Shown: in pieces, positions 1 to 48,649 of the stretch
Layout of the letters: every line of letters starts with the position of its first letter
Position numbering within the stretch: the first letter of the stretch is position 1
Assembly: GCA_049521055.1 (NCBI GenBank)
Contig: JBEKPE010000003.1
Location: 1 to 48,649, forward strand
Direction: 5' to 3'
From: Candidatus Bathyarchaeia archaeon
GTDB taxonomy: Archaea > Thermoproteota > Bathyarchaeia > 40CM-2-53-6
Length of the DNA: 48,649 bases
Notes under the pieces: model-generated
Told to the model about the DNA's origin: nothing
Databases searched by the model: none
The model's input: the letters and a program-made list of their open reading frames with translations, nothing else
Made by a program: the position numbers and the translations under genes

Positions 1-399
1 GGGATTGTGGGATTGGGAATGGGGTTTACGCCGTCCGGGGACGATCTGCTAGGAGGATTTCTCGCCACGTACAATTCGTTTGCACACGTAGTTAGTCACA
101 AAACAATCAGCCTTGAGTTTGACGCTCTCATGAGCAGAACGAGCTGGATAAGCGCGAAATTGCTGGACTATATGCAAAGGCGAGTGCTTGACGATCAAGT
201 AGCCACACTCATCGACTCCGCAAGCGCCCACGATAGCGACGCCTTCGTCCTAGCGCTCGAAACTTTGCTGCCGAGAGGTCACACTTCGGGCATTGATATT
301 CTAGTTGGGGTGTTGCTCGCTCTTGGGATTATACATGATCTCTCTGAGCAAGATGAGATTGCGCACATTGTTGCCAAAAGACTGGGATTGTTGCTATAG
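1..399 (+). CDS. DUF2877 (YlbF/YahE/AllH-like) protein, C-terminal part; start lies outside the window
   Basis: GLGxGxTPSGDD and GHTSGxD motifs typical of DUF2877. Confidence 0.8.
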   Translation, partial: GIVGLGMGFTPSGDDLLGGFLATYNSFAHVVSHKTISLEFDALMSRTSWISAKLLDYMQRRVLDDQVATLIDSASAHDSDAFVLALETLLPRGHTSGIDILVGVLLALGIIHDLSEQDEIAHIVAKRLGLLL

Positions 400-479
400 G
401 ATCGAGTCTTTCCATTCTTGGTCTCATGTCGTAAGTGCTAAAAGCCTGCCCAGAAAACCTGCTGTCGGAGTTATGTCAG

Positions 480-1202
480 ATGGCTTTTGAACCACCCTGT
501 CCAGTCACACTCACAGAAGTTAAAATAAGCGTACAGGACCTTGAACCGATCCTTCGCCCTCCCGAATCACCTCTTCTCAAGAAGAGCTACAGTCCAAGAT
601 TGCTGAAGCTTCCAGACGGGAAGAAAATGGTCGTGCGGATGGCGACCATGGAAGATGTCCCGGTAATTTTGAAAACCACACGTTCAATTATGGATGAAGA
701 GAAAGATTTCTACGACCTGGTCGCATCCCGCGTCTATGGAGAGGTTCTCTCTTACAAGCGGAAACGCGTCAAGGACTACTACTGCCTAGTCGGAGTTCTG
801 GAAGGAGAACTTGCCGCCATAGCCAACGCACGACTGTGGGACGAGAAAGTCGCCATTAGCCTTCATACGATGACCTTCAAACGCGGCGCAGGAATTGGCG
901 CATTAATGTACCTAGCCAAGATGGAGCACGCCTTCGAAAACCTTGGGGTTGAGGAATGGTGGGCTACCTACGAGAGCTATACGGGAATCAGATATTGGGG
1001 ACTCGGCCTTGCTCAATTTCAGAAGCCCTACCCACAAATCCAACATGAGCTAGGAGGCGCCAGAGTCTTCTTCAACACGAAGGAGCAATGGTACAACTTC
1101 GTCAAACCAAAGTACGAAAAACGCCTCGGCGAACGACCTGTGCCAAGTGACGTGCTGAAGCAATCACAGAATCCAAAGATGCCGGAACACATAGACCTCT
1201 AA
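480..1202 (+). CDS. GNAT-fold N-acetyltransferase-like protein
   Basis: VVRMATMED N-terminal motif and RGAGIG acetyl-CoA-binding loop; ATG at 480 preferred over GTG at 435. Confidence 0.65.
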   Translation: MAFEPPCPVTLTEVKISVQDLEPILRPPESPLLKKSYSPRLLKLPDGKKMVVRMATMEDVPVILKTTRSIMDEEKDFYDLVASRVYGEVLSYKRKRVKDYYCLVGVLEGELAAIANARLWDEKVAISLHTMTFKRGAGIGALMYLAKMEHAFENLGVEEWWATYESYTGIRYWGLGLAQFQKPYPQIQHELGGARVFFNTKEQWYNFVKPKYEKRLGERPVPSDVLKQSQNPKMPEHIDL

Positions 1203-1350
1203 AACTAGCCAACAACCTCTTTGACGGTCGGCTTATTGAAGAAGCCAACTACGCCCCTTTCGCAATTTTTTCGCAGTGATCGTACTTTCGTTGTCGGAAA
1301 TCAGAGACGCCGCTTAAGAGATTGGAACCCTCCTCATCCGCGGATAGAGT

Positions 1351-2505
1351 TTGCGAGATGTCTACGTAACTGGCGTTTCCATGACCAAGTTTGGAAAGCG
1401 CCAAGACAAAGGATTGATTGGGTTAGCCGTTGAGGCTGGTCTTGGCGCTCTGAATGATGCCGGACAGAATGAGCTGAAGGTTGACGCTGTTTACGTTGGA
1501 AATGCGTCTTCTGGCCAATTCCACCAAATGGAAAACCTTGGCCCAATAGTGGCCGAACAGTTAGGCTTACTGCCTTGCGAGGCGGAGCGGATCGAAAACA
1601 CATCGGCTTCAGGTTCCTGCGCAATCAAGGAAGCGTACCGAGCGGTTGCAGGCGGATTCTTAGACACAGCTCTTGTCGTGGGCGTCGAAAAGATGACGCA
1701 TTTGCCGACGGACGAGGTTACAAAAATCATCGCATCAAGTATGACTCATCCCACTGGTGAAACGGTTCACGGAGCAAGCATGCCAGCCTTGGCAGCCATG
1801 TTCACGCGCAGATACCTGGAAAAGTTCGGATTGACAACCAGGCATCTGGCGATGGTGGCGGCAAAAAATCATAGCAATGCGACTTTGAATCCTTACGCTC
1901 ACCTCCAGAAGAAGATCAGCGTCGAGGACGCGCTATCCTCCCCAATTATCGCCGACCCGCTTAGGCTGACTGATTGTGCTCCCATAACAGACGGAGCTGC
2001 AGCGGTTCTACTCCAATCAGAGAATCGCGGATCTAAACCCGCCGTACGGATTCGAGGAGTGGGTCATTCGACGGATAGACAGATGTTCTACCAACGACGC
2101 GAAGAATACGCGATCGAAGCGGTCAAGGATGCTGGACAGAAGGCGTTCAAGAGCGCTAGCCGAACGCCCAGTGACATAGACATAGCTGAGCTTCACGACG
2201 CTTTCACAGTTCTCGAAATTGTTGAAAGCGAGGATCTTGGGTTCTTCCCGAAAGGCGAAGGCGCAAGAGCCCTCGAGCAGGGACGGACGCAGTTGAATGG
2301 GGATTTGCCGATAAACACCAGCGGCGGCCTCAAAGCTCGTGGCCATCCCCTTGGAGCGACCGGAGTGGCACAGGTGGTTGAATTGGTGTGGCAATTGCGC
2401 GGTGAAGCGGGCCAGAGGCAGGTTGCAGACCCCAGAACGGCCCTATCATGTAACTTCGCGGGGCTAGGTAATAGTGTGGTCGTCACGATTCTGGAAAGGA
2501 GTTGA
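1351..2505 (+). CDS. Thiolase-superfamily protein (SCP2/archaeal type)
   Basis: GVEKM, ELHDAF and INTSGGLKARGHPLGATG motifs; the usual CASG nucleophile reads SASG. Confidence 0.9.
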   Translation: MRDVYVTGVSMTKFGKRQDKGLIGLAVEAGLGALNDAGQNELKVDAVYVGNASSGQFHQMENLGPIVAEQLGLLPCEAERIENTSASGSCAIKEAYRAVAGGFLDTALVVGVEKMTHLPTDEVTKIIASSMTHPTGETVHGASMPALAAMFTRRYLEKFGLTTRHLAMVAAKNHSNATLNPYAHLQKKISVEDALSSPIIADPLRLTDCAPITDGAAAVLLQSENRGSKPAVRIRGVGHSTDRQMFYQRREEYAIEAVKDAGQKAFKSASRTPSDIDIAELHDAFTVLEIVESEDLGFFPKGEGARALEQGRTQLNGDLPINTSGGLKARGHPLGATGVAQVVELVWQLRGEAGQRQVADPRTALSCNFAGLGNSVVVTILERS

Positions 2506-2876
2506 ATAGTTTGGTCGTGAATGTTGAGCAAGTGGCACGCGAAAAGAGACTGCAGGGATCAAAATGTGAAAGGTGTGGAAGCGTAAGCTTTCCGGCGTTA
2601 TCGGTCTGTCCGAAGTGCGGACCTGCATACGCCAAAGATGTTTTCTCAACGGAGCTTCCCACAATGGGGACCGTGGTAACCTGGACTTGGCTTCAGGTAG
2701 CCCCGAAGGGTTTTCCTACACCCCTTCTACACTGCGTACTCGACGTGGGGACAGTCAAGATATTCGGAACAGTGCAAGGAGCATCAAGTATCGAGAACGG
2801 GGATAGACTGATGATCGCCGAAGACCAAAACGGCAGGTTTCCATTCATCTTCTGCCGTCCGCCGAAAAGTTCTTGA
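2502..2876 (+). CDS. DUF35 Zn-ribbon/OB-fold protein (thiolase partner)
   Basis: CxxC...CPxC followed by GTVVTWT; overlaps the thiolase stop codon. Confidence 0.9.
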   Translation: MNSLVVNVEQVAREKRLQGSKCERCGSVSFPALSVCPKCGPAYAKDVFSTELPTMGTVVTWTWLQVAPKGFPTPLLHCVLDVGTVKIFGTVQGASSIENGDRLMIAEDQNGRFPFIFCRPPKSS

Positions 2877-2916
2877 AATTAGCAACGATATACTTGGAAG
2901 AGGAGCCGATCTCCGG

Positions 2917-4923
2917 TCAATCCTTCTGAAGTTCTGGCAGAATCTTCTCGAAATAATCAAGAGATTTGGGGTTCATCAATGCATCTCGGTTTGTCACCGG
3001 TTTTCCGTCGAAGATGTTTCGAACAGCGCTCTCGACTTTTTTCATGTTGAACGTGTAGGGTATTCCGGGCGCCTCAAGAATCAGTGCTGGAACGTGTCTC
3101 GGGGATGCGTTTTCGCGGAGCGACCGCTTGATCTCGGTTTTCAGCTTTTCCGTCAGAGTGTAGCCGGGTGCAAGTTTGACGAAGAGAATCACGCGTTGAT
3201 CCCCCTTCCAATTCTGACCGACGACTAGACTGTCGGCGACCTCGGGCATTTTCTCTACTATCGCATAGATTTCAGCTGTCCCGATCCGCACGCCGGATGG
3301 TTTCAGGACGCTGTCCGAGCGGCCGAGGAAAGTCAACCCGTGCGTGTCCCCGTGGATGATGACGTAGTCGCCGTGTCTCCAAACGTTCTTTCCCATGGGA
3401 CCGAAGAAATTGAAGTAGGCTTCCTTGTATTTCTCATTGCCCGGGTCGTCCCAGAAATAGATCGGCATGGAGGGGGACGGAGCCTCGCAAACTAACTCGC
3501 CCTCCTGGTCGACGACTTGGTTGCCCTTTTCGTCGTAGGCAGTCACCTTCATTCCGAGGTAAGGCGCGGCTAGTTCACCAGCGTAAACGGGAAGCAATGG
3601 ATTTCCGCCCGCAAAGACGCCGTTGATATCGGTGCCGCCTGAAATTGAGTTGAACAGCAAATCCTCCTTGATTTCTTTGTAAATCCATTCAAATCCCTCG
3701 GCTGAGAGGGATGATCCAGTCTGAGATATTTCTCGTAGTGATGAGAGGTCGCAGATTTGGCAGGGTTTAGCTTCTATGCTTCTGAGATAGTTGATGTAGG
3801 TTGCACTGCAACCGAAGATAGTGATGCCCTCGTCTTGGATGAGCTTCCACATTGTCCCCCAGTTTGGGTAGTTGGGGTTTCCGTCGTAGAGAATGACAGT
3901 GGCTCCGGATCCTAAGGAGCTTACCAACCAATTCCACATCATCCAGCTGGCTGAAGTTATGTATGTAATTTTGTCATCGCGTTTCAGGTCAGCGTGCAGC
4001 ATTGTGTCCTTCAGTTCGTTTAGAAGCACACCTACTCCTTGCACCATGCATTTGGGTTTCCCAGTTGTCCCGGAAGAGAACATTATGTATACGGGTTGGT
4101 CGAAGGACAACTGCTCGAATTGAATCTGGGGTTCCGAATTTGAGGATAGAATATCGTCGTAAAGAAAGAACCCCGGGTAATCTGGAAGGGACGGCTTCTC
4201 GGTCAAGTAAGGAACTACGATTGTTCTTTGTAAGGATGGGATTGCTTTCGCGATCTCCCCCGCATGGCGAAGAATGTTGAAGGGCTTGTCTCCGTAAAAG
4301 TATCCGTCTGAAGTGAACATTATTTTCGGTTGAATCTGCCCGAAACGGTCCAAGACTGCGGAAGGCCCGAGTTCACTGCCACAGGAGGCCCAAGCCGCGC
4401 CAACGCTAGTGCAAGCCAGCATTGCGACAACCGTCTCAATCATATTTGGCATGTACGCGCATGCCCTGTCTCCAGGTTGCAGGCCCTGCGACCGAAGCCA
4501 TTTCGCTAATCTAGCAACACTACTATGCAGCTGAGCGTACGACATTCGAGCAGTTTTCCTGGCCTCACCTCTAAAGACAAACGCGGGGCGATCGTCTTGG
4601 AATTTGAGGAGATTTTCTGCAAAGTTCAGTTTGGCCCCAGGGAACCATTTTGCCCCGGGAAACTTGCCAAGGTCGTCGACGACCACGTCGTATCCCCGTG
4701 AGGATCTAATATCGGCGAACTGCCACATTGCGGCCCAAAAGTCAGGAATCGCGTCAACCGACCATTTGTGCAGCTGCCAATAAGATTCAAGCTTCAGTCC
4801 GTATTTTCTGTTCACGAAGTCAATGAACGTAGCCATATTCGACTGTTTAACACGTTCTCGCGAAGGAGTCCAGAGTAATTGTCCCAAGAGACACCCCTCC
4901 ACAGTTTTGAGGATGCTTACCAA
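2917..4923 (-). CDS. Acetoacetate-CoA ligase (AMP-forming)
   Basis: YIMFSSGTTGKPKC, SISGGTD, WRHGD, GRSDSVLKPSGVRIGTAEIY. Confidence 0.93.
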   Translation of the reverse strand: MVSILKTVEGCLLGQLLWTPSRERVKQSNMATFIDFVNRKYGLKLESYWQLHKWSVDAIPDFWAAMWQFADIRSSRGYDVVVDDLGKFPGAKWFPGAKLNFAENLLKFQDDRPAFVFRGEARKTARMSYAQLHSSVARLAKWLRSQGLQPGDRACAYMPNMIETVVAMLACTSVGAAWASCGSELGPSAVLDRFGQIQPKIMFTSDGYFYGDKPFNILRHAGEIAKAIPSLQRTIVVPYLTEKPSLPDYPGFFLYDDILSSNSEPQIQFEQLSFDQPVYIMFSSGTTGKPKCMVQGVGVLLNELKDTMLHADLKRDDKITYITSASWMMWNWLVSSLGSGATVILYDGNPNYPNWGTMWKLIQDEGITIFGCSATYINYLRSIEAKPCQICDLSSLREISQTGSSLSAEGFEWIYKEIKEDLLFNSISGGTDINGVFAGGNPLLPVYAGELAAPYLGMKVTAYDEKGNQVVDQEGELVCEAPSPSMPIYFWDDPGNEKYKEAYFNFFGPMGKNVWRHGDYVIIHGDTHGLTFLGRSDSVLKPSGVRIGTAEIYAIVEKMPEVADSLVVGQNWKGDQRVILFVKLAPGYTLTEKLKTEIKRSLRENASPRHVPALILEAPGIPYTFNMKKVESAVRNIFDGKPVTNRDALMNPKSLDYFEKILPELQKD

Positions 4924-4980
4924 TCTAGAGAGTTAGGGTATAGTACCATCGCGTTAGACCTCGTTATGTCTCAACCAAGG

Positions 4981-4987
4981 TTTAAAT
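4981..4987. promoter_or_regulatory. Probable archaeal TATA box (TTTAAAT) in the divergent ligase/helicase intergenic region
   Basis: TTTAAA element between divergently oriented genes. Confidence 0.4.
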
Positions 4988-5138
4988 GATAGTGTGGCCT
5001 GACGGCTTACACGAACGGAAACCGTGCGGACGATAGAGAAGTTCTGCACAGCGAAACTAGAACGCGGTTATCCCGAAACGTGGAAGCTTAGCTGTTCTGT
5101 TTTCTGAAAGCGGTTTACGTAGGAAACAAGAAATCAGA

Positions 5139-6314
5139 ATGCAAAAATTCGAAGAACTCCCGATAGCGGGAGAAATAGTTCAGAGCCTGAACGAAATTGG
5201 TCTTCGGGAAATGTTCCCGATTCAGGCTGCCGCAATCCTTCCCCTATTACAACGCAGGGATGTGATTGGACAGGCAAAAACCGGCACGGGCAAAACCGCA
5301 GCCTTCGGCATACCCATGATTCAGGGCGTCGACAAGTCACTAGACGCGGTCCAAGGACTAGTTCTGGTTCCCACCAGGGAATTGGCAGTTCAAGTTGCAT
5401 CCGACCTCAATAGGTACGGCAAGCATCTTTCGGTCAAGGCGCTCGCCGTCTACGGCGGCCAACCGATCTACGGTCAGATGGAGGCACTCCAAAGGACAGT
5501 TCACATCGTAGTTGGAACACCAGGTAGGATAATCGACCATCTCCGAAGGGGAACGCTACTCCTCGACAACGCGAACTTCGTTGTCCTCGATGAAGCCGAC
5601 CGCATGCTCGACATGGGCTTCATAGAAGATATCGAATTCATCCTAAGTCGAACATCTCCAGACAAACAGACTGCAATGTTCTCTGCAACCATGCCAGATG
5701 AAATCCTTTCCCTAGCCTCCAGGAACATGTACAATCCTGAGAAGATTTTGGTCAGCAGAGACGAAATTGCAGTTGAGGAGATCGAACAACTCTACCGACA
5801 AGTGGATCCGGAGCGCAAGTTTCAGGCTCTCTCCGATATTATGGATCAAAAGTCGGTCGATCGCGCTTTGATCTTCTGTTCAACTAAGATCGGAGCCGAC
5901 CGTCTTGGATACAAGCTTAGCAGAGTACGAAGAGACGTGGCAGTAATACATGGTGACCTCACACAACCTCAACGTGAAAGAGCTTTAGAGAATTTCCGTA
6001 GAGGCCGAGTTCGATTCTTAGTAGCCACGGATGTTGCATCACGCGGACTAGACATTAGCGGTATAACTCATGTCGTAAACTACGACGTACCCAGCGACCC
6101 ACTGCTCTATTTCCATAGAATAGGGAGGACAGGGCGCGCGGGGGCAAGCGGAGTCGCAGTAACGTTGGTCTCTCGCCGCGAAATGATGGACTTGAGACGT
6201 ATCCAGAGCATGACTAACACAAGGATGCATGAGTTACCGGACCAATGGAGCCAAGGACCAGCAAGAAGCACATCAGATTTCCATCGAGTTCCATTTGCCC
6301 ATACAACTCACTAG
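5139..6314 (+). CDS. DEAD-box RNA helicase
   Basis: Q motif, AKTGTGKT, PTRELA, DEAD, SAT, HRIGRTGR. Confidence 0.97.
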   Translation: MQKFEELPIAGEIVQSLNEIGLREMFPIQAAAILPLLQRRDVIGQAKTGTGKTAAFGIPMIQGVDKSLDAVQGLVLVPTRELAVQVASDLNRYGKHLSVKALAVYGGQPIYGQMEALQRTVHIVVGTPGRIIDHLRRGTLLLDNANFVVLDEADRMLDMGFIEDIEFILSRTSPDKQTAMFSATMPDEILSLASRNMYNPEKILVSRDEIAVEEIEQLYRQVDPERKFQALSDIMDQKSVDRALIFCSTKIGADRLGYKLSRVRRDVAVIHGDLTQPQRERALENFRRGRVRFLVATDVASRGLDISGITHVVNYDVPSDPLLYFHRIGRTGRAGASGVAVTLVSRREMMDLRRIQSMTNTRMHELPDQWSQGPARSTSDFHRVPFAHTTH

Positions 6315-6405
6315 AGCTAACATTCAATAGACACACCATCAACCTGAAACCCTGAGAGTGAAAAATACGCCAAGACAAATTAGAAACAGAAACGTCCGCA
6401 CCGAG

Positions 6406-6549
6406 ATGAAAACCTTAGAGTGCTTACGCTGCCATAAAATGGTCAGACTGGACGAATACAAATCTCACTTGTCAACCTGCGGCGTCGCGCAGCAACCCAC
6501 TCCGACCCCACCTACACCCGACCTACCCCAAACAAAACAGGAAAACTAG
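6406..6549 (+). CDS. Small C2HC zinc-finger protein
   Basis: MKTLECLRC...YKSHLSTC (CxxC-x11-HxxxC) with a Pro-rich tail. Confidence 0.55.
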   Translation: MKTLECLRCHKMVRLDEYKSHLSTCGVAQQPTPTPPTPDLPQTKQEN

Positions 6550-6659
6550 GAACATAATTTCCTCTCAGCGTAGATACTCCGTCTTACCCTGCTCGTAACC
6601 CAACGCAGTCTGAAGCCCCTCCATATCCGGAATATTCCCGTAATCACCTCTAACCGTTA

Positions 6660-6680
6660 CGACTAGCGCCGCGCTAGTCG
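6660..6680. repeat. Perfect 9-bp inverted repeat (hairpin)
   Basis: CGACTAGCG-CCG-CGCTAGTCG, intergenic upstream of thiL. Confidence 0.6.
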
Positions 6681-6791
6681 CCGCGGCAAGCAGAGCTCTC
6701 TGAACACAACCCACTATTCAAAATATGTATAATGAGCGGACATCCAGTAGCCTAATTCCAGGAGGGTTTCGCGTCGGGATCACTAAAACAG

Positions 6792-7763
6792 TTGGGCGAG
6801 CTTGAGGTAATCCGAATAATAGAACGCTCTCTTGGCACGAACCCACGAACTGTAGTTGGTTTCGGCGATGACGTTTCCGCAGTTAGGCTAGCCAAGCATC
6901 AAGTGGCGGTGCTGAAGACCGACATGTTGGTTGGCAGCACGGATGTCCCGCCTGGAATGAGTATGAGACAGACCGCTCGAAAGGCCGTGGTGGCAAACGT
7001 CAGTGATCTGGCAGCAAAGGGCGCACGGCCTTTTGCTGGAATCGTTGCCCTAGGATTACCAGCGAGACTTACGAGGAAAGATGTGAAGGAGATTGCTGCT
7101 GGGTTGGCTGGGTGTGCTAGGGAATATGGGTTCCCACTGGTAGGCGGCGACACTAACGAATCGAACGACCTTGTGATATCGATCGCATTGTTCGCTCTCA
7201 TGGACGAGAGGCGGATCATTCTTCGGTCCGGGGCTAGAGTCGGCGATATAGTCGCTGTAACCAATGACTTCGGAAATGCATCCGCCGGTTTGAAAGCGGT
7301 TCTGGAAGGGAGAGTTCGCCCGGACATGTTGCCGCCCGCCTTGGCTAAGGCAGTCTACCGTCCCCGGGCGGAATTAGAGTTAGGCCTAAGACTTGCTGCC
7401 TCAGGTGCGCTGAGTGCGTCAATAGACTCAAGCGACGGCCTAGCCTGGAGCCTCCACGAATTGGCGAAGATGAGTAAGGTGGGAATACAGGTTCAACACG
7501 TACCGATCAGCCAAGCCGCGAAGCAGTTCGCGTTCAACTGCGGATACAACGCCGCTGACCTAGCACTGTATGGCGGAGAAGAGTACAACCTCGTAGTCAC
7601 TGTCAGACCCAACCAGTTTCGAATTGCGCAAAGGGCGGCACGTGGAAGGTTGAAACCGATCGGGGTTGTAACTCCAAGAGCTCGCGGTGTACGTCTCGTG
7701 AAGAATAAACATGAAGTCAAGATAGCGATGAAAGGTTGGGAACACTTTCGACGCCAGAAATAA
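6792..7763 (+). CDS. thiL: Thiamine-monophosphate kinase
   Basis: GDDxSA, NVSDLAAKGA, GGDT, DSSDGL, GGEEY, GWEHF. Confidence 0.95.
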   Translation: MGELEVIRIIERSLGTNPRTVVGFGDDVSAVRLAKHQVAVLKTDMLVGSTDVPPGMSMRQTARKAVVANVSDLAAKGARPFAGIVALGLPARLTRKDVKEIAAGLAGCAREYGFPLVGGDTNESNDLVISIALFALMDERRIILRSGARVGDIVAVTNDFGNASAGLKAVLEGRVRPDMLPPALAKAVYRPRAELELGLRLAASGALSASIDSSDGLAWSLHELAKMSKVGIQVQHVPISQAAKQFAFNCGYNAADLALYGGEEYNLVVTVRPNQFRIAQRAARGRLKPIGVVTPRARGVRLVKNKHEVKIAMKGWEHFRRQK

Positions 7764-7797
7764 GCTAGACTCCAAGAAAGAAGATCGAGACATCGCT

Positions 7798-8436
7798 ATG
7801 ACGAGATTCAGAGTACCGTATTACCAACAAAGCTCCGAGTTTAGTTGTGGCCCGGCTTGCGTACTAATGGTAATGAAGCATTTCGAACCACGCTTAGAAC
7901 TTGGGAGGAGTTTAGAGTTCGAGATCTGGCGTCAATGCAACATGATCGGCATAAAGGGTGCCGACGCCTATGGACTGTCCGTTCCACTGATCGATGCCGG
8001 ATACGAAGTTCGCCTACTAACTCAGCGCAGGAGAGTCATCGATCGTGCGCCTTGGAAGAGAAGATTACTCAGGCTTTTCTCTGCCGAGGACATCGAACTT
8101 AGCCTATTTGGAATGAAACAAAACCAGAAACGGGCGCTACGTAGGCATCTTCAGGTTACCTTCAAGCGACCGATAGTTGACGATATCGTGAGACGGGTTA
8201 GGGAAGGTTTCGTTCCCATCGCCCTCGTTCACATGGGTGTCGTGCATTCTTTGAATATCCCGCATTGGGTTGTAGTCACTGATGCTGACAAGACCTCTGT
8301 AGTCTTCAACGATCCATACCCACCTAAAGGGCGAAAAGGGTTAAGGTTGTCTCACACCAAATTCCAGAAAATACTCGATGACATCGGCGTAAGGATTGGG
8401 CTTAGCCCTTCAATTCTTTTCGTTCGCCGAAAATGA
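7798..8436 (+). CDS. Peptidase C39-like protein
   Basis: YYQQSSEFSCGPAC (Cys), PHWVVV (His), FNDP (Asp). Confidence 0.85.
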   Translation: MTRFRVPYYQQSSEFSCGPACVLMVMKHFEPRLELGRSLEFEIWRQCNMIGIKGADAYGLSVPLIDAGYEVRLLTQRRRVIDRAPWKRRLLRLFSAEDIELSLFGMKQNQKRALRRHLQVTFKRPIVDDIVRRVREGFVPIALVHMGVVHSLNIPHWVVVTDADKTSVVFNDPYPPKGRKGLRLSHTKFQKILDDIGVRIGLSPSILFVRRK

Positions 8437-8603
8437 CCATTACCAAACGAGGCCGAGACACTCCGAGGCATGTTGCGTCCAACTTGCTTGATCTCCAGAT
8501 CAGTAAGAATTCATCGAGTACCCCATCGTTGCAAAAAGACCTTAAGGCTTGTAAAGACCGGTATCTTGATTATTCTGATTAATCTGAAAAATGGGACGCA
8601 ATT

Positions 8604-9797
8604 ATGGCGCGTTATACTGTTGTGACCATGCCAGGAGATGGGATCGGCAATCAAGTCGTGCCGGAGGCATTGCGCGTCCTCAAGGCGGTGGGTTTCGATG
8701 CAGAGTATATCCATGCCGACATCGGCTGGGAACTTTGGCGGAGCGAGGGGAACGCGCTGCCTGGTCGCACGATTGACCTGCTGGCCAAGTACAAGCTGGG
8801 ACTGTTTGGCGCGATCACATCCAAACCGAAGAAAGACGCCGAAGCAGAACTGGACCCTAAGCTACGCGATAAAGGATATGTCTACTACAGCCCCATCGTA
8901 ACCATGCGTCAACGCTTCAACCTAGATATCTGCGTGCGGCCCTGCGTAGGCTTCAAGGGCAACCCGCTAAACTACATCCGGAAAAAGCCCGACGGTGGCT
9001 TCGAAGAACCACAGATCAACACAACCATCTTCCGCCAGAACACAGAGGGCATGTACAGTGGGATCGAGTGGACGAACCCTCCGGATAATGTGCGCGCTGC
9101 TCTCGACTCTCATCCCAAATTCAAGGCCTTCGCCCACGTTCCCGGGAAGGACCTCGCAGTAAGCGCGCGGATTATCACTCGCCCTGCGGCGGAGCGGATC
9201 ATCACCGCAGCTTTTGATTTCGCCAAAAAGAAGGGTTTTAAGGCTGTGACCATTTGCGAAAAGCCAAACGTGGTGCGCGAAACCTCTGGCCTAATGGAGG
9301 AAGTCGCGAAGGAAATTCAGAAAACAGAGTTTCCTGACATCCAACTCTGGCGCAACAACATTGATGCGCAGTTAATGTGGTTGAACAAGAACCCCGAAGA
9401 CTTCAACGTAATCGTTGCTTCGAATCTTTTTGGTGATATCCTTTCTGATGCTTTCGCCGGGTTGATCGGTGGGCTAGGCTTCGCCCCTTCCGGAAATGTT
9501 GGGAGCGACATTGCTGTATTCGAACCCACACACGGATCTGCCCCTAAGTATGCGGGGTTGAATCCACCAATCGTAAATCCGATCGCCACGATCCTGGCAG
9601 CCGCAATGCTAGTCGAACATGTCGGCGAATCCGACAAAGCGAAAAAGATCTGGGATGCGGTTGGCGCCGTCGTGAACGAAGGAAAAGTTCGCACTTACGA
9701 CATGATGCGCCTCACCGGCGGGCCGAAAGTACTGCCGCAGGGGGCAGCCTCCACGCCAGTAATGACGGATGCAATTCTAGCTAAGCTCAGCGTGTAG
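8604..9797 (+). CDS. Isocitrate/isopropylmalate dehydrogenase family enzyme
   Basis: PGDGIG, RQNTEG, NLFGDILSD, FEPTHGSAP, NPIATIL. Confidence 0.93.
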   Translation: MARYTVVTMPGDGIGNQVVPEALRVLKAVGFDAEYIHADIGWELWRSEGNALPGRTIDLLAKYKLGLFGAITSKPKKDAEAELDPKLRDKGYVYYSPIVTMRQRFNLDICVRPCVGFKGNPLNYIRKKPDGGFEEPQINTTIFRQNTEGMYSGIEWTNPPDNVRAALDSHPKFKAFAHVPGKDLAVSARIITRPAAERIITAAFDFAKKKGFKAVTICEKPNVVRETSGLMEEVAKEIQKTEFPDIQLWRNNIDAQLMWLNKNPEDFNVIVASNLFGDILSDAFAGLIGGLGFAPSGNVGSDIAVFEPTHGSAPKYAGLNPPIVNPIATILAAAMLVEHVGESDKAKKIWDAVGAVVNEGKVRTYDMMRLTGGPKVLPQGAASTPVMTDAILAKLSV

Positions 9798-10048
9798 AGC
9801 ATTTTCCATGAGTGGAGGACGGAGTCCAAGTTCTCGAACTTTTCCTTAGCTCGCCGTGAGAAATCAGACCGGTTTCACACTTCACGGTTTGTATTACACA
9901 TGTTCTTCACGGTGATTCTTGCATGCAAGGTTTTTCTATTGATGCATGCGCTACGGCCGCGCGAAAAGACATCATGAATTCACCCGAGTTTGATTGAAAT
10001 GATTGGAAAGTGCGCCAGGGTGCCGCGAGAAGGGGTGGATTGAGCCGA

Positions 10049-11308
10049 ATGGCGGGAAAGACACTGGCGGAGAAGTTGATAGGGTCGCACACCTCTAAGG
10101 GAACGGTCTCGGCTGGAGAAGTTGTGATTGTTAAGGTGGATTACACTTTCACTCACGACGCATCCGGACCACTCCTAATTCAGCAACTGAGCAAATTGAA
10201 GAACGCTGGCAGCTTGGACAAGAATCGAACGATTTTCTTCATCGATCACGCAGTTCCAAGCCCCACAAAAGAACTATCGAACGATCAAGCAACCGTCAGA
10301 AACTACGCCTTAGGAGGCGGGTTAATTCTATCTGACGCAGGTGACGGAATCTGTCACCAAGTGATGGCGGAAGACTACGCGTCTCCGGGAGACTTGATAG
10401 TTGGAACAGACTCACACAGCTGCACCTCTGGCGGTCTATGCGCCTTCGGGACTGGCATGGGTGCAACAGATATCGCAATCGCGATGAAACTACGGAAGAC
10501 ATGGATGCGCGTTCCCGAATCAGTAAGGATGAATATTGGGGGTCGTCTTCCAAGAGGCGTATTCGCCAAGGACTTGATTCTGAAAACCCTATCCATACTC
10601 GGAACCGACGGAGCAACCTACAAGTCACTAGAATTCGATGGACCAGCAATCGATGAACTGGACGTTTGCGGCAGATTGACCTTGACTAACATGGCTATTG
10701 AAGCCGGCGCCAAGACGGGCCTAGTCAAATCCGACACACGAACAAAACAGTATCTTGGAGAGTTTGGCCGAGAGCAGCAATGGAAAGAGATCCATGCCGA
10801 TGACGATGCATCCTACGAATCGGAAATCGCAATTAACGCTTCAGAACTACAGCCTCAGGTTGCTTTTCCAGGTTCGCCCTCGAACGTCAAGCCAGTTTCC
10901 GAAGCTAAGGATGTAAAGGTCAACGAGGTCTTCATCGGAAGTTGCACAAACACCAGAATAGAGGATATGCGGATTGTGGGTCAGATTTTCAAGGGGAGAA
11001 AGAAGGCGAATGGCCTCAAGCTGATCGTGACCCCTTCCTCAAAGAGGGTGTACTTGAAATGCATGGAGGAAGGAATTCTGGAGACTTTGCTTAAAGCGGG
11101 AGCAGTAATCACCCCGCCCGGCTGTGGAGTATGCTTCGGAGCACTTGGCGGAATCCCCGCCGACAATGATGTAATATTCTCCAGCTCCAACAGGAACTTC
11201 CCAGGAAGGACTGGGAATCCGAAAGCCCAGACGTATCTGGGATCACCCGCAACAGCGGCAGCAACCGCAATTACTGGTCACATTACGGACACGAGAGAGT
11301 TCATCTGA
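10049..11308 (+). CDS. 3-isopropylmalate dehydratase/homoaconitase family, large subunit
   Basis: DHAVP, GICHQ, DSHSCT, IGSCTN, CGVC, NRNFPGR. Confidence 0.93.
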   Translation: MAGKTLAEKLIGSHTSKGTVSAGEVVIVKVDYTFTHDASGPLLIQQLSKLKNAGSLDKNRTIFFIDHAVPSPTKELSNDQATVRNYALGGGLILSDAGDGICHQVMAEDYASPGDLIVGTDSHSCTSGGLCAFGTGMGATDIAIAMKLRKTWMRVPESVRMNIGGRLPRGVFAKDLILKTLSILGTDGATYKSLEFDGPAIDELDVCGRLTLTNMAIEAGAKTGLVKSDTRTKQYLGEFGREQQWKEIHADDDASYESEIAINASELQPQVAFPGSPSNVKPVSEAKDVKVNEVFIGSCTNTRIEDMRIVGQIFKGRKKANGLKLIVTPSSKRVYLKCMEEGILETLLKAGAVITPPGCGVCFGALGGIPADNDVIFSSSNRNFPGRTGNPKAQTYLGSPATAAATAITGHITDTREFI

Positions 11309-11324
11309 AGAGAAGGTGTGAAGA

Positions 11325-11819
11325 ATGACTGGAAGGGCGTGGAAGCTCGGGGACAACATTAGCACCGACGAAATAACTCCGGGTAGGTACATGAGTCTTA
11401 GATCGAACCTGTCCGAACTTGCGAAGCACACCCTGGAAGACGCCAGAAAGGAGTTCTCCTCTAGCGTAAGAACAGGAGACTTTGTGGTGGCTGGAAAAAA
11501 TTTCGGAATGGGTTCAAGCAGGGAACACGCACCACTAGTATTCAAGATGTGCGGTGTCGCGGCAGTCCTTGCGCAATCGTTTGCAAGAATATTCTATCGC
11601 AACGCGATCAACATCGGGTTGCCAGCGATTATTTGTGACACAACAAAAATCGATGAAGGCGACAAACTGGAATTACATCTTTCCGAGAACGTATTGGAGA
11701 ATCTGACAAAAGGAAATACGATCCGTTTCCCCGCGATGTCAAAGACTATGGAGACGATCCTCACTGAAGGAGGACTCATCGCCTACGTGGAAAAATACGG
11801 AGATCTTGCTTTCTCCTGA
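11325..11819 (+). CDS. 3-isopropylmalate dehydratase/homoaconitase family, small subunit
   Basis: DNISTDEITP, NFGMGSSREHA, SFARIFYRN. Confidence 0.93.
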   Translation: MTGRAWKLGDNISTDEITPGRYMSLRSNLSELAKHTLEDARKEFSSSVRTGDFVVAGKNFGMGSSREHAPLVFKMCGVAAVLAQSFARIFYRNAINIGLPAIICDTTKIDEGDKLELHLSENVLENLTKGNTIRFPAMSKTMETILTEGGLIAYVEKYGDLAFS

Positions 11820-11911
11820 GAAGAAAATGTGACCAAAAGCTTACGAGAGTATTATGACCTGCGCGTGTAACTGACGTGCCCCTAGATGTCATAAGGTGAA
11901 AGGGAGACAGA

Positions 11912-13201
11912 ATGAGACTCTACGAGAATGAGGCGAAACAGCTCTTCGAGGAGAATGGCATTCCTGTACCTAAGCAATATGGGATAATCCACTCGGCCTT
12001 GGAACTGGAAAGGCTCAATGTGCAATACCCCTTGATCCTCAAGGCTCTTGTTCTGGCTGGAGGACGAGGGAAGGCGGGAGGAATCAAGAAAGCCAAAGAT
12101 CAGAGTGAAGCCAAGGCCAAATCTGAGGAGATTTTCAAGCTTGGAGTCAAAGGCTATCCTGTTAAGACCTTACTAGTCGAGCAGGCCGTAGACCAGCTCG
12201 CGGCCTGCTACATAGGGGTGACGATGGACCCCTTGACTTTCAATAACGTTGTCATTGCAAGTGCCGCGGGCGGCGTAGATATTGAGACGGTGGCAAGGGA
12301 CACCCCAGGAGCAATCCACAGAATCGAGATCCCTGGAAACGAGAGCAAGCTAGCTACAAGTCAAGTAACTGAGTTAGCTAGGAAACTTATCGAAGAGCTA
12401 CCTGCAAGTGCACGTGCCATCATTAGCACAGAAGAACTCGCAGAGATCATTTCAAACGTCTACAGCCTCTATCAAGAAGCTGACACAAAGATCTGTGAGA
12501 TCAACCCGCTGATAATTACTCCCAAGGGACCTGTGGCCGCTGACGCCAAGATAGTCCTAGACGATAACGCGCTGTATCGGCAGGCCAAGCTACTTGAGAC
12601 CCTTGGAATCACTGACAAGCGCCATGACGCAGCTGAATTGACGACGAATGAGCGAAAGGCGCAAGCGAATGGTTTCAAGTACGTAGACCTTCTTCCTGAA
12701 GACGCACCAAAGGATCCAGAGAAGATCTACGTAGGACTTGTCCCAGGTGGAGCGGGCTATGGTATTTTCTCTATCGACGAGGTAGCGAATATTGGAGATC
12801 GATTCTTTCGAGGTAGAGTCATACCTGTCAACTTCATGGACTCAGGAGGAGGACCTTCTCAGCGTCAGGTAGCCCAGATGTTTCATTTGCTAATGGACTA
12901 CGATAAAGTCGATCTAATCATAACGTCGCGGTTCGGAGGCATCTCAAGTTGTGACATCTTCATCCGTGGGGTCGTAGAAGCCATCCGGGAAAGGCATACT
13001 CAGGGCAAGAGAATTATTCCTGTCTATGGCCGGATGGTCGGAACCGATCTTCCTAGTGCTCGAGAGTATTTGGAGAAGGCCAAGGCCGAGACGCCTGAAG
13101 CGCTTAGAGAGATGACGATCATGGTAGGAAACCAGGTCATCATGGCTGACGTAATCAAAGACGGAATCAGCGCGGTCTTTACCGCCAAGGGGTGGAAGTA
13201 A
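11912..13201 (+). CDS. ATP-grasp subunit of an ATP-citrate lyase / citryl-CoA synthetase (SucC-like)
   Basis: MRLYE.EAK, GGRGKAGG, EINPL, DAKIVLDDNA, GGAG, NFMDSGGGP. Confidence 0.8.
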   Translation: MRLYENEAKQLFEENGIPVPKQYGIIHSALELERLNVQYPLILKALVLAGGRGKAGGIKKAKDQSEAKAKSEEIFKLGVKGYPVKTLLVEQAVDQLAACYIGVTMDPLTFNNVVIASAAGGVDIETVARDTPGAIHRIEIPGNESKLATSQVTELARKLIEELPASARAIISTEELAEIISNVYSLYQEADTKICEINPLIITPKGPVAADAKIVLDDNALYRQAKLLETLGITDKRHDAAELTTNERKAQANGFKYVDLLPEDAPKDPEKIYVGLVPGGAGYGIFSIDEVANIGDRFFRGRVIPVNFMDSGGGPSQRQVAQMFHLLMDYDKVDLIITSRFGGISSCDIFIRGVVEAIRERHTQGKRIIPVYGRMVGTDLPSAREYLEKAKAETPEALREMTIMVGNQVIMADVIKDGISAVFTAKGWK

Positions 13202-15336
13202 TCCAAAAGATACGTGCCGACGAAGGGTTACTCTATAATCTCATCAAGCAACTTCGACCGGAACTCGCGACCCACGTCAAAGAGACGGGAGAAATTGACA
13301 CAATTGTTGTCGGTCTGGGAAGAGAGGGCACTCGACATGCCGGATTAATGCAGGACTTCGGGACTAGAATCGTCGCTGGAATTGCTCCGGGCAGAGGAGG
13401 CATTCGTATCCACGAGACAATTCCAGTTTATGACACCGTCGCAGAGTGTCTCAAAGATCACCCACATGTTGCTGCAGCGAGCATTTGGAAGCAGTATTCA
13501 ACGGCGAAGGAGGCGGTAATCGAAGTCATTGAAGCAGGCATCCCACTTGTTGTCCTAATCACTGAAGGAATTCCCTTGCGCGATGTCCGCGAAATGCTTG
13601 CGGCCGCGAGAAGGAACAGAACAGTCCTGATTGGGGGAAACTCGCCCGGCATCATATTTCCTCCTGAGCAAGTAAAGATAGGAATGCTTCCCGACGTCTT
13701 CTACCCTGAGGAGATAGCTCCTGGCAAGTTCGGACCAAAGGGAGTTACGATAATCTCTCGCAGTGGCGCAATTCTATACCATATGTCCGACGCTCTGGCA
13801 AGTGCAGGGATCGCCCAGAACGCGGTCATCGGCATTGGCGGCGACGCAGCGATCGGTTCCACTTTTGTGGATCTGGTCCCTCTTGTGATGAACTATCCGA
13901 ACACCGAGCTTGTGGTGATCGCAGGAGAGATCGGCGGTATCCAAGAAGAGCGACTAGCCGAGGACATTCTTGTACATCCCGAACGATACCCAAAGCCCCT
14001 AGTAGCCCTCGTCTCAGGAGCCCACGCCCCGGAAGGAAAGACAATGGGACACGCCGGAGCAATAGTTACTCCAGGGCAAGCTTACGGCACCTTCAAGTCA
14101 AAGAAGGAAGCACTGGAACGTGCCCGAGTAACAGTTGTCAACTCCCAGTACGACCTCATCGAAACTGTGAAGTCAAGGCTGAAGAAAACCTACTTCGATC
14201 CAGAACGATACTATCAGAAAATGCAACACATCTGGGAGGCAAAAGTGGCGCCCCCCAGCTGGGGAACTCTAATCACCGAAGTAAAGCCGAACAACATCAT
14301 GATCTCAGGATACGCACTGCAACAAATCGTCGGCCGAAAAGGGCTCTTGGACGTGGCTAATCTCCTGATCCAAGGAGAGTTCGCGGCTCCGGAATTCTTG
14401 GAAGAGTTGCGGGTCACAGCCATGAAGGGTGCTCTCAAGCCCCAGCCCTCAATCGGATCCTATGAAGATGAAGACATCTCTCAAGCTCTTGCTAGGGCGC
14501 TCATCTCTGACAAAATCCTAGCGGCCTTTCCACAGAAAGGAAGATCAGGCCCCATACTCAAAACCGCCTTTGCTTTGGGAAGAGTCGGAAGGTATCTCGC
14601 AGCAATCTTAGGAAATACACAGGCGCTAGACCGGCTTTCTGAGGAATCGAGCTTCACTGAACTGATATACCGGGCCATTACGGGCGCCATGACTTTTGAC
14701 CGCAAAAAAGCTGGCCTCCTTGAAGCAATGGCCGTGGCATCAGTGGACCACGGTGTTACTCCTCCCTCAGCTCAGGTCGCTATTATCTCGGCGTCAACAA
14801 GGTCAGACTACACTGTATCGGTTGCAAGCGGAGTTGGCGCAATAACGGACGTCCACGGAGGAGCTGGAAAGAAAGCCGGGCTGTTCTACTCCGAATGCCT
14901 TTCGCGTTCCAAGAGAAACGGACTCGATTTGGAGGAAGCTACGAAAGCAATACTCACTGAATATGTCCGAGATGGCAGAAGGATCGAAGGTCTCGGCCAT
15001 AGAGTCCACACTCAAGACCCCAGGCGAGATGTTCTCTGGAAACTGAGTGAGGATGCAGGGATAGCCGGAGGAAATGTAGCTGTTTCCAAAATCGTTTCCA
15101 GAGTTTTCAAGCAAGTGCGAGGCATGGAGCTGCCCATCAACGTGGATGGAGTAATCGGGGCAATAGTTGCGGACATGGGACTGAATCCAATACTCGCCAA
15201 GGTCCTCTTCATTTGGGGGCGAGTTGCCGGCCTCTCGGCGCATTATTTCGAAGAGGTCTCTTCTCAACCTGAAATGCGACCCATCAACTTCTCCCAGGCC
15301 GTCTACAAGGGAAAACCTACGCGGCAGGTACCCTAG
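13192..15336 (+). CDS. SucD-like CoA-binding/phospho-His domain fused to a citryl-CoA lyase (citrate-synthase-like) domain; AclA-like
   Basis: ITEGIP, SRSG, GEIGG, MGHAGA; C-terminal DHG, HGGA, GLGHRVH, DPR, NVDG. Confidence 0.85.
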   Translation: MEVIQKIRADEGLLYNLIKQLRPELATHVKETGEIDTIVVGLGREGTRHAGLMQDFGTRIVAGIAPGRGGIRIHETIPVYDTVAECLKDHPHVAAASIWKQYSTAKEAVIEVIEAGIPLVVLITEGIPLRDVREMLAAARRNRTVLIGGNSPGIIFPPEQVKIGMLPDVFYPEEIAPGKFGPKGVTIISRSGAILYHMSDALASAGIAQNAVIGIGGDAAIGSTFVDLVPLVMNYPNTELVVIAGEIGGIQEERLAEDILVHPERYPKPLVALVSGAHAPEGKTMGHAGAIVTPGQAYGTFKSKKEALERARVTVVNSQYDLIETVKSRLKKTYFDPERYYQKMQHIWEAKVAPPSWGTLITEVKPNNIMISGYALQQIVGRKGLLDVANLLIQGEFAAPEFLEELRVTAMKGALKPQPSIGSYEDEDISQALARALISDKILAAFPQKGRSGPILKTAFALGRVGRYLAAILGNTQALDRLSEESSFTELIYRAITGAMTFDRKKAGLLEAMAVASVDHGVTPPSAQVAIISASTRSDYTVSVASGVGAITDVHGGAGKKAGLFYSECLSRSKRNGLDLEEATKAILTEYVRDGRRIEGLGHRVHTQDPRRDVLWKLSEDAGIAGGNVAVSKIVSRVFKQVRGMELPINVDGVIGAIVADMGLNPILAKVLFIWGRVAGLSAHYFEEVSSQPEMRPINFSQAVYKGKPTRQVP

Positions 15337-15541
15337 GCAGGTTCGATTGCCCACATTATAGCATGAATTTGCAGATTTTGAGCTTTCACAAGAGTTGGTA
15401 GTTAAGCTCACATTCCGTGAGCGTATTCATAACGTAAGAAACAGACGAAGACACGCTAGTAGGACACTAATCAAGAACCGGTTGTACCAGATCGCTGAAA
15501 GTAAATCAGATTTAATAGGCCTCTGTCGGTTGGTCAAGTCG

Positions 15542-16081
15542 GTGTCTAAGACGAAAGAAGAATTGACTAGAATTATTCCAGAGTTCAATGAGATTCAGGA
15601 GAAGGCTCTCAGAGAGAAGACACTTCAGGTCTGGCTCGATGCAATGAAAGAGAATAATTGGGACATCGCGTCGCTTCAAAGGATGCCCTTCACCTTACTT
15701 GTCGAGAAAGTTTCAACGAGTTTTGTCTCGCATGTACGCACGGTATGCAGGATGTGTATCGCCATGTTCGATGTGCTCAAAGACGCCTACGGGGATCGCA
15801 TTGAACTGAGTCGTGACACGCTTATCGCGGGGGCGCTGCTTGCAGATGTGGGGAAGCTGCATGAATATTCAAAGGATGGTGACCGTTTCATATTCAGCAA
15901 ATCGAGCAAGTTCTTGAGGCATCCGTTTGTCGGTGTCGCATTAGCATCAAAGCAGGACATACCAGAAGACGTACTACACATAATCGCAGTGCATTCAAAA
16001 GAAGCAGCTGGCTTCAAGAGGTCTCCCGAAGCAATAATCTTCCATCATGCAGACTTCACTGAATTTGAGCTTGTTCAATAA
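15542..16081 (+). CDS. HD/HDIG-like domain protein
   Basis: H..TV, ALLADVGK (the HD motif reads AD), RHPFVG, HS, HHAD; start uncertain (ORF is open from 15395). Confidence 0.75.
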   Translation: MSKTKEELTRIIPEFNEIQEKALREKTLQVWLDAMKENNWDIASLQRMPFTLLVEKVSTSFVSHVRTVCRMCIAMFDVLKDAYGDRIELSRDTLIAGALLADVGKLHEYSKDGDRFIFSKSSKFLRHPFVGVALASKQDIPEDVLHIIAVHSKEAAGFKRSPEAIIFHHADFTEFELVQ

Positions 16082-16197
16082 ACCACAACGACTGCTTCTG
16101 AGCACTGGCCGCAGTAGTGGGTCGTCATAGTCGATTCTGCAAATCATGCACCCAACATTTGAGCCACGATATCAAGCTAAGCGACCGGGAGGCTTGA

Positions 16198-17565
16198 ATC
16201 GTTACGACTGTAGCACGAAAACTCGCAGAGTTCGCGGTCAACCTGAAGTACGATGACATACCATCGGAAACAGTCCGAGAGGCCAAGAGATTTCTATTGG
16301 ATTCTATTGGATGCGCCTTACGCGGATGTCTGAGCGAAGACTTCGCTATCTTGGTAAAGGTGCTGGATGAACTCGGAGGCACTCCCGAGGCAACAATCAT
16401 CGGAACCGGTTCTAAGACCAACTGTTACAATGCCGCATTAGCTAACAGCCTTCTCATTCGCGCCCTTGATTATAACGACATTTACTGGAAGCAAGATCCA
16501 AGCCATCCCAGTGACCTGATCCCTGCGGCGCTTTCAGTTGGTGAACGCGAAAGCAAGTCGGGAAAGGATCTGATCGTGGCGATGATAATTGGATATGAAT
16601 TGGAGATGCGACTCTGTGAATCCGCCATTCCGGGAATTCGGGAAAGGAAGTGGCATCATGCGTCGCTAACTCAGTTCGTGTCCCCCGTCGTTGCTGGAAG
16701 AATGCTCGACCTTAACGTTGACCAGATGTGTAATGCCATAGGAATCTCAGGTAGTCACAACTTCACCCTCGGAACAGTGGCGGCTGGTAAGCTGTCAATG
16801 GTGAAGAACATAGTGGACCCATTGGCAGTTCAGAGTGGAGTGATGGCTGCTCTATTGGCGAAGAAGGGGTTCACAGGACCAGAAGCAGTCTTCGAAGGAA
16901 AAGAAGGCCTAGTCGACACCATAGGAGGAATATGGGATATGGATGTGGTGACCAAAACTCATGAGGGTTTCAAGATTATGGAGTGCTCAATGAAGCCATT
17001 TCCTACTGAGGGGCTTACTCATTCACCAATCACCGCCACGCTAACGCTCTTGAATCGTCATCGCATCTTGCCCGAGGATATAGAGGGAGTCGTGGTTAGA
17101 ACAATCTCGCGAGCGGTCGATATTCTGGCGGATCCTTCAAAGTACGCACCTACCTCCAAGGAGACCGCCGATCACAGCCTACCTTACTGCATAGCAGCCG
17201 CTATCGTTGATAGAAAGGTGACCTTGGACCAGTTTACCAAAACTAAGCTGAACGATAACAGCATTCGTAGCGTCATCAACAAAGTCAAGGTTGTCGCTGA
17301 CCCGGAGTTGGAGAAGCTCTTTCCGGAACTGGCCACAGCCATAGTCGAGGTAACATGTAAGGACGGACACTGCTTCACACAGAGAGTTGATTTTGCGAAG
17401 GGAAATCCCAAGAACCGAATGAGTGACGAAGAAGTCCTAACGAAATTTCATGCTAACGCGTTATCAGTAGTGAGTGAGGAGAGAGAGAAGGCAATAATCA
17501 GCAAGATAATGAATCTGGAAGCTCTTCAAATTCACGAGCTTACCCAACTTCTTGCTAGGATTTGA
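16198..17565 (+). CDS. prpD: MmgE/PrpD family (2-methylcitrate dehydratase-like)
   Basis: RALDYND, SHPSD, KPFPTE, ETADHSLPY; family-like N-terminus (LAEFAVNLKYDDIP) extends upstream of 16297 to ATC 16198, right after an in-frame TGA. Confidence 0.88.
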   Translation: MVTTVARKLAEFAVNLKYDDIPSETVREAKRFLLDSIGCALRGCLSEDFAILVKVLDELGGTPEATIIGTGSKTNCYNAALANSLLIRALDYNDIYWKQDPSHPSDLIPAALSVGERESKSGKDLIVAMIIGYELEMRLCESAIPGIRERKWHHASLTQFVSPVVAGRMLDLNVDQMCNAIGISGSHNFTLGTVAAGKLSMVKNIVDPLAVQSGVMAALLAKKGFTGPEAVFEGKEGLVDTIGGIWDMDVVTKTHEGFKIMECSMKPFPTEGLTHSPITATLTLLNRHRILPEDIEGVVVRTISRAVDILADPSKYAPTSKETADHSLPYCIAAAIVDRKVTLDQFTKTKLNDNSIRSVINKVKVVADPELEKLFPELATAIVEVTCKDGHCFTQRVDFAKGNPKNRMSDEEVLTKFHANALSVVSEEREKAIISKIMNLEALQIHELTQLLARI

Positions 17566-17789
17566 CTTTGCCGACTCCCGCTAAATCATAGGCCATACGC
17601 TGCCAGGTACGTGGCGCTACATAATCAAAACTGAGAGGAATTAACCATGTTATTCGCCATTCATTACCCCTCCAATTCTTTTCGATCGCCGAAAATCCTT
17701 CCCAACCGGTACCTTGGTAGAACCACCTTCGGAAACCAACAGCGAGGCTAAAACTCTCCCAAAAACCTCCCGGACTCAGCTGAAAACAT

Positions 17790-19496
17790 TTGGATTTGAC
17801 CGTTAGACTTGCAGGGGAGTCAGGCGATGGAGTCATCCTTGCCGGGGAGGTTCTGACATACGCGCTCTCTCGTATGGGTTTGAAAATTTTCACCTTCAGA
17901 ATATATCCTGCCTCCGTTCGCGGAGGTCAGTGTACGTATCAGCTTCGTGCGAGTGACTGGCACGCCTATTCTCAAGGAGACACATTGGATTTGCTTGTAG
18001 CATTCGATACCGAGGCGGTTTCGTCTAACGTAAAGGACCTGAAGCCTGAAGGAGGAGTGGTATTTGACCAAGATCGAACCCCCAGAAACTCACCGACCCT
18101 ACCAAAACGAGCGTTTGGCGCGCCATTCACATCAATCGCGAGAAATGAGCTTGGATTCCCCAAAGCTAGAAACATGATCATTGCTGGATACGTTGCGGGA
18201 ATCACCGGCATCTCCGAGACAATCATGAAGGAGGTCATGATCGCAAAATTGGGATCACGCGGCACCGCTATTCTTGACAAGAACATTTCAGCAACCCGAT
18301 TAGGGTTTAACCTCGTCCCAAAGGAATCAATTCGAACTATGCCGACCGGAGAAGCGAATAAGGCCATATTATCTGGGAATGAAGCAATTGCTCTGGGCGC
18401 GATTGTAGCTGGCTGTCGATTCTACGGTGGCTACCCGATTACCCCGGCTAGCGACATCCTCGAATCGCTTGGAGACCTTCTACCCGGAGTTGGTGGACGC
18501 GTTTTTCAGGGTGAGGATGAGATGGCGTCGATCGGTGCCGCGATAGGCGCATCCTACGCTGGAGTAAAGGCCATGACAGCAACCTCCGGTCCTGGCTTCT
18601 CACTAATGACTGAGATGATAGGCATGGCGTCCATGATGGAGATCCCGGTTGTGATTGTTGACGCGCAAAGAGGTGGCCCCTCTACCGGATTACCAACCAA
18701 GACCGAGCAATCAGATCTTAACCATGCACTCTTCGGAGGTCACGGCGACATGCCTAGGATAGTGCTTGCGCCTGGAACTGTCGAAGACTGCTTCTACCAG
18801 ACAATCCGCGCCTTTAACTTAGCAGAGCTATACCAACTTCCAGTCATTCTATTAACAGACCAGTCGCTGGCTCAATGCACGGAGGGTGTCCCACTACCGG
18901 ACATTGATAAGCTGCAAATTGTGAACCGCGAAAAGGCCAACCTGGGTGACGAAGGCACGTTTCAGAGATATGCAGTCACGCACAACGGTGTCTCTCCGAT
19001 CTCAACCCCTGGTGAAAGCCGAGGCGAATACGTCGCCGAGAGCACAGAACACGACGAGCGAGGTCGAGTCAACTTCGGCACGAATGCTCACTCCCAAATG
19101 ACGGCGAAGAGATTCAGAAAACTAGAGACAGCTGAAACTGACCTTGCAGACGACCCACTCAACTTCACGATAGTCGACGACGATGAAGCTAAGCTCGCTG
19201 TGATGGGATGGGGTTCCACTCAGGGAGCAATCCATGAAGCTGTTCTCAAAGCGAAAAAGAAACTCATTCGAGTCAAATGGTTGCAATGCAAAATGCTTAG
19301 CCCACTCCCCAGAAAGAGGATATGCACCTTTCTCGAATCCGTAGACCACGTCCTGGTCCCTGAACTGAACTATACTTCGCAATTCGCCAACCTCCTACGT
19401 ATGAGTTTCGCGATCGAACCAATTACCCTGACAAAGACAGAAGGCACACCCTTCACGCCAGGAGAGATATTGCGGAAAATAGAGGAGCTGTCATAG
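17790..19496 (+). CDS. korA: 2-oxoacid:ferredoxin oxidoreductase alpha subunit (gamma-alpha fusion)
   Basis: AGESGDG, YPITP, ATSGPG, QRGGPSTGLPTKTEQSD. Confidence 0.92.
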   Translation: MDLTVRLAGESGDGVILAGEVLTYALSRMGLKIFTFRIYPASVRGGQCTYQLRASDWHAYSQGDTLDLLVAFDTEAVSSNVKDLKPEGGVVFDQDRTPRNSPTLPKRAFGAPFTSIARNELGFPKARNMIIAGYVAGITGISETIMKEVMIAKLGSRGTAILDKNISATRLGFNLVPKESIRTMPTGEANKAILSGNEAIALGAIVAGCRFYGGYPITPASDILESLGDLLPGVGGRVFQGEDEMASIGAAIGASYAGVKAMTATSGPGFSLMTEMIGMASMMEIPVVIVDAQRGGPSTGLPTKTEQSDLNHALFGGHGDMPRIVLAPGTVEDCFYQTIRAFNLAELYQLPVILLTDQSLAQCTEGVPLPDIDKLQIVNREKANLGDEGTFQRYAVTHNGVSPISTPGESRGEYVAESTEHDERGRVNFGTNAHSQMTAKRFRKLETAETDLADDPLNFTIVDDDEAKLAVMGWGSTQGAIHEAVLKAKKKLIRVKWLQCKMLSPLPRKRICTFLESVDHVLVPELNYTSQFANLLRMSFAIEPITLTKTEGTPFTPGEILRKIEELS

Positions 19497-19497
19497 G

Positions 19498-20325
19498 TTG
19501 ACGACGCCAAATGTAAGCGAATACAGGTCAGATTATAACCCTACTTGGTGTCCGGGCTGCGGAGACTATGGGGTTCTCAAATCAGTCGAGATGGCGTTCC
19601 ATGAACTTGCGTTGCGGCCCGAACAGGTGGTGATCGTCTCTGGTATCGGATGCAACGGCCGATTCCCGCATGGCTTCAGGACATACGGATTTCACACCCT
19701 TCATGGAAGAGTGCTCCCCATAGCCCAAGGAATCAGCATGGCAAAGCCTGCACTGAGCATAGTCGGAATTTCTGGGGATGGAGACGCGTTCGCTATAGGC
19801 GGAGGACACATTCCGCATGCTGCGAGGAGAAACCCTGACCTAGCGTACATAGTGCTCGATAATGGAATCTTTGCACAGACGAAAGGCCAGCCATCCCCCA
19901 CGACCGCTCTAGGTTTGAGAACGAAAGCGTCGCCCGCCGGAAACCCGGACGACCCGATTGACATCAGCCAACTCGCGCTTGCGTATCATGTCTCATTCCT
20001 TGCACGGGGCTTTCCCGGCAAACCAAACCACCTAGCGCATATCATCGCAGAAGGCATCAAGCACAAAGGTTTCGCTCTCATACACGTGCTGAATCCATGC
20101 CCCACGTTTCACGACACGTGGAAGGAGTACACAGCGAAAATATCTGAGATAGGCCCAGAACATGACGCTACAGACCTCGAAGCGGCCTGGAAATTGGTTG
20201 AAAGGGAGGACAGAATCCCGATAGGCGTCATCCTCAACCAGGACCGGCCCACACAACAAGAACGGGTAAAAATCCCGCCTGGCTCAAGCTCGGATATTAA
20301 GAGCATTTTGGCCTCCTTCCGATAA
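19498..20325 (+). CDS. korB: 2-oxoacid:ferredoxin oxidoreductase beta subunit
   Basis: WCPGCG, SGIGC, HGR, GDGD, TKGQPSPT. Confidence 0.92.
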   Translation: MTTPNVSEYRSDYNPTWCPGCGDYGVLKSVEMAFHELALRPEQVVIVSGIGCNGRFPHGFRTYGFHTLHGRVLPIAQGISMAKPALSIVGISGDGDAFAIGGGHIPHAARRNPDLAYIVLDNGIFAQTKGQPSPTTALGLRTKASPAGNPDDPIDISQLALAYHVSFLARGFPGKPNHLAHIIAEGIKHKGFALIHVLNPCPTFHDTWKEYTAKISEIGPEHDATDLEAAWKLVEREDRIPIGVILNQDRPTQQERVKIPPGSSSDIKSILASFR

Positions 20326-20353
20326 TCTGTACAGCTTCGGCTAGGCAGCAGAC

Positions 20354-20467
20354 ATGACCTTAGTGTATGCACAACACGGCAACGAAACCATCGAGCAATT
20401 TGCGCGTGCCTCGCGGATCAGAACGATTAAGATATCTATTCTTGGTAGCGTCAATTCTACGACTTGA
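20354..20467 (+). pseudogene. Degenerate duplicate of the 5' end of the LigB-like gene at 21959
   Basis: MTLVYA---QHGNETIEQFA versus MTLVYACIAPHGSETIGQLA; upstream leaders also similar (TAGGCAGCAGACATG / TAGGCAACAAACATG). Confidence 0.8.
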
Positions 20468-20604
20468 AAAGCAGCTAGCATCGAATCGCAAACGATTCTT
20501 GGCACTATCCAAGTTCCACAAGATGACGTGGCCAATACATCTGTGTCACGTGACGGGTCTCTTTCAGTGACCTTATACGTTTTCGAGCTGAACCTTCCGG
20601 TTCT

Positions 20605-21699
20605 GTGAGGAATCAGACGGTGCCAAGAATTCCAGCCAATGAACTAAGAGAAACTGGAGTGACCATATTCACTCGTCTAGGTGCCCCCTGCGAGTACGCT
20701 GAACTAGTTGTCGACATGCTCATCGAAGCTAACCTTGTAGGTCACGACTCGCATGGAATCCAGTACATCACCCGTTACGCTGAAAGAATCAAGAATGGAA
20801 TTATTGATCCAACGGCAAGACCCGAAGTAACCAACGAGACTCCGAGCACAGCGATTATTGATGGGCATTGGACCTTCGGGCAGGTAACCGCCACCAAATC
20901 AATGCGGCTAGCAATCGAGAAGGCGAAGAGGACCTCGATCAGCGCTGTCGGAGCCATTCACTGCAATCATGTCGGACGACTTGGAGCCTATACGATGCTT
21001 GCGGCTGAAACTGACATGATCGGGTTCTTGATGGTTAACGTAGTTGACCCAGTTGTCCAACCATTTGGCGGAGCGTCGCGCGTCTTCGGAACGAACCCTA
21101 TCTCAGTCGCAGCCCCCGCGGGCCAACAGAAACCGTTCCTACTGGATTTCGCTACCTCCGCTGTGGCTGAAGGAAAGGTGGGAGTGGCGGCCTTGAATGA
21201 AGAGAAGATTCCTCTCGGCTGGATTGTTGACAATGATGGGCATGATACCGATGACCCCCTTGACTTCTCCTTACGAAATGGTTCGGTTGGAGAAAATGGC
21301 AGGTTACTCAGCTTTGGAGCCAGAGACGGACACAAGGGTTACTGTCTCTCAATCTTGATGGAGATTCTCGGAGGAATATTGCCTGGTGGAGGATCCATCG
21401 ATGACGAGGACGCTCACCTGCACGAGAATGGCCTTCTCGTCATTGCTCTCGATATCAAGAGATTCACACCACTCCAACAGTTCAAGAATAGAATGGATTC
21501 GCTGTTCAAGAAAGTCCACAGCGTACCAGTCAACCCAGAGTTCCAATACAGTGAGGTGCAGGTTCCAGGAGAATACGAGTGGAAAAATCGCGAAAAACGC
21601 CTAAAAGAGGGAATCGATGTCCCCCAACTCGCTTGGGACCAAATCCAGCAACTTGCTGCAGAACTAAACACCAACTCCAGGCCTCCCTCGACTAGGTAG
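20605..21699 (+). CDS. Ldh_2 family (malate/L-lactate/sulfolactate) dehydrogenase
   Basis: GHDSHG, NHVGRLG, GTNPI, DFATS, HKGY. Confidence 0.92.
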   Translation: MRNQTVPRIPANELRETGVTIFTRLGAPCEYAELVVDMLIEANLVGHDSHGIQYITRYAERIKNGIIDPTARPEVTNETPSTAIIDGHWTFGQVTATKSMRLAIEKAKRTSISAVGAIHCNHVGRLGAYTMLAAETDMIGFLMVNVVDPVVQPFGGASRVFGTNPISVAAPAGQQKPFLLDFATSAVAEGKVGVAALNEEKIPLGWIVDNDGHDTDDPLDFSLRNGSVGENGRLLSFGARDGHKGYCLSILMEILGGILPGGGSIDDEDAHLHENGLLVIALDIKRFTPLQQFKNRMDSLFKKVHSVPVNPEFQYSEVQVPGEYEWKNREKRLKEGIDVPQLAWDQIQQLAAELNTNSRPPSTR

Positions 21700-21958
21700 A
21701 CCAGCACTCCAAGTTCATTTCTTCGAGGATATGACAACCAACGAGGCCACAACTCTTGGCACTCGATAAGGTTTCAAAGTAACCTTGCAGCCTGCGCACA
21801 GTCTCAGCCCTCCTAACCATACGATAAAGCAGGTAGCACGAAGATTGGCTGAGCTAATTGTCTGTGACTTCCGTTGAGTTCGATGGAACGAAGCAGGCCC
21901 CTCCGCTAACTTTTTCGCAGACCTGATCAATTCAACATGGGATCTGTAGGCAACAAAC

Positions 21959-22801
21959 ATGACTTTAGTGTATGCATGCATTGCACCACACGGCAGTGAA
22001 ACTATCGGGCAACTTGCCCCTAAGGCCGCGGCGAATAAGTTTCGCAAAACACGTGACGGACTACGTAGGCTCGCTTCAGATATAGGCAAAGCGAGGCCAG
22101 ACACGATTGTTTTAGCGACTCCGCACAACCTTAGACTGTGTGGCAAAATTGCAATTGTACTATCCGAGAATTCCACTGGAATTCTGCAAGCATCTCCGCG
22201 AAATAAGAAAACGGTGAGCCTCAAAGCCAAATGCGACGTGAAATTCGCGAAGCAACTGCTTGAACGTTCGGCTAGAAGTCATCTGCCTGTCGTCGGGGCG
22301 CACTATGGAACTACCGAAGGGGTCACTTCGGATATGCCTATGGATTGGGGAACTCTGGTTCCCCTATGGTTTATGATGCCCCGATGCAGAAGAAGACCTA
22401 GAATTGTTATAGTAACGCCATCACGCGAGATCCCGTTGTCGAAGAACTTTGAATTTGGCCAAATGATTGCGAAACAAGCAGAAACCGACCGTGCAAAAAG
22501 AATAGTGTTTGTCGCGAGCGCTGACCAAGCACACGCGCACAAACACACTGGCCCCTACGGTTTCAGCAGACAAGCGAAGTACTATGACAAAATGGTCTTG
22601 GATGCCTTGATGAACAACCGAATGGACGCCGTCATGACTTTCAAACAGGATTTAGTTAGCGCGGCAAAGCCTGATAGCCTGTGGCAGATGGCCATGCTTG
22701 CCGGAATAGCTGATGAGATTCAGCTGAAATCGGAGATCGTCTCCTACGATGTTCCTACGTATTTTGGTATGATCTGCGCAAGCTTTCGAAGAATATACTG
22801 A
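21959..22801 (+). CDS. LigB/Memo-like (extradiol dioxygenase class III fold) protein
   Basis: APHG, TPHN, DWGTLVPL, ASADQAH, PTYFGM. Confidence 0.8.
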   Translation: MTLVYACIAPHGSETIGQLAPKAAANKFRKTRDGLRRLASDIGKARPDTIVLATPHNLRLCGKIAIVLSENSTGILQASPRNKKTVSLKAKCDVKFAKQLLERSARSHLPVVGAHYGTTEGVTSDMPMDWGTLVPLWFMMPRCRRRPRIVIVTPSREIPLSKNFEFGQMIAKQAETDRAKRIVFVASADQAHAHKHTGPYGFSRQAKYYDKMVLDALMNNRMDAVMTFKQDLVSAAKPDSLWQMAMLAGIADEIQLKSEIVSYDVPTYFGMICASFRRIY

Positions 22802-22917
22802 ATATTCTATCGCGTTAGGTAGGGTCGCGTCTGTTTAGTAGCAAATGGCTTCTGCTGTACCCCATAGCTGGAAAGCAACCAAAAGCCATTTCCTCACTCA
22901 TCCGTGTCCGCTCGCGA

Positions 22918-24003
22918 ATGAAAAGGAGCTTTACGAGTCGATCCACGATGCTTGACAAACCAAAACTCTTCGGTAGCCTGATGACTCAGGTGATTCGCTC
23001 TAACATGTGTAGTTTCTGTGGTGCCTGCATGGCCGCATGCCCCATTAACGTACTTTGGCCTTCAGGGGAACAACCAACACTCGTCGGGGCGTGTGCTCTC
23101 TGCGAGATCTGCTACTATCAATGCCCTAACGTAGAATTCTCGAGTGACGACGTTGAAATGCTCCTACATAGTCGAATCAGACGTCCCGATGAACCCCTTG
23201 GAATCTCGCGTGGAACATTCGTTGGCAAGGCAACTAAGAATGAGATTCTTAGCCGGGCTCAAGACGGAGGCGTTGTCACTGCCCTTCTCGCCTACGCCTT
23301 GGAGAGTAAGTTGATTGATGCCGCTGTTGTGGCGGGTAGGGATTCGAAATGGCGGGCAAAGCCGGAAGTTGCGACGAAGTATGACGACTTGGTTAAGGGT
23401 GCTGGAACGAAGTACACAGTTAGTCCAACGCTACTCGGCGTGCGGTCAGCAGTCGATGAGTACCAGAAAACCAAGGTCGGCCTCGTAGGAACGCCATGCC
23501 AAATCAAAGCGGTAAGAAGAATTCAGACTTCACCACTTGGCAATATCCGGTTAGCGCAGGCAATGACGCTGTCGATAGGCTTGTTCTGCATGGAAAGCTA
23601 CGCATACGACCCACTCGTCCAAACCTATCTTGTGGGCAAAGGGATCGATCCACTCTCGGTAACTAGAATGGGAATAAAGAAAGGCTCCTTCATCGCCTGG
23701 TCTGGAGAGAATGAGCTGCTTCACGTGCCCCTGAGAGAGGTCGATGCATTCGTAAGAAACAGTTGTAAACATTGCGAAGATTTCACTGCAGAATACTCAG
23801 ATGTCTCAGTAGGTGGAATAGGATGCCCTAACGGCTATTCCACCGTCATCGCAAGAACCGAAAAGGGGCTTGAACTGCTGAAAAACGCTGAGAAGGCCGG
23901 GTACATAGAGCTCCGCGAACTGAAGCCAGATGAGAAGGGATATCTAAAGGTCGTAAACATGGCCCAGACAAAGAGACTGAGAAAAGCAATCAAGCCGATC
24001 TAA
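22918..24003 (+). CDS. Coenzyme F420 hydrogenase/dehydrogenase beta-subunit family protein with N-terminal 2x[4Fe-4S]
   Basis: CxxCxxCxxxCP twice, AQDGGVVT, GTKY, VGTPCQ, GLFCME, CKHC.DF. Confidence 0.92.
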   Translation: MKRSFTSRSTMLDKPKLFGSLMTQVIRSNMCSFCGACMAACPINVLWPSGEQPTLVGACALCEICYYQCPNVEFSSDDVEMLLHSRIRRPDEPLGISRGTFVGKATKNEILSRAQDGGVVTALLAYALESKLIDAAVVAGRDSKWRAKPEVATKYDDLVKGAGTKYTVSPTLLGVRSAVDEYQKTKVGLVGTPCQIKAVRRIQTSPLGNIRLAQAMTLSIGLFCMESYAYDPLVQTYLVGKGIDPLSVTRMGIKKGSFIAWSGENELLHVPLREVDAFVRNSCKHCEDFTAEYSDVSVGGIGCPNGYSTVIARTEKGLELLKNAEKAGYIELRELKPDEKGYLKVVNMAQTKRLRKAIKPI

Positions 24004-24094
24004 CCGATATTCACTAAAAGCGGCCAAATATTCTAACAAGGACACTTCTCGACTTAAATCCAAGCCTCGCGATGGCATATCGCAGGCTGGATCG

Positions 24095-24964
24095 TTGTCC
24101 CAACTCGATTTCAAACTCGGCCCCGGGCTGAAACTGGGTCCCATTTGCTTGAGAGTAAATGACCTGGAAATGATGCTCTCATTCTATGAGAAAGAGTGCG
24201 GACTCAAAGTAATCCAACATGAAGGAAACTTCACGGCACTCGCCTGTGGACGATCCGAGCAACCAATTCTAATTCTCAATCACGATGAGAAGGCGTTGAA
24301 ATCCCCTGCAGACGCGGCTGGCCTATATCACTACGCCCTCCTCGTCCCAGACCGAAAGAGCCTAGCCGCAGCATACCTTTCGCTCGGAAACAATGGCGTC
24401 GTCTTCGACGGTTACGCCGATCACAATGTCAGCGAGGCGCTCTATTTGAGCGATCCCGAAGGCAACGGAATCGAGATCTACGCTGATAGGCCGAGAAGCG
24501 AATGGAAATTTGATGATGGCGAAGTTCAGATGGCAACTCAACCCTTGGACTTGGAGTCAGTCATCAAAGAATTGCCGAAGGAAGCAGATGATAAGTTGAC
24601 TGGAATCGTTGAGGGAACCCGAGTCGGCCATGTGCACTTGAAGGTTACCGACCTGCAGACTTCGATAACATTCTACAGGAACATTTTGGGGCTAGAATTG
24701 ATGAGCTATTTGGGAAGCGCGGCTTTCCTGTCAGTTGATGGGTACCATCACCACATTGGCATGAACACATGGGAGAGCCTAGGCGGACCGAGATCGCAGA
24801 AATCTTGGCTGGGCTTGGAGTACTTCGTTCTCAACATTCCGCAAGCAAACCTGAACGAACTCTCCTCTAGACTCGGAGGAAATTTGAGCACACAGAGCGA
24901 CGAACCCGGAAAACTCTTCGTCTCAGATCCGGATGCAATTCCGTTAGTTTTCAATGCGCTCTGA
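24095..24964 (+). CDS. VOC family protein (CatE-like glyoxalase/dioxygenase)
   Basis: GLYHYA, DHNVSEALYLSDPEGNGIEIYADRP, GHVHL, GYHHHIG. Confidence 0.9.
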   Translation: MSQLDFKLGPGLKLGPICLRVNDLEMMLSFYEKECGLKVIQHEGNFTALACGRSEQPILILNHDEKALKSPADAAGLYHYALLVPDRKSLAAAYLSLGNNGVVFDGYADHNVSEALYLSDPEGNGIEIYADRPRSEWKFDDGEVQMATQPLDLESVIKELPKEADDKLTGIVEGTRVGHVHLKVTDLQTSITFYRNILGLELMSYLGSAAFLSVDGYHHHIGMNTWESLGGPRSQKSWLGLEYFVLNIPQANLNELSSRLGGNLSTQSDEPGKLFVSDPDAIPLVFNAL

Positions 24965-25349
24965 TTCTTGAGGTCTTACCCTCTCTTATCACAAAGCATG
25001 ATTCCCTACAACCGAATAGCGAGTAACGCCTACTGGCAATGAAGTCGTAGATTCTCTCGGCCAATGAAGTGCTGAATATTCTGCACACGAGTTTAAAGGG
25101 GGCAAGGAATTTGCAGGTTTCTGTGATTGCAGCTGCCCCGCTCATTAGTGAACCGTCCCCTCGGATCAGATGCATCCGACCTTGAAACTCCCGATCGCTG
25201 AGCCCATACTTTCTTCTCACACGAGGGTCAAGTTCTTGGAACGGCTCATATTCGAAAGTTTTGCTGCGATCAATTAGGTTGAGGAATCGAACCGCGCCAG
25301 TGCAAAAGTTGCAGATCCCATCGTAAACCAGGCGCGGCTTTTGGATCAA
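24951..25349 (-). CDS. DCC1-like thiol-disulfide oxidoreductase (DUF393)
   Basis: YDGICNFC motif and YDFIASRRY..FG. Confidence 0.88.
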   Translation of the reverse strand: MIQKPRLVYDGICNFCTGAVRFLNLIDRSKTFEYEPFQELDPRVRRKYGLSDREFQGRMHLIRGDGSLMSGAAAITETCKFLAPFKLVCRIFSTSLAERIYDFIASRRYSLFGCRESCFVIREGKTSRIRAH

Positions 25350-25382
25350 TTTGCATTTGCCACCGTTGACCGTCTTTAAGAT

Positions 25383-25547
25383 TCAATGACTTTTGTTTAT
25401 GCTCGCGTAGAGCAAGTCACCGACGTTCATAGGCGGAGGTGTGTAGAGGTGGACAAACTTGCATTCATTACAGTAACTTCTTTGACACTCGACACAGAAA
25501 CCTATTGGCTTTTTTCCACTTCCACAGGAACAGGTTTGCATACTCAT
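25383..25547 (-). CDS. B-box-like zinc-finger microprotein, 54 aa (not in ORF track)
   Basis: Manual translation: MSMQTCSCGSGKKPIGFCVECQRSYCNECKFVHLYTPPPMNVGDLLYASINKSH. Confidence 0.6.
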   Translation of the reverse strand: MSMQTCSCGSGKKPIGFCVECQRSYCNECKFVHLYTPPPMNVGDLLYASINKSH

Positions 25548-25799
25548 GAGAACTCGATACTCCTGCCACGATCTTCATGCGTCATCAGCGTTGTGAGGCG
25601 AGGCGATGAATTATTCTTTGCCCCATCGCGTACAGTAAATTGTTGACAAACACAAACATCAATTGGTCGATTTTCAATCGCTCGTGCGTATTTGAGAATA
25701 TTCGAACTCATGATCAATCCTAACATTTGATAAGAGCGTGAGACAGGTGGGAGTTGTCGCACTACAATTATATATCGTCCTATGCCTCGTTTCAACCCC

Positions 25800-27281
25800 A
25801 TGTCTCAGAACCAGACCATAATGGAGATCGCCGAGAAGTATAAGCCGCTATGGGCACTCGACAGTGTAAGTGCACTCCTTGACTGGGACACGGAAACCTA
25901 CATGCCTTCCGGGTCCTCTGAACAGAGAGGCTTCGCACTCGCCCAAACCCAGCTGATAAGACAGGAGCGCATGACCCACCTAGTTGACCTAGCGCAAAAG
26001 GCAGAAAAATCGTCTGGGCTTAACGACTACGAAAAAGGCTTCGTAAGGGTACTAAGACACGACCTCGATTATTACTTGAAAGTCCCCCCAAAACTACTGG
26101 AAGATATTCTCAGAACCGGAATCGAGGGCACTGTAGTCTGGCGAGAGGCCAGGAAGAAATCCGACTTTTCAATGTTTGAACCGTATCTGGAAAAAATGGT
26201 TGGTTTGAAGAGACAGGAAGCAGAGAAACTCGGTTACGAGGGACACCCCTACAATGCATTGATGGACAGGTTCGAGGAAGGGTTAACGACCAAAGACGTA
26301 GACAGAATATTTTCTACACTCACTCCCCCTCTGAAAGGAATATTGGATAAGGTTCTAGCAGCCGGTAAGTTCCCGAGCACTCACCCGCTCGAAGAAATGA
26401 GCTACGAAGAGGCTGCAATGAAACGAGTGAACGAAGACGTCTTGAAGCTACTACAAATGCCTGAAAAAACATTCAGGATGGATATCTCAACACACCCCTT
26501 CACAGCAAGCATGTCCGTCGAGGACGTAAGGATAACGACGCGTTACGAGGGGAAGGACTTCAAATCTTCCCTCTATTCGACGGTGCATGAATCTGGACAC
26601 GCGATCTATGACTTACAAGTTGACCCGTCGCTCAACTACACCCCCCTCTCCAGAGCCACCTCATTAGGAGTGCACGAGTCCCAATCAAGATTCTGGGAGA
26701 ACTTCATCGGAAGAAGTAGAGAATTCGTAAGATTAGTCTACCCGACCTTGAAATCGAACCTCCCCTTCGTCGCGAAATACAACGAGGATCAAATCTATCG
26801 GTACGTTAACTCAGTGAAACGTAGCCTCATCAGGGTCGAGGCGGATGAATTGACTTACAACTTCCACATCATGCTCCGGTACGAGTTGGAGAAGAAATTG
26901 ATCGGCGGAGAAATCCAAGTGTCGGAAGCCCCTTCGCTATGGAAAGACATGATGGAGAAATACGTAGGCGTCCGACCCAAGACAGACGCTGAGGGAATCC
27001 TTCAAGATGTTCATTGGAGCGGAGGCATGTTCGGATACTTTGCCACTTACTCTCTAGGAAACGTCATCGCTGGAATGTTCTACAACCGTATTCGGAAAGA
27101 TATGGATCTGAACGCTACGGTTGCGAAAGGTGAGTTTGGGAAAGTAAAGGACTGGTTGAAGGAGAAGATCCACAGACACGGCGCAATATACTCCCCCAAG
27201 GAATTGCAGAACAGGCTGTTCGGCGAGCAGTACAACCCACAATGGCTGATCAATTATCTGCAAGAGAAATACCTGGCATAA
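25800..27281 (+). CDS. Carboxypeptidase M32 (Taq-type)
   Basis: HPF, DVRITTRY, HESGH, HESQ, IRVEADE, QDVHW. Confidence 0.96.
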   Translation: MSQNQTIMEIAEKYKPLWALDSVSALLDWDTETYMPSGSSEQRGFALAQTQLIRQERMTHLVDLAQKAEKSSGLNDYEKGFVRVLRHDLDYYLKVPPKLLEDILRTGIEGTVVWREARKKSDFSMFEPYLEKMVGLKRQEAEKLGYEGHPYNALMDRFEEGLTTKDVDRIFSTLTPPLKGILDKVLAAGKFPSTHPLEEMSYEEAAMKRVNEDVLKLLQMPEKTFRMDISTHPFTASMSVEDVRITTRYEGKDFKSSLYSTVHESGHAIYDLQVDPSLNYTPLSRATSLGVHESQSRFWENFIGRSREFVRLVYPTLKSNLPFVAKYNEDQIYRYVNSVKRSLIRVEADELTYNFHIMLRYELEKKLIGGEIQVSEAPSLWKDMMEKYVGVRPKTDAEGILQDVHWSGGMFGYFATYSLGNVIAGMFYNRIRKDMDLNATVAKGEFGKVKDWLKEKIHRHGAIYSPKELQNRLFGEQYNPQWLINYLQEKYLA

Positions 27282-27360
27282 GCCGGCAAACCTCCAGTGG
27301 CACGGGGCCGCGAAAACGTTTAAGCCCTGCAATGATGAAGTTATGTTATAGTGATTCTAG

Positions 27361-27630
27361 ATGTCTCGTAGGGGTAAGCGTCAACCGGTTTTGGCGGCTA
27401 TTCTCTCTTTGCTTGTTCCAGGCCTAGGGCAGATCTATGGTGGTAAGCAGGAGCGTGGCGCAACAATCCTGGTGGCCGGGATAGTGGTTGGAACCTTAGC
27501 TTTGATTTCGCAGACCCTTTTCGTATCATTTGCTGCGGGGGCGTTTTGGTGGTATAAGCTTCCGTTGAGTGCATACGCAATAATCTTCTGGATATGGCAA
27601 CTTGCAGACGCCTACAAACAAGCGAAATGA
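27361..27630 (+). CDS. Small TM2-like membrane protein
   Basis: AAILSLLVPGLGQIY motif, hydrophobic helices, DAY ending. Confidence 0.75.
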   Translation: MSRRGKRQPVLAAILSLLVPGLGQIYGGKQERGATILVAGIVVGTLALISQTLFVSFAAGAFWWYKLPLSAYAIIFWIWQLADAYKQAK

Positions 27631-27651
27631 CGATCGGACGCGGTGAACTAG

Positions 27652-28059
27652 ATAGTAGATGAGACGCGTATCCCAAAGAGATACCGCCTGGTCTACGCCG
27701 GAATACGCGTAAGGGATCTGAAGAAATCAACCAACTTCTACAGAAAAGTCATGAGAATGCGAGTAACGAGACGAGGAACAATGCCTCACGGCGGCAAATA
27801 TGTGGCGCTAAGAAGCCCCGGATCCACGCAAGAACTCGAGTTAAACTGGTACCCATCACGAAGCAAATACTATTCTAAGTACCGACGAGGAGACGCGTTA
27901 GACCACCTCGCGTTCGGCGTAGGCAACGTGAAAGCTGCCCTGGCGAAACTCATTTCCAAGGGAGTCGAAGTAGCCGTCTCACTTTCTGAAGCCAAAGGAG
28001 TCACCGAGGCCTACGTGAAAGACCCCGACGGAATCTGGCTAGAACTACTCAACTGGTAA
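27652..28059 (+). CDS. VOC family (lactoylglutathione lyase-like) protein; start codon non-canonical or uncertain
   Basis: YAGIRVRDLKKSTNFY lies in frame upstream of ATG 27751; ELELNWY, DHLAF, DPDGIWLEL. Confidence 0.8.
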   Translation: MVDETRIPKRYRLVYAGIRVRDLKKSTNFYRKVMRMRVTRRGTMPHGGKYVALRSPGSTQELELNWYPSRSKYYSKYRRGDALDHLAFGVGNVKAALAKLISKGVEVAVSLSEAKGVTEAYVKDPDGIWLELLNW

Positions 28060-28089
28060 CATGCCAGATACCTCCGAAGGGAAATCGAC

Positions 28090-28692
28090 CTGAGCGACGT
28101 TCTGAAAAGATGCGCCTGGGCGCGGAATGACCCTCTACTTAGGGAATATCATGACAAAGAGTGGGGCGTCCCCGTACATGACGACCTCAAACTGTTCGAA
28201 TTTCTCACACTCGAAGGAGCACAAGCAGGACTTAGCTGGCTGACCATACTCAGGAAACGGGAGTCATTCCGACTTGCTTTTCACGGATTCGATCCAAGGA
28301 AAGTTGCGAAATATTCGAGCTCCGATGCCAGGCATCTGCTAACCAACCGGGGAATTATCCGTAACCGCCTCAAAATATCGGCCGCAATAACCAACGCCCG
28401 GCAGTTCCTAGACGTACAGAAGGAATTCGGAACCTTCGACAGTTACGTTTGGAGGTTTGTCGGTGGCAGCCCGATTGAACATCGGTTTAGGTCGATGTCA
28501 GCTATTCCGGCGAAGACAAGGGAATCTGACGCGATGAGCTCCGACATGGTAATGCGCGGATTCAAGTTTGTTGGCTCAACAATTTGTTATTCGTTCATGC
28601 AAGCCGTTGGAATGACAAACGACCACACCCTCAACTGTTTCAGACACAATCAGCTGAAACGAAACCGCCGAGAACACGTAAGGTTAGGTTGA
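28090..28692 (+). CDS. tag: DNA-3-methyladenine glycosylase I; probable CTG start
   Basis: Frame is open upstream of 28495: RCAW, YHDKEWG, LEGAQAGLSW, IIRNRLKI, then GFKFVG, QAVG..NDH...CF. Confidence 0.92.
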   Translation: MSDVLKRCAWARNDPLLREYHDKEWGVPVHDDLKLFEFLTLEGAQAGLSWLTILRKRESFRLAFHGFDPRKVAKYSSSDARHLLTNRGIIRNRLKISAAITNARQFLDVQKEFGTFDSYVWRFVGGSPIEHRFRSMSAIPAKTRESDAMSSDMVMRGFKFVGSTICYSFMQAVGMTNDHTLNCFRHNQLKRNRREHVRLG

Positions 28693-28695
28693 AAG

Positions 28696-29190
28696 TTGTC
28701 TGTAACGCAATTCTTGAATGTCATAGTGCTTTGGGTTCATCTGTTCAGTGCGGTTCTATTCGTGGGCGGTTCATTCTTCATGTGGTTGGTCATCGTTCCC
28801 GCTTCACATCTCGTTTCTAGCGACGAATCGGAGAGAACGAGAATCGTTGGGAAGATCGCTAGAAGCTTCGGTAACCTGACTAACCCTATCATAGTTGTCT
28901 TGGTGATCACCGGATTGTACAACGCCACATGGTACCTTCCATCAGCAAATGGCCTCCTCGAATACCCCGGAACACTCCTATTGGCGAAAGCAATTCTCGT
29001 TACGCTTCTTCTGGCACTCATCTATGTTCATAACGTATACTTCGGAAAGAGAATCATTCGACTTGCTAAAGAGGCGAAATTGGACGAGCTCAAGGCGCTA
29101 CGGAAGAGGAGCAGAATCATTTCAGCTGCGAATCTAACATTAATGCTACTGATCCTGCTTCTCTCAACGATGATGCAGATCCCTCCCTGA
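28696..29190 (+). CDS. CopD/DUF4149-like membrane protein
   Basis: WVHL...GG, ITGLYN, K..LV, H in four TM helices. Confidence 0.75.
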   Translation: MSVTQFLNVIVLWVHLFSAVLFVGGSFFMWLVIVPASHLVSSDESERTRIVGKIARSFGNLTNPIIVVLVITGLYNATWYLPSANGLLEYPGTLLLAKAILVTLLLALIYVHNVYFGKRIIRLAKEAKLDELKALRKRSRIISAANLTLMLLILLLSTMMQIPP

Positions 29191-29305
29191 AACGATTCGG
29201 GACCCATCAGGACGCGCGATCTAACTTTCTCATGTGCTTTGACGTGAGCACTGGCAATAGTTAGGCGACCAAGAAGGTGACGGCAGGACTCATCCTACCT
29301 CACTA

Positions 29306-29325
29306 ATTCTGAACCCGTTCAGAAT
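29306..29325. repeat. Perfect 9-bp inverted repeat sharing ATTCTGAAC with the island sites
   Basis: ATTCTGAAC-CC-GTTCAGAAT. Confidence 0.6.
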
Positions 29326-29452
29326 ATTGAATTTTTCCTATGCTTGAGTTTCGTACTGAGAAAGCTTCGTACATGAGACGATTGGGGGAAGCGAAAAGTT
29401 GTGTATATTGCGTAAATTCTTATATGCATAGAATGGCGTTCTTGATTGAAAG

Positions 29453-29671
29453 GTGAAACTTGTGCCGTTCTTCCTACCTATCGTCGGTGGTCTTTTGGCG
29501 GCGGGGTTAGTTGGGGGAGCTTTAGGACTTGGAGTCGGAGCAGCTGCCTACTACTACAGCAGACCCATGTACTATCCCTACCCGGCTGCGAACTACTCGC
29601 CATACCCATACTACGCGGCGCCTCAATTCTCTCAAGGACGCGTTTGTCCCCACTGTGGCGCGGCAATTTAG
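29453..29671 (+). CDS. Small membrane protein with Tyr/Pro-rich segment and terminal CPHCG
   Basis: Gly-rich TM segment, YYPYPAANYSPYPYY, CPHCGAAI. Confidence 0.55.
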   Translation: MKLVPFFLPIVGGLLAAGLVGGALGLGVGAAAYYYSRPMYYPYPAANYSPYPYYAAPQFSQGRVCPHCGAAI

Positions 29672-29867
29672 ATACCACCAAGCATAAACCGTAAATTTCC
29701 CTCCTTTTTCCCGCAGGGACCGCTCTTCACTATTTCGCATGCTAACACGAGTGACTGTTCCGTCCCTTTACGGAATTAACCGGCCGTTAATCGTGGCGAA
29801 TTTTCTGAGGCTGTATGTTGCAGCGCAATTGTAGAAGGGTGTAGAAACTCCCTCATGATTGGGTTTC

Positions 29868-30026
29868 TCATTTGAGTAGCCGTCCCTCGCAGGGAGCGCA
29901 GTAAGGTAGGTCGCTTAGGGGGTGAACGTTCTCAGGTCGTAGCCGGCAGCCGCAATCTGAACAACGTACATGTGATGTGGCCTGTGTGCGAGGTACACGC
30001 TGCACACTTGGTGTGATGAGACTCAA
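29868..30026 (-). CDS. Zinc-finger microprotein, 52 aa, coupled to terL (not in ORF track)
   Basis: TTG overlaps the terL TGA; translation ...RCSDCGCRLRPENVHPLSDLPYCAPCEGRLLK. Confidence 0.6.
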   Translation of the reverse strand: MSLITPSVQRVPRTQATSHVRCSDCGCRLRPENVHPLSDLPYCAPCEGRLLK

Positions 30027-31441
30027 CTTTTCGGTACTCCGAATCCGATGCCCATCCAGCTGGTGTCAGGCGTGCGCGTCGAGTACACGGCTAATGCAAG
30101 TGCCCAGAGCTCATCATCGTGAGTTCCATCCGGATGGCTGAATTGGATTTGGCCGCTTTTGGTGAGTTCGTAGTGTTCCACGTTGATTTGGGCGATGAGG
30201 TCTTGGTCGAGGTAGAGGCCGAGGCTTTCGGTTTCCATAATGTTCTTCATGTAACCAAGAATCTCTTGCTTGGACGGGACCGTGAGCATTACGCCCTCGA
30301 TGATGCTCTTGATGTGTACGTTCTTCATTTCCTCGGTTATGTATTCGCCCACACCGGTTCGGTCGACGAGCACTTTCTCGACGCGTTGGAGTTTGTCGCA
30401 GATCACCTTCACGTAGCCGATTACTGTGGCGTATGGTGTCTCGAGGGGAAAGCGAACCATACCTACGAGCTCGGCCGCTTTCTCCTTGGTGTTCCAACGA
30501 ACGATCGCTATGACCGAGAAGTCAACTTTCTTACCGAAGTCGACTCCAACAAAATATCGTCCCGCCGGGGCGACTACGTGCTTTGTCCAGTCGTCGGTGA
30601 TTGGGGCGAGGTCGCTGGCGATACATTGGGCGATTAGTTTCTGCGTGAAGTAGACTAACTCGTCCTCAACGAATTCGGCTAGGTATTCTCGGCGGAACCG
30701 TTCGCTGGGGGTTCGTTGCTTCATCTCGTCGACGAACTTCTGCGTCGTGAGGCCGGCGTCTACGACGTCTTTGATTTTCACCCATTGTTTGCTGAAGGCT
30801 TGTTCCTGGGTGAACTTGTAGAAGACTGAATCCTTGCCCCAGGGCGTGCTACTTGCGATCAGAGTGCCATCGGTTGTCTGCAGCATGGGGAAGAGGACAC
30901 TGTAGAAGACGAGTTCGTCTTCACGAAAGAAGGCTGCTTCGTCGGTGAGCACGTTGCTGGCAGTATAACCTCTCAGGAGATTGGGGTTGTTGGGTAACGC
31001 AACAATCTGCGATCCTTCCCGGAACCAGATAACGGTCCGCTGCATCTTCGCAACGATCAGGCGGCGCAGCGGTTTGTTGATTGAGAGGAGGAAACGGTGG
31101 ATCCTGTCCATAACGATCATGGATTGGCGGCGGCCCGGGGCCACGATGAGGCTGGTGGTGCCGGGGTGGGTGGATGCGTACCAGATCATGCGGACTGCGA
31201 GTGTGGTTGTTTTTCCGGATTGCCTGGGCCATACCACCACTATCCGCTTGCCTTTATCCTCGAGAAGTTTGGCCTGGTATGATGTGGGGTTAAAGCCTAG
31301 GATCTTGATCCCGAACTCAACGGGGTTATCTTCGTAGTCCTTAGCATTCCATGTTGTAGGTTGTTTTTCAGGACCCGTGAGCTGGATGGCTGCCTCGGCG
31401 TCTTCAGCTTGCTTGAGTAGGCTTGCTTGTTCCTTCCTCAA
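30023..31441 (-). CDS. terL: Terminase large subunit (Terminase_6-like ATPase plus RNase H-fold nuclease)
   Basis: YQ adenine motif, PRQSGKTT Walker A, LTDEAAF Walker B, STP coupling motif, GVDFG...DFS, HDDELWALALA. Confidence 0.92.
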   Translation of the reverse strand: MRKEQASLLKQAEDAEAAIQLTGPEKQPTTWNAKDYEDNPVEFGIKILGFNPTSYQAKLLEDKGKRIVVVWPRQSGKTTTLAVRMIWYASTHPGTTSLIVAPGRRQSMIVMDRIHRFLLSINKPLRRLIVAKMQRTVIWFREGSQIVALPNNPNLLRGYTASNVLTDEAAFFREDELVFYSVLFPMLQTTDGTLIASSTPWGKDSVFYKFTQEQAFSKQWVKIKDVVDAGLTTQKFVDEMKQRTPSERFRREYLAEFVEDELVYFTQKLIAQCIASDLAPITDDWTKHVVAPAGRYFVGVDFGKKVDFSVIAIVRWNTKEKAAELVGMVRFPLETPYATVIGYVKVICDKLQRVEKVLVDRTGVGEYITEEMKNVHIKSIIEGVMLTVPSKQEILGYMKNIMETESLGLYLDQDLIAQINVEHYELTKSGQIQFSHPDGTHDDELWALALAVYSTRTPDTSWMGIGFGVPKS

Positions 31442-31973
31442 ATTCTCTAAGCTTCGTTTTGAGAAGCTCGTTGGTTTTCACCAGCTGGTCCACAAGTGCG
31501 GTGATGTCGCCGCGTTGGTAGTCACGTAGGACGCATTGGGCTGAGAGTGAGGCTTGGGTGGCGACTTGCATGGCTGTCATTCGGGCCCCTGCCTTTCTCG
31601 CTAACTCTTCATTCTCACTCAGCTTCACAGCATCTCTTAGAATCCCGAGGGCGGTGCGGTAGAGTTCCTCACGTTCAGCTTGGACGTCTACGCTTGCGGC
31701 AATTCGCACTCCGTAGATGTGGAGTTCAAGTTCCTTCACGAGACTGTCCATGTGGTGTAGGGTGGGATACACCCCCCCGGGCGACTGGGATACACCCTTA
31801 CCCAACTTTGGGTAGGGTTCATCGGTCACCCACCCCTTGATAATTAACCGGACAAGTTCAGAGACCGTTTTCGAATCGGCAACAGCGTAAGCCCGCAACC
31901 CCTGCCGCGTAATCTCATCGAAACGAGTGACAAGCTGAGGACTTCCTTTCGAAGGCAAAGTTATTCGCTCCAC
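31404..31973 (-). CDS. RHH-like DNA-binding domain plus helical region; candidate terminase small subunit
   Basis: QLVTRFDEITRQGLRAYA...TVSELVRLII resembles ribbon-helix-helix; overlaps terL start; start uncertain (31958, 31973 or 32012). Confidence 0.5.
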   Translation of the reverse strand: MERITLPSKGSPQLVTRFDEITRQGLRAYAVADSKTVSELVRLIIKGWVTDEPYPKLGKGVSQSPGGVYPTLHHMDSLVKELELHIYGVRIAASVDVQAEREELYRTALGILRDAVKLSENEELARKAGARMTAMQVATQASLSAQCVLRDYQRGDITALVDQLVKTNELLKTKLREFEEGTSKPTQAS

Positions 31974-32001
31974 AAGTCTGTGCCTATAGTTTACAACGAT
32001 T

Positions 32002-32045
32002 ATATAGGTCATAGGGACGATACTTATAATGAATGTGACCTATAT
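32002..32045. promoter_or_regulatory. Divergent promoter with a perfect 10-bp inverted repeat (candidate operator)
   Basis: ATATAGGTCA-N24-TGACCTATAT encloses TTATAA; the left arm overlaps a minus-strand TATATAA. Confidence 0.55.
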
Positions 32046-32547
32046 GCGCCGAACACCTAGGGTAGTCCTGATGGCGAAGTTCATGAGGGTACTTTGTGAA
32101 TCGGAAGAGCCGCTGAACAAGTACCAAATCGAGAAGCGCTCGAAACTCAGTAAGGGGACCGTTTACAACATGGTCGATCATTTGAGACGGGTAGGTTGGA
32201 TAGAAGTTACCTCAACAGCCAGATCCCGCGTAGGCCTACGGGTCGAGTATTACAGGCTGACCGAGCTAGGGCAGTTCAGGGCCACTACGAGCAACCCAGA
32301 CTTAGAACCTCAGGTCAGGAATCTGCTGGGACACCGATTCGACGAGTTACAGGAAAAGGCGACCAAAGCACACCTGAACCGTTTCCGTGAGGAACTGAGA
32401 ATGGCCGAGGAAGTGTTCACTCGCGGAACGGCGCCGCCAAACTGGGCACTAAGAATCGATCTAACAGCAGACGAGAAAGGCCGACTCAGATACTCCGTAA
32501 GGAGAGGCATAGACCCCAAGAAGATTAAACGCGCACTCAGTACTTGA
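32044..32547 (+). CDS. Winged-helix (MarR/PadR/ArsR-like) transcription regulator
   Basis: LNKYQIEKRSKLSKGTVYNMVDHL...GWIE...YYRLTELG. Confidence 0.8.
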   Translation: MRRTPRVVLMAKFMRVLCESEEPLNKYQIEKRSKLSKGTVYNMVDHLRRVGWIEVTSTARSRVGLRVEYYRLTELGQFRATTSNPDLEPQVRNLLGHRFDELQEKATKAHLNRFREELRMAEEVFTRGTAPPNWALRIDLTADEKGRLRYSVRRGIDPKKIKRALST

Positions 32548-32702
32548 CGTGGACTGTTTACTTGAGCTAGATAGGAACGGCTTCTCCCGTGCCGCCTGCG
32601 TGCCAGCCCATCCGCTGACCGTAATCGAGGGCTTCGAGGGTTCTGTTCAAACTGTCTCGACGGCCGGGGCGACGCTGAGGACTCTTAGAAGATGTAAGAG
32701 TT

Positions 32703-32751
32703 TTGGACCCAAAGTTTGGAGCCGGGGATGGGAGCCGAAAATGATGTCCAA
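32703..32751 (-). repeat. 49-bp att-like site, copy C, with a tRNA 3'-like core
   Basis: TTGGAC-N5-GTT...N5-GTCCAA; minus-strand core TTCGGCTCCCATCCCCGGCTCCA; 31/49 ungapped identity to the copy at 37690 (manual count). Confidence 0.6.
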
Positions 32752-32805
32752 TTCCCATTTTTCCTGACAGACTGGCATTGGCTGCTGGAGCCTGGGTCGT
32801 GGCAG

Positions 32806-32840
32806 GTGTAAGTATTGTTTGTACACGGGTATACTTACAC
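32806..32840. repeat. Perfect 10-bp inverted repeat between convergent genes
   Basis: GTGTAAGTAT-N15-ATACTTACAC. Confidence 0.6.
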
Positions 32841-32947
32841 AAGATCGGTGGTCGGGTAGTGGTATCGTTCCTTTTTCTCCTCTGCTGGTGGATTGATGGA
32901 GGAAACGCACCCATCAGGCATATCACTGGAGTATGTTACTGCCGTAG

Positions 32948-34552
32948 TCAAGTCTGCTTTAACGCGCGTGAACGTCGCTTACCGATGTTGTAACCAAAAA
33001 CGATCGCTAGTACAAGTATTACGCCAATAACGGCTAAACCCCACGGACCTTGAGGAACGAATGCCATAGGAGGCTCCACGTAAGTGCTAGTCTCCATAGG
33101 TAGCGATTGTGTTGTCTCTGATTGGCTGTAGGTTAGCGACTGGAGACCAGAGATGTATTGCAATCCTCCCGTTTGTGATTGAATCAACGTCAGCTGCGAC
33201 GGCCAAAGTAGTTCGTTTTGTTTTCTAAGTTGTTCTCCGGTTCCTGCCATGATGTCGTTGGGTCCTATCACTGATACGCCGTAGGGGATGCTTGGGCAGA
33301 GACCAGGGAATATCCCGCATCCTGAGATTGCAGTGAGAGACGTTACCTGTTGCCAGCCGTAAGTCGTCCAATATGTAAGATTTCTAAATTCGACCGGGCC
33401 CAGACTTCCACTCGCCGAAGTCGAGGTAGTTACCTCTTCTGCCACAAAGTACGCTGCATCTTTGGATTTCGTCACTTGGAAATCGTTGGAGGATACTGTT
33501 TGTCCGTCAAGAACGAAATCCCATCCGTTCGCGACATTTGGCCAAATCTGATAAAGATGCCAAGAACCATCCGGCCCGGCCGAATTTGCAGGCCCGATGC
33601 CAGTATAGAAATTAGTTACGTTTGCAATTGGCCAATATTGCCAGAACCAACGCGCATTGCCGTAGCCGATCGTAACGGAAGAGCCCAAACAGTTCGTGCT
33701 GGCTCCTACGGTCTGCCCGTACAAACAATAGTAACCAGGGCTGAAAAGCTGATAGCCAAACTGAATGAAAGCCCCATTTTGTAAATTGTCGCCTACCCAG
33801 AAAGAATTGCTCAGATCGGGCGCAACGACGTTGTAGCTGTGAGTGCGTATTTCAGCGCCAACGCCCGTATTGCCCACTGAGGCATCATCTCCCGAAGCCC
33901 CAACCTGAAGACTATAGGTCGTCTGAGGCGGGGCTGAATAGACTGTGATGGTTTTCGAGTCGGTAGCAGTTCGCCCGGTGCTGTCCGTGATTGAAATAAC
34001 AATGGTGTATGTCCCAGTCATCGTGTAAGTGTGGCGCGGACAGCTCTGACCACAAGAAGTCACATCATTAGATGAGGTGTCCCCCCAGTAGATTACAACA
34101 CTCACCGGTCCAACAGCGCCATCGTAACTGTAGTGGTAAGATGGGCTGAAAGGCGCTGATCCGCTAAGAGGACTGACCGTGAGCGTTATCGAGAGAGCTG
34201 AATAGACTGTAATGGTCTCTGAATCTGTTGCAGTTCTTCCAGTGCCATCTGTGATTGAAATTGAAATCGTATAAGTTCCAGCAAGTGCGTAACTGTGACC
34301 TGGACAATTGTAACCGCAATTAGTCAGATCATTCGACGAGCCATCTCCCCAGTAAACCAAGATCATTACCGTGCCCACAGAGTTTCTGTAGCTAAATTGA
34401 CAGGATGGACTGAAGGGTGCTGGACCACTTAGTGGACTGCATGTTAATGTTATGGAGAGAGAATCTTGGGCGTTTGCCGTCTTGAAAGTAAGTAGAAGAA
34501 GGAGAGTCAAGACCGACACCACGAATGTCACGTAGCCGTTTCTACTAATCAA
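32948..34552 (-). CDS. Secreted, membrane-anchored protein: two PKD repeats plus a G1 glutamic-peptidase-like beta domain
   Basis: Signal peptide; two WGDG...H.Y...GTYT repeats; FWVG..FIQFG..WFWQYWP..FVAEE..PVEF; C-terminal TM helix with basic tail. Confidence 0.75.
   Translation of the reverse strand: MISRNGYVTFVVSVLTLLLLLTFKTANAQDSLSITLTCSPLSGPAPFSPSCQFSYRNSVGTVMILVYWGDGSSNDLTNCGYNCPGHSYALAGTYTISISITDGTGRTATDSETITVYSALSITLTVSPLSGSAPFSPSYHYSYDGAVGPVSVVIYWGDTSSNDVTSCGQSCPRHTYTMTGTYTIVISITDSTGRTATDSKTITVYSAPPQTTYSLQVGASGDDASVGNTGVGAEIRTHSYNVVAPDLSNSFWVGDNLQNGAFIQFGYQLFSPGYYCLYGQTVGASTNCLGSSVTIGYGNARWFWQYWPIANVTNFYTGIGPANSAGPDGSWHLYQIWPNVANGWDFVLDGQTVSSNDFQVTKSKDAAYFVAEEVTTSTSASGSLGPVEFRNLTYWTTYGWQQVTSLTAISGCGIFPGLCPSIPYGVSVIGPNDIMAGTGEQLRKQNELLWPSQLTLIQSQTGGLQYISGLQSLTYSQSETTQSLPMETSTYVEPPMAFVPQGPWGLAVIGVILVLAIVFGYNIGKRRSRALKQT
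33935..34462 (-). repeat. Intragenic tandem duplication encoding two ~88-aa PKD domains (boundaries approximate)
   Basis: LSITLT.SPLSG.APFSPS...TGRTATDS.TITVYSA occurs twice. Confidence 0.85.
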
Positions 34553-34780
34553 CGGCTAACCGCCCTCAAGATTTCTGTGCGGAGACTCATGCAAAACGTC
34601 GCTAAATTGATTGCGTTACCAAATTGATATTGCAAATTGTGTTCCTGAAACAAAAAACATGTTACTGCGGTCGTAGTCTAGTCTGGTCTAGAGTCTGGTT
34701 TTCGTGAGGTTTTAGCAAGTTAATGCCCTAGTGGATGATAGGCTACGGTAGGTAACCCAGATGTCCTTGAAGTAACTATT

Positions 34781-34829
34781 CTGAACTAAAGATATGGCGC
34801 CAGGAGAGGGAGCTGAACTAAAGGTTCAC
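34781..34829 (-). repeat. 49-bp att-like site, copy B, with a degenerate tRNA-Ser-like 3' core
   Basis: 40/49 ungapped identity to 37690-37738 (manual count); minus-strand core GTTCAGCTCCCTCTCCTGGCGCCA. Confidence 0.85.
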
Positions 34830-34878
34830 AATCTCACAAGTGGATGTCGAGCCGATTAACCTCTTGGAGTTCTTTCAT

Positions 34879-36897
34879 CTATTGTCCCTGTATCGCGAAG
34901 TCTGTCTCAAAGCTCGCACTTGAACTACCAAAAGAAAACCCAGCAACTTCGATCCATGACCACAAGTGTACCTCGGTGCTGCCGGACTCATGCGGATTAA
35001 GATCGAACACAACGCGATATTGCTCCACTCCGTTGCTGTTTACCATAATTGGAAATTCAGAGACGGAGTAGACGTTTGGTGTTGTGAATTCGCTAGGTGG
35101 CTGTGGTGGGGTAGGTCCAGTGATTCCTAGAAGCCCCGCCATTGTTTCGTAAAAGCCAGCCGCAGTTCCAATTCCCGGGACTAAACCTATGATTCCATAA
35201 AGTGCGGTTTGGTCTATTTCCTGTTGATTCTTCACGCTCGTAATATCTATTTGCTGCCAACCGCTGGTGCCGAGTTCCGGCGGCGGATAATAGTAATATC
35301 CCTCGTATCGCACCCCACCTAGATCTGGTCCCTGACGTCTATCTAAGGACAGGAGGATAGTTCCCGACGTTATCGATGTAGCTGGGTAAAACATACCCAA
35401 CTGATTGCCCTTCCACAATTGGATTAGGATCGTGTATTCTCCCCACTGCTGTGTTGTCACAGAAGTCGGCCCGCAAACAAAGTATTTCACAGAAAATCCA
35501 GACAGTGCTCCCGTAACAGTAGCTGTTCCTGACGCACCCGGAATAAGTGGTTCTGGAGTTATCGGGATAGTTGCACCCTGTGTGCATACATTGGTCGAAC
35601 TTTGGCTTTGAATTAGAGTGAGCGTTACGGTTCCTCCCCCTGCCAGGTTAAGCACTTGAGTTTTGGTTTGATATCCCGTGGCTGATACCGAGAAAGTGTA
35701 ACTGCTGGGATTCGGCAGGTTCACTGAGCAGGAACCAGTTGGGTCAGTCGTACATGAAATAGATGGGTTACCAGTATCCACGAGTGAAGCATCGGCAATT
35801 GGGTTGCCCGAGACGTCAACAACTTTGAACCCCACAGTTAGTGAAGTCGAAGTTGAAGTTGTGCCGGTCGTAGGTTGGAACACGAATACCCCAATCAAAT
35901 CAGCCGCATTATTGGTATTCTGACCGGTGATACACTGCGAAGTGGTTTCTTTCACATTGTAGTTTCCTTGTCCCAGAACGGCGTGACCGATCGTGATAGC
36001 ATTTGATCTCGTCCCTTGGTTAGTTGCATCCTGGATAAACCCTGTAAGCCCACTAACAGCCAGACATTGCTCGTCTCCTCCTAGAGCAAATACAACAACC
36101 AAACTATTGGATGTAGAAACTTGGAAATTCACCGACACGCTGGATGCACCCGGTGACGTATTACTGTTGAAATAGGGGATCACTTGACCCAAGTAACCCG
36201 AAACCCCAATTCCTCCTGTCGAATAAGACGAGGTTTGCGTTGAAAACGAGTTTGCATCACTAGGGGTATAAGCTAACCCAGCTACTATGTTCCCCGCAGC
36301 ATTTGTGGCTGATTGATACGAACCGTACGCGAATGGCATACTTGCAAGCCGGCCCCCCGTAACAAAACCGTAAAGGTACAGATTACTTCCTGACTGCAAG
36401 GTCAAGCTGTTCGTCTGAGCAATCGTCGGGCCAGATACTGTAGGTGACGAAGGGAGGAAGAATGGGTCGCCAACTCCTGGATCGCAGCTGCCGGGTGTGA
36501 CATTCGACAACGTCTGGTTGGCGCTTCCAGTGTTCCCGCCGCTGTCGTAGGCTACGACGCTCACTGAGTATGTTCCAGCAGCCGCGAAAATGTGCGTACG
36601 TACGTCGCTAACCAAACTCTCCGCTGAGAAGGGTAAATCCAGCGTTGACCCGTCCCCGAAATCCCAATGCAAATTCGTAATCCACAACCCACTTGATGTC
36701 TGCGCGTGAACATCGAGCTGGTATGCGCAAGGACCCGAAGTAATGGCTGTGGGGGAATCGAACCAAACCTGCAACGGTTGGTTAGCGGTTTGATATGAAG
36801 AGGCTGCATACACCGCAACACTCAACCCCGGCATGATTGATGACAGTAGGACGATCGCGATGAGAAACGGAAGAACGGCAAATGAAAGACGCTTCAA
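34879..36897 (-). CDS. Secreted Ser/Thr-rich surface protein with a PKD domain and a carboxypeptidase-regulatory-like Ig domain
   Basis: Signal peptide, WDFGDG, V.D.SGNPIADA...TD.TG...Y...VSATGY. Confidence 0.8.
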   Translation of the reverse strand: MKRLSFAVLPFLIAIVLLSSIMPGLSVAVYAASSYQTANQPLQVWFDSPTAITSGPCAYQLDVHAQTSSGLWITNLHWDFGDGSTLDLPFSAESLVSDVRTHIFAAAGTYSVSVVAYDSGGNTGSANQTLSNVTPGSCDPGVGDPFFLPSSPTVSGPTIAQTNSLTLQSGSNLYLYGFVTGGRLASMPFAYGSYQSATNAAGNIVAGLAYTPSDANSFSTQTSSYSTGGIGVSGYLGQVIPYFNSNTSPGASSVSVNFQVSTSNSLVVVFALGGDEQCLAVSGLTGFIQDATNQGTRSNAITIGHAVLGQGNYNVKETTSQCITGQNTNNAADLIGVFVFQPTTGTTSTSTSLTVGFKVVDVSGNPIADASLVDTGNPSISCTTDPTGSCSVNLPNPSSYTFSVSATGYQTKTQVLNLAGGGTVTLTLIQSQSSTNVCTQGATIPITPEPLIPGASGTATVTGALSGFSVKYFVCGPTSVTTQQWGEYTILIQLWKGNQLGMFYPATSITSGTILLSLDRRQGPDLGGVRYEGYYYYPPPELGTSGWQQIDITSVKNQQEIDQTALYGIIGLVPGIGTAAGFYETMAGLLGITGPTPPQPPSEFTTPNVYSVSEFPIMVNSNGVEQYRVVFDLNPHESGSTEVHLWSWIEVAGFSFGSSSASFETDFAIQGQ

Positions 36898-37315
36898 TGT
36901 TGATCAGTGCAGGGACCGGAGCCTGAGAAGATACAACGACAACTGTTAACGTACCAAGCAAAGCGTCAGCCCTCGGCTGTTCTGATGTACCATCTGATGA
37001 CCACAGGTGACCATCGAGGTACTCAAGGATTTGTCAAATGAGACTGCTGGCTGTAGACCTTTTTTAACCCTTGATTGCCGCGAGCTCTAGAAGGGTATAG
37101 GCGTTCTCAGCGGAGCCACTTTGATGCCAATTTGGCCTTTAGAAATTCTCAACTTCACGTCTACACACGCGAATATGGCCCGAAGCTACCTGCAGAGACA
37201 GGGGCAAAGACCGTCCATCCATCACTTGGCATGAGTCCGGCACAAGTCGGCAGAATGTTTTTCGACAAAGCAAGTGAGAATGTCAGTTCTTTAGGGTTGT
37301 CTCTACTATTGGTGG

Positions 37316-37669
37316 ATGATAGAACGTAAGCCGACAGTCCCTAAATTAGGGGTGATAGTCTGGGCTAGTCGGTGTGTCTTGGGGTCGCAGATTAATGAGA
37401 CGGCGTTGAAGCGAGTAACCTGCTGGGCGTTCTACTATCTCGGCCTGATTGACGGAATGTCGAGGAGTCTGGATACCATTAAGGGATTAAATCCTGAACC
37501 TTTGAACGATCTCGAATGGCAAACTGAACTCCGGAGCCATCTACCACCTGAATTGGCCGGCCTTCGGCATCCAGACACAAACGGAGAACCCGCAATTAGA
37601 ATAATAAAACAGGAATTAGCGCAGGCCCTGCATGGAACAAAACGACAACGCCACAGAACAAGCAAGTGA
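37316..37669 (+). CDS. Hypothetical protein, possibly a gene fragment
   Basis: ORF only; ends about 20 bp before site A. Confidence 0.3.
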   Translation: MIERKPTVPKLGVIVWASRCVLGSQINETALKRVTCWAFYYLGLIDGMSRSLDTIKGLNPEPLNDLEWQTELRSHLPPELAGLRHPDTNGEPAIRIIKQELAQALHGTKRQRHRTSK

Positions 37670-37689
37670 GGATAGCTGATTTCAGGATT

Positions 37690-37738
37690 CTGAACCTAAG
37701 GTTTGGCGCTGGGAGAGGGATTTGAACTAAAGGTTCAA
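37690..37738 (-). repeat. 49-bp att-like site, copy A, containing a 24-nt tRNA 3' end (T-loop to CCA; Ser-like, G discriminator)
   Basis: Minus strand 37727-37704 reads GTTCAAATCCCTCTCCCAGCGCCA; flanked by CTGAAC-N5-GTT and TTGAAC-N5-GTTCAA; no 5' tRNA portion. Confidence 0.85.
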
Positions 37739-37767
37739 GCTCCCTACATTTGGGGTTTCTAGCGGCT

Positions 37768-37838
37768 CTGAACCCAAAGTTCAGGGCCTCGGGCGGGAAT
37801 CCTACGAGTACCGTAGTTGCAATCCCATCCCCGTTCAG
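37768..37838. repeat. Related site, copy D, foldable as a ~70-nt hairpin
   Basis: CTGAAC-CCAAA-GTTCAG box; minus-strand TCCCGCCCGAGGCC tRNA-like core; CTACG-N5-CGTAG; plus-strand AATCCCATCCCCG; closing GTTCAG. Confidence 0.55.
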
Positions 37839-37865
37839 CGGTCGACATTGGTAAGCCGATCTCAA

Positions 37866-38282
37866 TTATTCGGAACTGAATCCCAGCTTCTTCAAAAGCT
37901 GGTCAGTATTTTCTTCAAGTAGTTTCTGTATGAATCCAGGGTAGTTCCGAGTGGTGTCCAAAACCGCTTTGACCATCTCAAGAACATCTTTATCATATGT
38001 ATGAATTTCGAACTCGTAATCTAGACAACCACATAGGAAGAAGCTCCCCGCATCGTCGTCTGAGAGACACTTCTGAACTTTAGCAGAGAAATCAAGCGGA
38101 GAAGGTCCGGTCGACGAGGCTGCAAACACGGAGCGCCCCGCGATAATTGCGCTGAGGTCTCCTTTTAACTCGAAGCTTGTGCTAGGAAACACCCTCACAA
38201 GCGGTCCCGCAGCTGCCTGCCAATTCCAAATGATTTTGAGTCGTTTTGGCCTAAGCTCGCAGGCGCGAAGTTGGTTGCTCAT
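37866..38282 (-). CDS. Hypothetical protein (last gene of the four-gene operon)
   Basis: 138-aa ORF starting 6 bp after the preceding stop. Confidence 0.6.
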   Translation of the reverse strand: MSNQLRACELRPKRLKIIWNWQAAAGPLVRVFPSTSFELKGDLSAIIAGRSVFAASSTGPSPLDFSAKVQKCLSDDDAGSFFLCGCLDYEFEIHTYDKDVLEMVKAVLDTTRNYPGFIQKLLEENTDQLLKKLGFSSE

Positions 38283-38288
38283 ACTTAC

Positions 38289-39635
38289 TCATTCCACAAA
38301 TTCGATAAGAATGGTTACCCTAGTATTTCTGGGTAGGGAATTGAAAACTAACTCTGCACGCGTGCCCGCAAACGATACCGGCTGTGGGGTAATCTTCTTA
38401 AACGGTCGGTCTTTGGATAACAAGCGAACCTTGACATTCTCCAGGTCCTGATCTGCCAGTACATCTAGATCAAACCGATAGGTCCTCTCTTGAATACGTA
38501 AGGGAGTTGCGTCATGTTCTACCTTCATCACGTATGGATCATCTTTCCGGGCAGGATGACGAAAGGCTATATCGTATAGATTTCGTTTTCCGAAAGTGAT
38601 TATTCTTTTTGGATGCAACTCTCCAAAATAGTCACTGAATTTCACCTTAAGATCTGACGGAAACCCCCACATCGCTCCCTTTCGCATGATCTTTCTCGTC
38701 GATAAATAATGAAAGGTCCAAACGTCGCTGACTTTTGATGTGAGTTGCCCGTCAGCTAAAAGAAAAGTAATCGATAACTCAGCATCTATGGGTGCATTCC
38801 GCGCGGGGACATGGGGTGTGAGATACTCTTCGATGGGTAGTAGACTTCCCCTCATGCGAACGACTGTTGTGTAGTTTCCAAAGGCCCTAACGATGTACGG
38901 AGGAGATAAAGACTCAAAGGAGTAATGGTATCCTCCAAAGGCTTGATCTTCAAGAACAAATTGTTTGCATGATTTTTGTAATAGCGCTTCAGCAACACCT
39001 GGAGACATGACACTGGGATACTTCTTAACGGCTACCACGGATCTGCCAAGGGCCGAAGAAAATACCAAAATTAGAAGAAAAATGGCGCCCCCGAGTATAG
39101 ATGGGAATGCAGTAATCATGAGGCTGAGGCCATTCGTGTAATCCGTCACTATTCGTCGGAAACCGGAGACTCTTGAGTTGCCGAGTCTCTCTGTCACAGC
39201 TCTACTTGCCGTGTAGGGACAAGCAATAACCGAGATCGATACTAATGAGGCGAGAGGTATAATTTGATAGATTTCGTACAGACGCTGAAAGAATGAACCT
39301 TGTATGTAGTAACCGGGAAGCATTAGAGCTAGGCTGAAGATCGTGAGCAGTTTCGTTCTATTGATAAGCAATTTGCCCAGAAGATGAGTCACTAGAGTTA
39401 GCAGCAGAATTCCAAACAAGAAAAGCGTTTGATCGACCTTGAAGCTCGGCAACCCGATCGAGCGGATCCAATTAACAATGAAGAACCAGAACACAAATGC
39501 GCTTAGGTATACCCTTATCGACGAGCCCCATAGTTCCCAAGTGGTCTTGGAAAGCGTTTCGCCAAGTCGGTTTTTGATCAGCTTTACAAGTTCCTGTCGA
39601 GCGTCGTCTCCAAGCGTTCCAAGGTCAAGAGTCAT
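38289..39635 (-). CDS. Multi-pass membrane protein with a soluble beta-rich C-terminal domain
   Basis: About 5-6 hydrophobic helices within residues ~35-200. Confidence 0.7.
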   Translation of the reverse strand: MTLDLGTLGDDARQELVKLIKNRLGETLSKTTWELWGSSIRVYLSAFVFWFFIVNWIRSIGLPSFKVDQTLFLFGILLLTLVTHLLGKLLINRTKLLTIFSLALMLPGYYIQGSFFQRLYEIYQIIPLASLVSISVIACPYTASRAVTERLGNSRVSGFRRIVTDYTNGLSLMITAFPSILGGAIFLLILVFSSALGRSVVAVKKYPSVMSPGVAEALLQKSCKQFVLEDQAFGGYHYSFESLSPPYIVRAFGNYTTVVRMRGSLLPIEEYLTPHVPARNAPIDAELSITFLLADGQLTSKVSDVWTFHYLSTRKIMRKGAMWGFPSDLKVKFSDYFGELHPKRIITFGKRNLYDIAFRHPARKDDPYVMKVEHDATPLRIQERTYRFDLDVLADQDLENVKVRLLSKDRPFKKITPQPVSFAGTRAELVFNSLPRNTRVTILIEFVE

Positions 39636-39797
39636 TTCACTCCCTTGATGTCCTTGTACGAATCGAGCGTCTTCAGTATTGTGCTAACTTACAGGAATCG
39701 TTTGTAAACGATCTGCGAGTTGCGGCTGAGTCATGGTTTCAGGTTGAACGTCGTCAATCTTCTCGTCAGGATCCAAGCTCCCCCAGCTATTTCATAG

Positions 39798-41258
39798 TCA
39801 CACGAAATACGGATCACCCAGTATAGAGGCTAGAAAGTACACCAATCCCGATATGGACTCAGCCACGAGGAGTCCTGTTTCCGTAGGTGTACCGAATGCC
39901 TTTTCGAATAATGCATTTGCGCTCTCTTCCTTCGCAGCAAGCCTTTTGATGAATATGTGATCAGCAATTGAGGCGTAGAACCTTTGAGCTATAATGCCAT
40001 CCTGTCTTCCATCAGATTCAGAGACACTGTATGCAACGTAAGCATGAACAGGGCCTAACCAGTTCGATAATTGGTCCTGCAAGGACAGTGTTTGGACCAA
40101 TAATCTGAGCTCGTCTATCTCGCTCTGAATCCAACTCTGTAACGACTGATCCGTCGCTTGAGCAACTTCGATAAGAGGTCTTTGAAGTCTCAAGTCTCTA
40201 AGGCTCCGTTCTATATCATTCAATGCTGTGAGGTACGGATGGTCTTGCCGAAGGTACGATTTTCTATCTTTCGAATAGCTCTTCGTTTCGCGCATCAGCC
40301 ACTTATTTTCCAACATATTATTTGTTGGATTCCATGGTCCTATGGTTTCTGTCCGAACTTCAACCTCATCGTTAGGACCAGATGCTACATATTCCCTAAC
40401 GATGAGCTGTTCGCCAGATGGATCGACGGCAACCACGAGATGCTTGCCCATCATTAGGCCTCCTAAGGCCACATCCAAATCGGGCACTCGGCTCACTATC
40501 GATCTATAGTAACGTAGATAATCCTTGTACCATTTCTCCAAACGGTTCTCGTTCTCCCCTCCGAGATTTCCAAAATATCGCCTCGCGACATCACGCTTGT
40601 TCAGGGAACCGAGCCTTGCAACAGCAGCGTTCATGGGGAAGAGCGATAAAGGATGAATTGGAAGCTTCGTAGTTCGGACCCGGATAATGCCTTCGTCCTG
40701 AAGTCCTGAGACTCGGTGTAAGAATTCCCCTTCTAGTTCAGAGTCATCGTCAAGAGGAAGAATTCCTGTAAACACCATTGGATCTATGGCAATCTTGACG
40801 TACAATCCTCTCTTCAGGTCCCCGACACCTCTTAGGGCATTATTCAACGGGTCGTCGGTACTGCTCAGCGTTCGCCACGGGATTCGCTTTTGAAAAATCT
40901 GAAAGGCATAGAATAGTAAGTCTGGTAGCGGAACACGACCTTTCTGCCTACTTTCGAAGGCTTGAATCAGCTCTTGTGACTCTCTCGCATCCAATAGACA
41001 ATGAAGCTCTGGTTCTGTTCCTACGATTCCTTGTTCCTTAAGATATTGAATTTGCGCAACTACATGGTTGCTAAACGACTTGAAGGCGCCACGTAGAGTT
41101 GTTATCTCAACCTTGTCTAAAGCTAAGAAAGAAGCGATGTGCTCAGCTCTCAATGGGCCTCGTCCACCGTACCCTTCAATGCGGTAGATCATGTTGAGAA
41201 TTTCCAAAATCTCAAACCCAAATCGTTCCTCAAGCCCACGTAGTCGCGAGCTGCTCAA
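39798..41258 (-). CDS. Hypothetical protein with N-terminal wHTH-like region and a possible degenerate PIN-like motif
   Basis: EHIASFL...IQYLKEQGIV; VKIAIDPMVF; 4-bp overlap with the upstream gene. Confidence 0.6.
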   Translation of the reverse strand: MSSSRLRGLEERFGFEILEILNMIYRIEGYGGRGPLRAEHIASFLALDKVEITTLRGAFKSFSNHVVAQIQYLKEQGIVGTEPELHCLLDARESQELIQAFESRQKGRVPLPDLLFYAFQIFQKRIPWRTLSSTDDPLNNALRGVGDLKRGLYVKIAIDPMVFTGILPLDDDSELEGEFLHRVSGLQDEGIIRVRTTKLPIHPLSLFPMNAAVARLGSLNKRDVARRYFGNLGGENENRLEKWYKDYLRYYRSIVSRVPDLDVALGGLMMGKHLVVAVDPSGEQLIVREYVASGPNDEVEVRTETIGPWNPTNNMLENKWLMRETKSYSKDRKSYLRQDHPYLTALNDIERSLRDLRLQRPLIEVAQATDQSLQSWIQSEIDELRLLVQTLSLQDQLSNWLGPVHAYVAYSVSESDGRQDGIIAQRFYASIADHIFIKRLAAKEESANALFEKAFGTPTETGLLVAESISGLVYFLASILGDPYFV

Positions 41259-42418
41259 TTAGTAAACCTCCATACGTTGACTGGTTCTGATTGCAGCTCG
41301 CATCCTAGCACCGCATCCCCTAAGACATCATTTATCGCATTGATCGTGCCATCACTCCCGTCAGTTGAAAGATGAGGAATCGTTCCAAACAAGGACCCCG
41401 AATTTGTTCTTACTTCGACCGCGATTTTGTAGGTTCCAGGATGTTGCCTTAACGTTCTTTCGAGCTCATCGAGATTAGTGGCGTTGAGATTGCTTTGACG
41501 CATTGTGATGGTAAAGCATCCAGCTTCGCTTGGAGGTCTTTCGAGTTCTAAGATTTTCCCCGAGGCTTGGTCGATTAACTGCACGTGAAATAGTGGGATG
41601 TTGTATTCTCTGAATACGCTTGCTACGCTTCGCAGTTCCTCGGTTAGTTCTTCTCTCAACCACTCACACAGTTCAAGATGTCTTATGACGGAACCTAGTT
41701 GCTCTGGTGAAGGCAAGATGTAGACCCAGATCGAAGAACTTACGGCATCATAGTTGACCCCTGTAACCAGGAAGTTTCTTCTCCAATAGTCTTTAGAGGA
41801 CGCAGGCATTGCCTGTTCAAACAGTTCGAAGATTGCCTCAGGAGATCTTTGGTTGTCTATGTCGGAAGCGTCCGAGACTCTTAGAATTGCTGCAAGAAGT
41901 CTTACCCTGATGGGATTTTGATTCACAGTTGTAAAGGGGATTACGGTTGAGATGTCTACTATCCGACGGTGGGCGCGGGTTATAGCAGTCAGAAGCGATG
42001 TGAGGCCAGCAGGAAGAGCTGGCAGGTGATTAGCTCTTTCTATGAGTGACAAAATCTGCGCCACTCGCTCGTGATGTTCGCTACGGGCATATTCATCAGA
42101 CTCGTTCGGACTTAACTTGAAAAGCATGCCTACGTCATGCGTCCAAATCGCTAAGAGCAGGAGCAACGCTTCACAACAAGTGAGATTAAGATTAGATTTG
42201 CCAATCAGCTCCTCGGCGTAACGCTGGGCTCGCCTTAGATGGTCAGGCGTATGGTCGTTAAAGTAAGCTTGACGTGTATGTTGCAGATCGAGTCCAGTTG
42301 GCGGTGGAAAATTCGAGACTTGCTCTATAGCCCTTCGGTACAGGTCAAAGACTGACGCGGGACGCATCGTGTTGTCTCTGCAATCGTCCTCAAGAAATCG
42401 ATCCAAAGGCAAACGCAT
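41255..42418 (-). CDS. HD-CE-like phosphohydrolase with a small C-terminal domain
   Basis: YFNDHTPDH, AIWTHDVGM, RSEHH, AH, LLAAILRVSDASD...RSP. Confidence 0.8.
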   Translation of the reverse strand: MRLPLDRFLEDDCRDNTMRPASVFDLYRRAIEQVSNFPPPTGLDLQHTRQAYFNDHTPDHLRRAQRYAEELIGKSNLNLTCCEALLLLLAIWTHDVGMLFKLSPNESDEYARSEHHERVAQILSLIERANHLPALPAGLTSLLTAITRAHRRIVDISTVIPFTTVNQNPIRVRLLAAILRVSDASDIDNQRSPEAIFELFEQAMPASSKDYWRRNFLVTGVNYDAVSSSIWVYILPSPEQLGSVIRHLELCEWLREELTEELRSVASVFREYNIPLFHVQLIDQASGKILELERPPSEAGCFTITMRQSNLNATNLDELERTLRQHPGTYKIAVEVRTNSGSLFGTIPHLSTDGSDGTINAINDVLGDAVLGCELQSEPVNVWRFTN

Positions 42419-42848
42419 AGACTTCTCATTACTCCTCGAATCTATCGGAGTTCGTACCTGACGACGGTGAGCCTGTTGGGTCGCAGACTCTGTGGATGTA
42501 ACCTAAGTGCTTGGCCTCGGAGAATGGGCCTCTGGCCCACCGCTCTAGGTGTATCGAGCTAATCTCTTTGCGCGTATAAATCCCCGAGATAGGCCGATAG
42601 AGGAGTTACAGCAGGGGAGCTTAAGGTTAACTGAATAGTATGGAATCCAGCAATCAACTTGGTTGAGAGCTTCCGACTTTGGGAACCTCTAGTTCCCTGA
42701 AACCCCCTTGCAAAATCATGTATTGTGTTGGGCCGATCTGAATCACTGGCGAAGGCTGAGAGTCATTTTCATCGATCACTGACTCCTCGCCTTGCGGTGA
42801 CTTCTGAGCTTATCCGGTAGCATTGTTACGGCAAATTTGGTGATTGGT

Positions 42849-42992
42849 TTGAAATGTCCGTCCTGTCAAATTGAACTTCTAGGTCAAGAGAACTATCCCT
42901 TGAAGCGTTGTGACCAATGCAACCTTTGGTTTGAACTACAGAACGATGAGCTTGTGCTCCTACGGGCCGACCCACTGTATTTGCAGCACTGA
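42849..42992 (+). CDS. Zinc-ribbon microprotein, 47 aa (not in ORF track)
   Basis: GGTGAT RBS then TTG; MKCPSCQIELLGQENYPLKRCDQCNLWFELQNDELVLLRADPLYLQH. Confidence 0.7.
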   Translation: MKCPSCQIELLGQENYPLKRCDQCNLWFELQNDELVLLRADPLYLQH

Positions 42993-43003
42993 GTTGCAGC
43001 GTC

Positions 43004-43411
43004 TTGGAGATTGACCATAATTCGACCGATTGTCTCGATTGCCACAAGCCATTAGTTTGGATAAGTCGAAGTAAGCGGTTACTTGAAGGCCGGGATGTGG
43101 ATGAGTTGGGCTTCCGCTGCGACTCATGCAAACGTGAGTATCGATTCAGAGAGGGAAGGCTAAAGGAGCTGAAGATTGAACGAGACCCAGCCGCCGAACG
43201 CATGGCCATGCAAAAGGCCGAAGTAGACACGGTCCGGAACCGGCGTTGTCCTCATTGCGGCGGACCACTCGATGATTTCCTGACCTGCGAGTGGTGCCAT
43301 GAAAGCTACGTGGTAGAGAGCGGAGAACTTGTACCTAGAATCGAAGACAACCTCCTCGGGCAGCATAAGCCCCAGATGAGGGAATTTTATGCCCTTAACG
43401 CGCAGCGGTAA
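43004..43411 (+). CDS. Double zinc-ribbon protein
   Basis: CLDC/CDSC and CPHC/CEWC pairs. Confidence 0.75.
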   Translation: MEIDHNSTDCLDCHKPLVWISRSKRLLEGRDVDELGFRCDSCKREYRFREGRLKELKIERDPAAERMAMQKAEVDTVRNRRCPHCGGPLDDFLTCEWCHESYVVESGELVPRIEDNLLGQHKPQMREFYALNAQR

Positions 43412-43922
43412 CCACTACAACCTCCGCGCCAAACGACCCTGCCCGCAATGCCATGAGACAACGGACCAGACGGCGACAAGTTGCCGTTACAACGCTCCGG
43501 AAATACCTACAGTCCCTCCTATCCTAATCAAACGCATCGAATGGTTATGCGATTGGTGCGGTAATTACGAGGAAGAAGTCAAAGAGACCGTTCAGCCCAC
43601 AGACAAAACAATGATCGTGAAACGACTGCTCAGCCTCCCGGAGGACTACGACGTGCTAGGCTTCACCCTAAGCTCGGAAGCGAATGTGATCTCAATAAAG
43701 ATCCGATTGCCTGACTTCGATATGGGCGAATTGCGGGCCATTCAGTACAAACAACAGGAGACCGGCTTCATAACCATCGACGAACTCATCAAGGTGCAAC
43801 GAGCCGGATACAGACAACCTACAGCCGTCCCTCCTAAACCTGAGCCCCGCGACGTGGCGGCGCTTCGGAAGAACGAGAGGCAAAGAGCTTTCGCCGGGGA
43901 CCCAAGGCCTTCGTGGCGCTGA
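43389..43922 (+). CDS. Zinc-ribbon-containing hypothetical protein
   Basis: CPQC...CDWC; overlaps the previous gene. Confidence 0.65.
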   Translation: MPLTRSGNHYNLRAKRPCPQCHETTDQTATSCRYNAPEIPTVPPILIKRIEWLCDWCGNYEEEVKETVQPTDKTMIVKRLLSLPEDYDVLGFTLSSEANVISIKIRLPDFDMGELRAIQYKQQETGFITIDELIKVQRAGYRQPTAVPPKPEPRDVAALRKNERQRAFAGDPRPSWR

Positions 43923-44013
43923 AGAGGTAAGAGGGAATCAAAATTGAGGGCGAGAATTAAGTGGTTGACTCTGATTCAGACCACGGAAGGGGTGCGTCAT
44001 TCTTGATTCTTGG

Positions 44014-44352
44014 TTACATGTGCACGATTTCTTCTGGCGGTGGCTCATCGCTGGGCTGCTCTAGGTCGACTCCCGTAACTGATTTGACTTGTTGTTTGAA
44101 CCATACCATGAACGGGTCTTTTGACTTGGCTTCAGTTTCGAAAGTCTTCTCAATGTCCTCGGCTTCAAAGTGAACGATCACCATGTCGCCTTGAGGAGTC
44201 TTCTGCAGGAACCATGATTCCTTCGTTACGCCTTGTCTCTTCAGTGCTTCCGCAAATTCGGCGCGTCTCGGACCCATACATGCCTTCGCAAACTCTCTTC
44301 CAGCTTCAGTCTTACCTGGAAGCAGTGGGAATGCTCCGCAAAATGTTTTCAT
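44014..44352 (-). CDS. Small conserved-looking protein, probable dimeric alpha/beta barrel (DUF6176-like)
   Basis: PLLPGK.E...GV.KE.WFLQ.TP.GD...F..WF...TG.DL pattern. Confidence 0.6.
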   Translation of the reverse strand: MKTFCGAFPLLPGKTEAGREFAKACMGPRRAEFAEALKRQGVTKESWFLQKTPQGDMVIVHFEAEDIEKTFETEAKSKDPFMVWFKQQVKSVTGVDLEQPSDEPPPEEIVHM

Positions 44353-44527
44353 GGCGCAACATCTTCACCTGATCGCTAATATGCCTTACGAAACAACTCG
44401 GAGCGTTCTATCCGCAACACAATTCATCAAGAGATGAATGGTCGGTTGACAGTCGAGCGTTACGGAACGCTCAACCCTAAAGAGAATCAGTTCTCCATCA
44501 GAGCGTTGCGGAGGTAGACTTGTTCCT

Positions 44528-46360
44528 ATGGTTTCCGAGGGGCAAACTGCGTGGCTTGTTAACGTCTCTTACAAAACAGGCCAGGTCACTCTGAGACTAA
44601 TTACCTCGCCAGACTTGGAAGCAATTGAATGGGTTGACCGAGACTTTCAACCCTACTACCTCACCACGCATCAGCAGGGTGAACCGGTCAAGAAGGTTGA
44701 GCTCTTTACCGGAAACGAATTGAGACTAACGAAGGTTAACCTCAGAGGGAAACCTGCTAGGGCCGCCAACGCCTGGGAGTTGGATATAGACCCCGCTATG
44801 AGCTACGCGTACGACAAGGGACTTCGGTTCGGTCTTCTTCACCATTTCAACGGCAACGGTTGGGTTGCGGACGCTCCCCTAAACGAGGATCTGAGTTCTA
44901 GATTTGAGGAATTATTCGGAGCAGTCCAGCGGAGGGATCCACTCAAGTATGCATCTCTGAAGGAACTGTACGCATACATCAGCCAACCCGTGCCAAGAAT
45001 CTCTGAAGAAAAACTCCGCCTCGCCGAAGTCGGTTCGGAGGACGACTACTTCAACGCCTTTCTACTCAGTCGCATCGCGAACTTGCCTCTCAACCGAACC
45101 CACAGGAATTATTCCGTCTCAGACTGGATCCGTTCAATGCTCAACAGTTACTACCGTACCCACAACATTCTGATTCCCAACCCCGAAGAATTGAAACTTG
45201 GAGACACGAGGAAAATGGTGACAGGCGCATTAGCAATCGCGCCTGAGCCTGGAACCTACTTCAACATGCACGTCTTGGACTTCGAATCCCTCTACCCGGG
45301 TTGTATAGATGTCTTCAACCTATCATACGAGACAGTCCAATGCGCTCATCCTGAATGTCAGAAGAATCTGGTACCCGGCCAACCGAATATTCACGTGTGT
45401 ACAAAGCGGCGTGGCATCTACTCCGCCTTAGTGGGTGCCCTTCGTGATTTACGTTTGCAACACTACAAACCCCAGATAAGCGGAGCGAGCACGGGCGGTA
45501 ATGTGTTGGCTGCGTCAGAAGTTCTGAAATTGTTCCTAGTCTCTTGCTACGGGGTTACGATTAGGATCCACGGACTCGCAAGCCCACTCCTCGGCGAAGC
45601 GATCACCGCCTACGGAAGGCATGTACTCCAATCAACTTGGGATTTAGCGGAGAACATGGGTCTCAGGCCGAAATATGGCGACACCGACTCCGTCTTCCTA
45701 GACAACCCAACCGTGGAGGCGACGGGGAAACTCATTCAAGAAGTCAGCGGAAAGTTTAGGCTCCCATTGGCTTATGACCGCGTCTATTCGGTCTGCGTTC
45801 TCAGCACCATCAAAGCGTACTTCGGCATCCTACCAAACGGTGAACCAGAAATCAAAGGTCTAGCCATCGCCAAATCCAACTCACCCCGATTCTTCCAACA
45901 AACCTTCCAACGCTGCCTCACTCAGCTATCGGAAGGACGCCGTTCCCCATCAGACTTTGAAACCGCCAAAGGGCAAGTACCCGAAATAGTCATCGAAGCC
46001 GTTCGCAACCTCCGCGAAAGGGCCGTACCCCTAGCGGACTTAGAGTACCGTGTTGAGCTCAGGGAGGATCCGCATGAGAAGTTAATGTCGAAGAGGCTTC
46101 CGCAACCCTACCAAGCGGCCTGGCTGCTCATGAAGCAAGGAAAGGCGCCAGCCCGTGGGGAGACGATTGAGTTTGTGAAGGTGCTTCCGTTCAGATTACA
46201 GGGACGGCAGTTCACTGTCAAACCCACCTCACAAGTAAACCCGAAAGAGATCGACGTGGATGACTACACCCTCAGCCTTTACGCCTCACTCTCGCAAGCC
46301 TTCGACCCCATGAACATTAAACTCGGAACGAATCCAACCAGCCTCTCAGATTTCATTTGA
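44528..46360 (+). CDS. Family B DNA polymerase, PolB1-like, lacking the 3'-5' exonuclease domain
   Basis: DFESLYP, KLFLVSCYG, YGDTDS; NLSYETVQC...HVC insert; no ExoI DxE; GGAGGT RBS. Confidence 0.9.
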   Translation: MVSEGQTAWLVNVSYKTGQVTLRLITSPDLEAIEWVDRDFQPYYLTTHQQGEPVKKVELFTGNELRLTKVNLRGKPARAANAWELDIDPAMSYAYDKGLRFGLLHHFNGNGWVADAPLNEDLSSRFEELFGAVQRRDPLKYASLKELYAYISQPVPRISEEKLRLAEVGSEDDYFNAFLLSRIANLPLNRTHRNYSVSDWIRSMLNSYYRTHNILIPNPEELKLGDTRKMVTGALAIAPEPGTYFNMHVLDFESLYPGCIDVFNLSYETVQCAHPECQKNLVPGQPNIHVCTKRRGIYSALVGALRDLRLQHYKPQISGASTGGNVLAASEVLKLFLVSCYGVTIRIHGLASPLLGEAITAYGRHVLQSTWDLAENMGLRPKYGDTDSVFLDNPTVEATGKLIQEVSGKFRLPLAYDRVYSVCVLSTIKAYFGILPNGEPEIKGLAIAKSNSPRFFQQTFQRCLTQLSEGRRSPSDFETAKGQVPEIVIEAVRNLRERAVPLADLEYRVELREDPHEKLMSKRLPQPYQAAWLLMKQGKAPARGETIEFVKVLPFRLQGRQFTVKPTSQVNPKEIDVDDYTLSLYASLSQAFDPMNIKLGTNPTSLSDFI

Positions 46361-46482
46361 TCAAGCTAGGTCATCTAGGTCTTCACCGAACATGTCCGAA
46401 ACGGGGAAGAGTGTGAGCGCACCTTTGTTCCTTTCGCCAAATCATAAGTATCTTCCCCGTACTCGATTGATTCGAAAGAAAG

Positions 46483-46803
46483 TTGACCGAGAATAAATAC
46501 CACGAAGTGTGGTTCATCCAAATCGTGGAACGAACGCTTTTTGGGCCGTCTCCTTACCAATTCCTATTTCACCTGAAAACGCATCCTGTTGAACAGATGA
46601 AGGGGCAAGGACCACCCGTGACGAGGTTCGATTGGCCTTCTAACAGCTACGGAATGGAATGGGAGAGTTTCGTAGCGAATGATAACACGAGACCGTACCT
46701 CGATCAGCCCATCGAAAAGATAATGGCGATCCGCGAGGTATTGCAAGCCATAAGCATCCCGTGTTTCCCAACTGGATTATGGACAGGTTCAAGGAGGCTT
46801 TAG
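46483..46803 (+). CDS. Hypothetical protein
   Basis: ORF ends 7 bp before the SIR2-like start. Confidence 0.4.
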   Translation: MTENKYHEVWFIQIVERTLFGPSPYQFLFHLKTHPVEQMKGQGPPVTRFDWPSNSYGMEWESFVANDNTRPYLDQPIEKIMAIREVLQAISIPCFPTGLWTGSRRL

Positions 46804-46810
46804 ACCAATC

Positions 46811-47209
46811 ATGCTGTTGGCAATATTCGGCGCTGGTGCAACTTACGATTCTTGCTCTTCGTTCTTGCCTGAATCACATCCTGACATACGACCCCCTCTA
46901 GCGAAAGACCTGTTCGTGGTCAAGGGGAATTTTAGAGATCATATGAGACAATATCCGAAATGTTTTGACGTGTTGCCAAGACTTGAATCACCACCTGCAG
47001 GCAGCACCGTCGAACATGAACTTGAGAAGCTTCAAGCATCTGGAGACTACGAAGTACCTCGACAACTCGCCTCGATTCGCTTCTATTTACGTGACATTAT
47101 CTGGGATTGCGTGGGAAAGTGGATGGCGGAAACTAGAGGTGCAAGCAATTACAAGGTCTTGTTAAACTATATATTCGGGCCGTTAACTCATTCTTGTACT
47201 CAACAGTAG
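46811..47209 (+). pseudogene. Truncated SIR2-like (SIR2_2) protein, N-terminal fragment
   Basis: IFGAGA, PPLAKDLF, E..LE; ends before the expected TFNYD and HGS motifs. Confidence 0.6.
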
Positions 47210-47308
47210 GTGAATGGTTTTCCTTAGGCAAGAATATCCAAACTGTGATTATGCCCGCCTGACCTAAGGGTTGATCTGCTTGGATGCATCGTGATTTGAT
47301 TCGAATTT

Positions 47309-47343
47309 GTTTCAGATCCCTCCATCTCTGACCCTAATTGAGT
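47309..47343 (+). repeat. 35-bp direct repeat, left copy, flanking the C39-like gene
   Basis: 28/35 identity to 47936-47970 (manual count). Confidence 0.75.
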
Positions 47344-47347
47344 TAAG

Positions 47348-47884
47348 TTAAGTGCGTGTCTTTGGAGAAACGACAAGCGCATCCGTCGTATCTGATGTCA
47401 ATTTTCGTGAACGTAGCGCACCCTGAATTTTCAATTTTGCAGCATCACAGTACGCACTCCAAACAAATGGGTTTGGGTCGTAGACTCTAAGGAATTCACT
47501 GTCATAACCGAGCACAGTCAGCATATGCCAGTTTTTCGGCGGAATCGGTACCGAAATTATGGCGGGTCTATTTTCGTCTACACATTCTTCAAGAAAGCTA
47601 ACTAACGCATTGAATGATCCATGAAATTGATACTCTTCACAATATCGGATATCGGCCCACGAAAACTCGGAGTATTGCTTCAATACATCTTGGATTGGTT
47701 TGAGTCCTATCTGATCCAGCCCTTTCCTTCTCACGAATTCGCGTAGTATTTGCCCCTGCGTTACTGTTGAGTTTGGCATGTGATATTTTGCGACTGCCTC
47801 AATACTTGCAGGGATACACCAATCATGGTTTGGCGGTTGTCTTACTTCAAACGGAAAGCGTTCGAAGTATCGAATCAGTTGCAT
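47348..47884 (-). CDS. Papain-like peptidase (C39-like)
   Basis: Q....DWCIPAS (Cys), WHMLTVLGYD (His), VYDP (Asp). Confidence 0.8.
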   Translation of the reverse strand: MQLIRYFERFPFEVRQPPNHDWCIPASIEAVAKYHMPNSTVTQGQILREFVRRKGLDQIGLKPIQDVLKQYSEFSWADIRYCEEYQFHGSFNALVSFLEECVDENRPAIISVPIPPKNWHMLTVLGYDSEFLRVYDPNPFVWSAYCDAAKLKIQGALRSRKLTSDTTDALVVSPKTRT

Positions 47885-47935
47885 GTCTTCTTACTCCTAT
47901 GCCTTGTGTTATGCCGTTCGGAGTTTGAATCATTC

Positions 47936-47970
47936 GGTTCAAGTCCCTCCGAGTCTGACCCTAACTGAGT
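47936..47970 (+). repeat. 35-bp direct repeat, right copy, with a tRNA T-arm-like start
   Basis: GGTTCAAGTCCCTCCGAGTCTG; preceded by TTGAA, which is inverted relative to TTCAA. Confidence 0.75.
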
Positions 47971-48032
47971 AAGTCCGCAAGACTATGTGTCGCGTCATAG
48001 GAGCTAGGAATTCCCCATCTCTGTTTTCAAGC

Positions 48033-48137
48033 TCACTCGGAGTAGAAACTCGATTTTCTTACCCTGATGTTGCAGAATGGGCATGTTGGCTGGTATTCAG
48101 CGAAGTTACTCTTGCATTTAGGACAATACCAAGCCAT
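48033..48137 (-). CDS. Zinc-ribbon microprotein, 34 aa (not in ORF track)
   Basis: MAWYCPKCKSNFAEYQPTCPFCNIRVRKSSFYSE. Confidence 0.55.
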   Translation of the reverse strand: MAWYCPKCKSNFAEYQPTCPFCNIRVRKSSFYSE

Positions 48138-48202
48138 AGGAAGCAGCCTTAGACTAATCTCTGATGTAAGATTTCAGCTAAAGAAAACACGACACAGACC
48201 CG

Positions 48203-48649
48203 CTAGGTGGGGATGAGTTGGTTGAGAGTTAGCTCAGCGTAAACGTCGCCGTCTCTGTTCCTTTTTGTTGTGAAACCCAGTTTCTCGGCAAGTCGAATCA
48301 TGTTGGTGTTCTCAGCCATTATTTGGGCGTAGATTTTTTCTACGCCCTTCTCCTTGGCAACCTCGATCAGCATGTTGGTCAGCTTGGTTCCGAGGCCGCG
48401 GCCTTGGTATTTGTCGGCTATGACAACGGCGAATTCTGCTTGCTTCTTGTTCGGTTCGAGGATTAGGCGTGCCACTCCAATCTCTATTGTCTTGTTCCCT
48501 TCTCTTGTTTCACCTATGAAAGCCATTTCGCGGTCGTAGTCTATGTTGCAGAACCTCACTAGGTCTTCGTGTGAAAGGTCTTTGATTACGTGAAAGAACC
48601 TGAACTGACTGGTTTCTGGTGATAATCCTCGGATGAGTTCGTGTTCGAT
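48203..48649 (-). CDS. Pat-type GNAT domain (C-terminus of a probable acetate-CoA ligase/GNAT fusion); start lies outside the window
   Basis: RFCNIDYDREMA, GVAR, AEFAVVIAD.YQGRGLG, EN..M..LA.KLGF. Confidence 0.88.
   Translation of the reverse strand: MEHELIRGLSPETSQFRFFHVIKDLSHEDLVRFCNIDYDREMAFIGETREGNKTIEIGVARLILEPNKKQAEFAVVIADKYQGRGLGTKLTNMLIEVAKEKGVEKIYAQIMAENTNMIRLAEKLGFTTKRNRDGDVYAELTLNQLIPT

Follow-up and report, generated by a model that had tools for sequence, protein, structure and literature searches.

Genes and sites of a variable island

The window, meaning here the whole 48,649-nucleotide stretch under analysis, belongs to a Bathyarchaeia MAG whose genome we designate G000. Synteny with the closest relative (G013) is lost at 29192-29196, just past copD, where G013 continues with a tRNA gene and then with genes located on contig C52 in G000. 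From 29197 to 48649 extends a variable island of at least 19 kb, within which the contig ends; it sits 3' of a tRNA different from those represented in the window sites (Leu, Gly-like and C67-type). A box-like palindrome (TTCTGAACCCGTTCAGAA, 29307..29324), 117 nt within the island edge, may be the remnant of a terminal site. A lone terminase large-subunit gene (30023..31441, minus strand), which we read as a provirus relic, adjoins orf202 and the gene of a PadR-type regulator (32029-32547, plus strand), and the gene for a DNA polymerase of family B (PolB) occupies 44528..46360 on the plus strand. Overall, the island is a mosaic with a terminase relic.

The island holds all four sites of the original prediction, designated by their window positions as A (32703), B (34781), C (37690) and D (37768). 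Module 1 (34843..37689, minus strand) extends over 2.85 kb from site C to site B and encodes a PKD/CarboxypepD_reg surface-type protein (34879-36897, minus strand) and orf117 (37316-37669, plus strand), to which no function was assigned and which accompanies C-type sites elsewhere. Module 2 (32759..34780, minus strand) covers 2.0 kb from site B to site A. It contains a PKD-domain protein gene on the minus strand (32948-34552), while the plus strand has a fragment resembling a tRNA 5' half (about 34667-34716). Each PKD gene is therefore located between two sites, as had been proposed.

We observed exactly three matches to the double-box pattern TGRAC-N37-GTYCA in the window (32704-32750, 34782-34828 and 37691-37737), compared to a mean of 0.29 expected by chance; three were reached in 0 of 100 shuffles, which confirms A, B and C as real. 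Gapless comparison over 49 nt gave 40 identities for B/C, 31 for A/C, 29 for A/B, 26 for both A/D and C/D, and 23 for B/D. The value of 31/49 originally given for A/C is thus correct, whereas the 40/49 attributed to A/B belongs to B/C. Since random 49-mers from the window share 12.3 +/- 3.1 identities, with a maximum of 25 among 20,000 pairs, D with its 23-26 identities is only a borderline and degenerate fourth site. All four point the same way, as reported before. They are intergenic in that they lie clear of large ORFs; the only overlapping ORFs, at A, C and D, are short shadow ORFs (87-119 aa).

Anatomy and families of the sites

As had been noticed, the cores of the sites correspond to tRNA ends on the minus strand: A, B and C each read as a tRNA 3' end, from the T-loop through CCA, and these copies, which end in CCA, lie 37-170 nt 3' of same-strand genes. 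ARAGORN and Rfam detected no whole tRNA in the window. Matching tRNA genes are present intact in G000, which contains about 12 tRNA 3'-end fragments of this kind in all and is rich in intron-containing tRNAs. The B and C cores match, with one mismatch each, a class-II tRNA on contigs C95, C71 and C64, which we name tRNA-Leu as the target of the B/C family. The core of A is identical over 16 nt to a tRNA at G000:C67:4371, and D matches tRNA-Gly ends imperfectly.

Site C (37690..37751, minus strand; covariance-model match 37702-37751, E 1.1e-15) consists of a 23-nt arm (ATGTAGGGAGCTTGAACCTTTAG, 37727-37749), a 23-nt tRNA-Leu 3' end from T-loop to CCA with one mismatch (37704-37726), and an incomplete inverted arm or box (37690-37703). 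Site B (34781..34842, minus strand; match 34793-34842, E 8e-12) has a diverged arm (34818-34840) and a tRNA-Leu 3' end whose T-loop is a variant and whose acceptor has one mismatch (34795-34817); the downstream box is at 34781-34794. Site A (32703..32758, minus strand; core 32717-32734) starts its arm (32732-32758) with ATGGGAATTGGAC and bears the downstream inverted box GTCCAA (32703-32716); a paralogue is present at G000:C180:2728-2754. Site D (37768..37816, minus strand) abuts the arm of site C and is made of a degenerate tRNA-Gly-like 3' end without CCA (37785-37799), followed by the palindrome CTGAAC-N5-GTTCAG (37768-37784). Such adjoining pairs of D-like and C-like sites also occur in L045, L069 and L044.

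Sites of the B/C family join the last 23 nt of tRNA-Leu to an arm, likewise of 23 nt, that is not part of the tRNA. The arm repeats the T-loop and T-stem in inverted form, so that arm and T-arm together make a palindrome of 12-13 bp about a 5-nt center. Among 35 distinct sites, arm and acceptor end were conserved at columns 4-11 and 36-48, which are positions left free by the search pattern. The arm/T-arm palindrome was kept in 85.5% of cells, compared to 26-48% for slid registers, and we detected no covariation in it beyond sequence conservation. Five of the 37 junctions showed a clear inverted arm 3' of the tRNA end (z >= 3.9) and thus read arm, tRNA end, inverted arm. An inverted arm copy is also found 3' of CCA at the C95 tRNA. 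Site A belongs to a sister family with the same architecture on another tRNA, found in 5/23 genus genomes; its arm matches the T-stem of its own tRNA, the intact gene of which adjoins a tyrosine integrase on contig C67.

The further copies anticipated by the original prediction were recovered with a covariance model (E<1e-7), which detected B/C-type sites in 6 of the 23 genus genomes, with B and C as its only matches in G000. Such sites also occur in 33 of 42 metagenome stretches. Taken together, the four window sites do not make up a single uniform array as had been assumed: they contain the ends of three tRNAs and represent at least two site families within a mosaic island. Simple serial insertion at one tRNA therefore fails for the window, the tRNA of the island being different from the site cores. 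Moreover, B and C each carry one substitution in acceptor columns that are otherwise at least 90% conserved, so these copies may be dead. Excision had also been suggested as a check, and we found neither alternative junctions nor excision joints at the window sites in the Logan contigs of four peat metagenome runs, where the covering contigs bridge the sites unchanged; this is weak evidence because contigs hide rare forms. The window junctions are probably old and inactive.

Cassette arrays at tRNA-Leu in relatives

The picture of an integron-like cassette array holds for B/C-type sites in relatives, with arrays of up to seven sites, small cargo and site-exact shuffling. In relatives and in peat metagenome contigs, 1-7 copies lie directly 3' of tRNA-Leu, between cbf5 and rps13. 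The array G001:C35 has seven near-identical sites within 7 kb in one orientation, and tRNA-Leu is followed by one or two cassettes with sites in G001:C3, G017:C2, L039, L053, L054, L059, L060 and L066. G009 presents the empty site, with cbf5, tRNA and rps13 adjacent, and the copy at G000:C95 has no cassette set.

We identified 27 cassettes bounded by B/C-type sites, which measure 456-2347 bp (median 845 bp). Among their cargo are detoxification, transporter and toxin-antitoxin genes, and the families seen include KaiC-like ATPase, SnoaL, VIT1, EamA, PaREP1/antitoxin-like, RibD_C, DinB, glyoxalase, APH and DUF1326. Unrelated cargo stands behind the same 23-nt arm. Cassette ORFs run in both directions, and many cassette genes of relatives are opposite to the fragment strand. 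The PolB gene of the island also has its counterparts at such sites: in L062 an orf117 homologue and a C-type site come directly after a homologue with 78% aa identity, and in L065 a PolB gene adjoins a C-type site.

As the original prediction had asked of gene-content breakpoints, cassette homology ends at the sites across genomes. A cassette shared by L009 (4388-5192) and L054 (1800-2611; 84% identity) shows homology that begins in one core and stops in the next site. This same cassette is in position 1 after the tRNA in L054, 2 in L053 and 4 in G001:C35, and G017, L039 and L056 have three different cassette sets between tRNA-Leu and the same chromate-transporter block. On these sequence comparisons, cassettes are gained, lost and reshuffled exactly at B/C-type sites.

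We searched for the recombinase in 1083 ORFs from 41 site-bearing loci (253 kb) and the window island, using four G000 integrases as queries. All that phmmer, hmmsearch and jackhmmer recovered was a fragment of 67 aa in L036, plus two matches at E~0.003, and the 253 kb contained no intact integrase. A linked tyrosine recombinase, suggested earlier as something to look for, was thus not found at B/C-type sites in these loci or in the island. No PF00589 match was obtained on the window contig, nor beside tRNA-Leu in the five site-positive genomes searched (G007 left out), which likewise showed no integrase-bearing partner element at the tRNA-Leu site. No recombinase family was present among the island ORFs scanned (20 in Pfam, 10 of these also in PHROGs). 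The cassettes contain no integrase of their own, and a target with an integrase beside it was seen only for the intact tRNA of site A on C67. Tyrosine integrases adjoin other tRNA genes, on G000 contigs C67, C53, C5 and C51 and in G001:C10.

Origin of the junctions

Taking the anatomy, family, arrays, cargo and breakpoints at sites as established, we consider it rather probable that the sites are junctions that arose at tRNA 3' ends through site-specific recombination of the conservative type. Each junction retains the final ~23 nt of a tRNA gene, comprising the T-loop, the 3' T-stem, the 3' acceptor strand and CCA, and a 23-nt arm, which the module would contribute, precedes this copy. The second box of the original description would then be the start of the next module, sometimes with an inverted arm copy. 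In related Bathyarchaeia, small cargo cassettes of the B/C family that lack an integrase accumulate at tRNA-Leu between cbf5 and rps13. D represents a decayed copy of Gly type, and the window junctions bracket two PKD-protein modules within a mosaic island 3' of yet another tRNA. A recombinase encoded in trans would carry out the exchange, the likeliest candidate being a tyrosine integrase like those beside other tRNAs, with the crossover presumably inside the tRNA-identical segment.

The more ordinary explanation, that whole tRNA-targeting proviruses or plasmids integrated serially and decayed, their att scars bracketing the PKD genes by chance with no cassette-level mobility, appears unlikely. 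The site chemistry agrees with it: direct repeats of the 3' part of a tRNA stand at the unit ends, as in tRNA-integrative elements. It would also fit the lone terminase, the PolB gene and the many family-less ORFs of the island, window cores from three tRNAs, the integrase beside the intact tRNA of site A, and window sites without joints, of which B and C carry point changes. PMC6563490 and PMC8371274 describe tandem integration and integrase loss in archaea. However, the modules of relatives are not decayed whole elements. Those between B/C-type sites measure only 0.46-2.3 kb and consist of single metabolic, transport or toxin-antitoxin genes, without replication, capsid or integrase genes; in addition, one 23-nt arm is common to unrelated cargo, and the same cassette is found at differing array positions with homology stopping at the sites.

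The arrays can be compared with tandem (accreted) integrative elements at tRNA genes and with integrase-less cis-mobilizable elements (CIMEs), accretion and CIMEs being described for streptococci. In both cases, tRNA 3'-end direct repeats bound the units, an intact tRNA is at the head (here tRNA-Leu for the B/C-type arrays of relatives, while the window island lies 3' of the other tRNA and its contig ends inside), and units may be without integrase and would need one in trans. Unlike those elements, the units here hold one or two cargo genes in 0.46-2.3 kb, form arrays of up to seven and all share the 23-nt palindromising arm. The ssrA islands of Dehalococcoides are bacterial, and each has its own recombinase and many genes. 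They resemble our arrays in that 3'-end copies of a small-RNA gene separate the units, as PMC3146451 describes for tandem islands separated by repeated copies of the tmRNA gene end.

We judge it very improbable that the sites form an array of casposons or other transposons, in which the modules would end in inverted repeats and the tRNA 3' end would be a target-site duplication made by a Cas1-type or other transposase. Casposons target the 3' ends of tRNA or protein genes, and their repeat is 14-15 bp, shorter than the repeat of at least 23 nt observed here. The order of inverted repeat, duplicated target and inverted repeat is indeed seen at 5 of the 37 junctions and after the C95 tRNA, PolB genes lie in the island and beside C-type sites in L062 and L065, and arrays stand at a 3' gene end; tandem arrays of casposons are described in PMC6563490. 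In contrast, the left inverted arm is absent from 32 of the 37 junctions, the units are far smaller than casposons, and Cas1 (PF01867) was detected in none of five site-bearing genomes compared to 7 of 14 control genomes. No transposase family was present among the matches listed (25 of 113 Pfam families) for 71 neighbouring ORFs.

A function at the RNA level, with the fragments serving as 3' pieces of split or intron-bearing tRNAs or as tRNA-like 3' processing or terminator signals for upstream genes, is more doubtful still. The abundance of intron-containing tRNAs and the position of the CCA-ending window fragments 3' of same-strand genes would be consistent with it. The fragments comprise positions 54-76 only, occur as seven near-identical copies in a single array and fold into a simple hairpin whose internal loop is 2x1, without 3-nt bulges or a bulge-helix-bulge; the same tRNAs are present intact, and opposite-facing cassette genes are common in relatives.

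Inverted AAC/GTT boxes are arranged in a way reminiscent of attC, as originally proposed, and as in integrons and CALINs, same-orientation sites part small accessory cassettes, each ending in a recombination site, in an order that varies, with an integrase often not near. The cargo is also integron-like (DinB, glyoxalase, SnoaL, toxin-antitoxin, transporters). The attC R' box has the consensus GTTRRRY, which GTTCA does not fit. In single-strand DNA folds of C, B, A and D, the arm pairs locally with the T-loop or nothing pairs at all, without an attC-like hairpin formed by the outer boxes; with fold z-scores of -2.76 for C, 0.24 for B and 0.99 for A, the latter two are no better than shuffles. 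Each site has an exact tRNA end at its center and consists of a tRNA 3' end with an inverted T-arm copy; unlike integrons, the insertion point is a tRNA gene and not attI by intI, gene orientation is mixed, no IntI was found, and no ORF with PF00589 lies in or beside the arrays. Integrons are reported in archaeal MAGs in the main text of PMC9668308, in which tRNA has 0 occurrences. A canonical integron or CALIN, in which IntI would recombine attC sites in folded single-stranded form, is hardly credible here.

Recombination at tRNA 3' ends therefore remains our preferred reading, and we conclude that the system is integron-like in function but not an integron. We propose, tentatively, that the genus holds a dedicated tRNA-built gene-capture platform at tRNA-Leu (cbf5/rps13) that works like an integron. 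Each cassette would have its own promoter and end in a "palindromised T-arm" site, and an unlinked recombinase, possibly not of the standard phage type, would insert, excise and reshuffle cassettes, occasionally hitting T-arms of other tRNA genes. Such occasional action would explain why one kind of arm is found with Leu-, Gly-, Pro-like- and C67-type cores, and why these are scattered into islands like that of the window.

For the window, these results place the PKD genes in an old mosaic island, with module borders that are junctions. If the platform exists, it would give the chromosome a second and independently built means of storing swappable single-gene cassettes as a library, and would be the first such system based on a tRNA T-arm instead of attC hairpins, in a class of abundant, uncultured archaea. 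The 50-bp site and the hot spot (cbf5, tRNA-Leu, rps13) make it possible to track gene flow in Bathyarchaeia populations, to look for the recombinase, and to test how the structure of tRNA genes relates to mobile DNA.

Repeat sites and their tRNA origin

The pattern TGRAC-N37-GTYCA occurred exactly three times in the window, at sites A (32703), B (34781) and C (37690). In comparison, 0.29 occurrences were expected by chance and a count of three was reached in 0 of 100 shuffles, which confirms the double-box pattern described in the original prediction. Gapless comparison over 49 nt gave identities of 40/49 for B/C, 31/49 for A/C and 29/49 for A/B; the earlier figures were therefore right, including 31/49 for A/C, but 40/49 belongs to B/C and not to A/B, to which it had been assigned. 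The fourth site, D (37768), was identical to A, B and C at just 23-26 of 49 positions, and since random pairs of 49-mers shared 12.3 +/- 3.1 identities with a maximum of 25, its likeness to the others is marginal.

On the minus strand, all four sites correctly read as tRNA ends running from the T-loop to the acceptor, as first proposed. No whole tRNA was detected in the window by ARAGORN or by Rfam at the gathering threshold, and the sole Rfam match at E<=10, a lncRNA, was rejected as spurious. The tRNA genes of the window's genome encode CCA, and many of them contain introns. When the cores were matched to these genes, as had been suggested, site A was identical to the last 16 nt of an intact tRNA at C67:4371 (Cn designates a contig), and B and C each corresponded, with one mismatch, to the end of a tRNA with a long variable arm. 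This tRNA was found at C95 and at the end of C71, with a close variant at C64. ARAGORN labels the C64 gene Leu(CAG) and the C95 copy, which has an intron, Pyl(CTA); the latter label is probably wrong, and we call the B/C-matching gene (C95, C71, C64) tRNA-Leu. Site D resembled a tRNA-Gly end without CCA. Genome-wide, we counted about 12 orphan tRNA 3' fragments.

Two diverged full copies of tRNA-Leu were present in this genome, preceded by the same promoter-like stretch: one at the end of C71, after cbf5 and cut by the contig end, and one at C95:8116-8299, directly upstream of a chromate-transporter/SDR block. The pair may reflect duplication of the target or the presence of two strains within the bin. 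In addition, positions 34667-34716 (+) of the window, on the opposite strand from the sites, resembled the 5' part of a tRNA (acceptor and D-arm). In four metagenome runs, contig depth was about three times as high at this stretch and loose contig ends lay at 34684 and 34716; the stretch therefore also occurs on other contigs. A blastn-short search returned no match elsewhere in the genome.

Cassette arrays at tRNA-Leu

A covariance model of the site matched 10/23 genus genomes at E<=1e-3. At E<1e-7, the proposed scan of this and related genomes yielded matches in 6/23 (two in the window's genome G000, seven in G001, four in G013 and one each in G017, G020 and G007). In a genome-collection scan (13 stretches), the box was followed by a tRNA end in seven Bathyarchaeia records; six of the stretches, from other taxa, were chance matches without a tRNA end. 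The same succession was observed in 33 of 42 metagenome stretches. A viral-contig scan for the box gave one match, again a chance one without a tRNA end.

Seven sites of uniform orientation lay within 7 kb on one contig of G001 (C35). On another contig of G001 (C3), in G017 (C2) and in six metagenome loci, cbf5 was followed by an intact tRNA-Leu and then by one or two site-closed cassettes, beyond which we found either rps13 and rps4 or the chromate-transporter block; the tRNA-Leu locus of the relative G009 showed an empty arrangement. After removal of loci duplicating others, 27 cassettes in 14 loci were 456-2347 bp long (median, 845 bp). Their genes, oriented in both directions, included KaiC-like ATPases, SnoaL, VIT1 with EamA, PaREP1 with an antitoxin-like gene, RibD_C, DinB, glyoxalase, APH and DUF1326.

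The original prediction called for a comparison of strains for gain or loss exactly at the sites, and such changes were seen in the relatives but not in the window. Between tRNA-Leu and the common chromate-transporter block, G017 carried a KaiC cassette, peat metagenome locus L039 a RibD_C cassette and a small one, L056 a DinB cassette, and the C95 copy of the window's genome no cassette. Loci L053 and L054 had common flanks and differed by whole cassettes, and the homology between L009 and L054 (84% over 812 nt) started within one core and stopped within the next site. One cassette took different places in the arrays: it followed the tRNA directly in L054, and came second in L053 and fourth on C35 of G001. 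In the window, no joints or indels were found at 31500-39000 and the sites were bridged unchanged by contigs from four peat metagenome runs, one of them probably from the source sample, a result that concerns covered sites only and in which rare circles or empty sites could be hidden, since contigs and not reads were used.

The island around the window's sites

The window is an entire contig of 48,649 bp (C3 of its genome), in which core metabolism genes occupy positions 1-29,190. Synteny with the nearest relative, G013, stops at 29,192-29,196, just after copD; beyond copD, G013 has a tRNA gene pointing at copD and then genes that are found on contig C52 of the window's genome. C52 carries that tRNA, followed by 2.7 kb of unrelated sequence. 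Because synteny stops at copD and the tRNA and genes next in G013 sit on C52, the segment 29,197-48,649 belongs to an island that lies 3' of that tRNA and extends over at least 19 kb. Sites A-D are all in the orientation of this head tRNA. A remnant of the head tRNA at the copD boundary (last 16 nt, <=4 mismatches) was absent from 29100-30200. A perfect palindrome, TTCTGAACCCGTTCAGAA, of the box type seen at the sites, lies at 29307-29324, 117 nt inside the boundary. On C52, the tRNA-proximal start of the island (11086-13774) contains a 22-nt motif three times (11196, 11970 and 13014), which on the other strand looks like a hairpin of T-arm type joined to an arm. The motif is similar to the arm that belongs to the orphan tRNA fragment at C32:5251; the trio may be another tRNA-derived site array, in the opposite orientation.

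The island encodes a terminase large subunit (30023-31441, minus strand; PHROGs) without head or portal genes nearby, a PadR regulator, two PKD-type surface proteins, an HD-CE domain protein (41255-42418, minus strand; E 5e-28), a family B DNA polymerase, PolB (44528-46360, plus strand), and many ORFs without any family. The terminase has a 38%-identical paralogue on contig C62, and the HD-CE gene adjoins two large ORFs (448 and 486 aa) without a Pfam or PHROGs family.

The unit formed by orf117 (37316-37669, plus strand), site C and site D recurred at three places in G013 and in metagenome loci L062, L045 and L013, with differing neighbours. Therefore, the island is a mosaic, and its cores differ from its own head tRNA. 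No Pfam (also at E<=10) or PHROG family was found for orf117, and its Atlas leads were discarded for their low score (0.77; TM<0.5). PolB genes stood beside C-type sites in L062 and L065, with 78-89% protein identity to the window's PolB. In L062, PolB (78% identical) directly precedes the orf117-site unit; as the order there is PolB, orf117, site, the comparison suggests that the window copy has been rearranged or circularly permuted. The window's own site copies look old.

Site anatomy and proposed mechanism of exchange

Sites of the B/C type possess a conserved non-tRNA arm upstream of the core, which in site C reads ATGTAGGGAGCTTGAACCTTTAG. When 35 distinct sites were aligned, arm columns 4-11 and acceptor columns 36-48, both left free by the search pattern, proved to be conserved; conservation of the central box columns, which the pattern itself fixed, carries no weight. 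This arm repeats the T-loop and the 3' T-stem in inverted form, and together with the T-arm it makes up a palindrome with 12-13 bp arms and a 5-nt centre. Its 12 pairs were intact in 85.5% of cells, compared to 26-48% in slid registers, and covariation showed no excess over shuffles. This palindrome looks like a recombinase dimer site; for the archaeal dif (Xer site), parts of PMC8371274 give arms of 11 nt around a 6-nt spacer. Site A is built in the same way, with an arm that fits the T-stem of its own tRNA, and its sister family was present in 5/23 genus genomes. The second box lies after CCA and extends to a full inverted arm in 5/37 junctions, with a partial extension in site C. What looks like a double box thus consists of the terminus of one module, the tRNA copy and the beginning of the module that follows.

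The tRNA-end repeat, the intact tRNA heading the array, the breakpoints in the cores and the cassette starts directly after CCA fit a conservative site-specific recombination, in which the 23 nt identical to the tRNA would be the shared segment; an RNA-level role of the fragments is less likely. Crossover might be placed, tentatively, 3' of the T-loop, because T-loop variants tended to accompany arm subtypes in the alignment, as judged by eye. A true integron is also less likely: the predicted single-strand folds show a local arm/T-loop hairpin and not the outer-box pairing of attC, and sites B and A folded no better than shuffles. A casposon-like route is less likely as well, Cas1 being absent from 5/5 genomes.

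The proposed search for a linked tyrosine recombinase found none intact at B/C-type sites. When the four PF00589 integrases of the window's genome were used as queries against 1083 ORFs (41 site-bearing loci, 253 kb, and the window's island), we obtained one 67-aa fragment and two weak matches. Each of these integrases lies beside a tRNA gene other than tRNA-Leu, one of them adjoining the intact tRNA that matches site A, and the single PF00589 match of G001 is likewise beside another tRNA gene; none was beside tRNA-Leu in the five site-positive genomes searched. No recombinase family was found among the scanned island ORFs (20 in Pfam, 10 of these also in PHROGs), with the terminase as the sole PHROGs match and no recombinase for 10 ORFs in Pfam at E<=10, nor in the top 25 of the 113 Pfam families matched by 71 neighbouring ORFs. 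The SSV-type integrase PF16795 gave one sub-threshold match, in G013 only. Six tyrosine-recombinase ORFs stand in a row within 12 kb in G013 (C16:1240-12959). A tyrosine integrase acting in trans would be the candidate for the exchange.

Archaeal elements have been described that reuse a single att site in tandem or have lost their integrase genes (parts of PMC6563490 and PMC8371274). The main text on archaeal integrons describes canonical attC with IntI and leaves tRNA unmentioned (PMC9668308, in part), and the portions concerned of a Bathyarchaeia virus survey mention integrases and no such arrays (PMC10848311). In the literature searched, we found no earlier account of archaeal cassette arrays based on tRNA ends. 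Overall, the sites are junctions of the att type, with tRNA ends as their basis. Two of those in the window, B and C, are members of the family which, in this genus, maintains an integron-like array of cassettes at tRNA-Leu without a linked integrase.
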